DNA of 64,000 bases from an uncultured Rikenellaceae bacterium (GCA_964390565.1 CAYMII010000001.1:47230-111229), one strand, 5' to 3'. Shown: positions 1 to 64,000, counted from the stretch's first letter. Notes: generated by a model not told the origin, from the sequence alone. A program made the numbers and translations.

Positions 1-2
1 AC

Positions 3-392
3 GCCAACAATGAGGCGGAGATTATCAGGCTAATCGAGAAGTTTTTCGATGAGTATTTTGCCGAGGTAACCGAGCACCTTGGGTACGAGGATTCGGTTGC
101 GTTTCCCTATTTCAACTCGTTAATCGAGAACAACAAACCGAACGAGGCCAACAACCCATTTTCAGCCAACGATTATCGCGATCATCACACCGATATTGAG
201 TCGAAGCTCTTTGAGCTGAAGAGCCTATTCATACAGCATCTATCGCTCAAAGGCGATAGGGCAATTCATCGCAAGCTGCTTTACAGCCTTTTTGAGCTGG
301 AGAACGATTTGAATATCCACTCGCTCATCGAGGAGACCATTCTTGTGCCTTTGGTACGCCAAATTGAAAGGAGCAGAGGCGGTGTCGAGTAA
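3..392 (+). CDS. hemerythrin-like (HHE cation-binding) domain protein, 5' end outside window
   Basis: Frame 3 is open from the window edge to TAA at 390-392. My translation (...DYRDHHTDIESKLFELK...[21 protein letters not shown]...) shows His/Glu spacing typical of hemerythrin-type helical bundles. It is absent from the ORF track because no start codon lies in the window. Confidence 0.5.
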   Translation, partial: ANNEAEIIRLIEKFFDEYFAEVTEHLGYEDSVAFPYFNSLIENNKPNEANNPFSANDYRDHHTDIESKLFELKSLFIQHLSLKGDRAIHRKLLYSLFELENDLNIHSLIEETILVPLVRQIERSRGGVE

Positions 393-984
393 CAGTACAA
401 ATATCGCCATTGTTGAGTCGTCCCAAATCGTTTACGAGGGGTTGATTAACATCCTCGTTAAATCGCATCAACATTACCAGTTTTATCGATTCGATAGCAT
501 CGAGGAGATAGGCGCAACTCGCCTCAATTGTAAGATTGATGTTATCATTGTTAACCCATCGCTTATTCAGTTTAACTCGCGTGATTGCAACACGCTAAAG
601 CGTATAAACCCATCGGTTCATTGGGTTGCGCTGGTTTACTCTTTCTACGGAAAGGATATTCTGGCCCAGTTCGATGCTATAATTCAGATATCAGACAGTG
701 CAGAGTATATCAAGCAGACTTTATCAAATTTAATCAGCTCAACGGTTGCCGAAATTGACTCGGTTCAAAAGGAGCCGCTAAGCGAGCGTGAGATTGATGT
801 TCTTGTGCAGCTGGTTCATGGTTTGTCTAATAAGGAGATAGCCGATAAGCTGAATATCAGCATCCATACTGTAATGAGCCACAGGAAGAATATCACACAA
901 AAAACGGGTATCAAAAGCCAATCAGGGCTAACAATCTACGCCATCTCCAACAAGATTATATCGTTGGATAGTTTAGCATTATAA
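343..984 (+). CDS. LuxR/GerE-type HTH regulator with degenerate receiver-like N-terminal domain
   Basis: The C-terminus [39 protein letters not shown] is a classic GerE HTH. The N-terminal ~120 aa is receiver-like but the acidic pocket looks degenerate ([13 protein letters not shown]). The track start is TTG at 343 and an in-frame GTG lies at 382; either start overlaps the upstream gene end. Confidence 0.8.
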
Positions 985-997
985 TATCTCCCATTTT

Positions 998-1149
998 TTA
1001 ACCGCAGAGACGCAGATAGCGCAGAGTCCTCATTTCTCACGTCTCACGTCTCACCTCTCACGTCTCATCTCTCATCTCTCACGTCTCATCTCTCACCTCT
1101 CACCTCTCACCTCTCACCTCTCACTTTCTCACCTCTCACTTTCTCATCC
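998..1149. repeat. TTAACCGCAGAG-type word block followed by a ~17-unit tandem heptamer array (CTCAYNT)
   Basis: Read directly: ttaaccgcagagacgcagatagcgcagag (998-1026), then ctcattt ctcacgt ctcacgt ctcacct ctcacgt ctcatct ctcatct ctcacgt ctcatct ctcacct x4, then 8-mer variants to about 1149. Confidence 0.9.
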
Positions 1150-1242
1150 CCACAAACAATGATAGCCTACTACCAAATTCACTCATTTTAGGGATTGTCG
1201 TTTTTTTTAAACCCAACCATCTTTGCATTGTTAAATAATTAA

Positions 1243-2412
1243 ATGATTTCTGAAATGAAAAATATAGTTCTACTTCACCTATTCGTTGCAACATTTGCCT
1301 TTGCTAAAGCGCAGGATACAATTGAAAACCCATTAATTGATTCAACCAGGGCGCTCAGCTTTGAAGCATCCTATTTAGGCGATTTATGTGGTAACACAAC
1401 AGGAGGTATTAAAACGGGAGTTGGTTACCTTGGAATGGCAAACCTACGAATTGGTTTTAGCACCGAGTCGGCAAAACTTTGGAAAGGCGGAAACTTCTTT
1501 ATCAATGGAGCAGCAACTCATGGCGATACGCCATCATCGAAATTCATTGGCGATTTTCAGGTTGCATCCAATATCGAGGCAGGGAACCATATCTACCTAC
1601 ATGAGTTTTGGTATAAACAAACCTTTTCGAGGTTTGAGTTTACGGTGGGATTGCAAGATATGAACGTTGATTATATCGCAAGCGAGAATGGTGGACTATT
1701 CCTAAATAGCTCGTTTGGAATACCAGCGCTTATTTCATCTAATATTCCTGCTCCAATATTTCCGTTAACAAATCTAGGGATATCAACCAGAGTGAATGTT
1801 AGCGAAGCAATCGCATTTCAAGCAGCCCTATTCGATGGTTGTCCAACCGATTTCACCAATAATACCTATAATACCAATTGGGATGTAAGCAGCAAGGATG
1901 GTGCTTTTGTAATATCTGAATTACAGTTCACAAGTAGTTTTAAGAAACTTACGGGAACATACAAAGCAGGTTATTACTACCACACTGGTCATGTTCAGCA
2001 ATTAGAGGATGGTTCGGAACAGGAGGTTTTTAAGCAGAACTATGGGCTTTATGCCATTGCCGACCAGCAGATTTGGCAAAGTGGAAGTGCAAAAAAATCC
2101 ATGAGCTTTTTTGGACAGTTTGCGCTAAGTCCAAAGCATATTAACAACTTACACTACTATTTTGGTGGTGGGCTAAGCTTTACAGGGCTAATCAACAGAA
2201 TTGATAATACAATTGGTTTGGCCATTGCCCATTCAAGGTTTCATACTCCTGTTGCAGTAAACGAAACAGCAATTGAGCTATTTTACAAAATACAAATTAC
2301 CCAAAACATCTCCGTACAGCCCGATTTTCAGTACATCATCAACCCAATGGGGTATGAGCAAAAGCTCGATAACGCTTTAGTTGCAATGGTGCGATTGGGA
2401 TTAAACTTCTAA
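1243..2412 (+). CDS. OprB-family (carbohydrate-selective-type) outer-membrane porin
   Basis: There is a signal peptide (LFVATFAFAKAQ). Motifs resemble the OprB family: GDFQVASNIEA, LHEFWYKQTF, GLQDMNVDY, FLNSSFG. The C-terminus ends in an aromatic residue (GLNF). Confidence 0.65.
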   Translation: MISEMKNIVLLHLFVATFAFAKAQDTIENPLIDSTRALSFEASYLGDLCGNTTGGIKTGVGYLGMANLRIGFSTESAKLWKGGNFFINGAATHGDTPSSKFIGDFQVASNIEAGNHIYLHEFWYKQTFSRFEFTVGLQDMNVDYIASENGGLFLNSSFGIPALISSNIPAPIFPLTNLGISTRVNVSEAIAFQAALFDGCPTDFTNNTYNTNWDVSSKDGAFVISELQFTSSFKKLTGTYKAGYYYHTGHVQQLEDGSEQEVFKQNYGLYAIADQQIWQSGSAKKSMSFFGQFALSPKHINNLHYYFGGGLSFTGLINRIDNTIGLAIAHSRFHTPVAVNETAIELFYKIQITQNISVQPDFQYIINPMGYEQKLDNALVAMVRLGLNF

Positions 2413-2422
2413 AATAATTACG

Positions 2423-4915
2423 ATGCAATTAGTCGATATACAAACAGTAAGGCTTTCGGAGTTATCAAACGGCACTTCGGCAATAATCACGAAAGTTAAA
2501 GGACATGGGGCTTTCCGCAAGCGGATAACTGAAATGGGCTTTGTTTCGGGTACAAAAGTAACTGTGATTAAAAAGGCTCCTTTGCAGGATCCTGTTGAGT
2601 ACGAGCTGATGGGTTACCGAGTATCGCTTCGTTTGAGCGAGGCTCAAATGATTGAAACCATCGATGAGTCGGAAGCCTTAGAGTTTACTGATAGACCATT
2701 TAATGGAACCTTGGAGTTCGATTCAATTGCTAAAACGGCAAAGGAGAAGAGAAATACTATCAATATAGCGCTGGTTGGAAACCCCAATAGCGGCAAAACT
2801 ACATTGTTTAACTATGCAACCGGAAAGCACGAGCGGGTTGGGAATTATGGCGGTGTAACGGTTGAGCTGAATACAGCGCATCTATCGAAAAATGGCTATT
2901 TGTTCAATGTAACCGATTTGCCCGGAACATACTCCATTTCAGAATATTCGCCCGAGGAGCTATTTGTTCGCAAGCACCTGGTTAACGATATGCCCGATAT
3001 GGTTGTTAACGTTGTTGATGCCTCGAACCTTGAGCGAAACCTTTATCTAACTACTCAGCTCATCGATATGAATATCAAGGTGGTTATTGCTTTGAACATG
3101 TTCGATGAGCTGGAAAAATCGGGCGATGAGTTTGATTACACCATGCTTGGGCAGATGATTGGAATTCCAATTATTCCAACCATTGCGGCAAAGGGCAAAG
3201 GGATTGATAAACTGCTCGAGAAGATAATTGAGGTTTACGAGGAGAAAGAACAAACCCTAAGGCATATCCATGTTAGCTATGGCGAACCCATCAACAGTGC
3301 GCTTGAGCGCATTAAGGTTGAGGTTAAAAAGAACCCCGTTTTAACCGATAAGTACCACTCGCAATATGCAGCCATAAAACTACTCGAGAAGGATAAGGCC
3401 TTTATCGATGAAGTTATGAAGATGCCAAATCGAGTTGCAATTCTTGAGGCTGCTCATAAGGAGAGGAGCAAGCTGGAGATCGAATTCGACGAAAAAACCG
3501 AAACCATTATTGCTGATGCAAAATATGGTTTTATCAAAGGGGCTTTAAAGGAGACCTATAAACCATCCGATAAAAGCAAAAGGGCTGCAAAGCTCGATAT
3601 CGATTACTATTTAACGCATAAATGGTTTGGCTTTCCCATCTTCTTTTTGATGATGTGGGCCACATTTCAGCTAACATTCTCATTGGGTAGTTACCCTATG
3701 GATTGGATTGATGCTGGGGTTGGGTATTTAAGCGATTTTATTAAAACCGCTTTACCCGAAGGTGCTTTAAACGATTTACTTGTGGATGGCATAATTGGCG
3801 GAGTTGGTGGAGTGATAGTGTTCTTGCCAAATATTATCATTCTGTTCTTCTGCATCTCGTTGATGGAGGACACAGGCTACATGGCACGAGCAGCGTTTAT
3901 CATGGATAAGCTAATGCACAAGATTGGGCTGCACGGAAAATCGTTTATCCCGCTTTTGATGGGTTTTGGGTGTAATGTCCCTGCTATCATGGCAACCCGA
4001 ACCCTCGAAAACCGAAAGGATCGCATACTAACAATGCTCATCATTCCATTTATGAGCTGTAGCGCTCGTTTACCAGTTTATGTTCTGCTTATTTCTGCGT
4101 TCTTCCCAGCAAAACAAGGGCTAGTATTGCTATCGATATACATTGCGGGCATAGTTTTATCCATTTTAATGGCGTTGGTATTTAAGAGGATATTTTTTAA
4201 GAAAAAGGATATTCCTTTCGTGATGGAACTCCCTCCATATCGTATTCCTACCATTAGAAGTACCTCAAACCACATGTGGAATAAGAGCGTACAGTATATT
4301 ACAAAGATGGGAACTATAATTCTTGGAGCATCAATATTGATATGGGCTATGGGTTATTTCCCAAGGGAGGTTAACTACTCGGTAAACTACGATCAGCAGA
4401 TCGAAACTGTAACAAGCAATTCTTCACTTTCAGAGGAGGCAAAACAGGAGCAGGTAAACCTTTTGTTGGTTGAGAAGGAGTCGGAACGACTTGAGAAATC
4501 TTACATTGGGCAAATGGGACATTTTATTGAACCAGTTATTTCGCCGCTAGGTTTTGATTGGAAGATAGGAGTGAGCATCATTACAGGCCTTGCTGCAAAA
4601 GAGATTGTAGTTGGCTCAATGGGTGTGCTTTACCAATCGGATTTAGAAGCCGATGAGACATCGGTTGGACTACAAACTAAGCTGCAGCAGCAAGAGTATA
4701 AAAGTGGTCCAAAGAAAGGGGGAAAGGTGTTTACTCCATTGGTTGCCCTAACCCTAATGTTGTTTGTGCTTATCTATTTCCCTTGCGTTGCAGTAATTGC
4801 TGCAATCAAAAGGGAGGCAAATGCTAAATGGGCTGTATTTACAATGGTTTACACAACCGCACTTGCCTGGTTAGTTGCCTTTGGGGTTTATCAGATTGGA
4901 AGTTTAATAATTTAA
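2423..4915 (+). CDS. feoB: ferrous iron transporter, FeoA-FeoB fusion
   Basis: The N-terminal ~75 aa is a FeoA SH3-like domain (ITKVKGHGAFRKRITEMGFVSGTKVTV). It is followed by the G-domain NIALVGNPNSGKTTLFN / DLPGTYS and a polytopic gate/nucleoside-recognition membrane domain. Confidence 0.95.
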   Translation: MQLVDIQTVRLSELSNGTSAIITKVKGHGAFRKRITEMGFVSGTKVTVIKKAPLQDPVEYELMGYRVSLRLSEAQMIETIDESEALEFTDRPFNGTLEFDSIAKTAKEKRNTINIALVGNPNSGKTTLFNYATGKHERVGNYGGVTVELNTAHLSKNGYLFNVTDLPGTYSISEYSPEELFVRKHLVNDMPDMVVNVVDASNLERNLYLTTQLIDMNIKVVIALNMFDELEKSGDEFDYTMLGQMIGIPIIPTIAAKGKGIDKLLEKIIEVYEEKEQTLRHIHVSYGEPINSALERIKVEVKKNPVLTDKYHSQYAAIKLLEKDKAFIDEVMKMPNRVAILEAAHKERSKLEIEFDEKTETIIADAKYGFIKGALKETYKPSDKSKRAAKLDIDYYLTHKWFGFPIFFLMMWATFQLTFSLGSYPMDWIDAGVGYLSDFIKTALPEGALNDLLVDGIIGGVGGVIVFLPNIIILFFCISLMEDTGYMARAAFIMDKLMHKIGLHGKSFIPLLMGFGCNVPAIMATRTLENRKDRILTMLIIPFMSCSARLPVYVLLISAFFPAKQGLVLLSIYIAGIVLSILMALVFKRIFFKKKDIPFVMELPPYRIPTIRSTSNHMWNKSVQYITKMGTIILGASILIWAMGYFPREVNYSVNYDQQIETVTSNSSLSEEAKQEQVNLLLVEKESERLEKSYIGQMGHFIEPVISPLGFDWKIGVSIITGLAAKEIVVGSMGVLYQSDLEADETSVGLQTKLQQQEYKSGPKKGGKVFTPLVALTLMLFVLIYFPCVAVIAAIKREANAKWAVFTMVYTTALAWLVAFGVYQIGSLII

Positions 4916-4954
4916 AGACTATGGCGTTGAGTTGGTAGTAGGTCTTAGTGTTTT

Positions 4955-5017
4955 CTTTGTGTCTTAGTGTCTTGGTGGCGGAAATAAGAGTTGCCACAAA
5001 GTCTCGAAGCCACAAAG
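4955..5017. repeat. imperfect 25-nt-arm inverted repeat (CTTTGTG.../...CACAAAG words)
   Basis: The left arm is ctttgtgtcttagtgtcttggtggc (4955-4979) and the right arm is gccacaaagtctcgaagccacaaag (4993-5017). By hand alignment 20 of 25 positions are complementary, with a 13-nt loop. Confidence 0.75.
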
Positions 5018-5055
5018 AATCACAAAAATCGATTGTAAAATTAAATGAATAAGAT

Positions 5056-5187
5056 ATGATTCAGAACATAATAGTTTTTATAATAGTTGCTCTAACGTTG
5101 TTTTATGTGGGTTATTCGGTGTTTAAATCCTTAAAACCAAAAAAGAGTAAACATGCGTGTGGGGGTTGTTCGGGGTGTGAGGTATAG
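5056..5187 (+). CDS. FeoB-associated Cys-rich small membrane protein (43 aa)
   Basis: Hand translation from ATG 5056 to TAG 5185-5187 gives MIQNIIVFIIVALTLFYVGYSVFKSLKPKKSKHACGGCSGCEV. It has one TM helix plus a C-terminal CGGCSGC, the pattern of small Cys-rich proteins found next to feoB. It is below the ORF-track size cut-off. Confidence 0.65.
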   Translation: MIQNIIVFIIVALTLFYVGYSVFKSLKPKKSKHACGGCSGCEV

Positions 5188-5189
5188 AT

Positions 5190-5372
5190 GTAGGCGGTAG
5201 GGGGGTAGGCTGTAGGTTTGTGAGGGGTGTGTTGTCAGTTGTCAGTTAATTTCTTAGCGACTTTGTGTCTTTGCGTTTAAATCCTCTGCGTACTCTGCGA
5301 CTCAGCGGTGAAGAATTAGTAATGAGTTTTGGGTACTGGGTTCTCATGTCTCATGTCTAGTGTCTGACGTCT
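5190..5372. repeat. composite block of several short tandem word families
   Basis: Read directly: gtaggcg gtagggggg taggctg taggttt; tgtcagt tgtcagt; ctttgtgtctttgcg; ctctgcgtactctgcgactcagcgg; ttctcatg tctcatg tctagtg tctgacg tct. Confidence 0.85.
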
Positions 5373-5483
5373 TTAATCTGAAAGCAACGATAGTTTATTT
5401 CGAGCCCCTCTTTTGAGCATAACGTCTTTTTACTATCTTCGAGAGTTGTAAATCAAGATGTTTTTTCAAAGAAAAAGTCGTTA

Positions 5484-6530
5484 ATGCTAGGTTTTTATAT
5501 CGTTTTACCATTTCTGCTTTTTGCGCTGTACCGATTATTTGTGGTGCTTTATAACTATTTTAAGCGACCATTCTTACCTGCTGGGATACCAACACAGGGT
5601 ACGTTCATATCGATTCTAATATATGCTCAGAATGCCGAAAAAGGCATTGGGAACTTACTACTTGGTTTGAGTAAACAGACTCATACTGATTTTGAGGTTT
5701 TGATTTTTAACGACCAATCAACCGATAAAACGGTTGATGTTATTAGCCAATTTGCTGCCGGCGATAAGAGGTTCCGATTGTTCAATGGGAACGATATAAA
5801 TAACGGGTGGAATCGTAAGTGCTATGCTTTTGAGAAACTGTCGCAAATCGCTAGAGGTCAATATATTGTATTCATCGACTCAGGTCTAATTGTTGATGTT
5901 CAGCTGATTGCGAATGCTATCGCGAATATGCAGCACAAAAGCCTTTCGCTGCTGACCATTTACCCAAAACCTTATGCAGAGGGATTTTGGAATAGATTAC
6001 AAATCTCAACCATAAACTGGGTGTGGTTTTCACAAACATCAATTGCAAAATATCTGACCCAGCAGGGCGGGGAAGGGGTTATTACACAAAATCCAATGAT
6101 TGTTGCTGATGCAGCATCATACAAAGCCAATAAATGGTATGAAAAATTTAAAGATGCCGTAAATCCTGAGGTAGAGATATCAAAACAGAAAAGCGGTGAG
6201 ATTCTTCTTGGCGATGATAGTTTGACTTTTGATGTTAGTGAAGCATATTCTAGCACTTCTCAATACCTTGAGCACTTTATCGAGAAGTCATTTAAGAATA
6301 GGAACACCTTAATAGCATATTCTGTTGCCGTTGGTTTAGGGCTAATTTTAGCCATATTACTATTGCCATTCCCTCTGGTATTCCTATATCTTATAGCATT
6401 AATTTACTCACAAATGCTAGTTGCAACGCTAATTCAGCAATCGATAATTCTAAACCTGTTAACTATGCCTATCCAGTACTTTGTGTTGATAAAAGGCTTG
6501 TTTACAGCAATAAAAAAGAGTGATAAGTAA
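5484..6530 (+). CDS. family 2 glycosyltransferase, membrane-associated
   Basis: The GT-A signature is ISILIYAQNAEK...FEVLIFNDQSTDKT...IVFIDSG (DxD-like). There are N- and C-terminal TM segments. Confidence 0.8.
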   Translation: MLGFYIVLPFLLFALYRLFVVLYNYFKRPFLPAGIPTQGTFISILIYAQNAEKGIGNLLLGLSKQTHTDFEVLIFNDQSTDKTVDVISQFAAGDKRFRLFNGNDINNGWNRKCYAFEKLSQIARGQYIVFIDSGLIVDVQLIANAIANMQHKSLSLLTIYPKPYAEGFWNRLQISTINWVWFSQTSIAKYLTQQGGEGVITQNPMIVADAASYKANKWYEKFKDAVNPEVEISKQKSGEILLGDDSLTFDVSEAYSSTSQYLEHFIEKSFKNRNTLIAYSVAVGLGLILAILLLPFPLVFLYLIALIYSQMLVATLIQQSIILNLLTMPIQYFVLIKGLFTAIKKSDK

Positions 6531-6566
6531 AACTCATCACTCTTTTATTTCTAGTTAAGATTTCGA

Positions 6567-6592
6567 ACTCACCTCTCACCTCTCACCTCTCT
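6567..6592. repeat. ACTCACC TCTCACC TCTCACC tandem heptamers between convergent genes
   Basis: Read directly. This is the same word family as the 1029-1149 array and it abuts the stop of the 6591-6923 gene. Confidence 0.85.
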
Positions 6593-6923
6593 ACTTAGTT
6601 TCCTTCTTTTTCTCTTCTGCTTTTAAAACTTTCACCTCGTAGCCAAGCTTTTTAACCGCTTCCGCTAGTTTCTCATCGTTATTTTTTGAAGCATCGTACT
6701 TAATAGTTACTGTTTTCTCTTCGAGGTTTGTGGTAACCGATTTAACTCCTTTTTCAAAGGCAATCTCACGCTCAACCTTCTTTTGACATGATTTACAATG
6801 AAGTGTTGCCGAAATGCAAACCTCTTTTGTTTCGTCTTTCTTTTGAGCCGATGCGCTTTGTGGCATTCCAATTAGTAATGCACAAGCTATAATAGCTGAT
6901 GATAAAATACTTATTGCTTTCAT
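6591..6923 (-). CDS. secreted heavy-metal-associated (HMA) domain protein
   Basis: Signal peptide MKAISILSSAIIACALLIGMPQSASA. The HMA fold has the metal motif ATLHCKSCQKKVE and the tail KLAEAVKKLGYEV. Confidence 0.8.
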   Translation of the reverse strand: MKAISILSSAIIACALLIGMPQSASAQKKDETKEVCISATLHCKSCQKKVEREIAFEKGVKSVTTNLEEKTVTIKYDASKNNDEKLAEAVKKLGYEVKVLKAEEKKKETK

Positions 6924-6940
6924 TTTCTTGTTTTTTAGTT

Positions 6941-7162
6941 TTACGATTGTGATTCAACAGGATAACCGATAGTACCCAGTTTATGAGCAATATCTTTTGC
7001 GCTAAGCACCTCGGAGTTGTAGTTTACAATCACTTCCGATTTGGTAATATCGATGTAAATTTCCGATATTCCCTCGGTGCTGCTTAGCTCATTCTTAATG
7101 ATATTTGCACATCCTGAGCATTTCATGTTTGCTACAATAAACCTATTTGTATTCATATTCAT
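6941..7162 (-). CDS. cytoplasmic HMA-domain metallochaperone (CopZ-like)
   Basis: ANMKCSGCANIIK is the MxCxxC-type motif and the 73-aa ferredoxin-like length fits. No signal peptide. Confidence 0.85.
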   Translation of the reverse strand: MNMNTNRFIVANMKCSGCANIIKNELSSTEGISEIYIDITKSEVIVNYNSEVLSAKDIAHKLGTIGYPVESQS

Positions 7163-7166
7163 TTAA

Positions 7167-9377
7167 TTATTTAAAAATTGTCATTCTAATTCCTGCATAA
7201 ATTCTTCTTCCGGATAAAGGTCCCCAAACCATTGATGCATCAAAGTATGGGCTGTATGGGTCTTCAGGCGAAATTATTGGATTTTTCTGCATAAAACCAG
7301 TTAGGTTTTCGCCTCCAATATAAACCTCAAATTTACGGAAATACTTAGTTATTTGAGCATTCATAATTGCGTAAGGCGCAAATGACGATTCATGTTGCAA
7401 ATCAGCAGGATAACCGCTCATATCGGGCATGTTGCCTCCTCCATTAAACTGTACAGAGTAGTCGAATTGCCACTTTTTGAGTGGTGTTTTGTAACCTAAT
7501 GATATTAAGCCTTTGTATTTGCTTAGCAATGGCTTTTGCTCAAGTTTGCCGTTAATTGTGGTTTTTACATCGTTTAGTCGCCAAGCAGCCGTTACATCAA
7601 ACCTTTCGAATGGTTGATAGCTAACCTCTACCTGAAAGCTATTTGAGTAGGATTTGCCTTTAAGGTTGTAGAAGTATATAGAGTTTACATCCTTATTCAT
7701 ATCAACAACAATCTGATTATTGAAATCTGTACGATAGTAATCAGTGCTAATTGTCAATTCCCTTCCATTAAGCTTATATCGCTGGGTGATGTTTAAACCA
7801 GTATTTAACGCTTCCTCCATCTTTGGAGTCTCGCTAATTATAATGTTTCGTGAACTTGCAAGGAGATAGCTGTTTTCGCTGATGATATTAGCCGATCTAA
7901 ACCCTTTACCGATGCTTCCTCTTAGCGTTAATTGTTCAAAAGGTTGATACCTGATGTGTGAACGTGGTGTAATGAAACCTTTATACTTATTATGATAATC
8001 GTATCGAATACCACTCATAAATGTAAACTTTTCGAGAAACTTATAGGTATATTCGAGGTAGCTGCCAGGAACAATTTCTCTTCTATCGAGATTTATGGCA
8101 TTTAACTTTTCGTTATAATCATCATAATTTAAGCTTAACCCAGTTTTAATGCTATGGTTTGTTGTTCCTATATATGTTATGAATATAAAGTTTGAATTAT
8201 AGCTTAGCTGATTTGCATTATAACTCTTTAAGCCAAATTGTGATTTTTGATCGTGGTGAGATACTGAATTGATAAATCCAATACTCGTTTCAGCTCTATC
8301 AAAAATATAGCCCATTTTACTAAATGTTTCGAGTCTCGATATGTTTACATCAATTCCAAATGGATTGCTTGTTGATATTACATCTCCAGCATTGTACTTA
8401 ACATTACCTGCAACGCGCTCCTCGTTTAAATACTTTATACCATATTGCGATTCAAACTTATCTCCGTGATAATTCCAGCGGTTAAATATATTATACTGCC
8501 TTACAAGCGGATGATCAAGGAATGAATCCATATTATGATCTGTTCTATTCTGAGAGTATTCGCCATGTACAAGCACCATAGATGAAAGCTTATCGGTTAC
8601 ATTAAATCCGTAATTAGCATTCACTTCCGACATGCCTTCATCGTTAGAGTACATGTTTACGAAGAGTTTTTCCTCACCTATAGGCTTTTTGTACTCGATG
8701 TTTATTTGTCCTGTAATGCTTTCGTAACCATTAGCAACCGATGCTGTTCCTTTTGATATCTGAATTGATTCCATCCACGAACCCGGAACAAAATTCAACC
8801 CGAAGGTTGATCCTAAACCTCTTAAAATTGGGATGTTTTCAGCTTGCAGCTGTGTATAAGTGCCTGCTAAACCAAGTAATTGTATTTGCTTTGCTCCAGT
8901 TACAGCATCGCTATAGGATACGTCAACAGATGCGTTTGTAACAAAACTCTCGGAAAGGTTACAGCATGCAGCCTTTTGAAGTTCGTTTTTTGTTACAACC
9001 TGGGCTTGAAGAGTGCTTAATCGTTGAAAATGTGCTCCTGATGAATAACCTTTTACTGTAAGATCTTCAAGGTATGCTTCTTGCACTAATGAGTGTTCAA
9101 TAAAATCCTGATCATTCTCAATATGCAAAGTATCGCTCTTGAATCCAACAAAGCTGATAACAAGCATATGGCTGTTTTCGCGTTTTAGCTTAAACTCACC
9201 TTTCGAGTCAGTTGTTGTTCCAATGTTAATACCAGCCCAATAAATATTTGCTCCAGCAATAGGCGTTATTTCGCCTTTCTCATTCTTTTCCATAATTCTT
9301 CCCTTCAAATCTTGGGCATTAATTGAGGCGGTTAAAAAGATGAGATATATACCAATGATATATCTAAATAGTTTCAT
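7167..9377 (-). CDS. TonB-dependent receptor with CarboxypepD_reg-like N-terminal domain
   Basis: Signal peptide, then a DLKGRI...GANIYWAG...TDSKGEFKL carboxypeptidase-regulatory-like domain, then a plug and a long beta-barrel of alternating-hydrophobic strands. 736 aa. Confidence 0.9.
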   Translation of the reverse strand: MKLFRYIIGIYLIFLTASINAQDLKGRIMEKNEKGEITPIAGANIYWAGINIGTTTDSKGEFKLKRENSHMLVISFVGFKSDTLHIENDQDFIEHSLVQEAYLEDLTVKGYSSGAHFQRLSTLQAQVVTKNELQKAACCNLSESFVTNASVDVSYSDAVTGAKQIQLLGLAGTYTQLQAENIPILRGLGSTFGLNFVPGSWMESIQISKGTASVANGYESITGQINIEYKKPIGEEKLFVNMYSNDEGMSEVNANYGFNVTDKLSSMVLVHGEYSQNRTDHNMDSFLDHPLVRQYNIFNRWNYHGDKFESQYGIKYLNEERVAGNVKYNAGDVISTSNPFGIDVNISRLETFSKMGYIFDRAETSIGFINSVSHHDQKSQFGLKSYNANQLSYNSNFIFITYIGTTNHSIKTGLSLNYDDYNEKLNAINLDRREIVPGSYLEYTYKFLEKFTFMSGIRYDYHNKYKGFITPRSHIRYQPFEQLTLRGSIGKGFRSANIISENSYLLASSRNIIISETPKMEEALNTGLNITQRYKLNGRELTISTDYYRTDFNNQIVVDMNKDVNSIYFYNLKGKSYSNSFQVEVSYQPFERFDVTAAWRLNDVKTTINGKLEQKPLLSKYKGLISLGYKTPLKKWQFDYSVQFNGGGNMPDMSGYPADLQHESSFAPYAIMNAQITKYFRKFEVYIGGENLTGFMQKNPIISPEDPYSPYFDASMVWGPLSGRRIYAGIRMTIFK

Positions 9378-9472
9378 AGCAATTAGTTATGATTAATTAA
9401 TAACTTCTAATAGCCTGTTAGGCTAAAAGTTGATAGTTAAAATTCAACCTTTGAATTTTAAACTCAAAAGCG

Positions 9473-9943
9473 CTATGAAATGAAATCAGGAGTTTTACTC
9501 TGATGAAGCAGGTTGATAAGAGCTCGACCTGCCGGTTTTATAGGCGGTGAATTTGTGGGGAGATAAAGATTATTTTTCTCTGTTACGCCTTGACCTAATC
9601 CAGCAGCTTCGTTTTTGTTATTAAAATGATGTATTGCAAGAAAATCGTTATCTGAAATTAAAACTGGAGTGTTAGAAACTGTAAACTGCTCATCAACCTT
9701 TATCGTAAAATGTTCAGTTTTGCAACCACAATCGCTATCTGAATCAATAACAATATCGAGGTTGATAGTCTCACAACAAGTATGGACTTGTGCTTCATGA
9801 CATTTATGCTCAACAAAAAGGGTTGCTATTACTCTACCTTCACAGGCACAATTATGAACAAAAATGCTAAGCCCAGTTGATGCTGCTATAAAAGGAATAA
9901 GCAGAACCACTGCAACAATTTTATATGTTAAACGCTTTAGCAT
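9473..9943 (-). CDS. membrane-anchored Cys/His-rich protein, HYC_CC_PP-like
   Basis: There is an N-terminal TM, then the motifs HNCAC, HKCHEAQVHTCCE, DCGCKTEH and, later, NSPPIKP. The order H-x-C, CC, PP matches my memory of the HYC_CC_PP family description. This was not verified by search. Confidence 0.45.
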   Translation of the reverse strand: MLKRLTYKIVAVVLLIPFIAASTGLSIFVHNCACEGRVIATLFVEHKCHEAQVHTCCETINLDIVIDSDSDCGCKTEHFTIKVDEQFTVSNTPVLISDNDFLAIHHFNNKNEAAGLGQGVTEKNNLYLPTNSPPIKPAGRALINLLHQSKTPDFIS

Positions 9944-10085
9944 CTTAATATAATTCGAAGTCTATTACGCTTGCAAAGCTATAAGGTTACGATTCATTTA
10001 ACAAGAAAGTGGCGTTATAGTTTTGTTAAATAATCGAGGATTCATTTTTTTTACTTACTTTCGGTTAATTAATATCTGTGGTGGT

Positions 10086-11996
10086 ATGGGATTGGTTAAG
10101 CGAATAGGATTAGTTGCATGCATATTATTATCCGTTCAGAGTTTCTCACAAACGAACGATATTTTTATCCCCATTAACGTTCAAAAGGCTATTGCCAAGA
10201 AAACAAGATCAAATGATGGAAAGCCCGGAATGCTTTACTGGCAGAACCGTGCAGACTATAAGATTGATGTAAATTTAGATCCTAAAACACTTCTAATCTC
10301 AGGTTCTGAAGTTATAACGTACACAAATAACAGCCCCGATACCTTAAAGCATCTAATTTTTCATCTTTTTCCAAATATGTTTAAAAAGGGAAATATGCGT
10401 GATGCTGACATTGAACCCGCTGATGAATCGGAGGGTGTTTTCATTGATAAAATCTCGATAAATGGTTTTGAACTGACTGAGCAGGAAATGGCCGAATTAC
10501 TTTATACAGAGCATACTTTGCTTCGTTTAAAGCTGAAGAAAAAACTATTGCCCGATAAGCAAATTTCAATTCAAATCAGTTGGCATTATACGCTAAATAG
10601 GAATTCACACATAAGAACTGGAGCTGTTGATTCAACAAGTTTCTTTGTTGCCTACTTTTTCCCTCGCATTGCCGTTTACGACGACATTGATGGCTGGAAT
10701 TACTACAAGTATACTAACGGGCAGGAGTTTTATAATGATTTTGGCAATTTTGATGTTTCTATAACAATGCCTAATAACTATGTTGTATGGGCAACAGGAA
10801 TACTTTCAAACCCCGATGAGGTTTTGGCTGATAAATACCTAGCTAGGTACAAGGCGGCCACCCAATCAAATGTTGTAATGAAAATTATTGATATCAACGA
10901 TCTCGAAAACCCAGAATTTACAAGATCGAAGGAAAATAGTACTTGGCGATTTAAGGCTGAGAATGTATCTGATTTTGCATTTGGAACAAGTAATCACTAT
11001 CTATGGGATGCCACAAGCGTTATAGTTGATAAGAAAACGGGAAGAAAAACAATGCTCGATGTTGCTTACAATAAGGATTCAAAGGATTTTTATAAGGTCG
11101 TAAATTATGGTCGCCAAGCCATTGAATTAATGAGTTTTAACTTTCCTGCAGTTCCATTTCCTTTCCCAAAAATTACAATTTTTAATGGTTTAAGCGAGAT
11201 GGAGTACCCAATGATTGTTAATAATCGTTCATACGAAGATGTGCACAGCACCATTGACTTAACAGCACATGAAATATTTCACTCCTATTTCCCATTTTAC
11301 TGCGGTTTTAATGAGGTAAAACATGCTTGGATGGATGAAGGGCTTACAACTTTCTCTACTTATTATTATGTTTCGGAGATGGACCCCAATTTCGCCAAGT
11401 TATGCTTTGTAGAGGAGTATCAACCCGATATGGGCTCAATGTTAGATTTGCCTCTATTTACAAATTCAAATACGCTCCGAAATCCTGTGTACGAGTACTT
11501 ATCATACCCGAAATCAGCATTATTCTTCCTTAACCTAAAAGATTTGATTGGCGATGAGCTATTTAAAAAGGCTTTACATGAGTTTATGACTCAATGGAAA
11601 GGTAAGCACCCTTTGCCAATGGATTTTTTAAATACAATTACAAATGTTTCGGGTAAAGATATCCATTGGTTCATTAAACCTTGGGTTTATGAATTTGGGT
11701 ATGTCGATTTAAGCATTAAAGAAATTGTTGAAAAGAATGATAAATACGCCATAAACATTGAGCGTATTGGACGTTATCCGTCTATGATTGATCTAAAGAT
11801 TATTTATCAAGATGGAACAACTGAAAAAGTTCATTACTCCCCAGAAGTATGGAAAAACGATGCATCTAGTTTTATTATCGAAAAGACTCTATTTAGAAAA
11901 ATACAAAAGGTCGAACTGCTCGATGAGCATGGAGTAGATGTAAATCCATCCAATAACTCCTATATTGTTAATGGCTGGAGGTTGAATAATAGGTAG
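10086..11996 (+). CDS. M1-family zinc metallopeptidase (aminopeptidase N-like), secreted
   Basis: HEIFH followed 18 residues later by the E of WMDEG gives HExxH-X18-E. There is a signal peptide after ATG 10086 (MGLVKRIGLVACILLSVQSFSQ). The track start at 10023 is TTG and less likely. Confidence 0.85.
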   Translation: MGLVKRIGLVACILLSVQSFSQTNDIFIPINVQKAIAKKTRSNDGKPGMLYWQNRADYKIDVNLDPKTLLISGSEVITYTNNSPDTLKHLIFHLFPNMFKKGNMRDADIEPADESEGVFIDKISINGFELTEQEMAELLYTEHTLLRLKLKKKLLPDKQISIQISWHYTLNRNSHIRTGAVDSTSFFVAYFFPRIAVYDDIDGWNYYKYTNGQEFYNDFGNFDVSITMPNNYVVWATGILSNPDEVLADKYLARYKAATQSNVVMKIIDINDLENPEFTRSKENSTWRFKAENVSDFAFGTSNHYLWDATSVIVDKKTGRKTMLDVAYNKDSKDFYKVVNYGRQAIELMSFNFPAVPFPFPKITIFNGLSEMEYPMIVNNRSYEDVHSTIDLTAHEIFHSYFPFYCGFNEVKHAWMDEGLTTFSTYYYVSEMDPNFAKLCFVEEYQPDMGSMLDLPLFTNSNTLRNPVYEYLSYPKSALFFLNLKDLIGDELFKKALHEFMTQWKGKHPLPMDFLNTITNVSGKDIHWFIKPWVYEFGYVDLSIKEIVEKNDKYAINIERIGRYPSMIDLKIIYQDGTTEKVHYSPEVWKNDASSFIIEKTLFRKIQKVELLDEHGVDVNPSNNSYIVNGWRLNNR

Positions 11997-12034
11997 ATGC
12001 GTCTCATCTCTCACCTCTTATAACTCATAACAAT

Positions 12035-13144
12035 CTACCTAACAATCATCATCTTCCTAACCTTATGCAATTTTGGTGTATCGAGCACTAAGAAATAAAT
12101 TCCTTGATGAGCATTTTCTGGGTACCAATCAACACTGTAGTTACCGGCAGTTTTAAACCCATGGATTAGAGTAGCAACTGTATTTCCAAGCATATCATTT
12201 ACCCTTATCGTAACATCAGAGTTTTCAGGGAGATTATACTTAATCGTTGTTTTTTCTTTAAATGGATTTGGAGAGTTTGGCTCAAGAATCTCAGTGAATT
12301 GAAGGTTTGGGTTTTCAATATCGGTGCTTGTAAGCGATGGTTTCCCCGCTGTAACCCAAGCGGTATAAATCAGCTCTGCCAATGCATGAGATGCATTTTT
12401 GAAAAGCATAACCGTATATTTGCTCGACTTACTCCACATTGCATCATAATATATTGATGAAGAAGTGCTTCCTCCGCTAATGCTTTTTGCATAATTATCA
12501 GCAATTATAATTGAATCAGCATATTTGTTATTCTCGTAGATGTAATTAAATATATACTGGTTAACATTTGGAATTACATTAATACTTGAGCCTGAATATA
12601 TAATACTTGAATTCTTTGCATTTATCATTGATGTTTCAAATCGAGAATGGATACCATCATTGCCAGTGTATTGTCCATCATAGTTTTTAGTAATGTGCAG
12701 GGGCATATGCCCATCGGCAACGTAATGCCCTAGATTTGCTGCAAACTGCTTGGCTTTATCAAATTCTCGTGCTACAAAACAGTTAACAAGATAGTTGTAA
12801 GTTTCTTCTGTAACCCAAGGAAGAGCTCCACCTTGATTGCTGTTGATAAAGGTTGTCCCGTATTTATTGCAAGCTAAAGAGTAGTTTTGTTCAATTTTCC
12901 CATCCTGATTAAATCCGGGATAGTTATCAATATCAATATAGTGTCTCGTTTTAGATTCTCCGTTAAAGTCAGGATCCGAGGCGTGATCTTTAATGAATGT
13001 AATCCACGAGTTAAACTCGCTCATCTCGGAGTTAAACGAAAGCCCTGCGTATTCGCTAATCTTTTTATGACCTGTTCCTCCCCAGCTAACTAGTAGCAAG
13101 GTGAGGAGTAATGCGGAAAAGGGTATAAATATCTTCTTTATCAC
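12035..13144 (-). CDS. S1/P1 nuclease / zinc phospholipase C superfamily protein with T9SS C-terminal sorting domain
   Basis: The predicted mature N-terminus WGGTGHKKI resembles the Trp1-...GH zinc site of S1/P1 nucleases, and HYVADGHMPLH is present. The C-terminal ~80 aa (NSPNPF...GIYFLVL...) is T9SS type A CTD-like. Confidence 0.65.
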   Translation of the reverse strand: MIKKIFIPFSALLLTLLLVSWGGTGHKKISEYAGLSFNSEMSEFNSWITFIKDHASDPDFNGESKTRHYIDIDNYPGFNQDGKIEQNYSLACNKYGTTFINSNQGGALPWVTEETYNYLVNCFVAREFDKAKQFAANLGHYVADGHMPLHITKNYDGQYTGNDGIHSRFETSMINAKNSSIIYSGSSINVIPNVNQYIFNYIYENNKYADSIIIADNYAKSISGGSTSSSIYYDAMWSKSSKYTVMLFKNASHALAELIYTAWVTAGKPSLTSTDIENPNLQFTEILEPNSPNPFKEKTTIKYNLPENSDVTIRVNDMLGNTVATLIHGFKTAGNYSVDWYPENAHQGIYFLVLDTPKLHKVRKMMIVR

Positions 13145-13288
13145 GTTATTATAAATTACAGTGTAAAACTAAACATTCTCAAAATCATTAAACGATATAA
13201 ACAGTCATAGGTTTAATCTCAGCAAGAAACTTGGTAAAAAAGCATAAAAAATGGGCAGTAAACAGAATTTTTCAAGGGTATGAAATGA

Positions 13289-13318
13289 AACAGGAGCGAA
13301 TATAAGCTCGCTCCTGTT
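13289..13318 (-). terminator. stem-loop downstream of the polyferredoxin gene
   Basis: aacaggagcga (13289-13299) is the exact reverse complement of tcgctcctgtt (13308-13318). The minus-strand tail is moderately T-rich (ttcatttcat). Confidence 0.45.
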
Positions 13319-13337
13319 CAAGGCATAACTTGCTAAT

Positions 13338-14951
13338 CTATTTTAATCTTAGAATTACTTCTTTTCCACTCGTTAGATTGGGCGCTTTTGCTATGCTTAC
13401 AACTTCATAGTTTAAGTCAAACATTTGAGTTGTTTTATCGGAAAGTACTTTTTCAACCTGCTTTTGTTCAACAATACTTTTGATTAATTCTTGAGTAATT
13501 GTTATATCATTTGCGGTGTAGATAGTAACTTTTACAGGGCAATCAAATTCGGTTGTAAATCCATAGATTAACTTATTTTGTTTTAGAAGTAAGGTTAGGT
13601 AGTTTGTATCGTAAGGGTCGAAGAAATTATCAACCTTTAGGTTGAAAACCTGAACGCTATCAGTTTCATCTATCGATTTTTGGATTAATACCTTTACTGG
13701 TACAAAAATAGTTTTTTGAACGCTCAAGGTGTCAATAATAGTTGGATCGAACCAAACTTTTACGGTTTTTGTGCCAACATATGTTGATACTCCAGTAACC
13801 CCTTTAACTTTTCTCATCTTGTTCGAAAAGCTCTTCGAGCTGCCAAAGCACTTGATATTTTTTAAACCCGATTGTTGATAAACACTCATATGATCCTTTT
13901 TGCTTGCATCGCCCCAATATTCAGCAATGGTTGGAACTTCAAACGTTTTTCCAACTATAATTCCAATAATAATTAGAATAGCAAGTATTAATGCGGTTAA
14001 CCAATTTCTTCCTTTTCGGTTAATGGCTAAAGTATCTTTCTCGGGACAAACCTGAATGCAGTCGCCACACATATTGCAATCAACGTGCTTAACTGTTTCT
14101 TGCGAAGCTACATCAATAGCTTGGGGACAGGCTTTGTTGCATAATTTGCAGCTAGTACAAGTTTCAGTGTTTCTGGTAATCTTAAGAAATGGGAAAACTT
14201 TGTTTTTTAGACTAAGTAGTTCAAGAATGTATGCCGAGATGCAGAGGATTGAAAGCAGCCAAACAAAGCTAATTTTAACACCAAACCAAAGCAGTAAAAC
14301 ATAAATTGAGGTTAGGGATACAAAAAGAATAAAGAATCTGAATACATTCGATAATGCGCCTAGGGGACAAATATATTTACACCAAAAAAGTCTGATATAG
14401 AATGAACCTAGAATTACTAGTACTAGTGATGAAATAGCCATTATTATTGAAACATCCGAGTCGAAACCTGTAACAGCAGCGTAGTATGGGTCGAATTTTT
14501 TACAGAACAGTTCACTTGATGTTACAGTGAAATAAACGGTAATAAAGAGCAATACATATTTTAGCGAACGTAATACTTTATCGGCTATGCCTAAAATAGT
14601 ATAGCGTATTTTTAGCTTTTCGCCTAGCTTACCAATCCATTCCGAAACTGTTCCAATAGGGCAGATGAATGAACAGAAAAGTTTACTTACAAGAACAATT
14701 ACAGCAATTAGAATAACACCCATAACGATTTGTGCGCTGGTCATTGAGCAGGCCAGAGAGTTGTTAACAAAGTAGCTCGATAGAGCTTGAACTCCACCAA
14801 ATGGGCAGTATGCTTCGAAATCGGGGTAGTAGCTCTTATCAGCATAAAATCTTATACCCATGAATACTAAAAAACCGATTACTGCTAGTTGAAAAATCAA
14901 CCTAAAAGGATTTGTTTTAAACTTTTGCATTTGAAAAATTATTTGAGACAT
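13338..14951 (-). CDS. NapH/MauN-like polytopic 4Fe-4S polyferredoxin with C-terminal extracytoplasmic HMA-like domains
   Basis: Membrane CPFGG, CSFICPIGT and CKYICPLGA motifs. Two ferredoxin clusters, CTSCKLCNKACP and CNMCGDCIQVCP. A further TM is followed by ~200 aa with an HMA-like beta-alpha-beta pattern (KVKGVTGVSTYVGTKTVKVWFDP) but no CxxC. I prefer ATG 14951, because the track TTG at 14963 sits inside the upstream terminator T-run. Confidence 0.75.
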   Translation of the reverse strand: MSQIIFQMQKFKTNPFRLIFQLAVIGFLVFMGIRFYADKSYYPDFEAYCPFGGVQALSSYFVNNSLACSMTSAQIVMGVILIAVIVLVSKLFCSFICPIGTVSEWIGKLGEKLKIRYTILGIADKVLRSLKYVLLFITVYFTVTSSELFCKKFDPYYAAVTGFDSDVSIIMAISSLVLVILGSFYIRLFWCKYICPLGALSNVFRFFILFVSLTSIYVLLLWFGVKISFVWLLSILCISAYILELLSLKNKVFPFLKITRNTETCTSCKLCNKACPQAIDVASQETVKHVDCNMCGDCIQVCPEKDTLAINRKGRNWLTALILAILIIIGIIVGKTFEVPTIAEYWGDASKKDHMSVYQQSGLKNIKCFGSSKSFSNKMRKVKGVTGVSTYVGTKTVKVWFDPTIIDTLSVQKTIFVPVKVLIQKSIDETDSVQVFNLKVDNFFDPYDTNYLTLLLKQNKLIYGFTTEFDCPVKVTIYTANDITITQELIKSIVEQKQVEKVLSDKTTQMFDLNYEVVSIAKAPNLTSGKEVILRLK

Positions 14952-14964
14952 AAAGTTAAACAAA

Positions 14965-14995
14965 AAATCCCTAGCAGATGAGCGTCTAGGGATTT
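14965..14995 (-). terminator. intrinsic terminator after the Cys/Lys-rich gene
   Basis: aaatccctag (14965-14974) pairs with ctagggattt (14986-14995). On the minus strand the hairpin is followed by TTTTTTG. Confidence 0.65.
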
Positions 14996-15033
14996 TAAGG
15001 TTTTTAAACCTAAATAAACCAAATTAACTAATA

Positions 15034-15426
15034 CTATTTCTTAGGGCATTCTTTCTTGCAATCGGCTGATTTTGTGCAAGTTTTTGCATCTTTAGTGCAG
15101 CTGGCTGATTTATTTGTACAATCTTTCTTTGTGCACTCGCCCGATTTAGCGCAAGCTTCTTTCTTATCACACTTCTCGCATTTAGCTTTATCGCAAGTTT
15201 TTTTATCAGCGCATTTTGCTTTGCAAGCAGTTGTATCAGCTGGGGTTGTTACATCAGCGCAGGTCGAAGCGCTAGGGCAACCGCTGCAGCTCTCTGGAAG
15301 ACAACTCTCAGTTTTTTCAGTAGCAGTAACTTTTTCGTTTTTTCCGCTTTGAGCGCCTAAAGCAATTACAACGATTAATGCTAAAACAGCAAAACTTGCA
15401 ATACCAACAATAATTCTCTTTTTCAT
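15034..15426 (-). CDS. membrane-anchored Cys/Lys-rich (metallothionein-like) protein
   Basis: N-terminal anchor MKKRIIVGIASFAVLALIVVIALGA. The ~95-aa tail has 16 Cys at 3-8-residue spacing embedded in Lys/Asp/Thr (CKAKCADKKTCDKAKCEKCDKKEACAKSGECTKKDC...). It has its own terminator. The antisense ORF 15056-15352 is a mirror artefact. Confidence 0.7.
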   Translation of the reverse strand: MKKRIIVGIASFAVLALIVVIALGAQSGKNEKVTATEKTESCLPESCSGCPSASTCADVTTPADTTACKAKCADKKTCDKAKCEKCDKKEACAKSGECTKKDCTNKSASCTKDAKTCTKSADCKKECPKK

Positions 15427-15513
15427 ATTTATGATTTTAGTTTGATGATTTTCAATTTAAACTGCATTACAGCAATACAGCATCACAAAAGTAGTTTCTT
15501 GTAAGCGAAGAGA

Positions 15514-15554
15514 ATGTTATAGCGTGGTTAATTCATGTTATAGAGATGTTAAAT
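15514..15554. promoter_or_regulatory. direct repeats ATGTTATAG (x2, 21 bp apart) plus ATGTTAAAT (11 bp further) in the divergent intergenic region
   Basis: Read directly at 15514-15522, 15535-15543 and 15546-15554. The helical-phase spacing fits binding by an OmpR/PhoB-type regulator. Confidence 0.35.
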
Positions 15555-15579
15555 TTCTCTTTTTGAATCAAATCATTGC

Positions 15580-15587
15580 TATTTTTG
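15580..15587 (+). promoter_or_regulatory. TAnnTTTG (-7-like) box 4 nt upstream of the kinase ATG
   Basis: tatttttg at 15580-15587 matches the Bacteroidota sigma-A -7 consensus TAnnTTTG. Its position would imply a leaderless or near-leaderless mRNA. Confidence 0.3.
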
Positions 15588-15591
15588 CAAC

Positions 15592-16824
15592 ATGAATCGA
15601 TCAAAACTTCAACTATTTCTTCTGATTGCAACTATTGTTTGCTTAATCTCTCTTGTTGGAATCCAGATAAATTGGGTGCTTAAAGAGGCTCGATTGCAAG
15701 AAGCACAGTTCAATCGAAGCGTAGGGATGGCTCTACAACGAATCGAGAATAATCTCGAGAAGTACAAGAGTTGCACCCAGCAAAAACGATGCTCTTCGTG
15801 TAGACTATTAACTTTAACTCTAAAACAGGTTGCAAACGTCGATTCTATTATCAAAAGCGATTTAAACTTCTATGGTATTAACCTCGATTTTGATTATGAT
15901 ATTGTAGATTTGACCGTTGATAATCAGAAGATTCCACGCGGATGTTATATAACTAGTAATTTATCAGAGAAGTTGCAGCAGAAAGGTTATGAGCTGAAAA
16001 TCAACTTTCCTAAAAAGAGTGATTTTATTTTGGCTCAAATTGGAACAATCTTTATTACATCTATAATACTTGTTGTTCTTGTAACCCTTTCGTTTTTGTT
16101 GATATATCGATTTTATAAGCGTGAACGTGAAACATCTGAGCACATACGGCATTTTATCAATAATATGACACACGAGTTTAAGACTCCGCTCACCAATATT
16201 GGCTTTGCCAATAGTATGCTCTCAAAAAACGAAGCTATTGAAAGCGATCCAAAGCTGATGTCGTATTCAGGGATAATTAGAGATGAACAGCATAGGCTAA
16301 AGGAGAGGGTTGAATTACTTCTAAAAGCATCACAAAGCGATAATATTTTACCAACTAGTCTCGAGATTGTTGATTTAGCAAAGGTTGTTGAGGATGTTGT
16401 TGAATCGTTTCAGCCACAAATCGATGAAAAGGGTGGCGTTGTAACAATCCAAAAAACAGGATCTGATTTTTCATTATCAAGCAATATAGATCAGCTGCAT
16501 ATTGCTATCGGTAACATAATCGATAATGCAATTAAGTATTGCGATAAAGCCTTGAAAATTGATATTCACCTTAAAGTAAAAACCCATAGCATTGCAATTG
16601 AGATAATTGATAATGGGATTGGCATTCCATCAGAACATCAACAAAAGATTTTTGATAGGTTTTATCGCGTTCCCCAGGGCGATGTTCATGATGTTAAAGG
16701 ATTTGGATTAGGTCTTTTCCACGTAAAATCGATTGTTGAAAAATTAGGAGGAAAGATTTCGGTTTCGAGCAATAAAGGGAAGGGGAGTATGTTTGTGATA
16801 GAGCTAGTGAGAGGAGAGAGGTGA
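15592..16824 (+). CDS. sensor histidine kinase (HisKA + HATPase_c)
   Basis: H-box HEFKTPLTNI, N-box IIDNAIKY, G-boxes DNGIGIP and GFGLGL. There are two TM segments flanking a ~120-aa external loop that contains CTQQKRCSSC. Confidence 0.9.
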   Translation: MNRSKLQLFLLIATIVCLISLVGIQINWVLKEARLQEAQFNRSVGMALQRIENNLEKYKSCTQQKRCSSCRLLTLTLKQVANVDSIIKSDLNFYGINLDFDYDIVDLTVDNQKIPRGCYITSNLSEKLQQKGYELKINFPKKSDFILAQIGTIFITSIILVVLVTLSFLLIYRFYKRERETSEHIRHFINNMTHEFKTPLTNIGFANSMLSKNEAIESDPKLMSYSGIIRDEQHRLKERVELLLKASQSDNILPTSLEIVDLAKVVEDVVESFQPQIDEKGGVVTIQKTGSDFSLSSNIDQLHIAIGNIIDNAIKYCDKALKIDIHLKVKTHSIAIEIIDNGIGIPSEHQQKIFDRFYRVPQGDVHDVKGFGLGLFHVKSIVEKLGGKISVSSNKGKGSMFVIELVRGER

Positions 16825-16890
16825 GCGAAGAGAAATGGAAAACTAAATAGAGCAACAGTCAAACAACTTTAGAATTAACAGCAATACAAA

Positions 16891-17601
16891 ATGACACAAT
16901 CACTCGATAAAATACGTGTACTTCTTGTTGAGGACGATGTAAATCTAGGTTTTCTGCTTGTGGATTATCTGGAATCGCAGGGATTTGATGTTAAACTTTA
17001 TAACGATGGTATCGCGGGTTTTAAAGGATTTCAGCTGGCTTCTTACGATTTGTGCATAGTTGATATTATGCTTCCCAATATGGATGGATTTACGCTTATT
17101 GAGAAGATTAAAGGGATAAATAAAAAGGTTCCTATCATTATACTCTCAGCACGCTCCATGAGGGAGGATAAGATCAAAGGCTTTGCCTTTGGAGTCGACG
17201 ATTATATAACAAAACCCTTCGATGAGGAGGAATTGCTTTACAGGATTAAAGCAATCATGAGCCGTATCAGCCGTGAGGGCGAAGGAAAAGTAGCCGAGAC
17301 CAGAGAATCTGTTGATATTGGATGTTATCATTTCGATTGTGAAAAGCAGCAGCTTACCATTGGCGATAGTTCCATAAGGCTAACAGTAAAAGAAGCCAAA
17401 ATCCTAAAAATTCTTTGCCAATCGCGTGGGCGACTTGTAAAACGTGAGGAGTTAATGGTTGAAATTTGGGGTTACTCCGATTACTTCACAGGCCGCAGCC
17501 TCGATGTATTTATCTCCAAGTTACGCAAGTACCTCAAAAACGATTCCAATATTAAGATTACAAGTATTCCAACTGTGGGATACATTATGGAGGTGAATTA
17601 G
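16891..17601 (+). CDS. OmpR/PhoB-family response regulator
   Basis: Receiver motifs LLVEDD and DLCIVDIMLPNMDG, plus KP. The C-terminal winged-helix has LTVKEAKILKIL...VDVFISKLRKYL. Confidence 0.9.
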   Translation: MTQSLDKIRVLLVEDDVNLGFLLVDYLESQGFDVKLYNDGIAGFKGFQLASYDLCIVDIMLPNMDGFTLIEKIKGINKKVPIIILSARSMREDKIKGFAFGVDDYITKPFDEEELLYRIKAIMSRISREGEGKVAETRESVDIGCYHFDCEKQQLTIGDSSIRLTVKEAKILKILCQSRGRLVKREELMVEIWGYSDYFTGRSLDVFISKLRKYLKNDSNIKITSIPTVGYIMEVN

Positions 17602-17634
17602 GCTGTAGGTGTTTAGGCTATAGGCTGTAGGTTT
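17599..17634. repeat. TAGGCTG TAGGTGT TTAGGCTA TAGGCTG TAGGTTT word array starting on the stop codon
   Basis: Read directly. The TAG stop of the response regulator (17599-17601) is the first word of the array. Confidence 0.85.
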
Positions 17635-17844
17635 ATTATTACAGTGTTTCAAAGTTTTAGTGTTTTTTAAAATTAGTTTAGTTTTTGGGTTCTTTTTTAA
17701 GGCTCCAGTGCCACTGTTAATATAAAAACAAAAAAACTTCATTACTATTCACTTTGATTTATTAATTTCGTTGTGAATGTGTAAGTTACAAAGACTTTAT
17801 TTATAAACTAGTTAGGCGTAATTATTGAAGATAAAACAACATTC

Positions 17845-18288
17845 ATGAACACTACAAAGCCGAGACATCTAATAAATTCTTTCGAAGGACAAATAATTAT
17901 TTCGGAGAAATTAAAAATTACCAAGCAGACTGTTCCTTTAGAAATTATAGAATACTTCACATCTGACACTTTGAAGATTTTGGATATTAAAAACGGTTGG
18001 ATTCATTATTCAACTGAAAATTTGAAACTATATGACAAATATTTCAATTTTAGATTTACATTCTTCGAAGAAACCCTTAAGATGATTTCGTTCACTTTTG
18101 AAGAAAAACAATTAAGAGAAATGAATTGGAATAATTGGACTGAAGAAAAAGAGAAAAGAAAAAAGATAACATTTGAAGATTGGCTAAGTATTGAAATTGG
18201 AGATCAAAGAAAATTTGGTTGGGGAACAATAGAATCATATTTTGACAGCAAAGGTGGATTCTCAAGTATCGTGATGAATTATAAATAA
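17845..18288 (+). CDS. hypothetical protein (orphan, AT-rich)
   Basis: 147-aa ORF with no recognised catalytic motif. The C-terminal FGWGTIESYFDSKGGFSSIVMNY resembles tails seen in small immunity-type proteins, but this is a weak impression only. Confidence 0.4.
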   Translation: MNTTKPRHLINSFEGQIIISEKLKITKQTVPLEIIEYFTSDTLKILDIKNGWIHYSTENLKLYDKYFNFRFTFFEETLKMISFTFEEKQLREMNWNNWTEEKEKRKKITFEDWLSIEIGDQRKFGWGTIESYFDSKGGFSSIVMNYK

Positions 18289-18459
18289 CTACGCCTAACA
18301 CGTAGCAAAAAATATTGGGGCTAGATATTGCAGATGCAGCATTTTTATTACCTTTAACTAAGCTTCTAACGGCGGATAAATGTTCGGTTCTTAACTCCCC
18401 AACATTTCTTGCTACGGAAACGTTGTCGCCAGTTATTTAAAAGCAAAACATAAAATACT

Positions 18460-18888
18460 ATGGCAGAGCTAAAAACAAAACAAAATAGCGCAAACGTTAG
18501 CGAGTTTATTAACCAATTTGCTGATAGTGAACAAAAACGTAAGGATAGTTTTGAGTTGCTAAAGTTAATGCAAGATTTTACCGGTTTTGAGCCAAAGATG
18601 TGGGGAGCATCCATTATAGGTTTTGGTCGCTACCATTACAAATCGGAGCGAAGTAGCCAGGAGGGAGATTGGCCTCTTATTGGTTTTTCGCCTCGTAAGG
18701 CCGCTATTTCGCTTTACGTTTACACAGGAGCAAAAGAGCATGAATATCTACTAAAAGATTTAGGAAAATATAAAATGGGTAAAGCATGCATATACATTAA
18801 AAAGTTATCTGACATCAATCAAGATGTTCTTAAAAGTCTTATGAAAGAGACTATTGATTTTTTGCAATCAAGATATGAGGTAAAGTAG
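18460..18888 (+). CDS. DUF1801 (YdhG-like) domain protein
   Basis: VSEFINQF...RKDSFELLKLMQDFTGFEPKMWGASIIGFGRYHY...GFSPRKAAISLYV matches the DUF1801 pattern as I remember it. Confidence 0.7.
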   Translation: MAELKTKQNSANVSEFINQFADSEQKRKDSFELLKLMQDFTGFEPKMWGASIIGFGRYHYKSERSSQEGDWPLIGFSPRKAAISLYVYTGAKEHEYLLKDLGKYKMGKACIYIKKLSDINQDVLKSLMKETIDFLQSRYEVK

Positions 18889-18951
18889 TTTAAGTTTTGA
18901 TAAACTAATAGATTTATAAATAGACCTTTCAATTAATATTAAAATTAAGAT

Positions 18952-19179
18952 ATGGATCCAGTTGTAGTTTTTGCAGGTACAATTATGCAAGCCGAAATGC
19001 TTAAAAGTCTTCTTGAAGATACTGAGATTGAAGCCTTTTTAAAGGATGAGGCTATGGGAACAATTGCACCTTGGTATGCTAGTTCTGGTGGAATAGCATC
19101 TGTTAAAGTTGTAGTTTCAAAAGATGATTATGAGAAAGCAATGCTAGTTGTTGCTGAATTTGAAAAAAACATAAACTAA
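18952..19179 (+). CDS. DUF2007-like small protein
   Basis: 75 aa with MQAEMLKSLLEDTEIEAFLKDE...VVVSKDDYEKAMLVV, the pattern of the putative signal-transducing DUF2007 fold. Confidence 0.6.
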   Translation: MDPVVVFAGTIMQAEMLKSLLEDTEIEAFLKDEAMGTIAPWYASSGGIASVKVVVSKDDYEKAMLVVAEFEKNIN

Positions 19180-19189
19180 CCTAAACATT

Positions 19190-19666
19190 ATGACTCAAAA
19201 TCAATCATTAACCCAAATCATAAAACAAAGTCAAATAATTTGTTCTGCGCTAATTATTGGGCAACTATTCTTTTTGGCTGTTGCCATTTACCTTGTAATT
19301 CAAACCGGAGCCAGTTTTGGCGAGGCTAGTTTAGGTGATATTTTTATTTATATTATTCCATTATTTGCCGCTACTAGCATTGCAGCAAGCTATTTTGTTT
19401 TTAAAAACAAACTTAATAAGTTAAAACAAAGCCAGAGTTTAGAACAAAAATTAGTTGAGTATAGAGCCGCCCAAATTATTCGCTGGGCACTACTCGAAGG
19501 CCCATCATTTTTAACTATCATCGCTTTTTTATTAACTGGTCAGTTTCTTTTTGTGGGAATAGTTGCAATTATTATTATGTTTTTTATCCCAACATTTCCT
19601 TCTGCTGCTCGACTTGACCAGGATTTGGAGTTAAGATGGGAGGAGAAGAATCAGTTGATCGAATAA
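19190..19666 (+). CDS. hypothetical integral membrane protein (4 TM)
   Basis: Four hydrophobic segments, no recognised motif. Confidence 0.5.
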   Translation: MTQNQSLTQIIKQSQIICSALIIGQLFFLAVAIYLVIQTGASFGEASLGDIFIYIIPLFAATSIAASYFVFKNKLNKLKQSQSLEQKLVEYRAAQIIRWALLEGPSFLTIIAFLLTGQFLFVGIVAIIIMFFIPTFPSAARLDQDLELRWEEKNQLIE

Positions 19667-19724
19667 ACTTAATTACTCTGTGATGAACTCCGTGGCCCTC
19701 TGTGTTTAAAACTTGTATAAAATA

Positions 19725-19752
19725 AAAGACCTGCCATCTTAGACAGGTCTTT
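19725..19752. terminator. bidirectional stem-loop between convergent genes
   Basis: aaagacctg (19725-19733) pairs with caggtcttt (19744-19752). It is flanked by an A-run upstream and tcttttaatt downstream. Confidence 0.6.
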
Positions 19753-19768
19753 CTTTTAATTGATTAGC

Positions 19769-21307
19769 CTATGCTAAAGTACCAACTTCCTTCTCAACCT
19801 CTTCAAGAATTTCACCCGTTTTTACTAGTTCTTTCATCTTATTGTGGTCGGGGTAAAGCGGACGGTCGATATCTAAGAAATTAACGTGCTTACGTATTGT
19901 ATCTTTTGCTTTTTGAGTGCCAATTCCATATTTGTAAGGAGTTTCTAACTTCTCACGTAGGTCGAGCGCTTGAGCCGCAGCCATAAACTCTATACCCAAA
20001 ATGCCGAAGGCATTATCAAGAATTTGAAAATTCTTTATGGCAGTGTTCATACCCATCGATACAAAGTCCTCTTGATCGGCAGCTGCTGGAATTGATTGTA
20101 TTGAAGCTGGCATACAAAGAATACGCTGTTCAACAATCTGCATATCGGCAGTATACTGGCTAAGCATTAAACCCGAGAACATTCCTGGATCTTTGGTTAG
20201 GAATGGAGGTAAGCCAACGCTTAAAGCAGGGTTGTTAAGGCGATTCATCCTTCGTTCTGATAGAACGCAAACCATTGTAACTGCTGCACCTACCAAATCC
20301 ATTGGCAATGAAATAGGCGAGCCTTGGAAGTTGGCACCTGAAAGGGCTAAATTCTCATCAGCAAAGAAGATTGGGTTGTCACCAACACCGTTTAATTCAA
20401 TTTCAACCTGTTCACGAGCGTATTTTACTGCATCGTGTGCAGCACCGATAACCTGTGGGGTTGAGCGCATCGAGTAAGCATCTTGAACTTTGGTTTTTAG
20501 CTTGCCTTCGGCCAAATCGCCACCCTTTGTTACCTTTCGAATGGCAGCTGCGCTGCGCATACCTCCAGCAAATCCACGTACTTCAAGAATTTTTGGGTGA
20601 TAAGGTTTTAGGTTTGCCTTTAATGCTTCAAGCGACATGGCGCAAGCAATTTCAGCCTGTTTCAGAAAACGCTCGGTTTCGTAAATCATTATGGCGCTCA
20701 TGGCGGTAAGTACATTGGAACCGTTGATTGCCGCTAATCCGTCGCGAGCATGTAGGCCAGGAGTTTCAATACCAGCACGTTTCATTGCTTCTTTGCCTTC
20801 AAGGAATTCACCTTTGTAGTAAGCATGGCCTTCGCCCATTAGTAAAAGCGCAATTTGCGACATGGGAGCAAGGTCGCCGCAAGCACCAACCGAACCTTTA
20901 TCGCAAACGTAAGGAGTAACTCCCTTGTTAAGCATATCAACAAAGGTTTGAGTTATCTCAAGGCGGCAGCCTGAGTTCCCATGAGCATGAACGTTGATGC
21001 GACCGAGCATCGCTGCGCGAACATACTCAATAGCTAATGGGTTACCGATACCTGCTGCATGGTTATATACTAGATATTTTTGAAAATCCTGTATCTGTTC
21101 ATCTTTTAAAACTACCTCCGAAAACTCCCCAATCCCAGTATTTATGCCATACATAATTTCGTGTGCAGCAATCTTTTTGTCGAGCATCGCACGGCATTTC
21201 TTAATCTTTTCAACACAGTCAGGATGTAATTCAACTTTCTCGTTATGTCGAGCAACTCTTACAACATCTTCTATTTTAAGGTTTGCTCCAGTTATTATAA
21301 ATGTCAT
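19769..21307 (-). CDS. aromatic amino acid/histidine ammonia-lyase family enzyme (MIO-type) with Ala-Cys-Gly triad
   Basis: Full-length similarity to the HAL/PAL family: GINTGIGEF, NHAAGIG, KGSVGACGDLAPMS, DAYSMRSTPQV, NGVGDNP, NFQGSP, QEDFVSMG. The triad codons were verified on the DNA at 20876-20884. Confidence 0.9.
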   Translation of the reverse strand: MTFIITGANLKIEDVVRVARHNEKVELHPDCVEKIKKCRAMLDKKIAAHEIMYGINTGIGEFSEVVLKDEQIQDFQKYLVYNHAAGIGNPLAIEYVRAAMLGRINVHAHGNSGCRLEITQTFVDMLNKGVTPYVCDKGSVGACGDLAPMSQIALLLMGEGHAYYKGEFLEGKEAMKRAGIETPGLHARDGLAAINGSNVLTAMSAIMIYETERFLKQAEIACAMSLEALKANLKPYHPKILEVRGFAGGMRSAAAIRKVTKGGDLAEGKLKTKVQDAYSMRSTPQVIGAAHDAVKYAREQVEIELNGVGDNPIFFADENLALSGANFQGSPISLPMDLVGAAVTMVCVLSERRMNRLNNPALSVGLPPFLTKDPGMFSGLMLSQYTADMQIVEQRILCMPASIQSIPAAADQEDFVSMGMNTAIKNFQILDNAFGILGIEFMAAAQALDLREKLETPYKYGIGTQKAKDTIRKHVNFLDIDRPLYPDHNKMKELVKTGEILEEVEKEVGTLA

Positions 21308-21682
21308 AGTTTTAAGGTTTAATTAATAATTTATAAATAATGATAATTGCAATGATATCCAATTATGGGTATCATTAAATAAGTTTTGAAGATTTGGAAT
21401 TTGAAATCAGAAATTAATTATGAACAGGCAGGTGCGGTTAATCTTAATCTTGAATTTAAGTTGCCACTTATTCATAACAGATTATTTTATAGTTAAATAT
21501 ATGAAAATTTATGAGATGCTAAAGTGTTTATATCAATTCTTTATTTTGGGATATAGAAAAAAGACAAGTGACAAGCGACAAGTGGTTTGTGATTGGCTTT
21601 AATAAATTGCTAGAGATGAGCGTTGAGAAAATAGAAACTACTCTAAAGCAAAACAGTCAAAGAAACATTTTTCAAAAAAGAC

Positions 21683-21690
21683 TACATTTG
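21683..21690 (+). promoter_or_regulatory. TAnnTTTG box upstream of the radical SAM gene
   Basis: tacatttg lies 18 nt upstream of ATG 21708. Confidence 0.35.
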
Positions 21691-21707
21691 AAGCCTATAT
21701 TCTCATT

Positions 21708-22586
21708 ATGTACTTTAAATACAACGAACCGCTATTTCGCCCTCCAGCCGAGGCTTATTCGGCGATAATTCAAGCAACTTTAGGTTGTTCTTGGAATCGA
21801 TGTGCATTTTGTGAGATGTATACCTCAAAAAAGTTTAAGGTTCGTAAAATTGAAGAGCTAAAGCCTGAGATTGAAACCCTTTCGAAGATATATGTTGGTG
21901 CAAAAAAGGTTTTCCTTGCCGATGGGAATGCATTTGTTTTATCGGCAAATAATCTGATTCCCATTCTCGAGGAGATTAATAAACATTTTGGACGAATTCA
22001 ACGGATCTCATCATACGCATTACCAAAGGATATATTGAGTAAAAGCGATGATGAGCTTAAAAAGCTAAGAGAACTTGGCATTAAACTACTTTATGTTGGC
22101 ATCGAAACGGGTGATGATGAGCTGTTACAGCTGATTAACAAAGGTGAAACATCTCAATCAACGGTTGACGGTATTTTAAAGGCGCATAATGCGGGAATTG
22201 AGACATCAATAATGATTATTAACGGACTTGGAGGCAAGCAATTTACTAAGCAACATGCTGTTAACTCTGCCCGAATTATCAATAAAATCAACCCTCGATT
22301 TCTATCGACTTTAACGTTAAGCATGCCATTTGGCGAGAATCATTTTAAAGATAGGTTTAAGGGAGAGTATATTTCGCTTTCTGTAGTTGAACTTTACGAG
22401 GAGTTGAGAACATTTATTGGTTTAACAGAGCTAAGTAATGTGATCTATCGAAGTAACCATGTGTCAAATAATTTGATACTTAGCGGTACTTTATCAAAAG
22501 ATAAGGATAACATTATTGAACAGATTGATGTGGCTATTGCTTCTATACCAAGAGGGCTATACCCCTCATCACCGTTGATGTTGTAA
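21708..22586 (+). CDS. radical SAM protein (Elp3-type/TIM-barrel core) with CX4CX2C cluster motif
   Basis: GCSWNRCAFCEMY (Cys codons 21786-21812 verified on the DNA). Also FLADGNAF, GIETG and further core motifs. 292 aa. Confidence 0.8.
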   Translation: MYFKYNEPLFRPPAEAYSAIIQATLGCSWNRCAFCEMYTSKKFKVRKIEELKPEIETLSKIYVGAKKVFLADGNAFVLSANNLIPILEEINKHFGRIQRISSYALPKDILSKSDDELKKLRELGIKLLYVGIETGDDELLQLINKGETSQSTVDGILKAHNAGIETSIMIINGLGGKQFTKQHAVNSARIINKINPRFLSTLTLSMPFGENHFKDRFKGEYISLSVVELYEELRTFIGLTELSNVIYRSNHVSNNLILSGTLSKDKDNIIEQIDVAIASIPRGLYPSSPLML

Positions 22587-22630
22587 AGGGTTAGTAATAA
22601 TTTTAAAATCGAAACATTAAACTGTTTACC

Positions 22631-23308
22631 ATGAAAATAGGACTGCTCGTTTGCGATTATATTCAAGAGGGTTTCCCTGGTTACCCCGAACTTTTTGGCA
22701 ATCTTTTACCCGAACACGAATTGGTTAACTATTATGTTTGCGATGGCGTGTTTCCCAAATCCGCGCATGAGCATGAGGCTTGGATTATAACTGGATCAAA
22801 GTATTCTGTTTATGATGATATTGAATGGATAAATAAGTTAAAAGTCTTTATACGCGATATTTCAAAGGCTGATAAATACTGCATAGGGGTTTGTTTTGGA
22901 CACCAGATGCTTGGTGAGGCAATGGGTGGAAAAGTTTTAAAGTCGCCAATGGGTTGGTGCGTAGGGGTTCATCAATTTGAAGTTTTAGAGGCTGCGAGTT
23001 GGATGAATCCTAATCAACCTAAAGTAAATCTGCTTATGTCCTGTCAGGATCAGATTCAAGTCTTACCTCCAAATAGCAAAGTTATCGCAAAAGCTCCCAG
23101 ATGTCCAGTTGGGATGATACAAATTGGAAACAAAATGTTGGGCATACAAGGCCATCCGGAGTTTACGGCAGACTATGTAAAATATTTGATGGAGGATAGA
23201 ACTAATCGGATTGGGGAACAGACAGTAAAAGAAGGCATCCAAAGCCTTAACATGCCAAAGCATAGCGATATTGTTGGCAATTGGATTAACGATTTTATAA
23301 ATACTTAA
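22631..23308 (+). CDS. class I glutamine amidotransferase-like protein (GuaA N-domain type)
   Basis: Nucleophile elbow GVCFGHQMLG and the His-Glu pair in GIQGHPEF. Confidence 0.85.
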   Translation: MKIGLLVCDYIQEGFPGYPELFGNLLPEHELVNYYVCDGVFPKSAHEHEAWIITGSKYSVYDDIEWINKLKVFIRDISKADKYCIGVCFGHQMLGEAMGGKVLKSPMGWCVGVHQFEVLEAASWMNPNQPKVNLLMSCQDQIQVLPPNSKVIAKAPRCPVGMIQIGNKMLGIQGHPEFTADYVKYLMEDRTNRIGEQTVKEGIQSLNMPKHSDIVGNWINDFINT

Positions 23309-23339
23309 CCTTAACCTTAACCTTAACCTTAACCTTAAC
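23304..23339. repeat. perfect (CTTAAC)x6 hexamer array beginning on the stop codon
   Basis: Read directly. The TAA stop of the amidotransferase gene (23306-23308) lies in unit 1. Confidence 0.95.
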
Positions 23340-23442
23340 CTCTTTTTTTCTTCATTCACCTACTAATAATCCCAATTGGTCGATTGATTTTATGTAAACA
23401 CAAAGCATCAATCTAATTTTGTTTCCGTTAATAATTATTGAG

Positions 23443-23841
23443 ATGGAAGCATATGGATGCATTCATAAATGGTTTAGCCATTTGATAAGTTGTAATAATT
23501 CGAATAAGAAAGGTATTGTTATACCAACAATTTGGGTCGATTCACCTGAGCTAACTGCATCGTATTACCAAAATTACCTTGGATTCAGTAGGATAATTTC
23601 ATGCCCAATAAAAGGAACGATATTGCTCAAAAATGATAAAAATTGGTTGCTGGTTAAACCTATTTTGAAAAACTTTGTAAGTGAAAATCAACGGCTAAAG
23701 TTATATTCTAAAAATTTAGAAGAGGATTATTCTCTTGTTTACGATAAAGTAAGAGTAATTCAACCGTACAAATTAAAATCAATCGAAAAATTTACTATAA
23801 AAGATTGTAATGGCATAGAAATTGAGTACAGCGCAAGCTGA
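23443..23841 (+). CDS. hypothetical protein (possibly VOC/glyoxalase-fold)
   Basis: IPTIWVDSPELTASYYQNYLGFSRI resembles the first beta-alpha-beta of VOC proteins, but the match is weak. I prefer ATG 23443 over the track TTG at 23419. Confidence 0.3.
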   Translation: MEAYGCIHKWFSHLISCNNSNKKGIVIPTIWVDSPELTASYYQNYLGFSRIISCPIKGTILLKNDKNWLLVKPILKNFVSENQRLKLYSKNLEEDYSLVYDKVRVIQPYKLKSIEKFTIKDCNGIEIEYSAS

Positions 23842-23884
23842 AAAAGAAATTAAAAATCAACCCTAAAAGTATTAAAAAAGACTG

Positions 23885-26236
23885 ATGAAAAATCTATTAA
23901 AATTGCTGCTAGCAACCCTAATCCTTTCAACAATTCAAATTTATTCGTTTGCTGATGATGCTCCAGAAGGAAAGCCCACTGTGAGCGGTTACATTAAGGA
24001 TGCTACAAATGGTGAAGTATTAATTGGGGCAACGATACTTGTTAAAGAGGAAGGGAAGGGAACTGCTGCGAACATTTATGGTTTCTACTCTTTAAGCCTT
24101 ACACCGGGTAACTATACCCTTGTTTATTCATTTATTGGATACAATTCGATAGAAAAGGTTATTAAACTAACTGAGAATACAACTATAAATGTTGAGCTTG
24201 AGCCTGAATCGCAAGTGTTAGAAGAGGTGGTTGTTAGTAGTGAGAAACCAAACTCAAATATTACAAAACCACAAATGAGCGTTACGCGTTTGGAAATGAA
24301 GAGTATTCAGCGTATCCCCGCATTAATGGGTGAGGTTGATATTATTAAAGCGATACAAATGCTCCCAGGTGTGCAGTCTACTGCCGAGGGTTCATCAGGC
24401 TTTAGCGTTAGAGGCGGTTCTTCTGATCAAAACCTAATACAGCTCGATGAAGCAACAGTTTATAATGCATCGCATGTTATGGGTTTTTTCTCGGTATTTA
24501 ATAATGATGCCATTAAAGATTTAAAACTATATAAGGGAGATATCCCTGCTTCAAGCGGAGGTCGTTTGTCATCATTGCTTGACGTAAGGATGAAGGACGG
24601 AAATTCTAAGAATATCGAGGGAACAGGTGGTTTAGGTACTATTTCTGGACGATTTACAATTGAAGGACCAATAATTAAAGATACCTCATCTTTTATTGTT
24701 TCGGGAAGAAGATCGTGGATTGATATGTTTTTCCCTTTATTTAAAAATCAGGAGGTTAAAGATTCTAAACTTTACTTTTACGATCTTAACGCTAAGGTAA
24801 ATTATACGATAAACGAGAATAACCGAATTTATCTTTCTGGGTATTTTGGTCGTGATGTATATAAGATCATGTCTTCTGAATTCGCGTATGGTAACCAAAC
24901 AATGACGCTACGCTGGAACCACCTTTTTAGTAAAAAATTATTTTTAAACTCTACTCTTATCTACAGCAATTACAACTATTTACTTGGTTCTGATTTTGAA
25001 GATGCAAGCGCATTTAAGTGGACATCGGATATGAATGATTATAGCTTACGTTTCAATTTCAACTACTTTCTAAATCAAAATAATAATATCCAATTTGGGA
25101 TACAATCAACTTTCCATAAGTTTAATCCTGGATTAGTTGAGGGAACAAGTTCTCAATCGATGATTAATAAATTGAAATTAGATAATAATTATGCATTTGA
25201 ACATGGAGTTTATGCCATGAATGAGCAATTGATAGGGACTAAATTGACATTAAAGTATGGTTTGCGATTATCCATTTTTCAAAATGTAGGTAGTGCTCAG
25301 GTTTTTAAATATGACGAAAACTATGAAGTTGTTGATGCTTCCAATTATAGTAAAGGTGAAATTTTTAATACATATGTTCGGTTAGAACCTCGTTTGGGAT
25401 TAAGCTATGCTTTTAATAGCGCAAATTCAATAAAGATGAGCTATTCAAGGACATATCAATACGTGCAACAAGCTTCAAACTCTCAAGGTGGAACACCCCT
25501 TGATGTTTGGTATCCAGCATCACCCAATGTGAAGCCGCAGAAATCCGATATGTATGTATTGGGATATTTCAGAAACTTTATGGAGAATACTATTGAAACA
25601 TCTGCTGAAGTTTATTATAAAACTATTGATGATGTGATTGATTTTAAGGAGCATGCTAACCCATTTTTAAATGAAAAACTCGAAGGAGAGTTACGTGTTG
25701 GCAAGGGTCGTGCTTATGGTTTAGAGTTGATGGCTAAGATTAATCGGAAGAAATTTGGGGGTTGGATTAGCTACACATATGCGAGAGCATTTAGGACAAT
25801 CCCAACCATTGAGAAAAATCAGGAGTTCAATGCTCCCTACGATAAACCGCATAGCGCAACTGTTGTTTTAAGTTACGATTTTAATAAACGAGTAACCCTA
25901 TCAGCTAATTGGATTTATTCAACAGGCCAACCATTAACTGCTCCAACCAAAAGAATAGAAATTGATGGAACTATAATTCCCGTATATTCTGAAAGGAATG
26001 GAATGCGATACCCCGATTATCATCGATTAGATTTATCATTAACAGTTAAAACCAAGAAATCTTTTACCCGTCGATGGAAAGGGGAGTGGAACTTTTCAAT
26101 CTATAATGTATATAATCGTAAAAATGCATGGGTAATAAATTTTGTTCAGGATAAAAATATTCCGACAAAAACCTATGCTGAAAAAACTTATTTACTCCCT
26201 ATTATACCTTCAATTTCTTATAACTTTAAATTCTAA
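23885..26236 (+). CDS. TonB-dependent receptor with CarboxypepD_reg-like domain
   Basis: Signal peptide, then VSGYIKDATNGEVLIGATILV...YGFYSL (CarboxypepD_reg), then the plug (IPALMGEVDIIKAIQMLPGVQS) and a barrel ending in YNFKF. Confidence 0.9.
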   Translation: MKNLLKLLLATLILSTIQIYSFADDAPEGKPTVSGYIKDATNGEVLIGATILVKEEGKGTAANIYGFYSLSLTPGNYTLVYSFIGYNSIEKVIKLTENTTINVELEPESQVLEEVVVSSEKPNSNITKPQMSVTRLEMKSIQRIPALMGEVDIIKAIQMLPGVQSTAEGSSGFSVRGGSSDQNLIQLDEATVYNASHVMGFFSVFNNDAIKDLKLYKGDIPASSGGRLSSLLDVRMKDGNSKNIEGTGGLGTISGRFTIEGPIIKDTSSFIVSGRRSWIDMFFPLFKNQEVKDSKLYFYDLNAKVNYTINENNRIYLSGYFGRDVYKIMSSEFAYGNQTMTLRWNHLFSKKLFLNSTLIYSNYNYLLGSDFEDASAFKWTSDMNDYSLRFNFNYFLNQNNNIQFGIQSTFHKFNPGLVEGTSSQSMINKLKLDNNYAFEHGVYAMNEQLIGTKLTLKYGLRLSIFQNVGSAQVFKYDENYEVVDASNYSKGEIFNTYVRLEPRLGLSYAFNSANSIKMSYSRTYQYVQQASNSQGGTPLDVWYPASPNVKPQKSDMYVLGYFRNFMENTIETSAEVYYKTIDDVIDFKEHANPFLNEKLEGELRVGKGRAYGLELMAKINRKKFGGWISYTYARAFRTIPTIEKNQEFNAPYDKPHSATVVLSYDFNKRVTLSANWIYSTGQPLTAPTKRIEIDGTIIPVYSERNGMRYPDYHRLDLSLTVKTKKSFTRRWKGEWNFSIYNVYNRKNAWVINFVQDKNIPTKTYAEKTYLLPIIPSISYNFKF

Positions 26237-26240
26237 TTCC

Positions 26241-27098
26241 ATGAAAAATCTCTTCAATATAAAATACTTTGTTGCTCTATTCAGTTTTGTATTTTTGGTT
26301 CATTCATGTACCGAAAAAATTGATTTTCCTTTAGATGATAACGGGAAAGTGCAATGTGTTATTTACGGAGCAATTACTACAGATACCACTGCACATAAAA
26401 TTCGAATATCAAAGACCTCAGCCTATTATAGCAATAAGCCTAGCGAAACTATTTCTGGAGCCATTGTATCAATATCTGATGGAGTAAATACGTTCCCATT
26501 AACTGAAAGCCCAACTGAACCCGGAAATTACTTAACTCAACCCGATGTCTATGGCGAACCCGGGAAAATGTATATTTTACAAGTGAGTAACGTCGATTTA
26601 AATGGAGATGGTGTTCTGCAATCTTATACTGCTCAATCTGAACTTAAGCCTGTAACTCCATTAGATTCAATTGATACGTGGTATAACAGTCGATTCGATT
26701 TTTGGGAAACCGATGTTTGGGCGAAAGATCCGTCAACCGAAGATTTCTACATGTTCAAAGCCTATATTGATGGTGTTTTAAATGCTGATTCGTTGTTAAA
26801 CCTTACAATTACTGATGATATTTTATTTAATGGAAGCAAAATAAATGGCAAAAGTGTTTATGCATTTCCTGAAAAAGATACAATAAAACCAGGATTGAGC
26901 ATTATAACTATCGATATTTGTGGAATAACCAAAGACTACTTTAAGTTTTTAACAGAAGCTCAAACCATGGCTCGTCCACAAAATCCAATGTTTAGTGGAC
27001 CGCCTGCAAATGTGAGAACCAATTTAAGTAATAATGCCTTGGGCTATTTTGCTGCCTATTCAGTTGCAAGTTGTAGTAAGCGAGTAAAGATAAAATGA
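26241..27098 (+). CDS. DUF4249-like lipoprotein (TBDR partner)
   Basis: Starts at ATG 26241 (MKNLFNIKYFVALFSFVFLVHSC, lipobox Cys), 4 nt after the TBDR stop. The DUF4249 call rests on size, context and general resemblance. Confidence 0.6.
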   Translation: MKNLFNIKYFVALFSFVFLVHSCTEKIDFPLDDNGKVQCVIYGAITTDTTAHKIRISKTSAYYSNKPSETISGAIVSISDGVNTFPLTESPTEPGNYLTQPDVYGEPGKMYILQVSNVDLNGDGVLQSYTAQSELKPVTPLDSIDTWYNSRFDFWETDVWAKDPSTEDFYMFKAYIDGVLNADSLLNLTITDDILFNGSKINGKSVYAFPEKDTIKPGLSIITIDICGITKDYFKFLTEAQTMARPQNPMFSGPPANVRTNLSNNALGYFAAYSVASCSKRVKIK

Positions 27099-27118
27099 TT
27101 TAAACCTATTTTTAACTA

Positions 27119-27147
27119 AAAACCTCATCAATAGCTGATGAGGTTTT
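27119..27147 (+). terminator. intrinsic terminator
   Basis: aaaacctcatca (27119-27130) pairs with tgatgaggtttt (27136-27147). The T-run is part of the 3' arm. Confidence 0.65.
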
Positions 27148-27229
27148 ATGCTAAGATTTCTCATAAGTTTCATGATATTCTATTGACTAAAAATCTATCT
27201 TTAGTTGTTAAAAAGGAAGTGTCTAAAAA

Positions 27230-27694
27230 ATGGAAAAACTAATAACTTGGAAAAAAGGCTTTTTTAGCAATACTTTTCAATTATTTGAAAATGGGATACC
27301 TATTGGCACATTAAGTTTTGCTGTTTGGAGTAATAAAGCCACAGGTATTTTAAACGACAAAGAGTTTGAGTTTAAAACCAAAGGCTTTTTTAAACCTGAA
27401 ACGACAATAGTTGATAATAAGACAGGTGCAATAATAGGAAATATCAATTACAACACATGGAAAACAAAGGCTACAATTAATATTGCTGATGGAAAAGTTT
27501 GTGAATGGCAATACTCCAATCTTTGGCACACGAAGTGGGCGTTAAGTCAAGGCCTTTATTTCATCAACTACAGGAGTTCATCTATAAAAGGTGAGATTAT
27601 TTCCCATCTACCTGATGAAGTTTTAATACTATCAGGATTGTTCATTTCTAATTACTTTTCGAGGGCTCATGCTGCTGTGGCTGCTGCAACTTAA
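27230..27694 (+). CDS. hypothetical protein
   Basis: 154-aa ORF with no recognised motifs and a hydrophobic C-terminal segment. Confidence 0.4.
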   Translation: MEKLITWKKGFFSNTFQLFENGIPIGTLSFAVWSNKATGILNDKEFEFKTKGFFKPETTIVDNKTGAIIGNINYNTWKTKATINIADGKVCEWQYSNLWHTKWALSQGLYFINYRSSSIKGEIISHLPDEVLILSGLFISNYFSRAHAAVAAAT

Positions 27695-27877
27695 CTGATT
27701 ACTAATAAATGTTACAAACTCCTATCAATGCTAATTGGTAAGAGTTTTTTCTTTCTTTTAGTGGGTTGACAACAATCTTGGGTGTAATGTTTTTTTCGCA
27801 CGTAAAATTCCCTACATTTATCTGCGTTTTAAAAAATGTATTTCAATTGTTTTTAACTAATTTAAAATCAACAATAT

Positions 27878-28648
27878 ATGGGATACTCAATTTTGAAATA
27901 TGAGCAGGAATCGGGCATTGGAATTATTACAATTTCTCGACCCGAAGCCTTAAACGCCTTAAATATCTTGTTTTTCAAGGAGTTTAACGATTTGTTACAT
28001 ACTCTTCATTCAGCTAAAGACTTAAGAGTGTTAATCCTAACTGGTGATGGAAAAGCATTTGTTGCAGGGGCTGATATTGCCGAGATGCAAAAAATGAAGG
28101 TTAAGGAAGGGTATAACTTCTCAAAAATTGGGCAAGAGGCTTTTAGTAAACTCGTAAACCTCGAAGTACCTGTTATTGCTGCTGTAAACGGATTTGCATT
28201 GGGTGGAGGCTGCGAGTTGGCAATGGCTTGCGATTTTAGAATAGCTAGCTCAAGAGCAAAATTTGGTATGCCTGAGGTTAGCCTTGGGTTAATCCCTGGT
28301 TATGGCGGTACTCAACGTTTATCGAGATTGGTTGGGCTTGGTGATGCTCTTTATCTCGTACTTACAGGTCAAATGATTGATGCTGCAGAAGCTCTGAGAA
28401 TAGGTTTAGTACAAAAGGTGGTTGAGCCCGAGAATTTACTAGTTGAGGCTAAAAATCTTGCTTCGAAAATTGCTGAGCAAGGGCCATATGCTATAAAAAC
28501 TGCAAAAAAAGTAATTAGAAAAGGTTACAGTATTGAGATTGATAGGGGATTTGAACTCGAAGCAGAATCATTTTCAAAGATGTTCGAAAAGGATGGAATC
28601 GAGGGAATGAAAGCTTTCCTTGAGAAACGTAAACCAAATTGGAACTAA
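27878..28648 (+). CDS. enoyl-CoA hydratase (crotonase)
   Basis: The crotonase fold has ALNALN, VLILTGDGKAFVAGADI and AAVNGFALGGGCELAMACD. Confidence 0.9.
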   Translation: MGYSILKYEQESGIGIITISRPEALNALNILFFKEFNDLLHTLHSAKDLRVLILTGDGKAFVAGADIAEMQKMKVKEGYNFSKIGQEAFSKLVNLEVPVIAAVNGFALGGGCELAMACDFRIASSRAKFGMPEVSLGLIPGYGGTQRLSRLVGLGDALYLVLTGQMIDAAEALRIGLVQKVVEPENLLVEAKNLASKIAEQGPYAIKTAKKVIRKGYSIEIDRGFELEAESFSKMFEKDGIEGMKAFLEKRKPNWN

Positions 28649-28669
28649 GAAAAACAATAAACATAACAT

Positions 28670-30007
28670 ATGAACTACGAGGATAAACTTCAGAATGTAT
28701 CGGTCTTGGGGGCTGCTGGTAAAATGGGATCTGGTATCCTATTGCTTACAGCCGTTGAGATGGCAGATATGCAGCTTAAGCCCGAGAATAAAGGGAAAAG
28801 CTTTATTCTTAACGCTATTGATGTTTCACCTATAGCCTTAACAGGGTTATATGGGTATTTAAAAACTCAGGTTAAAAAGATTGCCGAAAAAAAGGTTGTT
28901 CAGCTTCGAGGAATGTATAAGGACAATCCTGATTTAATCGAGAATTCAGAGATTATTGACCAATATGTTGATGATGTGCTTAAGCTAGTCCTTTTCAGCA
29001 CTCGCATTGAATCAACCTACGATTCTACTTTAATCTTTGAGGCAATAGTTGAAGATTCAGATATCAAAGTAAAAATTATATCTCAAATTCTTGAAAATAA
29101 TAAGAGAGATCCTTGGTTCTTAACCAATACATCATCTGTTCCAATTGATGAGCTCGATTCTAGAGCAAAACTCAACGGTAAAATCCTTGGATTCCACTTC
29201 TATAATCCTCCAGCAGTTCAAAAGTTAGTTGAGCTAATTACAACTAAAAATACCAACAAGGAGTTGATCGAATTCTCTAAGGTTTATGCTAAAAACCTAA
29301 ATAAGAAGTTAGTTCCTTCAAACGATTTTGCGGGCTTTATTGGCAATGGCCATTTTATGCGCGATCTTTTGTTTGGAATTAAACAATCGAATGATTTATC
29401 GAAAGACTTCTCTTTTGCAGAATCAATCTATATCGTAAACAGGGTTAGCCAAGATTTCCTTATTCGTCCAATGGGTATTTTCCAATTAATGGACTATGTT
29501 GGCGTTGACGTTTGTCAAAGGATTCTTCAAGTAATGAGTTCTAGGCTTAATAACCCTGCTTTGCATAGTGAGCTAATCGATAAGTTGATGAGCCTTGGTG
29601 TTAAAGGTGGTCAAAATTCAGATGGTTCTCAAAAATCAGGAATCCTGCTTTATGAGAAGGGTAAGCCAGTTGCTATCTACGATCCAAGTGTTAAGGATTA
29701 CGTTCATATCGAATCGTTCCGTGCAACCGTTGATGGAAAATTAGGAAAGTTACCAAACTCCCACAAGCCATGGAAAGATATTGTTGGGAATAAACAAAAA
29801 GATGGTCTTCTTAAGGGTTATTTTGATGAGCTAAAATCATTAAATACCCTAGGCTCAAAACTTTCGAAGGAGTATCATTTAACCTCGAAAAATATTGGTT
29901 TGAACCTTGTTAAGGATGGCATTGCCGATAACGATGAGAATGTAAATACCGTTATGCTAACAGGTTTCTTCCATGCATATGGACCTATCAATAACTACAT
30001 GGATTAA
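28670..30007 (+). CDS. 3-hydroxyacyl-CoA dehydrogenase family protein (long form)
   Basis: Rossmann motif VLGAAGKMGSG, ILGFHFYNPPAVQKLVELI (3HCDH_N-like) and a C-terminal dimerisation domain. Confidence 0.8.
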   Translation: MNYEDKLQNVSVLGAAGKMGSGILLLTAVEMADMQLKPENKGKSFILNAIDVSPIALTGLYGYLKTQVKKIAEKKVVQLRGMYKDNPDLIENSEIIDQYVDDVLKLVLFSTRIESTYDSTLIFEAIVEDSDIKVKIISQILENNKRDPWFLTNTSSVPIDELDSRAKLNGKILGFHFYNPPAVQKLVELITTKNTNKELIEFSKVYAKNLNKKLVPSNDFAGFIGNGHFMRDLLFGIKQSNDLSKDFSFAESIYIVNRVSQDFLIRPMGIFQLMDYVGVDVCQRILQVMSSRLNNPALHSELIDKLMSLGVKGGQNSDGSQKSGILLYEKGKPVAIYDPSVKDYVHIESFRATVDGKLGKLPNSHKPWKDIVGNKQKDGLLKGYFDELKSLNTLGSKLSKEYHLTSKNIGLNLVKDGIADNDENVNTVMLTGFFHAYGPINNYMD

Positions 30008-30028
30008 TTGGTTGTAAAAAAGATTGTT

Positions 30029-31264
30029 ATGAAGAGAAAAATATATATGACCGCGGGGTATAACACCGTGTCGCTAGGAACAGGACGTAAAGAGTTTAAC
30101 CCTAAAAAGCCACGCCCAGGGATTGAGCATTATATCAAAGAAGCAGGTCAGGCAACTGTTAAAGCTGTTGGTGGGGCAAAGAACGTTGATGAGGGAGTAA
30201 TTGGTAACTTCATGGCTTGTCGTTTTGTAAAACAGGCGCACCTTGGAGCATTTATGCCTATCATTGATGATGGATTGCGCCACAAACCTTCGCTTCGCGT
30301 TGAGGGTGCTTGCGCATCGGGTGGTTTGGCACTTGTTTCTGGAATGCGTTCGATTCTATCTGAAACTGCTGATGTTGTTTTAGCCATGGGAGCAGAGGTT
30401 CAAAATACGGTTAAAGCAATTTACGGTGCCGATATCCTTGCTGGTGCAGGTTGGTTTAAGGAGCGTAAAGAGGGTCATGCTTACTTCTTCCCTGGTCAAT
30501 TCAGCAATCGTGCTGGAGCCTATTTTGAGAAGTATGGTAGAGAGAAAACCCGTCAGGCTTTTGCTGTTTGGTTTAAGAATGCCATTGAGAATGCAAGGCT
30601 TTGCCCTACTGCTCAAGAGTATGAGAATAAGGTTGAGGATTTGATTGCACTGGGCCTTACCGAGCCAAACCCAAGAGGTTTTACCGATCATCTAAATGTT
30701 TTTGACTGTTCAAAGGTTTCTGATGGAGCATCAGCAATTGCTATATGCTCCGAAGAGGGACTTGCAAAAGCAGGTATCTCAAAAGCCGATGCGGTTGAGG
30801 TTGTAGGTTGGGCTCAAATAGTTGAGAATATCACCGAAAAACCAAGAGATTTAACAGAACTTTCAACAATTAAAGCCGCTGCTAGAAAGGCTTTAGATTC
30901 AGCAAATATTACAATTAACGATTTGGCAACAATCGAGGTACACGATTGCTTTACGGTTGCTGGTATGCTAAGCGTTGAAGCGCTTGGTTTTGCTAAGCCA
31001 GGTGAAGGTCCAGATTTTATAATCAACGGAAATACTGCTCGAAATGGCCGAATTCCTATCAATACAACTGGTGGATTAATTGGTTGGGGTCACCCAACTG
31101 GTGGAACAGGTGTTCACCAAGCTGTAACAATATGGGAGCAGCTAACCGGTAGAGCAGGAGCAGCTCAGATAGAGATTCTAAAGGACAAACCTTACGGAAT
31201 GACTATCAACATGGGTGGCGACGATAAAACTGTTGTTGCTATCGTTTATAAGAAGTTGAGCTAA
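30029..31264 (+). CDS. thiolase-family acetyl-CoA C-acyltransferase (SCP-x/archaeal-like type)
   Basis: Nucleophile context VEGACASGG and C-terminal HDCF...GGLIGWGHPTGGTG. I prefer ATG 30029, because the track start at 30008 is TTG directly after the upstream stop. Confidence 0.8.
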   Translation: MKRKIYMTAGYNTVSLGTGRKEFNPKKPRPGIEHYIKEAGQATVKAVGGAKNVDEGVIGNFMACRFVKQAHLGAFMPIIDDGLRHKPSLRVEGACASGGLALVSGMRSILSETADVVLAMGAEVQNTVKAIYGADILAGAGWFKERKEGHAYFFPGQFSNRAGAYFEKYGREKTRQAFAVWFKNAIENARLCPTAQEYENKVEDLIALGLTEPNPRGFTDHLNVFDCSKVSDGASAIAICSEEGLAKAGISKADAVEVVGWAQIVENITEKPRDLTELSTIKAAARKALDSANITINDLATIEVHDCFTVAGMLSVEALGFAKPGEGPDFIINGNTARNGRIPINTTGGLIGWGHPTGGTGVHQAVTIWEQLTGRAGAAQIEILKDKPYGMTINMGGDDKTVVAIVYKKLS

Positions 31265-31306
31265 TTTTTAAATTACAGTTCAATTACATAAAAGAAACTA
31301 ATCATT

Positions 31307-32452
31307 ATGAATTTTGAATATAGCGAAGAGCAGTTGATGATTAAAAAAACTGCTCGTGATTATGCGCAACGCGAACTTTTTAAGGATGTGATTGAGCGGG
31401 ATACTAAAGCAATTTATCCCACTGAGCATGTTAAAAATATTGCTCAATTGGGCTTTTTTGGCATGCTAATTAGCCCCGAATATGGTGGGGTTGGAGTCGA
31501 TAATGTTTCTTATGCACTTGCTCTCGAAGAGATATCTAAGGTTGATTCTTCAATTGCCGTTATCATGTCGGTTCACAATTCGCTAACTGCTTATGGAATC
31601 GAGAATTTTGGAACAAAAGAGCAGAAGGAAAAATACTTGCCATTAATGGCAAGTGGCGAAAAGATTGGTGCATTCCTCTTAAGCGAACCCGATGCTGGAT
31701 CTGATGCTTCGTTTCAAAAGACAACGGCCATTGATAAAGGCGATTATTACTTGTTAAATGGAATCAAAAACTGGATTACAAGTGCCAATACTGGTGGAGT
31801 TTATATTGTAATTGCTCAAACTTGGCCTGAGAAAGGGAGTAAAGGAATCAATGCATTTATCGTTGATCGCAACTCAAAAGGTATAACCGTTGGCCCACAT
31901 GAGGATAAGATGGGTATGCGCAGCTCCGATACGCATTCAGTAATGTTTTCTGATGTATTTGTCCCAAAAGAGAATCGGATAGGTGAGGATGGATTCGGCT
32001 TTAAGTTTGCCATGAAGCTGCTTGAAGGAGGGCGAATTGGTATATCAGCGCAAGCATTAGGAATTGCAGGTGGTGCTTACGAATTAGCGCTGAAATATTC
32101 GAAGGAGAGAAAAACTTTTGGTACCGAGATTATTAATCATCAAGGAGTTGCTTTTAAATTGGCAGAAATGGCTGCATCCATTGAATCGGCTCGTTTACTG
32201 GTTCATAAAGCAGCATGGTTAAAGGATAATCATCTACCCTATGGCACTGCAAGTGCCATTGCAAAGCTGGTTGCCACTGATGTTGCAATGAAGGTTACTA
32301 CTGAAGCGGTTCAAATTCATGGTGGCTATGGTTATGTAAAAGAGTATCATGTTGAGCGATTAATGCGTGAGGCCAAGCTTACTCAGATTTACGAAGGAAC
32401 ATCTGAAATTCAGAAAATTATTATTGCTCGCGCAATATCAAAAGATTGTTAA
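31307..32452 (+). CDS. acyl-CoA dehydrogenase (short/butyryl-CoA type)
   Basis: GAFLLSEPDAGSDA, NGIKNWITSA, QIHGGYGY, YEGTSEIQ. Confidence 0.9.
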   Translation: MNFEYSEEQLMIKKTARDYAQRELFKDVIERDTKAIYPTEHVKNIAQLGFFGMLISPEYGGVGVDNVSYALALEEISKVDSSIAVIMSVHNSLTAYGIENFGTKEQKEKYLPLMASGEKIGAFLLSEPDAGSDASFQKTTAIDKGDYYLLNGIKNWITSANTGGVYIVIAQTWPEKGSKGINAFIVDRNSKGITVGPHEDKMGMRSSDTHSVMFSDVFVPKENRIGEDGFGFKFAMKLLEGGRIGISAQALGIAGGAYELALKYSKERKTFGTEIINHQGVAFKLAEMAASIESARLLVHKAAWLKDNHLPYGTASAIAKLVATDVAMKVTTEAVQIHGGYGYVKEYHVERLMREAKLTQIYEGTSEIQKIIIARAISKDC

Positions 32453-32487
32453 TAGAAAACCAAAAATCAAACTAATACAATACTATT

Positions 32488-33669
32488 ATGTCAGCAACAG
32501 TTCAATTCACTGCACCCGACCACTATTTGGTTGATGATTTGTATACTGATGAGCATAAGCTTGTCCGTAACTCAACTAGGGATTGGGTGAACCGTTCGGT
32601 AAAACCTGTTATTGAAGATTACTGCAACAAATCTCAGTTTCCTTTACATCTTGTTAAGGAAATGGGTGAAATGGGTGCATTTGGACCATTTATTCCTGTT
32701 GAGTATGGTGGCTCAGGCCTCGATTATATCTCCTATGGATTAATTATGCAAGAGTTGGAGCGTGGCGATACAGGAGTTCGTTCAATGGCATCTGTTCAAA
32801 CATCTTTAGTGATGTTTCCAATTTTCAAATATGGAAGCGAAGAGCAAAAGAAAAAATATCTTCCTCGTTTAGCTGCTGGTGAAATTATCGGTTGCTTTGG
32901 TTTAACTGAGCCCGATCATGGTTCAGATCCAGGAAGTATGAAAACCAGAATCAAAGATATGGGTGACCATTATCTTCTTAATGGAGCAAAAATGTGGATT
33001 ACAAACTCTACAGTAGCCGATATCGCTGTTGTTTGGGCTAAAGATGATAACAATAGAATTAGAGGCGTGATTGTTGAAAAGGGTTGGAAAGGCTTTACTG
33101 CCCCTGAAACTCATGGAAAATGGTCGCTTAGAGCTTCGGTTACTGGCGAACTCGTTTTTGATGATGTTAAGGTACCTAAAGAAAATCTACTTCCTAATAT
33201 TGAAGGGTTAAAAGGCCCTTTAAGTTGCCTTGATTCTGCACGTTATGGTATTGCTTGGGGTGTTGTAGGTGCAGCAATGGATTGCTATGATGCAGCTGTT
33301 AGATACGCATTAGAGAGAAAGCAATTTGATAAACCAATTGCAGCGTTCCAATTACAACAGAAAAAACTAGCTGAAGCATTAACGGAGATAACTAAAGCTC
33401 AGCTTTTAGTTTGGCGTCTTGGCGTTCTTCGCAATGAAGGAAGAGCAACATCAGCACAAATTTCGATGGCAAAAAGAAACAATGTTGAAATGGCATTGAA
33501 TATTGCTCGCGAAACTCGCCAAATTCTTGGTGCAATGGGTATTACCAATGATTTCCCAATGATGCGCCACATGATGAACCTTGAGTCAGTTATTACTTAC
33601 GAAGGAACTCATGACATTCATCTTTTAATAACTGGACTTGAAATAACAGGAATACCTGCTTTCAAATGA
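32488..33669 (+). CDS. gcdH: glutaryl-CoA dehydrogenase
   Basis: Long stretches resemble GCDH as I recall the human enzyme: GCFGLTEPDHGSDPGSM, WITNS, LRASVTGELVFDDVKVP, ARYGIAWGVVGAA, KRNN, NLESVITYEGTHDIH. Confidence 0.85.
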   Translation: MSATVQFTAPDHYLVDDLYTDEHKLVRNSTRDWVNRSVKPVIEDYCNKSQFPLHLVKEMGEMGAFGPFIPVEYGGSGLDYISYGLIMQELERGDTGVRSMASVQTSLVMFPIFKYGSEEQKKKYLPRLAAGEIIGCFGLTEPDHGSDPGSMKTRIKDMGDHYLLNGAKMWITNSTVADIAVVWAKDDNNRIRGVIVEKGWKGFTAPETHGKWSLRASVTGELVFDDVKVPKENLLPNIEGLKGPLSCLDSARYGIAWGVVGAAMDCYDAAVRYALERKQFDKPIAAFQLQQKKLAEALTEITKAQLLVWRLGVLRNEGRATSAQISMAKRNNVEMALNIARETRQILGAMGITNDFPMMRHMMNLESVITYEGTHDIHLLITGLEITGIPAFK

Positions 33670-33691
33670 TAATTTCATAGACGTATTTTAC

Positions 33692-33722
33692 AAAAGAGGG
33701 GTAGAATACCCCTCTTTTTTGT
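33692..33722 (+). terminator. intrinsic terminator
   Basis: gagggg (33696-33701) pairs with cccctc (33709-33714). It has an A-run before and a TTTTTTTT run after. Confidence 0.8.
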
Positions 33723-33797
33723 TTGGCTACTTTTTATTGGTTTTATTTGCACAATATTTGATTACGATCGTATAAATAGAATATCAAAATTTTGAAT

Positions 33798-35669
33798 ATG
33801 AAATCTGTATTGAAGTACTTTGCATTAGCTATTCTTTTAAGTTTTGTTGCAAATTCGGTTTTTGCAGTTATTGCTTACCCATATCCAGTTGAAATAACTC
33901 AACTCGATGGGAGTAAATTAACCGTTATACTTAAAGGGGATGAGCATGTTAAATGGGCGCAGACAGTTGACGGGTACTCAATCCTTCGAAATGGTAAGGG
34001 TGTTTTTGAATATGCTATTAAAAATTCTAAAGGTGATATGATCCCTTCGGGCATTAGGGTAAGCAATAAAGAGAAGAGGAGTAATGCTGAAATTCAACTA
34101 TTACAAAAGACTAGTAAAAATTTAGGTTATTCTAAAAACCAAGTTTCATTAATGAAAAGGATTTCAAGAATAAAGCAAGTTGATTCTAAGAGAGCATTCC
34201 CAACAACTGGTTCAAGGAAGTTAATTTGCATATTAATGGAATTTCAAGATGTTAGTTTTACAAAAACTCAGACCGATTTTCAGAACTTATTTAATCAAGT
34301 AGGTTATTCGGCTGATGGTGCTTCAGGGAGTGTAAAAGATTATTACAAAGAAAATTCATACAATCAACTTGATTTAACCATTACAGTTGCAGGGCCTTAT
34401 ACTGCTGATAATAATATGGCTTATTATGGAGCGAATGATGGTGATGGATATGATTTAAGACCTGATGCATTAGTTAGCGAGGCAGTTACTAAGGCAAATG
34501 TAATTGTAAATTATGCAGACTATGATAATGATGGGAATGGTTATGTTGATGGAGTTTATGTAATATATGCAGGCTATGGAGAAGAGCGCACAGGTGTCCC
34601 AGCTGATGCCATATGGGCTCATGCATGGGAAATACCTGAAACAACTTTAGATGGAAAAAAAATTACTAGTTACTCCTGCTCGCCAGAGCTAAGGGGGAAT
34701 GATGGCACAGGTATTACTCGAATTGGGGTTATTTGTCATGAGTTTGGCCATGTATTAGGTGCTCCAGATTTTTATGATACTCAAACTGATGATGCTACTG
34801 ATTATCTAGGTTCCGGTGATTGGGATATGATGGCATCTGGTTCATGGAATAACGATGGTGCATCTCCTGCCCATCATAATGCTTTTACTAAGGTTTACGT
34901 TTACAATTGGGCAACGGCTACTACAATTACTACAACTTCAACCTTGACCTTAAATAATGCAGAGCTATATTCCAACAGTTTCTATAGAGTAAACACTGCT
35001 ACAAGTAATGAATATTTCCTAATAGAGAATCGCCAAAAGCATAAGTTTGATGCTGCATTACCTGGTCATGGTTTGATTATATACCATGTTGACGGTACTC
35101 ACATTAGTAATAATATTAATAGTAACGAAATAAATATATCTGCTCATCAAGGAATGTACCCTGTATGTGCGAGTGCAACAACAAATCCAAGCACAACAGT
35201 TAGTTCATATGGAAATATTAATACATCTGGTTGTACATATCCAGGTTCTTATAGCAAAACATCTTTTACAGATAATACTACTCCAAGTATGAAATCGTGG
35301 GCAGGAGCAAATACAAATAAACCAATCACAAATATTGTTGAAAGTACTACTAATAAAACTGTTTCGTTTACTGTAACTGCATCAACAGGAGTTAATGATA
35401 GTGAATCATCATTATATAAACTGGGACAAAACTATCCAAACCCTTTCGATAATAGTACAAATATTGATTTTACTCTAGTTAACCCTAGCAAGATTAAACT
35501 TACTGTATTTAACTCTCTTGGGCAGGTGGTTGATGTTATTGTTGATGAGTTTCTTTCTGCAGGGTCTCATTCATATACTTGGAGTCCAAAGAATGTTGCT
35601 TCAGGTATTTATTTTTATCAGCTTAATGTTGATGGAAATAAAGAGGTGAAACGAATGGTGAAAAAATAA
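33798..35669 (+). CDS. M6-family (immune inhibitor A-like) metalloprotease with T9SS C-terminal domain
   Basis: VICHEFGHVLGAPDFYD zinc site and a signal peptide. The C-terminal QNYPNPF...GIYFYQL...VKRMV is T9SS CTD-like. Confidence 0.85.
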   Translation: MKSVLKYFALAILLSFVANSVFAVIAYPYPVEITQLDGSKLTVILKGDEHVKWAQTVDGYSILRNGKGVFEYAIKNSKGDMIPSGIRVSNKEKRSNAEIQLLQKTSKNLGYSKNQVSLMKRISRIKQVDSKRAFPTTGSRKLICILMEFQDVSFTKTQTDFQNLFNQVGYSADGASGSVKDYYKENSYNQLDLTITVAGPYTADNNMAYYGANDGDGYDLRPDALVSEAVTKANVIVNYADYDNDGNGYVDGVYVIYAGYGEERTGVPADAIWAHAWEIPETTLDGKKITSYSCSPELRGNDGTGITRIGVICHEFGHVLGAPDFYDTQTDDATDYLGSGDWDMMASGSWNNDGASPAHHNAFTKVYVYNWATATTITTTSTLTLNNAELYSNSFYRVNTATSNEYFLIENRQKHKFDAALPGHGLIIYHVDGTHISNNINSNEINISAHQGMYPVCASATTNPSTTVSSYGNINTSGCTYPGSYSKTSFTDNTTPSMKSWAGANTNKPITNIVESTTNKTVSFTVTASTGVNDSESSLYKLGQNYPNPFDNSTNIDFTLVNPSKIKLTVFNSLGQVVDVIVDEFLSAGSHSYTWSPKNVASGIYFYQLNVDGNKEVKRMVKK

Positions 35670-35685
35670 AACGTACAGGCGCAAT

Positions 35686-35724
35686 AAAAAAGCCCTTCAG
35701 AAATTTTCTGAAGGGCTTTCTTTT
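35686..35724. terminator. bidirectional terminator (perfect 13-nt-arm palindrome)
   Basis: agcccttcagaaa (35691-35703) is the exact reverse complement of tttctgaagggct (35705-35717). It is flanked by AAAAA and TTCTTTT, between convergent genes. Confidence 0.75.
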
Positions 35725-35737
35725 ATGATGGTTCTAA

Positions 35738-37006
35738 CTAGAATTTTAACATTGCTTCAATTTGAACTTTCTCTGATATTTTGTTGCCCATAAACACATC
35801 TTTTAGAGCATCCATTGCAAAGATATTGCTTTGATTCAAGTACCAGAAGATGCTATACATAGCGCTATTGCGAGCACCAACTCTTTCACGGAAAGGTATT
35901 TTTACAACTTGTGCTCCAGTTGCAGGTGCCTCAAGGCTTTCATCAATCAATAAAAGACCACCTTTCATTCTACCTGCTGCTGCACGAGCATAGTTTAACC
36001 CATCAACTGATGTAATAACCAAAACATCAGGAATTGGTGAGCCAGTGTAAAGTATTTGCTCTGGTGATATTATAACTTCAGATGCAGAGAAACCAACACC
36101 AACAGTTACAGGGTAGCTACCCTTTTTAGTTGCGTTTAATCCCGTTAGCATTGCCGCTTTGGAAAGAAATTCAGCAGCTGATTGCACACCTTCACCAGCA
36201 GAACCAGAAAGCATAATGCTTACAGGTTTTGTTAGGTTGTGTGAATGTTTTGGAGTAATCTCAAACTTATCAGAGATTAAACTTTTTGGGGATTGATTAA
36301 GAGGTTTAGAATAAACCTTATCTTTTCCCGAAACAAAAGTTTTTACCTCCCAGCCCGAATCCTCAACTAGCTTCGAGAGTTTCATTCCTGGATTAGACTT
36401 TACTCCATAGCTTGGGCAGATTTCCATTACCTCAACTAGAGAGAATCCCTTTGCATTGAAAGCATCGACAAGAACATCACTGTAATCACCAATACCGATT
36501 ACGCGTTGAACGTGCGATGCACCAGCAGCAGTAATTAGCTCGCAAATATCATAACCCGCTTTAGCGCTTCCTTCGGGAAGAGTAGGGGTTTTGAAGCCAC
36601 ATGGTGTAAATTCAGATGGTTGACCACCAGTCATACCGTATAGCATGTTGTTGTGAACCACAACAGTCATATCGAAACCAAGGTGCGCTGCACCGATAAG
36701 ATGTTGCATACCGATGGTTGCACCGCCATCGCCAACAAAAACAATCACTTTTTTAGTTGGGTTGCTAATCGCTGCAGCGATACCCCCACCTAATGCTACA
36801 GAACGACCGTGAAGTCCGTGAACTGTATGTGTTAGGAAACTCTTATCCACAATACCATGGCAACCGATATCGGTTACAAGGATAACATCGAGCAGGTCAA
36901 CGCCCATTTTTTGGAGTGCCTTCTCGGTATTTTGGGTAATTGTAGCATGTCCACAACCTTTACAGAAAGGTAATTCGGACCCTGTTAGGAATGATATATT
37001 ATTCAT
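35738..37006 (-). CDS. 2-oxoacid:ferredoxin oxidoreductase, fused beta (TPP-binding) and gamma domains
   Basis: FCKGCGH, FVGDGGATIGMQH and NNMLYGMTGGQ (TPP motif). The C-terminal SGSAGEGVQSAAEFL is a POR-gamma-type domain. Confidence 0.85.
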   Translation of the reverse strand: MNNISFLTGSELPFCKGCGHATITQNTEKALQKMGVDLLDVILVTDIGCHGIVDKSFLTHTVHGLHGRSVALGGGIAAAISNPTKKVIVFVGDGGATIGMQHLIGAAHLGFDMTVVVHNNMLYGMTGGQPSEFTPCGFKTPTLPEGSAKAGYDICELITAAGASHVQRVIGIGDYSDVLVDAFNAKGFSLVEVMEICPSYGVKSNPGMKLSKLVEDSGWEVKTFVSGKDKVYSKPLNQSPKSLISDKFEITPKHSHNLTKPVSIMLSGSAGEGVQSAAEFLSKAAMLTGLNATKKGSYPVTVGVGFSASEVIISPEQILYTGSPIPDVLVITSVDGLNYARAAAGRMKGGLLLIDESLEAPATGAQVVKIPFRERVGARNSAMYSIFWYLNQSNIFAMDALKDVFMGNKISEKVQIEAMLKF

Positions 37007-38129
37007 TGCGAAGTACCTCCTCTATGATTTCGTTAGGACTAATCATTTTTGCAATGCCATTAACCCCTGTAACGCCTTTGCGACCTGCAACACCAAAGAG
37101 TAATTGACGTAATTGACCAGTTAAATTCTCTTCGGCAACAACAATTCTAGAATATCTATTTGCTATTTCGATGTACTCCTTTGGAATTGGAAGTAAGGTC
37201 TTAGCAGCAAGGAATGATACTTTTTTGCCCTGTAAACGGAGCTGTTTAACCGCTTCGCGTGATGCTTGAGCAGTAATATCGTAAGAGATAATTAGAGTAT
37301 CGGCATCCTTTTGCTCATCGAGCTCAAAGAAGGTGTACTCTTTGATATGCTTTTCGTGCTTTTTCTGAAGCCTCTTTGTGTTATCTATCGCCTCTGGCGA
37401 TGTATTTTGTAAAATACCCTTTGTGTCATGGGTTGATGCAGTAATTCTAACCTGATGCTCCTTTTGATTTACAGCAAGGAATTCAGGAACTAAAACATCA
37501 TTGTAAGCATAAGGCAGATAAGGTGCTTTACCCTCAAAGGTTTTAATCTTGGTTGGTTTTATTTCAGATAGTTTTGACCAATCGTAGCTTAAAAGAGTCA
37601 TTACCATCTCCTTTGAAGTTAGAAGAACAACAGGAGTTCTTAGCTTGATCGCTGTTTCAACGGCTTTTGCCGATAAATCCCAGCAATCATCAATATTGCT
37701 GATGCAAAGGGTTGGTAATTCGAACCCTCCAGAAAGTGTTCCGTAAACAACCGATAAATCCCCTTGAGCACCACAAGTTGCGGTACCAGTAGCTGGGCCA
37801 AGGCGTTGAACAAGGATAATTACCATTGGCAACTCCTGTATATACGCCATGTTGATAGATTCAACCATCAAGGCATAGCCAGGGAAAGATGTAGCAGTAA
37901 CTGGTACATGACCAGCAGCTGCAAATCCTGCCATCCACTGCAAGGTGGTAATTTCATCGGGGGCAGCAAGCATTGTTGGATAACGCTTACTAGCGTAGAG
38001 ATATAGGTTATTTGCGGGTGTAATGGGATACCCAATAAACACATCCGCACCAGCTCTAACACACGACTCCGTTATCAACCTTGAACCGTCGATAAAGGCT
38101 TTCGTTTTACTTTCCGTTGTTGCGTGCAT
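36999..38129 (-). CDS. 2-oxoacid:ferredoxin oxidoreductase alpha subunit
   Basis: GYPITPAN and TSFPGYALMVESI, KorA/PorA-like pyrimidine-binding and domain II patterns. It overlaps the beta/gamma start by 8 nt. Confidence 0.85.
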   Translation of the reverse strand: MHATTESKTKAFIDGSRLITESCVRAGADVFIGYPITPANNLYLYASKRYPTMLAAPDEITTLQWMAGFAAAGHVPVTATSFPGYALMVESINMAYIQELPMVIILVQRLGPATGTATCGAQGDLSVVYGTLSGGFELPTLCISNIDDCWDLSAKAVETAIKLRTPVVLLTSKEMVMTLLSYDWSKLSEIKPTKIKTFEGKAPYLPYAYNDVLVPEFLAVNQKEHQVRITASTHDTKGILQNTSPEAIDNTKRLQKKHEKHIKEYTFFELDEQKDADTLIISYDITAQASREAVKQLRLQGKKVSFLAAKTLLPIPKEYIEIANRYSRIVVAEENLTGQLRQLLFGVAGRKGVTGVNGIAKMISPNEIIEEVLRNE

Positions 38130-39327
38130 AAACTACATTATTTTCGATTAAACACTGTATATTTTCTGTTGAGAAACCAAGCATATCCTTTAAAACTTGC
38201 ATTGTATGCTCCCCATAATGAGGCGGAGCAGAAATAGCACTAGGTTTATCTTTTCCATTAAAGGTAAATGCTATCGTTCTAAGCCCTTTAATTCTCATTC
38301 CTGAACCAGTTGTTGACTCCATTACTAGTTCCTTAGCCTCGGGAAGTTCAAAAACTTCTTGCATGTTAAAAACGCCACCAGCAGGAACACTTTTTTTATC
38401 TAATAGTTCAAGGAAAGGATCCCTTTCAACTTCACCAATTAGTTGTTGAAGAATAGCAACCACCTCTTCTCTATTGCTAACCCTGTTGAAATTATTAGCA
38501 AACTTAGGATCTTTAGCCAATTCGGGTTTTCCCAGAATTGAACAAAGGTCAGAAAATTGTTTGTCGTTTCCAACAGCCAAAACAACAGGTTTTTCATCCT
38601 TTGTATAAAATATGGTTCCGTAAGGAACGATGTTTGGATGATCGGAACCCATCTGCTTAGGAATGCTTTCGCCAACAAGCCAATTGGTTGCCTGATTTGC
38701 CAGCGAAGCAACTCCGCTCTTTATCAAGCTAACCTCAAAGTATTGACCGTTTCCAGTGCGCTCACGATTAAGCAGTGCAAGTAAAACAGCCTCTTTAATC
38801 TGATGACTTGCAAGTAAATCCATTAATGCCACAGGCATTTTAACAGGTTTGCCATTTGGCTCACCATTCATGAACGTATATCCGCTTTCGGCTTGAATAA
38901 TGGCATCGTAACCAGCACGTGGGTTCTTAAGTCCATAACCAGTTAGGTGAGCGTATATCAATTTCTTATTACGCTGGCTAAGCGTATTATAATCAACTTT
39001 AAGCTTCTCGGCATCGCCGGGTTTGTAGCTAACCAAAACGATATCACAAATTGAGGCTAAACGGTAAACAATATCTAGTCCATCAGGCGTATTAAGGTTA
39101 AGCGAGATAGATTTCTTTCCCCAGTTGGCACAGCTGAAATACCCCGAAATATCAGTTGTTGAATCCTCAGATGTTAACTTCCATGTACGGGTTACATCGC
39201 CACAGGTTAAAAGGTTTTCAACCTTAATAACCGTTGCTCCAAGTTCGGCTAGTGAAACACCTACAGTTGGGCCAGCAAGGACATTGGCAAGTTCTAAAAC
39301 TCTTATCTCTTTTAAAGGCAAAAACAT
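38107..39327 (-). CDS. family III CoA-transferase (CaiB/BaiF/SUGCT-like)
   Basis: RVLELANVLAGP, VIKVE, 406 aa and the catalytic-Asp region (MDLLAS) fit the interlocked-dimer family. Confidence 0.85.
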   Translation of the reverse strand: MFLPLKEIRVLELANVLAGPTVGVSLAELGATVIKVENLLTCGDVTRTWKLTSEDSTTDISGYFSCANWGKKSISLNLNTPDGLDIVYRLASICDIVLVSYKPGDAEKLKVDYNTLSQRNKKLIYAHLTGYGLKNPRAGYDAIIQAESGYTFMNGEPNGKPVKMPVALMDLLASHQIKEAVLLALLNRERTGNGQYFEVSLIKSGVASLANQATNWLVGESIPKQMGSDHPNIVPYGTIFYTKDEKPVVLAVGNDKQFSDLCSILGKPELAKDPKFANNFNRVSNREEVVAILQQLIGEVERDPFLELLDKKSVPAGGVFNMQEVFELPEAKELVMESTTGSGMRIKGLRTIAFTFNGKDKPSAISAPPHYGEHTMQVLKDMLGFSTENIQCLIENNVVYARNNGK

Positions 39328-39331
39328 TGTA

Positions 39332-40786
39332 TTATACTTTTTGTGCTAGTTCTCTTTTCTTTTTAAATCTTGAATACATATTTCCAACAAAAATGAAGAA
39401 GATTGTAGCAATGATACTTGCATAGGTTTTGTCGAGGTTAAACCATTCCATTTTTCTCGCTATTAGGCTAAATACAATTGCAAGTGTACCACCTATAAAT
39501 GCGAAACGAACAGCATACTGTGATATCCAATTTAACTTGTAAATACCTAAAAGGATTACAATTGCACCAATTGCACGAATTGCGTACGAGAAATAACCCG
39601 CATCAAGTACTGCACCATGGATAAAAATTGCCATGGGAACAGTAATAAGATTAACTAGAATTACCAAACGACGAGCGAATCTCAGCACGTTTTCGTCGGT
39701 TGCATCCTTTTTGAAAAGACCATGATAGATATCTTTTGTAGCAATGGTAACGATGGCAAAGTTAACAGGTCCAATGGTTGAAAGGATTGCTGCAAGAATT
39801 GCCGCAATTGCAAGTCCTCCAAGTACTGGATGAATAAACTCTGGAGTCATAAGTAGTCGTGGTAAAACCTCTTTTGCATCAACTACGGTTGCTGGGTCGA
39901 AGAAGATTCCGCTTCGTGCCATCAAACCTAAAAAGGCGGTCATTAACCCGAAAGGAGCAATGAAAAGTGCTGATAGAATTGCTGCACGTTTAGCTGTTAA
40001 GGGAGTTTTTGCTGCAAATACAGGCTGGATACTTGCCTGAGCAGCCATACCACCAAGGATTCCACCAAGGATTAAGCTAAATGCTGCTGTCCATCCCATG
40101 CTAAATGGGTTATAGTAGTTCGTTGGAGCGCCTGCTGCAACGAGTTTTTCCGATAATACTGAGAAATTCCCGATTGCCATAAATCCTACCACAACTGCAA
40201 TTCCAATTCCAATATATCGAACTATTAAGTTAATAATAGCAACGATGGTAAGCGCGTGCATCCCTCCAATATACATATAAAGCGTTGTTATTGCTGCGCC
40301 AAGAATAACTGCCCAAATCCAGTTGATATTAAAAATGGGGGCTAAAACGTGCGAAAAAGTAGTTAACTCAACATAAGCTAAAGTGATGAATGCGATAAGG
40401 AATGCAATAGCTGAAATAGTTCTTGCCTTTTTACCAAAGATGCTCTCAATCATCTCGCTTACAGTATGCACTTTCTTTTCGCGATAGTGCTTTGCGAGGG
40501 TAAAACCTAAAATGAGCATCCCTATTGCAGTGGAAATATTGTAAAGAATTGGTTGAAGCGACATGGTGTGGAACGCTTTTTCGCTAACACCAATTGTACT
40601 CAACCCACCAAGCCATTCGGCTGCAATAACAATTGAACAGACTAGCACGCCTAGGTTACGACCAGCAACTAGGTAATCTGATGATGATTTTGTGGCAATC
40701 TTTTTTGTTAAAAATGATATGCCAATCACTAAAGCAAAGTAAGAAAGAACCACCCATATATATGGGTTTGAGAAAACAGAATCCAT
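39332..40786 (-). CDS. sodium:solute symporter (SSS) family transporter
   Basis: About 13 TM segments and 484 aa, with a general SSS pattern (GRNLG, AEWLGG). It ends 4 nt upstream of the CoA-transferase start. Confidence 0.8.
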   Translation of the reverse strand: MDSVFSNPYIWVVLSYFALVIGISFLTKKIATKSSSDYLVAGRNLGVLVCSIVIAAEWLGGLSTIGVSEKAFHTMSLQPILYNISTAIGMLILGFTLAKHYREKKVHTVSEMIESIFGKKARTISAIAFLIAFITLAYVELTTFSHVLAPIFNINWIWAVILGAAITTLYMYIGGMHALTIVAIINLIVRYIGIGIAVVVGFMAIGNFSVLSEKLVAAGAPTNYYNPFSMGWTAAFSLILGGILGGMAAQASIQPVFAAKTPLTAKRAAILSALFIAPFGLMTAFLGLMARSGIFFDPATVVDAKEVLPRLLMTPEFIHPVLGGLAIAAILAAILSTIGPVNFAIVTIATKDIYHGLFKKDATDENVLRFARRLVILVNLITVPMAIFIHGAVLDAGYFSYAIRAIGAIVILLGIYKLNWISQYAVRFAFIGGTLAIVFSLIARKMEWFNLDKTYASIIATIFFIFVGNMYSRFKKKRELAQKV

Positions 40787-41000
40787 AATAATATGATTAA
40801 AAGTGCGATTTAAAATTAATGTTTGCGAATATATGTAAATCTTTTAGCAGGAGAGGTCTTTTAATTGATATTTAAAAGCATATTTTGATTTTCTATATTG
40901 ATTTGGAAGCGTAAATGCTATTTTATTGATGAAGTGTTACTTAATACTTAAACGATCGTTTTGGGTGAAGAAGGCAGAAGGCAGTACAAGTAACCGGTCA

Positions 41001-41768
41001 CTATTTAATTACAAACCCATCAGCATCAAGGTGAGCAGGGAATGCTTTTCGGAAGTTGATTACCTCTTGTATGTTGATGTTTGCTGATATAACTTGATTT
41101 TCATTGGGATTTGCGAGAGCGATAATTTTTCCCAGTGGGTCGATAATTTGTGAATCGCCAGTGTAGTTTACTCCATTACCATCTAAACCAACCCTATTGC
41201 AGGCTGCAACGTAGCATTGGTTCTCAATTGCCCTAGCGGGCAAAAGGGTATTCCAAGCGTATCGGCGTGCTTCGGGGAAGTTGGCAACTATCAGAATCAT
41301 ATCGTAATCGTTCTGATTGCGACTCCAAACCGGGAAGCGCAAATCGTAGCAAACAAGTAGGAGTATTCTGAAATCTTTATATGTAACAACTACACGATGG
41401 ATTCCTTCATCGTAATACTTGTGCTCGCCCGACATGCGGAATAGGTGCCGTTTATCGTAATGCTCCAATTTTCCATCGGGATGAGCAAACACCAAACGGT
41501 TAAAGTATTTGCTATCCTCTTCAATAATTATACTTCCTGCAATTGCGACACCTTTGGTAATCGCCTTTTGTTGCATCCATTTAACCGATTGACCGGGCCA
41601 TTCCTCGGCCAGATTCTCGGGCGACATGGAAAAGCCAGTTGTAAACATCTCAGGCAAAATAATCAAATCGACATCACCTTTTAAAGCGTCGATCTTCTCA
41701 TCAAACATCTTCAGGTTTTTCGATGCTGATTCCCAGTGCAGCTTGGTTTGAATGATTGAAATGTTCAT
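41001..41768 (-). CDS. carbon-nitrogen hydrolase (omega-amidase/YafV-like)
   Basis: A Glu-Lys-Cys triad context: LPEMFTTGF, DKRHLF, LLVCYDLRFPVW. Confidence 0.85.
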   Translation of the reverse strand: MNISIIQTKLHWESASKNLKMFDEKIDALKGDVDLIILPEMFTTGFSMSPENLAEEWPGQSVKWMQQKAITKGVAIAGSIIIEEDSKYFNRLVFAHPDGKLEHYDKRHLFRMSGEHKYYDEGIHRVVVTYKDFRILLLVCYDLRFPVWSRNQNDYDMILIVANFPEARRYAWNTLLPARAIENQCYVAACNRVGLDGNGVNYTGDSQIIDPLGKIIALANPNENQVISANINIQEVINFRKAFPAHLDADGFVIK

Positions 41769-41783
41769 CTTAAATAAGTCTGT

Positions 41784-42488
41784 CTAGCCTTTTAAACTCA
41801 CTTGATTAAGTCGGTCGTAGTCACAAATTTCGATATATTCATTAGTAACCTTTATAAGACCATCAGCTTTAAATTTTGTGATAATTCGAGAGATGCTTTC
41901 GATTGACATTCCGCAAAGCTCGGCAAATTCCTTACGGGTAAGCTGAAGAGGAAATTTCTGGGTTTTATAAATTCTATTAGCAAGACAAAGAATAACATCA
42001 GCAAGCCTTCCATAGTTTTGTTTCATTGTTAAACAGTAGAATCGGCCATTCGATATTAGAGTCTGTTCTGCAAGGGTATTAATTATTTTTGCAGCAAAAG
42101 CAGGATTGGATTTAATTAGCTGGTTAACAATGTTTATTTCAATGAGACTTATCTTCGATTCCATATAAACCTGTGCAGAATATTGGTATGTTGTATGGCC
42201 TTCGATAAGCGAAGATAAACCAATAATATTCACAGGAGGGAATAGTTGAAGTATCAGGTTATCATTAACCCCTTCAATGTACGTTTTTGCTAAACCCTCA
42301 CGAATAATCATTATATGCGTGGCAAATGAACCTTGTTTACATATAATCTCTCCCTTTTTATATGAGATATCAACGGTTTTTGAATCTAAAAACAGTTTCT
42401 CATCATTGGTTAAAAGGTCAATACACTCAAGTTTGTTAGTTCCTATTGAGCAGCTATCGAGGATAGTATTCTTATTATTCCCATTCAT
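41784..42488 (-). CDS. Crp/Fnr-family transcriptional regulator
   Basis: A cNMP-binding beta-roll (GEIICKQGSFATHIMIIREGLAK) and a C-terminal HTH (LTRKEFAELCGMSIESISRIITKF). No N-terminal Cys cluster of the E. coli FNR type is evident. Confidence 0.85.
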   Translation of the reverse strand: MNGNNKNTILDSCSIGTNKLECIDLLTNDEKLFLDSKTVDISYKKGEIICKQGSFATHIMIIREGLAKTYIEGVNDNLILQLFPPVNIIGLSSLIEGHTTYQYSAQVYMESKISLIEINIVNQLIKSNPAFAAKIINTLAEQTLISNGRFYCLTMKQNYGRLADVILCLANRIYKTQKFPLQLTRKEFAELCGMSIESISRIITKFKADGLIKVTNEYIEICDYDRLNQVSLKG

Positions 42489-42538
42489 TTTTTTAAACTA
42501 AGATTTACAAATATACTAATCTATATAACATAAATCAT

Positions 42539-42552
42539 TTGATTTATATCAG
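42539..42552. promoter_or_regulatory. Crp/Fnr-type palindrome TTGAT-N4-ATCAG
   Basis: ttgatttatatcag, read directly, matches the TTGAT-N4-ATCAA consensus at 9 of 10 positions. It lies in the divergent region between the regulator gene and the cytochrome gene. Confidence 0.45.
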
Positions 42553-42629
42553 CTCCATTCTTGATCAGGAAACCATTTCGTTTTGCTTCATGAGATCTGG
42601 TTTTCTAAATATAATCTTATACGAAAGAA

Positions 42630-42637
42630 TACATTTG
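42630..42637 (+). promoter_or_regulatory. TAnnTTTG box upstream of the cytochrome gene
   Basis: tacatttg at 42630-42637, about 115 nt upstream of ATG 42752. Confidence 0.3.
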
Positions 42638-42751
42638 CTGTTATTCAGATAACAATCGTTGGACCTTATTTTTTTGCATAAATAAATAGTTAACAGTCCA
42701 ATTGATGAATAGTTTAAAAAATATTATCAAGCATAATAAAATACTAGGAAC

Positions 42752-44122
42752 ATGATTATAAAAGTTAAAAAAGAGGGGTTTATTTTGTTGATACTTGCGG
42801 TTGCAATGCAGGCAATTATAAGTTGTACAAATTATCAGTTCGATCCAACAACCCATTCGAACTCCCTTGCTTCTTGCGAGGGGTGTCATACGAATTATGC
42901 GCATCTGCAAAAGGTTTTCTCGCCCGATACTGCTGCACCTGCAGGTGGCTGTGGGGGCGAGGCTCCGCATTACGAACCTTTCGATAGGGTTTATATGGGT
43001 GGTGAGGGATTTAGCGCATTTAAAAGTTCAACACATTACCAAATGGGATGTGTTAGTTGTCATAATGGCAATAATAACACTGCTGACAAAACCCTAGCTC
43101 ATGGTAGTAATTTTATTTCTCACCCCTCGATGTTTGCCAGCGAGAAGTGTGGAACATGCCACGAGCAAATTGTTAATAATTTCGAAACCAGTATCCATAA
43201 CGGAACTGGACAAAAACGAAAAGTAACCATTCGCAGCGGTTTGGCTGGTCCTGATGAGTTCGATCAGCTTCCAGCGCATCAAATTGAGGGATATAATAAG
43301 AATTGTGCTACTTGTCATGGAACTTGTGGTAATTGCCATATTGTTCGTCCAGCAATAGGCGGTGGAGGCTTGGCTAGTGGTCATAATTTTACCAAAAAGC
43401 CCGATATGGTTAACGTGTGCGTTACCTGCCACGTTTCTCGTGGAGGTCATGCTTATCTAGGCGTTGCATCTGGAACACAACCTGATGTGCACTTAACCAA
43501 AATGGGATTTAAGTGTACCGATTGTCATAGCGGCGAGGAGTTACATGGCGATGGTGTAAAAGTTGATCAGCGATATGCTTACTCTAAACTACCTAAGTGC
43601 GATGATTGCCATACTGGTATAGCAACAGAAAATACTTATCATTCTGTTCATTACGATGACTTTAACTGTCAGGTTTGCCACTCGCAAGTATATAATAATT
43701 GCGCCAGCTGTCATATTCACGGTGATGGTGCAAGAGTTCCCTCTTATATGGGATTTAAGATAGCTTCGAACCCTATTCCTGCTATCAAAACTGGTTTTGA
43801 ATTCACTTTGGTTCGCCGTACACTTGCTGCACCTGACAATTGGGAAAAGTATGGTGTTTCTAGCTACTCCAATTTTGATGCTTTTCCAACCTATAATTAT
43901 ACTTCGCCTCATAACCTTTTGAGGTGGACCGATCGAACAAAAGTTGCCGATGGCAAATCGTGCTCATCAAATTGTCATATACGTAATGAGGGGGGCGTGT
44001 TGATTAATAAGAGTTTATTTCTACATCAGAGCGATTTATTGCCATGGGAAACTGCTGCAACAACAGGGATTACTGTTGATGGTAAATTGCCTGCATCATG
44101 GTTAGTCGAAGTAAAAAAATAA
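42752..44122 (+). CDS. decahaem c-type cytochrome lipoprotein (10 CxxCH + 1 CxxxCH)
   Basis: Lipobox AIISC. CxxCH motifs counted by eye: CEGCH, CVSCH, CGTCH, CATCH, CGNCH, CVTCH, CTDCH, CDDCH, CQVCH, CASCH, plus CSSNCH. The first motif was verified on the DNA at 42875-42889. Confidence 0.9.
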   Translation: MIIKVKKEGFILLILAVAMQAIISCTNYQFDPTTHSNSLASCEGCHTNYAHLQKVFSPDTAAPAGGCGGEAPHYEPFDRVYMGGEGFSAFKSSTHYQMGCVSCHNGNNNTADKTLAHGSNFISHPSMFASEKCGTCHEQIVNNFETSIHNGTGQKRKVTIRSGLAGPDEFDQLPAHQIEGYNKNCATCHGTCGNCHIVRPAIGGGGLASGHNFTKKPDMVNVCVTCHVSRGGHAYLGVASGTQPDVHLTKMGFKCTDCHSGEELHGDGVKVDQRYAYSKLPKCDDCHTGIATENTYHSVHYDDFNCQVCHSQVYNNCASCHIHGDGARVPSYMGFKIASNPIPAIKTGFEFTLVRRTLAAPDNWEKYGVSSYSNFDAFPTYNYTSPHNLLRWTDRTKVADGKSCSSNCHIRNEGGVLINKSLFLHQSDLLPWETAATTGITVDGKLPASWLVEVKK

Positions 44123-44161
44123 GAATCTTTTTCAGTAAATAACCTTAAATCGAAAAACACT

Positions 44162-45169
44162 ATGAAGACTTTTTCAAAACTTTTAATGCTAAGCGTTCTA
44201 TTCGCTTTCATTTTTGTAACATCTTGTAAAAAGGATGATGCTGAACCCAAAATTAACGAGGCACAAGTTCTTGTTGAATATTTGGAATCTGCAAACTCTC
44301 CTCTAATGAAGGATTATGTTAGTACAGATATGCCTTCGATTATGCCAGCGAGTGAAGTTAAGACTTTAATGGCTACCAATAAAGTTTATATCATAGATAT
44401 CAGATCTACAGTTGATTTTGCAGCAGGTCATATTGAAGGTGCTCATAATATTGCTTTAGCTGATATTCTAACACACGTTGAAGGTGTTGCTATGGCTGAT
44501 TATGATAAAGTTGCTATTGTTTGTTATACAGGCCAAACAGCAGGTTTTGCAGCTTCTTTACTTAGAATTATGGGATATTCTAAAGTATTTTCAATGAAAT
44601 GGGGTATGTGTGCTTGGCATGTTGATTTCGCAAGCAGATGGAATAACACTATTGCTGCAGGTAATGCTTATGCTGCACAATTTACAACTACTGCAACTGC
44701 AAAAGGGGTAGCTGGTGAACTGCCTGAACTTAATACTGGAAAGAAAACAGGTCAAGAGATTTTAGAGGCAAGAGTTAGCGCTTTGCTTACTGAAGGATTT
44801 GGTGCTGCTTCGGTTACAAATGGTACTGTTTTTGGAAGTTTATCGAACTATTATATTGTAAACTATTGGTCAACTACACACTATGCAATTGGTCATATTC
44901 CTGGTGCAATGCAGTACACCCCAAAAGAGTCATTAAAGCTTATTGCTGACCTAAAAACTCTTCCTACTGATAAAACAATTGCAGTTTATTGCTATACAGG
45001 TCAAACCAGCGCATTCCTAGCTGCTTACTTACGTTTATTAGGTTATGATGCTAAATCCATTTTATATGGAACAAATGGTATGATCTACGATTTAATGGTA
45101 ACAAATTCAATGACTGTATTTAAAGCAGATCAGATTATGGGTTACACTTATGTTGCTCCTACGAAATAG
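44162..45169 (+). CDS. tandem rhodanese-domain lipoprotein
   Basis: Lipobox FVTSC followed by KKDDAE. There are two rhodanese modules, each with the active-site loop CYTGQT (first Cys codon 44522-44524 verified) and an upstream IDIRS/GHIEGA or GHIPGA motif. Confidence 0.85.
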   Translation: MKTFSKLLMLSVLFAFIFVTSCKKDDAEPKINEAQVLVEYLESANSPLMKDYVSTDMPSIMPASEVKTLMATNKVYIIDIRSTVDFAAGHIEGAHNIALADILTHVEGVAMADYDKVAIVCYTGQTAGFAASLLRIMGYSKVFSMKWGMCAWHVDFASRWNNTIAAGNAYAAQFTTTATAKGVAGELPELNTGKKTGQEILEARVSALLTEGFGAASVTNGTVFGSLSNYYIVNYWSTTHYAIGHIPGAMQYTPKESLKLIADLKTLPTDKTIAVYCYTGQTSAFLAAYLRLLGYDAKSILYGTNGMIYDLMVTNSMTVFKADQIMGYTYVAPTK

Positions 45170-45190
45170 TTAAGAAAATATTGAATAAAT

Positions 45191-45217
45191 AAAGGCTACT
45201 TCATTGAAGTAGCCTTT
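45191..45217. terminator. bidirectional stem-loop between convergent genes
   Basis: aaaggctactt (45191-45201) pairs with aagtagccttt (45207-45217). Confidence 0.65.
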
Positions 45218-45232
45218 ATCTTTTATTGTAAA

Positions 45233-46063
45233 TCACTTCCACTTATCAATATCATCATGAATTCTGTTGTTGTAATTTGTAACCAGCAGATTAACTGTTG
45301 ATTGATTCGTTTTAAATTTCAAATCATCAACTTTGGCAATTGGTAAAATGCTCGGTGATGTTCCGGTGAGAAAAGCACCATCGAATTCATCAATTTGATC
45401 AATATTTATTGTTTTTTCAACTAATGAAAGTCCAAGTTTATTGATAATCTCGATTACTACTAATCGCGTGATTCCTCCAAGAACCATGCTTAACGGGGCA
45501 GTGTAGAATGTATCATCTTTTATGAAGAAAACATTGGAGCGGCTTCCCTCGGTTATAAAACTCTCGTTATTAACCAATAGAACCTCGTAACAGCCCGATT
45601 CGGCAATAATTCTATCGGCATTTTCTCGTAATGTTTTGTTTTCGACCTTGGCGTTTGGGTTATCGCGGTTTGCCTTAAGCAATTTTACTTCAACGCCTTC
45701 TCTCTTTTGGATTTCGGTAGGGTAGGTGCTAGGTAGGAAGTAAATCAAAGTATCAAACTTACATGCATTTCTGTAGATTAATGATATTCTAAGGTTGTTC
45801 TCTGCAATAGGATTTTTAACTAACAGATTTTTTACCTGCTCTTTTATGGTTTGTAGTTGAGGTAGTTCAAAATCCAGTATTTTAATAGAATTCAACAGCC
45901 TCTCCATGTGATATTCGAAGAAAAGTGGTGTTGAGTTCTTTACCCGTATTACTTCATACACAATTTTAGCCTCAGCAGGGAACTGATAGGCAAAGCTATT
46001 GGTGCGTATTATCTGCCCATTAAGAATAAAGAAATGCTCAGCCAGCTGAATTTTGCTATCCAT
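45233..46063 (-). CDS. class IV aminotransferase-fold protein (BCAT/aminodeoxychorismate lyase-like)
   Basis: EGSRSNVFFIKDDTFYTAP...VLGGITR is typical of fold-type IV PLP enzymes. 276 aa. Confidence 0.75.
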   Translation of the reverse strand: MDSKIQLAEHFFILNGQIIRTNSFAYQFPAEAKIVYEVIRVKNSTPLFFEYHMERLLNSIKILDFELPQLQTIKEQVKNLLVKNPIAENNLRISLIYRNACKFDTLIYFLPSTYPTEIQKREGVEVKLLKANRDNPNAKVENKTLRENADRIIAESGCYEVLLVNNESFITEGSRSNVFFIKDDTFYTAPLSMVLGGITRLVVIEIINKLGLSLVEKTINIDQIDEFDGAFLTGTSPSILPIAKVDDLKFKTNQSTVNLLVTNYNNRIHDDIDKWK

Positions 46064-46228
46064 TACTTACAATTTAATGCTTCAAATGTAGCAAAATAAA
46101 GTGTGGGGAATTGGAATTAAGCCAATGATGAGAAAAGACATAAGAGGATACTATGATTGAATGTAATGTTTTGTTATTCATGGAGATACATTATTTATCA
46201 ACATCCATGAAATCATGAATGATTTTTC

Positions 46229-46236
46229 TACCTTTG
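46229..46236 (+). promoter_or_regulatory. TAnnTTTG box upstream of the DinD-like gene
   Basis: tacctttg lies 19 nt upstream of ATG 46255, which supports that start over the track start at 46219. Confidence 0.35.
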
Positions 46237-46254
46237 TTATATAATAATACTTCC

Positions 46255-47100
46255 ATGACAAAAGAAACTGCAATAAAACTTTTTGAGCAAAGAAAAATTC
46301 GCTCTTTATGGATTGAAAAGGAAGAGAAATGGTACTTCTCAATTATAGATGTTATTGAAGTTTTGACGGGAACAGATCGTCCGAGGAAATATTGGAACGA
46401 CTTAAAAACGAAGCTTAAAAAGGAAGGAAGTGAACTGTCCGAAAAAATCGGACAGTTGAAATTAGTTGCTGAAGACGGAAAACAAAGGTTAACCGATGTT
46501 GCTGATACAGAGCAACTATTCCGCTTGATTCAGAGCATTCCATCTCCTAAAGCAGAGCCATTTAAAATGTGGTTGGCACAGGTTGGGAGAGAACGCATAG
46601 ACGAAATTGAAGACCCAGAAATTGGTATTGACCGATTAATGGAAACTTACCTTCGTAAGGGTTATACCAAAGAATGGATAAACCAGCGGCTCAAAAGCAT
46701 TGAGATACGCAAGGAACTCACAGATGAGTGGGATAATAGGGGCGTTAAAAAAGGGCAAGAATATGCAATTTTAACCGACGAAATAACCAAAGCCTGGAGT
46801 GGACTTACAACAAAGCAATATAAGGGCTTTAAAGATTTAAAAAAAGAGAATTTGCGCGACCATATGACTAATCTTGAATTGGTTTTGAATATGCTTGCCG
46901 AAGCCTCTACCACCGAAATCTCAAAGAAAAAAGAACCTAAGACTTTTAACGAGAACAAAGATGTTGCCCGAAAAGGCGGAAATGTAGCAAAAGCAGCACG
47001 TTTACAACTCGAAAAAACAACCGGAAAAAAGGTAGTAACCCAGTTAAATGCCAAGAATTTGGACAATCCCATGCTGAAAACTAGCAACGATAAGGAGTAA
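46255..47100 (+). CDS. Bro-N / DinD-like (DNA-damage-inducible protein D family) protein
   Basis: The N-terminal IRSLWIEKEEKWYFSIIDVIEVLT is Bro-N-like. The remainder parallels E. coli DinD as I recall it (RDHMTNLELVLNMLAEASTTEI; DVARKGGNVAKAARLQLEKTTGKKV). Confidence 0.65.
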   Translation: MTKETAIKLFEQRKIRSLWIEKEEKWYFSIIDVIEVLTGTDRPRKYWNDLKTKLKKEGSELSEKIGQLKLVAEDGKQRLTDVADTEQLFRLIQSIPSPKAEPFKMWLAQVGRERIDEIEDPEIGIDRLMETYLRKGYTKEWINQRLKSIEIRKELTDEWDNRGVKKGQEYAILTDEITKAWSGLTTKQYKGFKDLKKENLRDHMTNLELVLNMLAEASTTEISKKKEPKTFNENKDVARKGGNVAKAARLQLEKTTGKKVVTQLNAKNLDNPMLKTSNDKE

Positions 47101-47282
47101 ACACCCAAATTACATTGACAATATATCTCTCAGCAATTTCTAATTAATGCTGTTTAACAGGCTGAAAATGAATGCTTGTAATCCAATCATTTACTATATT
47201 TGGGTTAACCTTATACATTCAATTGTAGCGTTTAAATGAAGAAAGTTTTAGATTTAAGAACATATCGGTAAAACAATCAAAA

Positions 47283-48128
47283 ATGAAAGGTCCAGAATTT
47301 TTAAAATATATTAATCCTGTATTGACTGCACTTCAAGCGAATGGTGGTGCAGGTGACTCTTCAGATATCATTGAACAAGTCATCGATAAGTTAGGAATTA
47401 CAGAAACAGAACTTGAGGAAACTACCTCAAATGGGCAATCTCGAATTAGAAATCAAATACAATGGGCAAGGTTTTATTTGTTCAAAGCAGGACTTATTGA
47501 TAATGCTCAAAGAGGCTTATGGAGACTTACAAACGAAGGTCTTGACAAAAAATTGAATGATGACGAGGTATATAAACTTTTTAAGAGTGTTCAAGATAGT
47601 GTGAAAAAGACACCTATAACAAAACCTCAAAAAACAGAACCAGTATTTGAAAACACTCCGACTGAAGACGAAGAACATTCTATAGGATTAATCAATATTA
47701 TTCAAAACCTTTCTCCTTCAGGATTTGAGAAATTATGCAAAAGACTTTTAACAGAAATCGGGATAAATGAGATTTTAATTACTGGCGGCTCGGGTGACCA
47801 AGGTATTGATGGAAAAGGAATTGTAAAACTGAATGATGTTGTTAGTTTAAATATTGTTTTTCAATGTAAGCGATACAAAGAAACTGTATCGCCCCATCAC
47901 GTTAGAGATTTTCGTGGAGCAATGCAAGGACGTGGTGAAAAAGGACTTATTATAACTACAGGACGTTTTACAAAAGAAGCTAAGAGTGAAGCAAATCGTG
48001 ATGGTGTAACACCAATAGAATTAATTGATGGTGATAGGCTTATTGAACTTTTTGAAAAATACCGTCTAGGGTTAAAACCAGTTACAATATTTGAGATTGA
48101 CCAAGAGTTTTTTAAAGGTTTTTCATAA
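47283..48128 (+). CDS. Mrr-like type IV restriction endonuclease (Mrr_N + Mrr_cat)
   Basis: An N-terminal winged-helix (IRNQIQWARFYLFKAGLI) and a C-terminal PD-(D/E)xK core: GGSGDQGIDGKG...VFQCKRY...VRDFRGAM...GLIITTGRFTKEA. Confidence 0.85.
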   Translation: MKGPEFLKYINPVLTALQANGGAGDSSDIIEQVIDKLGITETELEETTSNGQSRIRNQIQWARFYLFKAGLIDNAQRGLWRLTNEGLDKKLNDDEVYKLFKSVQDSVKKTPITKPQKTEPVFENTPTEDEEHSIGLINIIQNLSPSGFEKLCKRLLTEIGINEILITGGSGDQGIDGKGIVKLNDVVSLNIVFQCKRYKETVSPHHVRDFRGAMQGRGEKGLIITTGRFTKEAKSEANRDGVTPIELIDGDRLIELFEKYRLGLKPVTIFEIDQEFFKGFS

Positions 48129-48164
48129 AATGCACTACCTAAGTCAGCAACAATTGTAGGTAAA

Positions 48165-48791
48165 TTAAGTAATCCTATATATTTCCATTATATTCTCGAG
48201 AATCTTTGTAAAGTTGATTTTTAGATCGATAAGCTTTCCCGAGCGAACATCAAAAACCCAACCATGAACCTTTACACCTCTTTCTTTATAGGCCTTTTGA
48301 GCATCGGGCGTTTTAATGATGTTTACGCATTGCTCCTGAACGTTTAGCTCAACCAAGCGCTTATAGCGCTCTTCTTCATCGGTAATAGTATCGAGTTCTG
48401 CTTTATGTAGTCGGTAAACATCCCTAATATTTCTAAGCCAAGGGTTAAGTATTCCTAAATCGGCCGATTGCATTGCCGCCTTAACACCATTGCAGTAGTA
48501 ATGACCACAAACAATAATGTGCTTAACCTTTAGGTGGCTAACTGCGTAATTAATTACCGACATGGAGCTGAGGTCGGTATTGGGAACCATATTAGCAATA
48601 TTACGATGCACAAAAACATCGCCCGGTTGAACGCCCATGAGCTCTTCGGCTGTAACTCGGCTGTCGGAGCATCCAATGTATAGGTATTCGGGGCTTTGCC
48701 CAACCGAAAGCCTTTTAAAGTACTCACAGTCGGTGCTTAGCTTTTCGGCAATCCACTTTCGGTTATTGCTAAATATGCTTTCAATTTCCAT
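48165..48791 (-). CDS. beta-class carbonic anhydrase
   Basis: The zinc ligands are CSDSRV and VCGHYYCNG, with FVHRNIAN in between. Confidence 0.9.
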   Translation of the reverse strand: MEIESIFSNNRKWIAEKLSTDCEYFKRLSVGQSPEYLYIGCSDSRVTAEELMGVQPGDVFVHRNIANMVPNTDLSSMSVINYAVSHLKVKHIIVCGHYYCNGVKAAMQSADLGILNPWLRNIRDVYRLHKAELDTITDEEERYKRLVELNVQEQCVNIIKTPDAQKAYKERGVKVHGWVFDVRSGKLIDLKINFTKILENIMEIYRIT

Positions 48792-48876
48792 AATAAATTC
48801 TTAGTTTGTATTTAGAATAATAAGCTCAATGTAATTATTTGTTCAACCTAAGAGATTGTATAAAAAGATCACTTTT

Positions 48877-48983
48877 TTAACGCAAAGCACGCTAAGCATA
48901 AAACGCAAAGACTGCAAAATTCAAAATATTAAATAATTACAACTTGGCTAACTTTGCGATTCCTTTGTATTCTTTGCGGTTAA
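48877..48983. repeat. 107-bp hairpin-type intergenic element with TTAACGCAAAG / CTTTGCGGTTAA termini
   Basis: The left half carries GCAAAG-type words (cgcaaag cacgctaag cataaaa cgcaaag actgcaaaa). An AT-rich centre follows. The right half carries the complementary CTTTGC-type words (ctttgcg attcctttgt attctttgcg gttaa). Confidence 0.8.
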
Positions 48984-49081
48984 TAATTTCTTTAAATACC
49001 CCCAAAGCTCTATGTTAGAAATCTTATACCAAACTTACATTAATATTATATTTAGATGTGAACTACTACAAAACTTGATTT

Positions 49082-51094
49082 CTAGCTATCGATTCGAATA
49101 GAGTTTATTAGCCCAACAAAGTAATCGGCATCGCTAGCCGAAGGGTAGCATGTTCGTCCAATACAAATCTTTAGCTGACCATCGCTTACCAATTGCTTCG
49201 AATTGCTGTTATTTAGTATTGTTGAGTAGATAACAGGGCATATCACTTTAGACTGAATTTGATTTAGCGTATTTCGGCTATCGCTCGAATCGAACCGGAT
49301 ATGCACTGTTGGTAGCTGAAAAGAAAGCATCAGCTTAGCCCACCCAAAAACGTATGGCCCGCCATGCTCAAGGGATGAAGTGATATTTGCAAGCATCTGC
49401 TTTACCATATCGATATACTTCTCGTTACTAACGATAATACCAATATCGAAAAGGTTTTGCGCCATTGTTGAACCCGATGAGGTAATTACACCATCGGTCA
49501 AATCCATCTTTCGGGCAATAAGGTCAGTTTTGTCGATTGGGGCAAAGAAGAACATGCCCGATTCATTATCGTAAAAGTTCTGGATTACAGTTTCAACCAG
49601 CCTTTCGGCTTTAGCTAGCATAAAAGTATCAAGCGTTACCTTATAAACCGATAGATAGGCTTTAATCAGGTTTGCATAATCGTCCAAAAGAGCATCAACT
49701 GAGAGTTTATTTTTACAGAAAACTCGCTTAAGTTTACCATCGTTGTAGTGATGATGTTCAATATAGTTTAAACCATTTATTGCGGCGTTTAAGTATTTCT
49801 CGTCGCCAAATGATAGGTACGCCTCAGTTAACGCCGAAATTAGTAATCCGTTCCACGAAACAAGTATTTTATCGTCTAGCCCCGGTTTTGTGCGTTTTTT
49901 TCTAACATCTAAAAGAACCTGTTTTGCCTTATCGATTTTGCTGTTTGCCGTTGAGCAATCAATTGAAAAAAGACATTTTAAATGCTCTTTCGAAGCGCAT
50001 CTATTTAATACGTTGCTACCATCGAAATTACCTGCAGCGGTTACGCCGTAGGCAACCGAAAAGAGCTCGGCATCGTTATTTAGCAAATCTTCAATCTCTT
50101 TCTTTGTCCATGTGTAATAGGTTCCCTCTTTGCCATCGCTATCGGCATCGTATGATGAGTAAAAGCCACCAAGGCTCGATTTCATCTCGTTAAGCAAAAA
50201 GTCGACGGTTTCACTTACAATATCTTTATAATGCTCATTTTTATTAAGCCTGTAGGCTTTTGAGTAAATTGATATTAGCTGCGCATTATCGTAAAGCATC
50301 TTTTCGAAATGGGGGATAAGCCAGTTCTCATCAACGGAATATCGAGCAAAACCACCCCCAAGATGATCGTAAATACCTCCCTGTCCAATCTTATCAAGCG
50401 TAAGCGTTACAAAGTCGGTTATCTCCTTATCGTCGGAGTGAAAGCTGTAATTCAGTAGAAAATCCAATAGCCCGGGCATTGGAAACTTTGGTGCTCCTTT
50501 TATTCCACCGTTTCGTGTATCGAAAAGCCTTTTCAGCCTATTAGCATAATCCTTTAAGTTGATGTTTGTGATTGTTTCGGGTAAATTTTTAAACCGGATA
50601 ATCTCAGTACCAACAATGCTATTGGCAAGTTCATCGGCAACATCAACAATTCTTTTTGGGTCTTTTTGCCAAGCCTCGTCAAGGCTTTTTAGAACATTCA
50701 GCCAGTTGGTGGTTGAGAAGTATGTTCCACCAAAAACAGGCTTACCGTTTGGTAGGGCAAAGCAGTTCAATGGCCAACCACCGCTGCGGTTGATGATTTG
50801 AACAGCATTCATGTAAATCTGATCAACATCGGGCCTTTCCTCCCTATCAACCTTAATATTTACAAAATGGGTGTTCATAAACTCGGTTGCCTCGGGATTT
50901 GAGAAAGCTTCGTGCTCCATAACGTGGCACCAGTGGCAGCTGCTATAACCGATGCTAACAAGCACAAGCTTGTTTTCGGCTTTTGCTTTACTAAAGGCCT
51001 CTTCGCCCCATGGGTACCAATCAACAGGATTGGTGGCGTGTTGCAATAAATATGGACTCGTCTCGAGTGATAGTCTATTTAAATGGGATTTCAT
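49082..51094 (-). CDS. thioredoxin-domain (DUF255) / six-hairpin glycosidase-like protein (YyaL/SPATA20 family)
   Basis: [13 protein letters not shown]...[14 protein letters not shown] at the N-terminus, followed by a long alpha/alpha-toroid-like region. 670 aa. Confidence 0.85.
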
Positions 51095-51257
51095 TATAAT
51101 TGTTCTTGTTTTGATTTAACAGATTTTAACCCGATTTGTTGAGTCTATAGTAAAAAATGAATGTTAATGATGAAAAGAAATATTCCTTTTTTGTGCTACT
51201 TTTGATATTTCGATATTGGAATAGTTTTTGAACTTGATAATAACAAAATCACATACG

Positions 51258-52661
51258 ATGAAGAGGATTAATCTTATTCTAGCCATTATTTTTCTTGGAT
51301 TCATTGGCTCTACATTCGCTCAAGGTTATAAAATTGACGTGCGAATTAATGGCATAAAGGATACTACTATCATGCTTGGTTATCATCTTGGCGATAAAAA
51401 GTATGTTCAAGATACGGCTAAGGTTAATTTAAATGGGAATGCTGTATTTCAAGGTGATTCTCTTAAACAGGGCATTTATCTCATAATTCTTCCATCAAAA
51501 ACCTATTTTGAGATACTCGTTACCGGTAATCAGAATTTTAGCGTTAAAACCGATGCTAAAGATCTTTTGGCAAATTTGACTTTCTCTGGCTCAAAGGAGA
51601 ATACTACTTTTTCGGAATATCAACGGTATATGGTTGAACAGCAAAAAAATATGACTCAATATCAGAGTAAATATAAGGCTGTATCAGCAAAACCTGATTC
51701 GGTGAAGATTATTCAAGAGAAAATAAAAGAACTTGATAAAAAGGTAAATGAGTATTGGCTGGAAATTATTAAGAATAATCCTAATACATTGCTTGCAGCT
51801 ATTGTTAAAACGATGATTCCTATACATACACCTGAATTTAAAGTACCAGAAGGAACTAAGAATGCCGATTCTCTAAAATGGGTGATGGGATATCAGTACA
51901 ATAAAAATCATTACTTTGATAATATATCGTTGACCGATTCGAGATTGATTCGAACCCCAATCCTTGAGCAAAGATTGAATGTGTTTTTCGATAAGTTGCT
52001 TATTCCTGTTCCAGATAGTATAATCCCTGAGGCAATTAAAATTATTGAGAGAACTCGCCCAAATAAAGATATGTTCCAGTATGTACTTTCACACCTTGGG
52101 AATAAGTTTTCGACTTCAAATATCATGGGCCTTGATGCGGTTTTTGTAGCCATTGCCGAGAAGTATTACTTAACAGGTCAAGCTTGGTGGGCAGATAAGA
52201 AGACTTTAGAAAGTATTCAGCAACGTGTAAAGGCCATGAAACCAAACTTAATTGGTAATCAATGTCCCGATTTATCATTGCCTGATATGTCTGGTAGAAT
52301 TATTAAATTAAGCGAGGTTAAAGCAAAGATTACTGTTCTATACTTTTGGGATTCAAGTTGTGCTCATTGCAAAAAAGTAACACCTGAGGTAAAGAAACTC
52401 TACGATTTGTTTAAACTGAAAGGCCTTGAGGTTTATGCTGTTTACACTCAAGGAAATCAACCTGAAATTGTTGAATATATTAATAAAAATAGCCTTAGCT
52501 GGATAAATGTTTGGGATCCTGCACAAAACTCGAGGTTCAGAGACTTATTCGATATCTACTCAACTCCAGTTATATATGTGCTTGATGCAAACAAGAAGAT
52601 AATTGCAAAGAGAATAAGTGAGGAGTCGTTGAAGGATTTGTTAGAGAACGAGTTAAAGTAA
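51258..52661 (+). CDS. TlpA-like thiol:disulfide oxidoreductase with N-terminal DUF5106-like domain
   Basis: Signal peptide after ATG 51258. The C-terminal thioredoxin fold has LYFWDSSCAHC. The N-domain assignment is tentative. Confidence 0.75.
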   Translation: MKRINLILAIIFLGFIGSTFAQGYKIDVRINGIKDTTIMLGYHLGDKKYVQDTAKVNLNGNAVFQGDSLKQGIYLIILPSKTYFEILVTGNQNFSVKTDAKDLLANLTFSGSKENTTFSEYQRYMVEQQKNMTQYQSKYKAVSAKPDSVKIIQEKIKELDKKVNEYWLEIIKNNPNTLLAAIVKTMIPIHTPEFKVPEGTKNADSLKWVMGYQYNKNHYFDNISLTDSRLIRTPILEQRLNVFFDKLLIPVPDSIIPEAIKIIERTRPNKDMFQYVLSHLGNKFSTSNIMGLDAVFVAIAEKYYLTGQAWWADKKTLESIQQRVKAMKPNLIGNQCPDLSLPDMSGRIIKLSEVKAKITVLYFWDSSCAHCKKVTPEVKKLYDLFKLKGLEVYAVYTQGNQPEIVEYINKNSLSWINVWDPAQNSRFRDLFDIYSTPVIYVLDANKKIIAKRISEESLKDLLENELK

Positions 52662-52663
52662 AC

Positions 52664-53527
52664 CTAACTATTGCGCGATAAGCAGAACTTAGTAAAAGTT
52701 TCCATAACGCTTTCGATGTAAGTTTTGGAAACAGGCAGAGCAATTGCATTTGGAACATCAAGTTCCAACAAAAGTTCTGTTTTATCCTTTCGGAGTACCT
52801 TTACCTTATCGAAATTAACCATATAGGAGCGATGGCAACGAATTATTCCAGCGCTTCCAAGCGCTTCTTCTAATCGTTTTATTGTGTTTCTGAGCGTGAA
52901 CCTCGTTGTTTTACCTTTATCGAGATAATAAATATTTACATAATTATCGGCAGATTCAAGGTAAAGGAAACTCTCCAATTTGATTGAGAAACGTAATTCA
53001 CCTTTTTCGTCATAAAAAGGGAGCAAAGTTTTTGAAGTGTCCGATATCGGTGGATTTTCAGTTAGCTTAATCAGTTGAATTTTTTTCTCTCTCCACGAAA
53101 AGTATAGCCAAAGAGTGGAGTAAGGAAGCAGAAGAACTAATGCTGTATTCTTTATTGATGCTTGAAATATATCCCCAACAAATCGTTTATCATCTAAAAA
53201 TAATTTCTCAAAGAGGGTATAGAAGATAGCCATAAAGAAAGCCTCCGCTGCTACCCAAATTAGGTAATGCCAAAGAAGTAAAGTGAATTTTTTTGATACC
53301 CAGTACATTATTATTCGGCTTATAACAACAACAAGAACGCCTGTTAAGATTACAAGGCTTGAGTATGCTAAAAGTTCCCATTTTGTTACGTTATACCAAG
53401 TTGAAACGCCAAAAGGCGCATAGATATTAATAAAGATTAAGGCGAATAGTGCTGTAAGTAGAACTAGCCTAACAATATTTCCCTTATTAGTTAAGTAGGC
53501 AGGTATCGGTTTTTGGGTTTCTATCAT
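52664..53527 (-). CDS. membrane-anchored LytTR DNA-binding domain protein
   Basis: Four N-terminal TM helices and a C-terminal LytTR domain (YLESADNYVNIYY...IIRCHRSYMVNFDKV). Confidence 0.75.
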   Translation of the reverse strand: MIETQKPIPAYLTNKGNIVRLVLLTALFALIFINIYAPFGVSTWYNVTKWELLAYSSLVILTGVLVVVISRIIMYWVSKKFTLLLWHYLIWVAAEAFFMAIFYTLFEKLFLDDKRFVGDIFQASIKNTALVLLLPYSTLWLYFSWREKKIQLIKLTENPPISDTSKTLLPFYDEKGELRFSIKLESFLYLESADNYVNIYYLDKGKTTRFTLRNTIKRLEEALGSAGIIRCHRSYMVNFDKVKVLRKDKTELLLELDVPNAIALPVSKTYIESVMETFTKFCLSRNS

Positions 53528-53738
53528 TTATTAAATATCAAACCTCAAATTTAGTCAATCACCTTGAATTATGTATTGATAAACGTGTACAATTAAGACA
53601 TAGTTGATTGCTCATTCTACCCCTCTATTCTGAAAACTACCCCTCAAATTGATATTTCAGCCCTTTTCAATGCACGTAAACCCTCTTATTTGACCGTTGG
53701 CTTTTTATGTCTTTGCTTTGCTGAAAATATTATACAAG

Positions 53739-54911
53739 ATGGAGTTTACCCATAAATTCAACGAGTTAAAATCTTTATTTAGTTTAAGTCGAGAAGTCAA
53801 TTATATTGAGAACTCAAATATTGAGATTCGAGTTCAGCATTTTAAATCAAAAACAAGTTTGTCGTTCCCTTTTGAGAATGAATACGACTCTTATGACCCC
53901 GAGCTGGTTGTTGTTCAAAGCGATGAAAGTATAAAAGAGAATGAATCTTTTTCGTACCCTGTATTTATTCCTAAAAGTGATTCGAAGTCCAATAAGGCAA
54001 TTATTCTATTGCATGGTTTAAACGAAAAGAGCTGGCATAAATACTTGCCTTGGGCTTATTATCTGGCTGAGCAAACAAATCGGCCCGTTATTCTATTTCC
54101 CATATCGTTTCATATGAATCGTTGCCCCGAAACATGGGCTAACCCAAGGGCAATGATGCCGCTTTTGAACCAGCGTCAAAATCAAAATAAACTGACTCAA
54201 AGTACATTTGCTAATGTGGCTTTAAGCGAGCGCTTATCGGAAGATCCACTTCGCTTTTTTCGCTCAGGCCGACAAAGCGCTGAGGATATAATTGATTTGT
54301 TAGAGTCTATAAAGAAGGGAGAACTTCCATTTTTAGAGCCAAATGCTCACGTCGATTTTTTTGCATACTCAATTGGCGCATTTCTTTCGCAGATTCTTTT
54401 CATTGCAAACCCAAAGAAACTATTGAATGATTCCAAACTATTTCTCTTTTGTGGAGGTGCACTTTTTAGTCAAATGGAAGGAACTTCAAAGTTGATAATG
54501 GATAGTAAGGCTTTTAGCAGCTTGCGAAAGTACTATTTAGGCGATTTTGTGAATGAATTGAAAACTTCAACACCTTTCGCATCATTTATTAAGAATAGCC
54601 CAATTGGGAATGCATTTAGAGCGATGCTTGCTCCTGAAAGTTTGAAGAAATTTAGAAATAGCACTTTTCAGACTCTAAATGAAAGAATTAAGATAATTGC
54701 TTTGAAAAATGATCAGGTTATTCCTGCAAAGTTCATTCAATCAACATTCTCGTGTATGAAGAATCGTGTAAAAGGTATGCTTGAAGTATTAGATTTCCCT
54801 TACGATTACTCACACGAAATACCTTTTCCGGTATTTAACAATCCAAACTATAAACAGGTGGATCGATGCTTCGAAAGCGTGTTTAGCTCAGCCGCAAATT
54901 TCTTAAGATAA
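53739..54911 (+). CDS. uncharacterised alpha/beta-hydrolase-fold protein
   Basis: ILLHGLNEKS (oxyanion region) and FAYSIGAF (GxSxG-like nucleophile elbow). I prefer ATG 53739 over the TTG at 53697. Confidence 0.45.
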   Translation: MEFTHKFNELKSLFSLSREVNYIENSNIEIRVQHFKSKTSLSFPFENEYDSYDPELVVVQSDESIKENESFSYPVFIPKSDSKSNKAIILLHGLNEKSWHKYLPWAYYLAEQTNRPVILFPISFHMNRCPETWANPRAMMPLLNQRQNQNKLTQSTFANVALSERLSEDPLRFFRSGRQSAEDIIDLLESIKKGELPFLEPNAHVDFFAYSIGAFLSQILFIANPKKLLNDSKLFLFCGGALFSQMEGTSKLIMDSKAFSSLRKYYLGDFVNELKTSTPFASFIKNSPIGNAFRAMLAPESLKKFRNSTFQTLNERIKIIALKNDQVIPAKFIQSTFSCMKNRVKGMLEVLDFPYDYSHEIPFPVFNNPNYKQVDRCFESVFSSAANFLR

Positions 54912-54929
54912 TTTGTAAATAATCGATGG

Positions 54930-56075
54930 CTAAAAACTGCTTAAATCAATATCATTACCATCAACGAATGTGGCGATTTTGCCCATCTTCTTTTGAATTA
55001 CCTTAAAGTGATGCTCATCGTCGGGGGTAATAAATGAGATGGCTTCGCCTCGCGATTCGGCTCTTCCAGTTCGTCCAATTCTATGGACGTAATCTTTTGG
55101 TGAGCGGGGTAATTCGTAATTAATAACACAGGGCAAGAACTTGATATCTATACCCCTTGCCATTAGGTCGGTTGCAACCAAAACCCTAATCTTTCCTGCT
55201 TTAAATAGGCTTAACGCGGCTGTTCGTGTTCCTTGACTCTTTTTACTGTGAATGGAAGCCGCTTTTATTCCATTTTTGTTGAGCTTATCAGCCACCATAT
55301 CCGACCGATGAACGGTTGAGGTAAATACAAGCACTTGCTCTAAATCGTTGCCTATAATGATATATCGAAGCAATGGACCTTTCCTCTCTTCGGTAATTCG
55401 ATAGGCGGTCTGTTCAATTAAATCTAAGTTGGCTATTTCATCATCAACCTTAATTACAACTGGCTCATGAAGCAAGTTTTTATTAATGGTATCAACATCA
55501 TTGCTGAGCGTTGCCGAGAATAGAAGGGTTTGGCGTTTTGATGGCAAAAGGTCAAATATTTGAGTCATCTCCTCCTTAAATCCTAGATTAAGCATTTTGT
55601 CGGCCTCATCTAAAACCAATACTTGGACATCCGATAAAGAAAGGGCTTTGGAAGATATTAATTCCAATAATCGACCAGGAGTAGCGACTAAAATTTCAAC
55701 GCCCTGTAGTTCTATCATCTGGGGATTAATGGAAACTCCACCGTGAACGGCTAAACACTTTACTTTTGATGGTAGATAACTCCCAAAAACGTTAAAAGCG
55801 CTATTTATCTGTATTGCAAGCTCTCTAGTGGGCACTAGCACCAATGCTTTAATATGCCTATTTCTCGAGGGTGTTGATTGATACTGGAATTGTTCCAAAA
55901 TTGGAAGAACAAAACTTGCAGTTTTACCCGAGCCAGTTTGTGCAATCCCTAAAATATCTTTTCCATCTAAAATTGCAGGTATTGCCTCTTTTTGAATCGG
56001 ATAGAGCGTGGTGTAACCTTGTTCGGCAATAGCCTTTATAAGTGGTGCAGACAAACCTAGGGATGAAAATGGCAT
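54930..56075 (-). CDS. rhlE: DEAD-box ATP-dependent RNA helicase (RhlE-like)
   Basis: Q-motif region, AQTGSGKT, PTRELA, DEAD, SAT, HRIGRTGR. Confidence 0.85.
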   Translation of the reverse strand: MPFSSLGLSAPLIKAIAEQGYTTLYPIQKEAIPAILDGKDILGIAQTGSGKTASFVLPILEQFQYQSTPSRNRHIKALVLVPTRELAIQINSAFNVFGSYLPSKVKCLAVHGGVSINPQMIELQGVEILVATPGRLLELISSKALSLSDVQVLVLDEADKMLNLGFKEEMTQIFDLLPSKRQTLLFSATLSNDVDTINKNLLHEPVVIKVDDEIANLDLIEQTAYRITEERKGPLLRYIIIGNDLEQVLVFTSTVHRSDMVADKLNKNGIKAASIHSKKSQGTRTAALSLFKAGKIRVLVATDLMARGIDIKFLPCVINYELPRSPKDYVHRIGRTGRAESRGEAISFITPDDEHHFKVIQKKMGKIATFVDGNDIDLSSF

Positions 56076-56310
56076 TGGTGTGAGTTTTATTATTGATAAG
56101 TTTGGAGTGCAAATATAGGTCTTAAAAATTAACTTCTTTTATATCAATGACACTCGATAAAAACGAGAATCGAAGTTTTTATCGTAAGTGGAATTGATCC
56201 CGAAAGCAAAGCTTATCGGGATTTGTGGGTGCTCATACTTAGCAAATAAATTGTTTATAAAGATTTTCAAAATTGTTATCTAAACTGCTTGAACACGCTA
56301 ACTTCATCGG

Positions 56311-56318
56311 TATATTTG
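56311..56318 (+). promoter_or_regulatory. TAnnTTTG box upstream of the DbpA-like helicase gene
   Basis: tatatttg at 56311-56318, about 68 nt upstream of ATG 56386. Confidence 0.35.
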
Positions 56319-56357
56319 CAGCTAATTAGAAACAATACTTTCTCTTAATATAATCAG

Positions 56358-56382
56358 AGCCTTTTTAAACCAAGGCTTTTTT
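56358..56382 (+). other. terminator-like hairpin plus T-run immediately before the start codon
   Basis: agcctt (56358-56363) pairs with aaggct (56372-56377) and is followed by ttttt. The ATG lies at 56386. Confidence 0.4.
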
Positions 56383-56385
56383 ATT

Positions 56386-57699
56386 ATGACCCACTCAAAC
56401 ATACTTTCGCGTTTTAATATTACCTCGTTGAACGACATGCAGAATGAGATGCTTTCAGCAATTAATAAGCCAAATGATGTCGTTTTAATTTCTCCAACAG
56501 GCTCAGGAAAAACCATAGGTTTTTTATTGCCTATTCTGCAGTTAATGGAGGTCGATAAGGCTGGAGTTCAGGCTTTAATAATTGTGCCAACACGTGAGTT
56601 GGCCATTCAAATTGAGCAAGTATTTAAGCAGATGGGAACAGCCCACAAAGTCAATTGCTGTTATGGCGGCCATGCAGTTTATATCGAGGAGAATAACCTA
56701 AAACATCCACCAGCCGTTTTGGTTGGAACTCCAGGACGACTAGCACACCATTTACGTCGTAAAAACTTGGTACTAGATGATTCTTCAATACTTATTTTAG
56801 ATGAGTTTGATAAATCCTTAGAATTTGGGTTTAAAGATGAGATGGAATTTATCATCCAGCAATGCAATAATATTAAAAAACGGATTCTAACATCAGCAAC
56901 TGCATTAGATGAAATACCTGATTTTGTTGGCATTAACGATTGTGTTGAGTTGAACTATACGGCTGGTCAGATTGAGTCAAAATCAACCCTATCCATTAAG
57001 TCGGTTAGGGTTAAGGGCGATGATAAATTGGAGGCTTTGATGCTTTTGTTGGGTCATATTAAATCGCAAGCTACGCTTGTTTTTTGCAATCATCGTGATG
57101 CTGTAAATAGAATTTCGGAACAATTGACTCAAAACAAAGTTGATCATGGTTTTTACCATGGAGCCATGGAGCAAATTGATAGGGAGCGAACGCTGATTAA
57201 ATTTAGGAATGGAAGTATAAATATATTAATCACTACCGATTTAGCCGCTCGCGGCTTGGATATCCCTGAAATAGAAACGGTAATTCATTACCAATTACCC
57301 GCTACCGAGGATGTGATGATTCATCGAAACGGTCGTACCGCTCGTATGAATGCCGATGGAACGGTCTATTTCTTATTAGATGTAGATGATTATTTACCTC
57401 CTTTTGTTGAGGGAACTCCCGAAGAGGAAGAGCTTCCAAAGAAATTGACTTTACCTAAACCATGCGAATGGAAAACCTTGTATATAGGAGCAGGGAAAAA
57501 GGATAAGATCAACAAAATGGATCTCGTTGGGATGCTTATGCAAAAAGGGCAATTACAAAAGGATGAGCTTGGAAAGATTGAGGTACTTGACCATACTGCT
57601 TATGTGGCAATTAGAAGAAGCAAGATTTATAAGACGCTTCAGCTGGTTAAGGATGAAAAAATAAAGAACAAAAAAATCAAAATGGATATATCTAACTAA
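56386..57699 (+). CDS. DEAD-box-family RNA helicase with C-terminal DbpA-type RNA-binding domain
   Basis: SPTGSGKT, PTRELA, DEFD (motif II variant), SAT, HRNGRTAR. The C-terminal LYIGAGKKDKINKMDLVGML...IEVLDHTAYVAI is DbpA-RBD-like. Confidence 0.85.
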   Translation: MTHSNILSRFNITSLNDMQNEMLSAINKPNDVVLISPTGSGKTIGFLLPILQLMEVDKAGVQALIIVPTRELAIQIEQVFKQMGTAHKVNCCYGGHAVYIEENNLKHPPAVLVGTPGRLAHHLRRKNLVLDDSSILILDEFDKSLEFGFKDEMEFIIQQCNNIKKRILTSATALDEIPDFVGINDCVELNYTAGQIESKSTLSIKSVRVKGDDKLEALMLLLGHIKSQATLVFCNHRDAVNRISEQLTQNKVDHGFYHGAMEQIDRERTLIKFRNGSINILITTDLAARGLDIPEIETVIHYQLPATEDVMIHRNGRTARMNADGTVYFLLDVDDYLPPFVEGTPEEEELPKKLTLPKPCEWKTLYIGAGKKDKINKMDLVGMLMQKGQLQKDELGKIEVLDHTAYVAIRRSKIYKTLQLVKDEKIKNKKIKMDISN

Positions 57700-57852
57700 T
57701 AAATTGAATAGCAATATTTTAAATACTATAAAATTATATAGTTCTAATGATAGGGTAAACTGAATTTTAGGTATCTATAATAATTGATCAGCTATAAGAG
57801 ATAGTGGCATTTTTATCAATCAGAATATAAAAACTTATACATAAAATTAATT

Positions 57853-59127
57853 ATGAAAAATCCTATTAAAATGATGAGGGCAATTACTTTAGCCCTATTT
57901 GTATTTATTGCAAGTAATGTTGTAGCACAATCCAACTTTATCTACGGAAAACAATTTGGCTCCGAGAAGGATGCTGTAGCCTATAATCCTGTTACTGATA
58001 AAGAGGGGAATGTTTATATCGCAGGAGATACTCAAGGACCTCTTGCTGGGCAGTTTTTTGGCAAAATCGATGGGTATGTATCTAAATATGATAGTACTGG
58101 AAATACAATTTGGACAAAGCAATTTGGAACCAGCGAAGACGATAGAATTAACTGGTTAACATTAGATCAAGCAGGGAATATTTATGTAACTGGCTATACA
58201 ATGGGGCTGGTTAATGAGAAGATTTTTGGTAAGGAAGACATCATCGTTGCTAAGTTTGATGCGAATGGAAATGTTGAATGGCAAAAGCAATTTGGCAGCG
58301 ATAGCACAGATATTGGAAATACAATTTATGTAGATAAAAAAGGAGACGTTTATGTCGTTGGTGCTACCAAAGGAAACGTTGATAAAGTGTCATTTGGGGG
58401 AGTGGATGCTGTAATCTTGAAACTTGATAGTAAAGGCAATACTATCTGGAAAAAACAAGTTGGAACTGCTAAAGGCGATGAAATTCAAGGAATAACTGGC
58501 GATAGCGAGTTTAATATTTACGTTTGTGGGTATACACAAGGAGATTTAGGCGGGAAAAATTTGGGCCGTATTGATGCATTTATCGCTAAGTATACGGATA
58601 ATGGCGAACAGATAAAACTATTCCAATTTGGAACAGCAGGTTTTGATATGGCAAGCCATATAGCGCTCGATAAAGATCAAAATATATATATCGGTGGTAG
58701 TACTGGCGGGGAACTTGGTGGTAAAGCTCAAGGTGAAGGCGATAGTTACTTATCAAAACTAAGCAAGAACTTTGAAATCATCTGGACAAAGCAGTTTGGA
58801 ACTGAGAAATGGGATGGAGTAAATGGTATTGCCCTAAATGAGCAAATATCAGGAAATATTGTTGTAAGCGGTTGTCAGCATTGGCCTGCTTGCCAATCGT
58901 TCATTCGAATGTATTCGAAAGATGGTAACTTGATTTGGGCTAATAATTATGTTGCAAGTACTAAAAACGGTGGAACTTGTGGCAAGGGTGTTTGTATCGA
59001 TAATAAAGGGAATATTTATCATTCTGGAAATACAGGAGGCAATCTATTTAAAAGCATTGATAAGGCAGAAGGTCACGATATATTCCTTATAAAACTTAAT
59101 ATGGATAAGAGCCAGATGAACAAATAA
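57853..59127 (+). CDS. secreted beta-propeller repeat protein (SBBP-type repeats)
   Basis: Signal peptide. There are six or more repeats of the pattern W(T/K)KQFG(T/S)xxxD...D..GN(I/V)Y(V/I)(T/A)G.T.G. Confidence 0.65.
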   Translation: MKNPIKMMRAITLALFVFIASNVVAQSNFIYGKQFGSEKDAVAYNPVTDKEGNVYIAGDTQGPLAGQFFGKIDGYVSKYDSTGNTIWTKQFGTSEDDRINWLTLDQAGNIYVTGYTMGLVNEKIFGKEDIIVAKFDANGNVEWQKQFGSDSTDIGNTIYVDKKGDVYVVGATKGNVDKVSFGGVDAVILKLDSKGNTIWKKQVGTAKGDEIQGITGDSEFNIYVCGYTQGDLGGKNLGRIDAFIAKYTDNGEQIKLFQFGTAGFDMASHIALDKDQNIYIGGSTGGELGGKAQGEGDSYLSKLSKNFEIIWTKQFGTEKWDGVNGIALNEQISGNIVVSGCQHWPACQSFIRMYSKDGNLIWANNYVASTKNGGTCGKGVCIDNKGNIYHSGNTGGNLFKSIDKAEGHDIFLIKLNMDKSQMNK

Positions 59128-59146
59128 AGGGAAGAAAATCAAAAAT

Positions 59147-59184
59147 AAAAAAGGGAAAGATCAGAAATGATCTTTCCCTTTTTT
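59147..59184. terminator. bidirectional terminator (16-nt arms)
   Basis: aaaaaagggaaagatc (59147-59162) pairs with gatctttccctttttt (59169-59184), between convergent genes. Confidence 0.8.
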
Positions 59185-59195
59185 ATGAATAATAA

Positions 59196-60674
59196 TTACT
59201 TTGAATACTGTCCAATTACATCAACAATACTTCTTTGGCAAACTTTACAGAATATCTGATGTCTTGTGTACATGATACAGTCTAACTGCGAGCGATACAT
59301 CCCTTTTGCATTGTAGTTTGCACCTTCAAATGCTCCAACTTTATCCTTATACTGTTCGGTAGCAAAAAACTCATTCTCTTTATTCATTTGGCGAGTAAAC
59401 AAGTCTTCCATGATGTTTTCAGGAACATGAGCTGCTCTTAGGCTATCGCGCTCTTTTTGAATGCTATACCCATGTGCATCAAATTCTGCTTTATTCCAAG
59501 GTGTAGGAATTGGGGTTCCTTCTTCAACTAAATCTTTCCATTTAAGGTTGTTCTTATCGAAAAGGGCAGTAACGTTGGTTTCCCATGGCTCAACAGTAAT
59601 CTTAGGAATTTCATATGATACTGCTGAAGTATAATATTCATCAGCAAGTGCAGCCATATGATGCCCCATCTCGTGAACCATAATATAATCGGCAAACTTA
59701 TTATCGGCAGATACTGTTGTATAAAGGTTGTAAATTCCGCCGCCACCGTAGGTTCTTTCGTTAACAAGAATTACCATAAACTCGTAAGGAACTGCAGATG
59801 CAACATCTCTAACAGTCTTATTATCGTAGGTTAAAGCGTAACGTTCAGAGTCGAATGCGCTATAGCTAACCGATAGTTTTGAATGCTTGAAATCCCCATG
59901 ATGTGGTTTGTTTACACCCGATTGCTCCGAAGGGCTTTCAACGGCACGAATATTAATATTTTTGTTCTGCGATTTAAAAGGTTCTGCATCCATAAGAGCA
60001 TCTGCTAAACGTTTAGCATCGTTACGGAATTTATCCATTTCTTTAGCTGAGTAACCATCACCTAGAATTACAATATCTAACTTTTCTTGTGCAGGACCGT
60101 TTACTAAAATCTCATCAACTTTTTCGCTATGAATAATATCCGAAGGGTTTACCTGACGATACGAAGGATCAAGGTCGGTTGTCCAAATGGTTTGGAATTT
60201 ATTCTGAGCATCCCTCTTTTTCATCACAATTGTGATAGGTTTTTTAGGCCAAGGGAAACGAAGCGATTCGTGGAACGTTCCCCATCTTTCACTTGCTTCG
60301 GGAATTGTTTGCCATTCGCCAAAAACGCTAGCAAAACCTCTTGAGTAGAGTAGAACTTTCGATTCTTTGTCGACTATTTCAAAGAAATAGAGACCAAGTT
60401 CAAGTTTGTCGATTAATATCTTTTTACTTCCACCCCATGCTCCATCTGATAAAACCTTATCGAGAGCAAATTTTTCTTCAGTTGCATTACCGGTATGAAA
60501 GTAATCGTAACGCATCGTTTTTTCAACAAAGTAGGTGTCGAAATCAACATCACCCTTGTTGATTGCTGAAATAGAGGAATCTTTCTTTTCTTCTGGTTTT
60601 GAAACCTGCTCTTTATTAGGTTTGCAGGCAATGAGTGATATTGCAACAAGTGCAACGGGTATATATTTTTTCAT
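59196..60674 (-). CDS. M64-family (IgA peptidase-like) metallopeptidase lipoprotein
   Basis: VHEMGHHMAALADEY zinc site. I prefer the start at MKKYIPVALVAISLIAC (lipobox). The track start at 60707 adds 11 aa. Confidence 0.85.
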   Translation of the reverse strand: MKKYIPVALVAISLIACKPNKEQVSKPEEKKDSSISAINKGDVDFDTYFVEKTMRYDYFHTGNATEEKFALDKVLSDGAWGGSKKILIDKLELGLYFFEIVDKESKVLLYSRGFASVFGEWQTIPEASERWGTFHESLRFPWPKKPITIVMKKRDAQNKFQTIWTTDLDPSYRQVNPSDIIHSEKVDEILVNGPAQEKLDIVILGDGYSAKEMDKFRNDAKRLADALMDAEPFKSQNKNINIRAVESPSEQSGVNKPHHGDFKHSKLSVSYSAFDSERYALTYDNKTVRDVASAVPYEFMVILVNERTYGGGGIYNLYTTVSADNKFADYIMVHEMGHHMAALADEYYTSAVSYEIPKITVEPWETNVTALFDKNNLKWKDLVEEGTPIPTPWNKAEFDAHGYSIQKERDSLRAAHVPENIMEDLFTRQMNKENEFFATEQYKDKVGAFEGANYNAKGMYRSQLDCIMYTRHQIFCKVCQRSIVDVIGQYSK

Positions 60675-60741
60675 AAAAAAAGAATTAGGTTTATTTTTAG
60701 AGTCCAAAAATAAATCTAATTGTCGAATAATATGGCAAGTT

Positions 60742-61416
60742 TTAGAACTTACCGAACTTAAATGTTATGCTGGTTGAAAACCCATTAAATGCATTTTTTG
60801 GAACATTACCAAGGTTTAAATTTGGCGCATAACGGTATTTTATGCCAACAGATGCTTTCATAAATCTAAATACATTTGCTTCAAGGTCGATTCCTGGTTC
60901 AAAAATCAACAAGTAGTTTCTATCAAAGACTTTTCGTCTAAGTTTATCTGAACCCACGGTAACATATCGTCTATCAGTCAATAAGTATAGCCCGCCACCC
61001 CCAATTAAAATTGGAAAGGATAGATGTATTTTTTTGCTTGGTCTTAAAATTGGTTCAATAAGTATACCGATATAACCTCCAGCAATAATACCAGATTTAT
61101 CTTCAAATGTATCTTCTGAATTGTCGTAAGATGTATCTACCTTCTCACAAAGCGGCATATTCAAAATACCTTTTATACCTAGTCCAATCAAAAGTTTATG
61201 ATCGAATATTATCCCTCCGTTTATGGAGCCATTAATAATGCTATTCCCATCAAATTTCGAGGATTCTATACCAATGCCAATACTATAACCTGATAGTTTT
61301 TTTGAATCAAATAGTGTTTGGATTTCAATGCTATCTCTTTTTTGAGAGAATGATAATTTAGTTGTTGCTGCAAATATTATAATTAGCAGTAACGTAAAAC
61401 CAACAGTTTTTTTCAA
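60742..61416 (-). CDS. hypothetical outer-membrane beta-barrel-like protein
   Basis: Signal peptide, Gly-rich alternating strands and a C-terminal aromatic residue (KFGKF). It lies directly upstream of the M64 peptidase on the same strand. Confidence 0.4.
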   Translation of the reverse strand: MKKTVGFTLLLIIIFAATTKLSFSQKRDSIEIQTLFDSKKLSGYSIGIGIESSKFDGNSIINGSINGGIIFDHKLLIGLGIKGILNMPLCEKVDTSYDNSEDTFEDKSGIIAGGYIGILIEPILRPSKKIHLSFPILIGGGGLYLLTDRRYVTVGSDKLRRKVFDRNYLLIFEPGIDLEANVFRFMKASVGIKYRYAPNLNLGNVPKNAFNGFSTSITFKFGKF

Positions 61417-61544
61417 GGTTAATAAGGATAATTAACAGTTATAATCTTAATTAAGATATTAACTTAATAAAGTTATATACTATTGCAGTCTAATGCAAAT
61501 AACTATCCTAATTATAAAAATGCTAAACAATAAATAGCAATATT

Positions 61545-62015
61545 CTATACAGGCCTATTGATATATTTCGAAAAATCGAGAGGCTTTGGTGTGTACTCAC
61601 TTTCAAGTAATGGCGAGCTAATTAGAAAGTCTGCAGTGGAACGATTTGTTGCAGTTGGTATATTGTAAACCGATGCTAACCTTAGCAATGCTTTCACATC
61701 AACATCATGTGGCTGTGCTTGCATTGGATCCCAAAAGAAGATGAGTATATCAATATCGCCTTCGGCGATTTTTGCGCCCAGTTGCTGGTCGCCTCCAAGT
61801 GGCCCCGATTTTAATTTTAATATTTGTAGATGATCGTGCAAATCTTCTCCAAATTTGCGAGTTAGCGCTTCTTCAACTAATCGTCCGGTAGTTCCAGTAC
61901 ACATTAGTTTATGCTTAATAAGCTTTTCCCAGTTCCATTCAACCCATTCAATCATATCGCTCTTGCGATTATCGTGTGCAACAAGAGCAATGGTTTTAAT
62001 TTTCGATTTCTTCAT
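61545..62015 (-). CDS. mgsA: methylglyoxal synthase
   Basis: ALVAHDNRK, GTTG, SGPLGGDQQ and FFWDP are diagnostic MGS motifs. 156 aa. Confidence 0.9.
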   Translation of the reverse strand: MKKSKIKTIALVAHDNRKSDMIEWVEWNWEKLIKHKLMCTGTTGRLVEEALTRKFGEDLHDHLQILKLKSGPLGGDQQLGAKIAEGDIDILIFFWDPMQAQPHDVDVKALLRLASVYNIPTATNRSTADFLISSPLLESEYTPKPLDFSKYINRPV

Positions 62016-62200
62016 TATAAAACATTATTTGCCGTCAAATATAACGTTTATAGCGACTTTAAATATTACCTTAATGTTAAGTATTTCTAAATTTATTCAA
62101 ACTATCAACTTTTAATAAGTTTAAACTTAGCTTATCAATAATAGTCAAATTGCTAAATTGATACGTAAATTGTAGTCATTAAAACCTAACCCTAATTATC

Positions 62201-63871
62201 ATGAAAGCATCTAAATCACTATTAATAAGTTTGATATTATTGCTGATTGTGTCAATTGGCGTAAATTTTTATTTTTTTAAATCAAATGATGATATTCCTA
62301 CTCAAATCGCTAACACTGAAAAACTTTTAGGATTAGAGTTCACCCCATCGCAACGCGATTCGATGATTGATGGCTTGATGAGCTATAAGGAGAGTTATAA
62401 GAAGATTCATGAATTTAAACTCGAAAATGCCGATATCCCTTCGCTAAACTTTACTCCATTTCCCGAGGATTACCCTTTTAATCACGAGCAAAGTAAAATA
62501 GATTGGAATATATCAAAAGATGTTGTAATGCCTGATAATATTGAAAAACTTTGCTTCTATTCTGTAGCAGAACTCTCGGAACTTATCAAAGCAAAGAAGG
62601 TTACTTCTTTAGCTTTGACAAAAATGTATATCGAGCGTCTTAAGAAATACGATCCTGAATTGCATTGTGTTATCACTTTACTCGAGGAGAGCGCATTGAA
62701 GCAGGCGCAACTTGTTGATGATGAGATTGCAAAAGGAATTTATCGTGGCCCACTTCATGGAGTTCCTTATGGTGTAAAAGATTTGCTTGCATTAAAAGGT
62801 TACCCTTTCACCTATGGTTCAAAAATCTATAAAGATCAAATTCCTGATTATACATCGCCAGTTATTCAAAAACTCGATAAGGCAGGGGCGGTGCTAGTTG
62901 CAAAATTATCGCTTGGCGAATTTGCTATGGATGATGCTTGGTATGGTGGTATTACCCGCAATCCTTGGAATACAGCAAACGGATCGAGTGGTTCATCTGC
63001 CGGTTCTGCATCAGCTACATCAGCAGGGTTGGTTGGTTTTTCAATTGGATCTGAAACATGGGGATCAATTGTTTCCCCATCAACGGTTTGTGGTGTAACA
63101 GGGCTTCGCCCTTCGTTTGGTAGGGTTAGCCGATCAGGTGCAATGTCGCTTTGCTGGACAATGGATAAGATTGGTCCTATTTGCCGTACAGCTGAGGATT
63201 GCGCTTTGGTATTTGATGTCATTCGAGGAACCGATGGTTTTGATAAAACCTTGGTTGATATGCCATTTAACTATAATTCAAAGAAAGAATTAAAGGATTT
63301 AAGAATAGGATACGTTGAGGATTATTTTAAGGCTAAATACGATTTTAAGGAGAATGATAGTATCACTCTTGAAGCGCTAAGAAAGATGGGGGCGAAGTTA
63401 ATCCCCATTAAACTTCCTGAGCAAATACCAACTATGGCAATGAGCATTATCGTAGAGGCTGAGTCTGCTGCTTTCTTTAGCGATGTTACCCTCTTGAAAA
63501 TGGATACAATGCTTGTTCGTCAGGAGAAGATGTCTTGGGCAAATATATTCCGTCAAGCCCGGTTTATTCCTGCTGTGGAGTATATTCAGGCAAATAGAAT
63601 TCGAACCAAACTTATTGAGGAGTTTATTAAGGTTTTCAAGGATGTTGATATTATTGTTAGCCCTACTTGGGGAGGCAACCAGTGTTTAATGACTAACCTA
63701 ACCGGTCATCCTGCTTTGCTTATTCCTAACGGATTTGATAAGAATGGTTTGCCAACAAGTATAACTTTCATCGCCGATTGGTTTAACGAGGCCGATTTAC
63801 TAGTTGTTGGCTCAAAATATCAGAAAGAGGCTGGGTTCTTTAAAAAGCATCCCGATAAGTTTTTGCCATAA
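62201..63871 (+). CDS. amidase-signature family amidase, membrane-anchored/secreted
   Basis: GVPYGVKD (catalytic Lys), the Gly/Ser-rich signature NGSSGSSAGSASA and GSETWGSI. There is an N-terminal TM. Confidence 0.85.
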   Translation: MKASKSLLISLILLLIVSIGVNFYFFKSNDDIPTQIANTEKLLGLEFTPSQRDSMIDGLMSYKESYKKIHEFKLENADIPSLNFTPFPEDYPFNHEQSKIDWNISKDVVMPDNIEKLCFYSVAELSELIKAKKVTSLALTKMYIERLKKYDPELHCVITLLEESALKQAQLVDDEIAKGIYRGPLHGVPYGVKDLLALKGYPFTYGSKIYKDQIPDYTSPVIQKLDKAGAVLVAKLSLGEFAMDDAWYGGITRNPWNTANGSSGSSAGSASATSAGLVGFSIGSETWGSIVSPSTVCGVTGLRPSFGRVSRSGAMSLCWTMDKIGPICRTAEDCALVFDVIRGTDGFDKTLVDMPFNYNSKKELKDLRIGYVEDYFKAKYDFKENDSITLEALRKMGAKLIPIKLPEQIPTMAMSIIVEAESAAFFSDVTLLKMDTMLVRQEKMSWANIFRQARFIPAVEYIQANRIRTKLIEEFIKVFKDVDIIVSPTWGGNQCLMTNLTGHPALLIPNGFDKNGLPTSITFIADWFNEADLLVVGSKYQKEAGFFKKHPDKFLP

Positions 63872-63880
63872 AGTGATTTT

Positions 63881-63963
63881 TTAACCGCTGACCTGCCTGC
63901 CGGTAGGCAGGGACGCAGAGAGCGCAGAGTTAATCTCAGCGTCCTTCGTGCCTCTGCGGTAAA
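63881..63963. repeat. hairpin-type intergenic element starting TTAACCGC and ending CTCTGCGGTAAA
   Basis: Read directly: an inner palindrome cctgcc/ggcagg, then gacgcagag agcgcagag facing ctcagcgtc cttcgtgc ctctgcggt. The word family is the same as at 998-1026. Confidence 0.8.
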
Positions 63964-64000
63964 TTTATAATGTTGTTTAAACTTCGACTGGACAATACTG

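Follow-up and report, generated by a model that had tools for sequence, protein, structure and literature searches.

A conserved cassette of an Fnr-like regulator, a multihaem lipoprotein cytochrome and a tandem rhodanese in Bacteroidota, a candidate sulfane-sulfur reductase

A three-gene cassette, coding for an Fnr-like regulator, a lipoprotein cytochrome with 11 putative haem sites and a rhodanese lipoprotein with two predicted active sites, is, by sequence comparison, conserved in Bacteroidota. It is described here from a 64-kb stretch of DNA of an uncultured Rikenellaceae bacterium (the window). We put at about even the chance that it specifies an anaerobically induced reductase, taking sulfane sulfur (polysulfide/S0, thiosulfate, possibly selenite) from the persulfide of the rhodanese. 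More tentatively, and with the balance tilted against it, the cassette may represent a widespread, uncharacterised class of molybdenum-independent sulfane-sulfur reductases, in which an 11-haem cytochrome with a catalytic selenocysteine (Sec) or Cys on a SoxY-like GGCGG loop would obtain persulfide sulfur straight from a dedicated rhodanese, surface-displayed in Bacteroidota.

Layout and conservation of the cassette

The initial annotation had proposed a survey of gene neighbourhoods for co-occurrence of cytochrome and rhodanese, and the pair does recur. Among 81 related Bacteroidota loci, the rhodanese gene lies directly 3' of the cytochrome gene in 72 of the 74 that could be tested, with gaps of 2-81 nt; in the window its reading frame begins 39 nt past the cytochrome stop codon. 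In 65 of 70 loci the cytochrome gene has a divergent Crp/Fnr gene as its upstream neighbour; the flanks otherwise vary. A terminator-like hairpin marks the end of the two-gene operon (Table 1), opposite a convergent aminotransferase gene. Motifs and conservation alike go far beyond chance. All the motifs that the initial annotation had listed were found again: the 456-residue cytochrome with its AIISC lipobox, ten CxxCH, CSSNCH and CATCHGTCGNCH; the 39-nt gap, two CYTGQT modules and KKDDAE of the rhodanese; the divergent Crp/Fnr gene and TTGAT-N4-ATCAG.

Table 1. Positions of the cassette features in the window
Feature	Position	Strand	Remarks
Crp/Fnr-family regulator, 234 aa	41784..42488	-	Pfam HTH_Crp_2, cNMP_binding, Crp
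Regulator recognition helix GMSIESISRIITKF	41871..41912		FNR-type E--SR motif
Fnr-type palindrome TTGAT-N4-ATCAG	42539..42552	.	Shared intergenic region; TTGATTTATATCAG
Lipoprotein multihaem cytochrome c, 456 aa	42752..44122	+	10 CxxCH + CSSNCH; Cys form of putative Sec/Cys family
Invariant GGCGG loop with C67, proposed redox-active or carrier cysteine	42944..42958	+	C67 codon 42950-42952
Cytochrome, CATCHGTCGNCH	43304..43339		
CSSNCH (CX3CH), probable 11th haem-binding site	43961..43978	+	Residues 404-409, C-terminal beta-rich domain
Tandem-rhodanese lipoprotein, 335 aa	44162..45169	+	Pfam Rhodanese (PF00581) 98.9 bits, two domains
Lipidated Cys + KKDDAE, Bacteroidota lipoprotein export signal	44225..44245	+	Lipobox Cys is C22
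Rhodanese catalytic loop CYTGQT, one domain	44522..44539		
Rhodanese catalytic loop CYTGQT, other domain	44990..45007		
Terminator-like hairpin, 14-bp stem, T-run	45189..45229	+	20 nt past rhodanese stop codon

The cytochrome and its Sec/Cys position

The cytochrome has its lipobox cysteine at C25 and CxxCH motifs at residues 42, 100, 133, 185, 192, 223, 255, 283, 306 and 317. Every haem-motif Cys and His, C404, C408 and H409 of CSSNCH included, is invariant in 76 homologous cytochromes, and so are 11 further His outside the motifs. Since CSSNCH is invariant and its equivalent in distant relatives is a canonical CxxCH (CNHCH, CNNCH or CEGCH), the protein probably binds 11 haems; of the earlier label 'decahaem' the ten CxxCH stand, while 'undecahaem' would be the better total. 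The eleven non-motif His might suffice for bis-His ligation of all 11 haems, in which case no catalytic haem would be open or Cys-ligated. Searches with Pfam and NCBIfam models, another check that had been suggested, placed the cytochrome in no curated family above its cut-off, whereas the rhodanese falls in PF00581. The sole NCBIfam match of the cytochrome is ExtM (NF040943), at 25.3 bits, far below the cut-off of 800, and membership was rejected.

The most informative feature is one that the initial annotation had passed over, the Sec/Cys position at C67. This residue, the 24th cysteine of the protein and the sole extra one, is kept in 75 of the 76 homologues, and G65-G69 are invariant in a separate 41-sequence alignment (A1); the loop has a low pLDDT (58) within an otherwise confident AF2 model. 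The codon used in the window is TGT, the Cys form. At exactly the same aligned position, an in-frame TGA is present in all six relatives examined (L086, L087, L088, L089, L090 and L091), with a SECIS-like hairpin about 10 nt 3' of it (17 pairs, 2 compensatory). When the window protein is compared by BLASTP with the reconstituted L088 protein (E 2e-77), GGCGG aligns over EG[U]GG. About 25 of 62 distant family representatives begin just past the C67 position, the signature of gene calls cut at TGA. The cytochrome has thereby the features of a bacterial Sec/Cys family, Sec insertion being predicted in the relatives, and because C67 forms one half of a Sec/Cys pair it is likely to be the redox-active residue.

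The rhodanese partner

The partner protein combines a rhodanese fold match with a six-residue active-site loop opening with Cys, as expected of a rhodanese. The classical two-domain TST/SseA type, with an inactive N-terminal and an active C-terminal domain, was rejected, as a catalytic Cys is present in both domains; all 72 homologues have C22, C121 and C277. In the fused relatives the arrangement is classical, the first loop carrying D. Single polypeptides that join the cytochrome to two rhodanese domains account for at least 526 matches, in Desulfobulbaceae, Desulfobacterales, Geobacteraceae, Nitrospirota and metagenome-assembled genomes (MAGs) of Pseudomonadota. The rhodanese is thus a neighbour of the cytochrome in Bacteroidota and Sulfurovum, and part of the same polypeptide in Desulfobulbaceae, Geobacteraceae and Nitrospirota. 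Two exceptions make the link between the Sec/Cys residue and the rhodanese imperfect: a Cys-type cytochrome without rhodanese (L092), and a cytochrome with Tyr at the C67 site that is nonetheless fused to one (L082).

The optimal signal for surface export of Bacteroidota lipoproteins, C-X-K-(D/E)2-X, has been defined experimentally (PMC5080379). Its strict form, C-x-K-[DE]-[DE], is found in 53 of the 72 rhodanese homologues, and at least two acidic residues occupy positions +2 to +7 in 70 of them. The strict signal is absent from all of 75 cytochromes, the window cytochrome reading CTNYQFD. The rhodanese is therefore predicted to be surface-exposed, and the 'surface-exposed module' of the initial annotation holds for this protein only, since the window cytochrome carries no export signal. 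Here the predicted topology runs into a conflict: the fusions found elsewhere imply that both parts need a single compartment, at odds with a strong signal on one and none on the other.

Regulator and operator

The regulator scores above the cut-offs of PF00027, PF13545 and PF00325, as a Crp/Fnr transcription factor does, and reaches 60.7 bits against the NCBIfam Fnr model NF008365 (cut-off 228). Within its recognition helix, E197 and R201 of the E--SR motif are invariant in 68 homologues. Five cysteines are conserved (C13, C22, C50, C152 and C168), in a pattern, C-x6-C-x-C in 60 of the 68 homologues and C-x8-C in the window, whose spacing differs from that of FNR proper (Cys-x3-Cys-x2-Cys-x5-Cys plus a central Cys). 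Of 68 homologous intergenic regions, 42 contain an exact copy of the palindrome core, TGAT-N4-ATCA; among shuffled regions the figure is 0.6%. In homologues the regulator start codon is some 55 nt away from the centre of the palindrome (57 nt in the window), and the cytochrome ATG some 130 nt away (206 nt in the window). This putative regulator site, for which FNR proper would have TTGAT-N4-ATCAA, is phylogenetically conserved.

Gene neighbourhoods

Within its 64 kb, the window contains no electron-donor, quinol-dehydrogenase or other sulfur gene, no porin gene, no molybdopterin reductase and no other CxxCH-rich reading frame; the neighbours are housekeeping genes. Of 52 long related loci, 36 likewise lack electron-donor, quinol-dehydrogenase and sulfur genes around the cassette. 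That no quinol dehydrogenase is adjacent, as the initial annotation had remarked, is thus correct for the window, but such partners adjoin the cassette in about a third of related loci. In four loci (L018, L019, L028 and L037), and only there, a PsrABC-like operon stands beside it, with PsrA/PhsA-like, PsrB and PsrC genes, two Sulf_transp genes and an extra rhodanese. YeeE-type transporter genes are found in some loci, and in about ten the cassette is accompanied by a PhsC-like cytochrome b (173.7 bits), multihaem cytochromes and a DUF5777 beta-barrel. In one Sulfurovum locus, a NOX-like Ferric_reduct/FAD/NAD gene precedes the cytochrome gene, which a rhodanese gene follows. One locus of 78 (L001) has the cassette directly adjoining a selenium cluster, with cysteine-desulfurase-like, TusA/YedF, Se_S_carrier, SelD and NTP_transf_3 genes. 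Several source samples are sulfidic, the 'SulCav' MAGs for example.

Comparison with known systems

The analogy with the MtrC/OmcA decahaem cytochromes of Shewanella, put forward in the initial annotation, failed. The match to PF22113 (domains II/IV) is 20.3 bits for a cut-off of 30, TIGR03507 gives no match at E<=1, a Foldseek search of the PDB brings up no MtrC, OmcA or MtrF, and an MtrA/MtrB-type porin-cytochrome pair alongside the cytochrome is absent from the window. The top PDB fold match of the AF2 model (pLDDT 89.3) is 1sp3, the octahaem tetrathionate reductase (OTR), with probability 0.98, E 7.7e-3, TM 0.28 and 20% identity over 240 columns, which suggests a distant or partial similarity only. 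Membership in the OTR family (TIGR04315) was rejected on sequence, the window protein giving no match and having 11 motifs where OTR has 8 haems; the fused relative L086 scores 23.6 bits for a cut-off of 375. The initial annotation had excluded Otr, yet the best fold match, weak as it is, is precisely that enzyme. A point of likeness is that the OTR of Shewanella oneidensis uses multiple haems to act on sulfur oxyanions with S-S bonds; it is unlike the cassette cytochrome in its haem number, in being soluble and periplasmic and in having no rhodanese partner.

In Wolinella succinogenes, Sud binds polysulfide sulfur as a persulfide and feeds the respiratory reductase PsrABC. The cassette may be likened to this system, where an extracytoplasmic rhodanese hands persulfide sulfur to a reductase. 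The Wolinella reductase is a molybdopterin enzyme, whereas its counterpart here would be a multihaem cytochrome, and Sud is a soluble single-domain dimer, not a tandem lipoprotein with two active sites; Sud is not among the PDB sequence matches. A molybdopterin reductase of the Psr, Phs or Ttr type was rejected for the window, which has none of the catalytic, FeS and membrane subunits.

In Geobacter sulfurreducens, the ExtH-ExtI-ExtKL (MccSep) system comprises a rhodanese lipoprotein (ExtH), a porin (ExtI) and a Sec-dependent multihaem polysulfide reductase (MccSep) that is periplasmic and free of molybdenum and also turns over selenite (PMC13510729; PMC5877670). It resembles the cassette in joining a rhodanese-like lipoprotein to a multihaem cytochrome with a catalytic Sec or Cys (PMC13510729; PMC5877670), in having Sec and Cys forms within the family and in the beta-rich C-terminal domain that follows the haem domain. 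By contrast, MccSep has 5 haems, not 11 sites, and its Sec/Cys lies at a different place from residue 67 of the window cytochrome; the rhodanese of the cassette is an immediate, sometimes fused, partner, and the window has no porin gene. Homology with MccSep/ExtKL is not detectable: the profile match to PDB 9wt8/9wt9 has E 0.029 over some 32 residues, and the NCBIfam ExtKL model gives no match. The cassette would be analogous to, and not homologous with, ExtH/MccSep.

A second precedent comes from Dethiobacter alkaliphilus, where DealDRAFT_1917, an Otr-like multihaem cytochrome with about 20% identity to Otr, adjoins rhodanese-domain genes and was proposed as an S0/thiosulfate reductase in a host without Mo enzymes, a function that is only hypothesised (PMC10376724). 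Its host is Gram-positive and it is described as octahaem. It was mis-annotated as 'thiosulfate sulfurtransferase', the very name that JGI gives to the cytochrome family of the cassette.

The cysteine of the SoxY GGCGG motif is a covalent sulfur carrier (PMC6067878). In SoxXA-SoxYZ and TsdA, as may happen here, c-type haems work with a cysteine in catalysing reactions of S-S bonds, in those cases oxidatively. Identity with SoxY was rejected, the likeness being one of motif: SoxY, a small Ig-like protein, bears GGCGG on a C-terminal arm, whereas the cassette cytochrome has it inside the chain, as a loop (residues 65-69 of 456). The window has no Sox genes.

Proposed function and alternatives

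We propose that the Crp/Fnr-type regulator, through the conserved TGAT-N4-ATCA site, would control a two-gene operon for a cytochrome c anchored in the outer membrane, with 11 haem sites, and for the rhodanese dedicated to it. The latter, surface-exposed and with two active cysteines, would bind sulfane sulfur from polysulfide/S0 or thiosulfate as a persulfide, or alternatively selenium from selenite-derived species. The sulfane atom, or a mixed disulfide, would then pass to Cys67 on the flexible GGCGG loop, where electrons of the haem chain would cleave the bound species and release sulfide. The electrons would come from menaquinol via cytochrome b, multihaem or NrfCD-type partners, encoded elsewhere in the genome of the window organism and beside the cassette in some relatives. 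The net result would be a molybdenum-independent terminal reductase, or an electron sink for sulfane sulfur, under anoxia.

The reading of the initial annotation, of a module under anaerobic control that links a multihaem cytochrome with a carrier of sulfur or selenium and has polysulfide, thiosulfate, tetrathionate or selenite as candidate substrates, finds comparative support in the rigid cassette, the fusions, the sulfur-respiration genes that recur beside it, the conserved box and the export signal of the rhodanese. A reductase is favoured by the near-obligate pairing with rhodanese and regulator despite variable flanks, by the Rosetta-stone fusions, by the alignment of invariant C67 with TGA and a SECIS-like hairpin, by the Psr/Phs-like, cytochrome b and multihaem genes that adjoin some loci, by OTR as top fold match and, by analogy, by the Geobacter and Dethiobacter precedents. 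The reductive direction is suggested by the Fnr-type box, the E--SR helix and the NOX-like gene order of Sulfurovum. Against this reading weigh the window and the 36 loci devoid of donor or sulfur genes, the conflicting topology, the possibly complete bis-His ligation, the imperfect link between Sec/Cys and rhodanese and the weakness of the OTR fold match. Moreover, the Sec forms occur in Desulfobulbaceae, a group with many sulfur oxidisers and disproportionators, so that the data do not fix the direction of electron flow.

Electrons might, though we think it unlikely, run the other way: sulfur from sulfide, S0 or thiosulfate, bound to the rhodanese and/or C67, would be oxidised in a SoxXA/SoxY- or TsdA-like manner, and the electrons would enter the respiratory chain via the 11 haems towards nitrite, fumarate or low O2. 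GGCGG is identical to the sulfur-carrying SoxY arm (PMC6067878), yet it is internal and not a C-terminal arm; a 5'-nucleotidase/SoxB-like gene lies near the cassette in 8 loci, though with 75 bits for a SoxB cut-off of 550, and SoxZ, SoxB and SoxCD genes are absent. The fused relatives of Sec type cluster in Desulfobulbaceae and Desulfobacterales, among which are sulfide oxidisers and disproportionators. The cassette hosts are, on the other side, mostly fermentative Bacteroidales, the adjoining Psr/Phs-type genes are reductive, and Fnr-type control together with the Sulfurovum donor gene points to electron delivery to the periplasm.

Less probable again is that selenite (or tellurite) is the substrate, the rhodanese binding Se as a selenotrisulfide or perselenide and the cytochrome reducing it, either for detoxification to Se0 or to supply selenide to SelD. 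The ExtM model, far as its score lies under the cut-off, belongs to a 'selenite/tellurite reduction operon', Geobacter ExtI affects the reduction of both oxyanions, and MccSep can use selenite to oxidise methyl viologen (PMC5877670; PMC13510729). The selenium cluster with SelD, while directly beside the cassette in L001, is adjacent in that locus alone; selenite is scarce in most source habitats, and the window cytochrome, being the Cys form, gives no evidence of selenium use by its organism.

We regard as improbable a protective role, in which the cytochrome would keep rhodanese cysteines or surface thiols reduced, or render polysulfide and reactive sulfane sulfur harmless where the habitat is sulfidic, as envelope or surface thiol or persulfide maintenance and not respiration. 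The absence of an adjacent quinol dehydrogenase or energy-conserving partner in most loci, window included, would suit it, as would the sulfidic origin of several samples and the five regulator cysteines, whose non-FNR spacing could serve to sense sulfane sulfur rather than O2; 11 haems would nevertheless be a large investment for repair, and the recurring Psr/Phs-type, cytochrome b and multihaem neighbours fit respiration better.

Least probable, and very much so, is a general-purpose cytochrome for extracellular electron transfer (to Fe(III), Mn(IV), humics or electrodes, MtrC/OmcA- or OcwA-like) with the rhodanese as accessory: it would fit a lipoprotein with many haems, the DUF5777 beta-barrel and periplasmic multihaem cytochromes near some ten loci, the sub-threshold Pfam MtrC/MtrF match and a weak profile match to OcwA (6i5b, E 1e-9) over short haem-motif stretches only, but it has neither a TIGR03507 nor an MtrC fold match nor a surface-export signal on the window cytochrome, and an accessory role leaves the near-obligate rhodanese pairing or fusion and the Sec/Cys residue unexplained.

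If the cassette is indeed a sulfane-sulfur reductase, a rhodanese displayed on the cell surface could let otherwise fermentative Bacteroidales use extracellular S0 or polysulfide as a respiratory acceptor or an electron sink.

A proposed haem-based route to sulfide

How do bacteria without molybdoenzymes of the Psr/Phs type reduce elemental sulfur, polysulfide or thiosulfate? To our knowledge, the sole published haem-based answer is Geobacter MccSep, in 2026. The cassette made of a Crp/Fnr-type regulator, a multihaem lipoprotein cytochrome and a tandem-rhodanese lipoprotein is a second candidate, unrelated to MccSep and far more widespread, its spread taking in large clades of fused, Sec-containing forms among the sulfur-cycling Desulfobulbales and Nitrospirota. 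The best-supported reading, from sequence and context, is an anoxia-induced, rhodanese-fed, haem-driven sulfane-sulfur reductase. The rhodanese would load persulfide from polysulfide, S0 or thiosulfate; C67, a cysteine of the cytochrome, would receive or attack this persulfide; and the 11-haem chain would supply two electrons, upon which sulfide would be released. If this is true, Bacteroidales join the drivers of sulfide production in sediments, digesters and sulfidic waters, the systematic mis-annotation 'thiosulfate/3-mercaptopyruvate sulfurtransferase' is corrected, and a probable selenoprotein family gains a function. The cytochrome family is abundant and uncharacterised, its annotation is systematically wrong, and it can be tested directly, the handles being a single Sec/Cys residue, the two rhodanese cysteines and a single regulator site.

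Related logic is found in well-studied organisms. In the Wolinella Sud-Psr system a rhodanese-type transferase feeds polysulfide sulfur to a molybdoenzyme reductase; the proposed difference is that a cytochrome stands here in place of the molybdoenzyme. Geobacter MccSep, a selenoprotein with five haems, reduces polysulfide, and the genes that accompany its own include those of a rhodanese lipoprotein, ExtH, and a porin, ExtI (PMC13510729, PMC5877670); its logic is again alike, shown for MccSep, whereas here it is proposed from sequence and context. Dethiobacter reduces S0 and thiosulfate without molybdoenzymes, and its Otr-like multihaem cytochrome DealDRAFT_1917, encoded beside rhodanese genes, is a proposed S0/thiosulfate reductase mis-annotated as a thiosulfate sulfurtransferase (PMC10376724). 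The cassette appears to belong to no characterised family: ExtH/MccSep and Sud/Psr are nearest in working, and membership tests place it outside both. Among rhodanese-coupled respiratory sulfur reductases, an 11-haem Sec/Cys cytochrome would be its distinct feature.

A portable cassette

Re-reading of the sequence bears out exactly the ORFs and motifs (cytochrome, rhodanese, regulator and box) of the initial annotation. The rhodanese lipoprotein has two Pfam rhodanese domains (98.9 bits), each with a CYTGQT loop (catalytic C121 and C277), and its lipidated cysteine, C22, is followed by KKDDAE. With a hairpin after the rhodanese stop codon and this gene layout, the cytochrome and rhodanese genes look like a bicistronic operon.

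Features of the cassette and its surroundings (window coordinates)
Feature	Position	Strand	Remarks
Gene run with 2-oxoacid:ferredoxin oxidoreductase	35738-40786	-	
Crp/Fnr-family gene	41784-42488	-	divergent from cytochrome gene; intergenic region 263 nt
Fnr-type box TTGATTTATATCAG	42539-42552		inside the regulator-cytochrome intergenic region
Box-cytochrome leader	42553-42751		AT-rich (25% GC)
Cytochrome ORF	42752-44122	+	456 aa; signal peptide ending AIIS, then C25
GGCGG loop	42944-42958		contains C67
CATCHGTCGNCH	43304-43339		two back-to-back haem motifs of the cytochrome
CSSNCH	43961-43978		in the cytochrome
Rhodanese lipoprotein ORF	44162-45169	+	335 aa; starts 39 nt 3' of cytochrome ORF
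Terminator-like hairpin	45189-45229		14-bp, with T-run; 3' of rhodanese stop codon
Bro-N/Mrr gene pair	46219-48128		about 1 kb 3' of cassette
DUF255/thioredoxin-domain protein	49082-51094	-	670 aa

A survey of neighbourhoods across Bacteroidota, as first suggested for this pair, finds that the two genes do co-occur. It covered 80 loci that scanning species-representative genomes brought up, each with a Bacteroidota-type MAG label, together with L001, a Tenuifilaceae MAG locus found by contig look-up; ORFs were called in every locus and their products clustered. The rhodanese gene is the next gene 3', on the same strand, in 72 of the 74 loci with room for it (gaps of 2-81 nt), and a Crp/Fnr gene adjoins the cytochrome gene on its upstream side, in divergent orientation, in 65 of 70. 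Outside the three genes the flanks vary by lineage; constancy of the former with variation of the latter points to a portable three-gene cassette, present in at least 78 Bacteroidota species genomes. A compositional check found no sign of recent transfer.

Ten CxxCH motifs, C404/C408/H409 and eleven further histidines are invariant in 76 cytochromes, 75 of which have C67, while C22, C121 and C277 are invariant in 72 rhodaneses, a family that has diverged to the same degree as the cytochromes. A protein collection search returned some 1,000 cytochrome relatives at E<=1e-3, the nearest (70-92% identical) in MAGs of Bacteroidales, Tenuifilaceae, Salinivirgaceae, Lentimicrobiaceae, Prolixibacteraceae and similar groups; metagenome clusters number about 1,000 for the cytochrome and more than 3,000 for the rhodanese. 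The cytochrome gene is duplicated in tandem at L074:8297-11338, and the rhodanese gene is present twice in L070.

An uncharacterised cytochrome with probably 11 haems

No curated family in Pfam or NCBIfam covers the cytochrome. Pfam yields generic c7/c3 motif matches and an MtrC domain below threshold, NCBIfam yields ExtM at 25 bits against a cut-off of 800, and membership of the MtrC/OmcA, ExtM, DmsE or OTR (Shewanella octahaem tetrathionate reductase) families was rejected on curated cut-offs. The initial comparison with Shewanella-type decahaem lipoproteins has to be given up with the sub-threshold MtrC match and the failed MtrC/OmcA cut-offs; generic metal reduction by the cytochrome would be a rival reading of the cassette. 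As for the haems, the ten canonical CxxCH motifs stand and the total implied by 'decahaem' probably does not: the last motif is a canonical CxxCH in distant relatives (CNHCH, CNNCH, CEGCH), so that CSSNCH is very probably an eleventh haem site.

A PDB search with the single cytochrome sequence found nothing, and a profile search gave matches at the level of haem motifs only (GSU1996, OcwA, NrfA/B; MccSep at E 0.029). Among 1.84 billion cluster representatives, 491 are relatives, 114 of them at E<=1e-30, typically 30-40% identical and 370-770 aa long. A first AlphaFold2 model (pLDDT 45), built on a shallow alignment of 41 sequences 69-78% identical, was discarded; with 50%-cluster representatives added, pLDDT was 89.3 and pTM 0.83. 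The model has a helical haem-binding region and, starting near residue 314, a C-terminal domain rich in beta structure; the loop around C67 is the model's least confident internal segment. The sole meaningful Foldseek match in the PDB is OTR 1sp3 (probability 0.98, E 7.7e-3, TM 0.28, 20% identity over 240 columns), with HAO and NrfA far behind, which suggests at most a distant relationship with OTR. A literature search for an active-site cysteine in OTR gave nothing usable.

A cysteine probably replaced by selenocysteine in relatives

C67, the 24th cysteine of the cytochrome, had escaped the initial annotation. In each fused gene examined, a 61-81-codon ORF lies upstream, in frame, and ends 9 nt before the called start. 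Read through, the sequences are ...SGSG(stop)GGAVAPLEPWEKV in L086, ...AGKG(stop)GGSVAPLELWEKV in L087, ...SGSG(stop)GGSVAPLEPQEKV in L090 and ...SGAG(stop)GGSVAPLEPQEKV in L091; L088 and L089, which have the unfused lipoprotein form and their own tandem-rhodanese neighbour, both give ...GEG(stop)GGSVPPVEAWAKV. The stop is TGA in all six and aligns without gaps to the window's C67 (...AGGCGGEAPHYEPFDRV), and BLASTP of the window cytochrome against reconstituted L088 (E 2e-77, 35% identity) sets GGCGG over EG[U]GG. About 10 nt 3' of the TGA there begins a hairpin of 17 predicted pairs, two with compensatory changes, whose apical loop contains G/U and lies some 20 nt from the UGA. Such spacing, with G/U in the loop, is as expected for a bacterial SECIS under the bSECIS rules. 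Where homologues have selenocysteine in place of a conserved cysteine, the residue is classically taken to be catalytic and redox-active.

Public gene calls are split at the in-frame TGA (L086:6791-8920, L087:6752-8947, L090:4806-6923, L091:273-2393, L088:1688-3109), leaving a 61-81-aa 'orphan' ORF and an N-terminally truncated main ORF; these cytochrome and cytochrome-rhodanese genes probably encode unannotated selenoproteins. Among 62 representatives from outside Bacteroidales, roughly 25 begin at query positions 71-80, as expected of gene calls truncated by this TGA; Cys in an x-C-G-G context is present in about 13, and Trp or Tyr in six. The reconstituted Sec-type proteins fall outside every NCBIfam model. 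Since their site reads U-G-G-S, the fused family may be that of the Geobacter 'rhodanese selenoprotein form 1', WP_010941598.1. The sulfur-carrying arm of SoxY has an identical GGCGG motif (PMC6067878), a likeness to be taken as a possible lead, not as membership.

Rhodanese partners in other phyla

In P0164 and P0176, two long protein representatives of the family, the cytochrome is fused to two C-terminal rhodanese domains. Searching with P0164 gives at least 526 fusion proteins of about 640 aa, from Desulfobulbaceae, Desulfobacterales, Desulfofustis, Geobacteraceae, Thermodesulfobacteriota, Nitrospirota and Pseudomonadota MAGs, annotated as 'rhodanese-like domain-containing protein' or 'thiosulfate sulfurtransferase'. 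These fusions explain why JGI calls the unfused Bacteroidales cytochrome a 'thiosulfate/3-mercaptopyruvate sulfurtransferase'. In a Sulfurovum MAG (L083:5741-9148), a NOX-like Ferric_reduct/FAD/NAD membrane protein, the cytochrome and a single-domain rhodanese follow one another on one strand; the NOX-like protein would carry cytoplasmic reducing power outwards. This Sulfurovum cytochrome has an extra N-terminal monohaem domain. Across unrelated phyla, then, the cytochrome is paired with rhodanese in one of three ways: with a tandem-domain neighbour, with a single-domain neighbour or by fusion. Outside Bacteroidales, a rhodanese partner accompanies six of seven Sec/Cys loci versus one of four loci without Sec/Cys, the exceptions being L092, Cys-type without rhodanese, and L082, with Tyr at the site yet rhodanese-fused; that Sec/Cys predicts a rhodanese partner is suggestive, the numbers being too small.

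The optimum surface-export signal of Bacteroidota lipoproteins, defined experimentally, is C-X-K-(D/E)2-X (PMC5080379). The window rhodanese (C-K-K-D-D-A) fits it, as do 53 of 72 rhodanese homologues in the strict form; two or more acidic residues are present in 70 of 72. The cytochromes never have the strict motif (CTNYQFD in the window, some homologues being acidic), and in the Sec-type L088 pair both proteins begin CSDDDD. The proposal of a possibly surface-exposed module would hence fit the rhodanese and not the cytochrome. Read literally, these signals predict a rhodanese on the cell surface and a cytochrome on the periplasmic face, which is at odds with direct transfer and with the fusions. 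Envelope persulfide maintenance by the cassette is another rival to sulfane-sulfur reduction.

Electron donors and neighbouring genes

Of the 52 related loci that span 12 kb or more, 16 have respiratory or sulfur genes near the cassette. A PsrA/PhsA-like molybdoenzyme gene is directly downstream in L019, L028 and L037 only (455 bits to PhsA, cut-off 694); these three and L018 have PsrB-like and PsrC/NrfD-like subunits, two YeeE/YedE-type Sulf_transp genes and an extra rhodanese. The module found in L001 and the L056-L078 clade comprises genes for a small protein, for a DUF5777 'membrane bound beta barrel', for a multihaem cytochrome (about 323 aa) and for a cytochrome b resembling PhsC (173.7 bits). 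In places these are joined by a 932-aa protein that fuses multihaem cytochrome and cytochrome b, by another multihaem cytochrome, of 349 aa, and by a cytochrome resembling c554. At L076:15636-18434 the 932-aa protein is a multihaem cytochrome, with DmsE-like and paired-CXXCH matches, fused to a cytochrome b561/FdnI-like membrane domain; near the cassette in seven loci, it is a candidate one-piece quinol dehydrogenase. With the Psr-, DUF5777- and SelD-bearing loci the window has only the three cassette genes in common; its electron donor must be encoded elsewhere in the genome.

Directly upstream of the cassette in L001 (4232-8981) are genes for an Aminotran_5 cysteine-desulfurase-like protein, a TusA/YedF-like protein, Se_S_carrier, SelD and NTP_transf_3. 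Selenite reduction by the cassette is a rival reading; a selenium-specific role drawn from this flank was rejected, the adjacency being confined to that one locus. The sulfur- or selenium-coupled anaerobic module initially proposed is favoured by strong cassette conservation, fusions, recurring sulfur-respiration neighbours and the Fnr-type box.

Oxidative sulfur chemistry is the remaining rival to sulfane-sulfur reduction. A SoxB-like 5'-nucleotidase near the cassette in eight loci was not counted as evidence: it scores 75 bits where the cut-off is 550, and cyclic-nucleotide phosphodiesterases are the better fit. In L076 this gene (5748-7493) and that of a 176-aa c554-like cytochrome (12644-13174) flank the cassette, as in seven other loci of the clade; the pair match the N- and C-terminal parts of NF041198, 'UshA-like (seleno)protein', as if a fusion had been split.

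Regulation

An exact TGAT-N4-ATCA core occurs in 42 of the 68 homologous intergenic regions, compared with 0.6% of shuffled sequences. Across the family the consensus reads (C/T)TGAT-N4-ATCA(G/A), with A-rich sequence on one side and T-rich on the other, its centre tightly placed about 55 nt from the regulator start codon (57 nt in the window); the distance to the cytochrome ATG is more variable (median 132 nt, 206 nt in the window). One box could serve both divergent promoters, and the regulator may control its own gene. In the recognition helix E197 and R201 are invariant, and the window protein has the full FNR-type E--SR, which fits a TTGAT half-site. With 60.7 bits, where the cut-off is 228, the regulator was rejected as an FNR equivalog. 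Five cysteines are conserved in it (C13, C22, C50, C152, C168) and depart from FNR spacing, most homologues having C-x6-C-x-C at the N-terminus. The signal could be either O2, via an Fe-S cluster, or sulfane sulfur, via thiols. The longer leader between box and cytochrome is without Rfam match, as is the whole window.

Surroundings of the cassette in the window

The flanks are housekeeping genes: 2-oxoacid:ferredoxin oxidoreductase, CoA-transferase, symporter, C-N hydrolase and class IV aminotransferase. The only other ORF of the window with a 'CxxCH' is the DUF255/thioredoxin-domain protein, whose CHWCH was rejected as a haem motif, being a thioredoxin-like site. Downstream of the cassette, a Bro-N-domain gene beside an Mrr-type restriction endonuclease gene (Mrr_N and Mrr_cat) may be a small mobile or defence islet. 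On the regulator side, two 2-oxoacid:ferredoxin oxidoreductase subunits, a family III CoA-transferase and a sodium:solute symporter, all on one strand, look like an organic-acid utilisation operon unrelated to the cassette.
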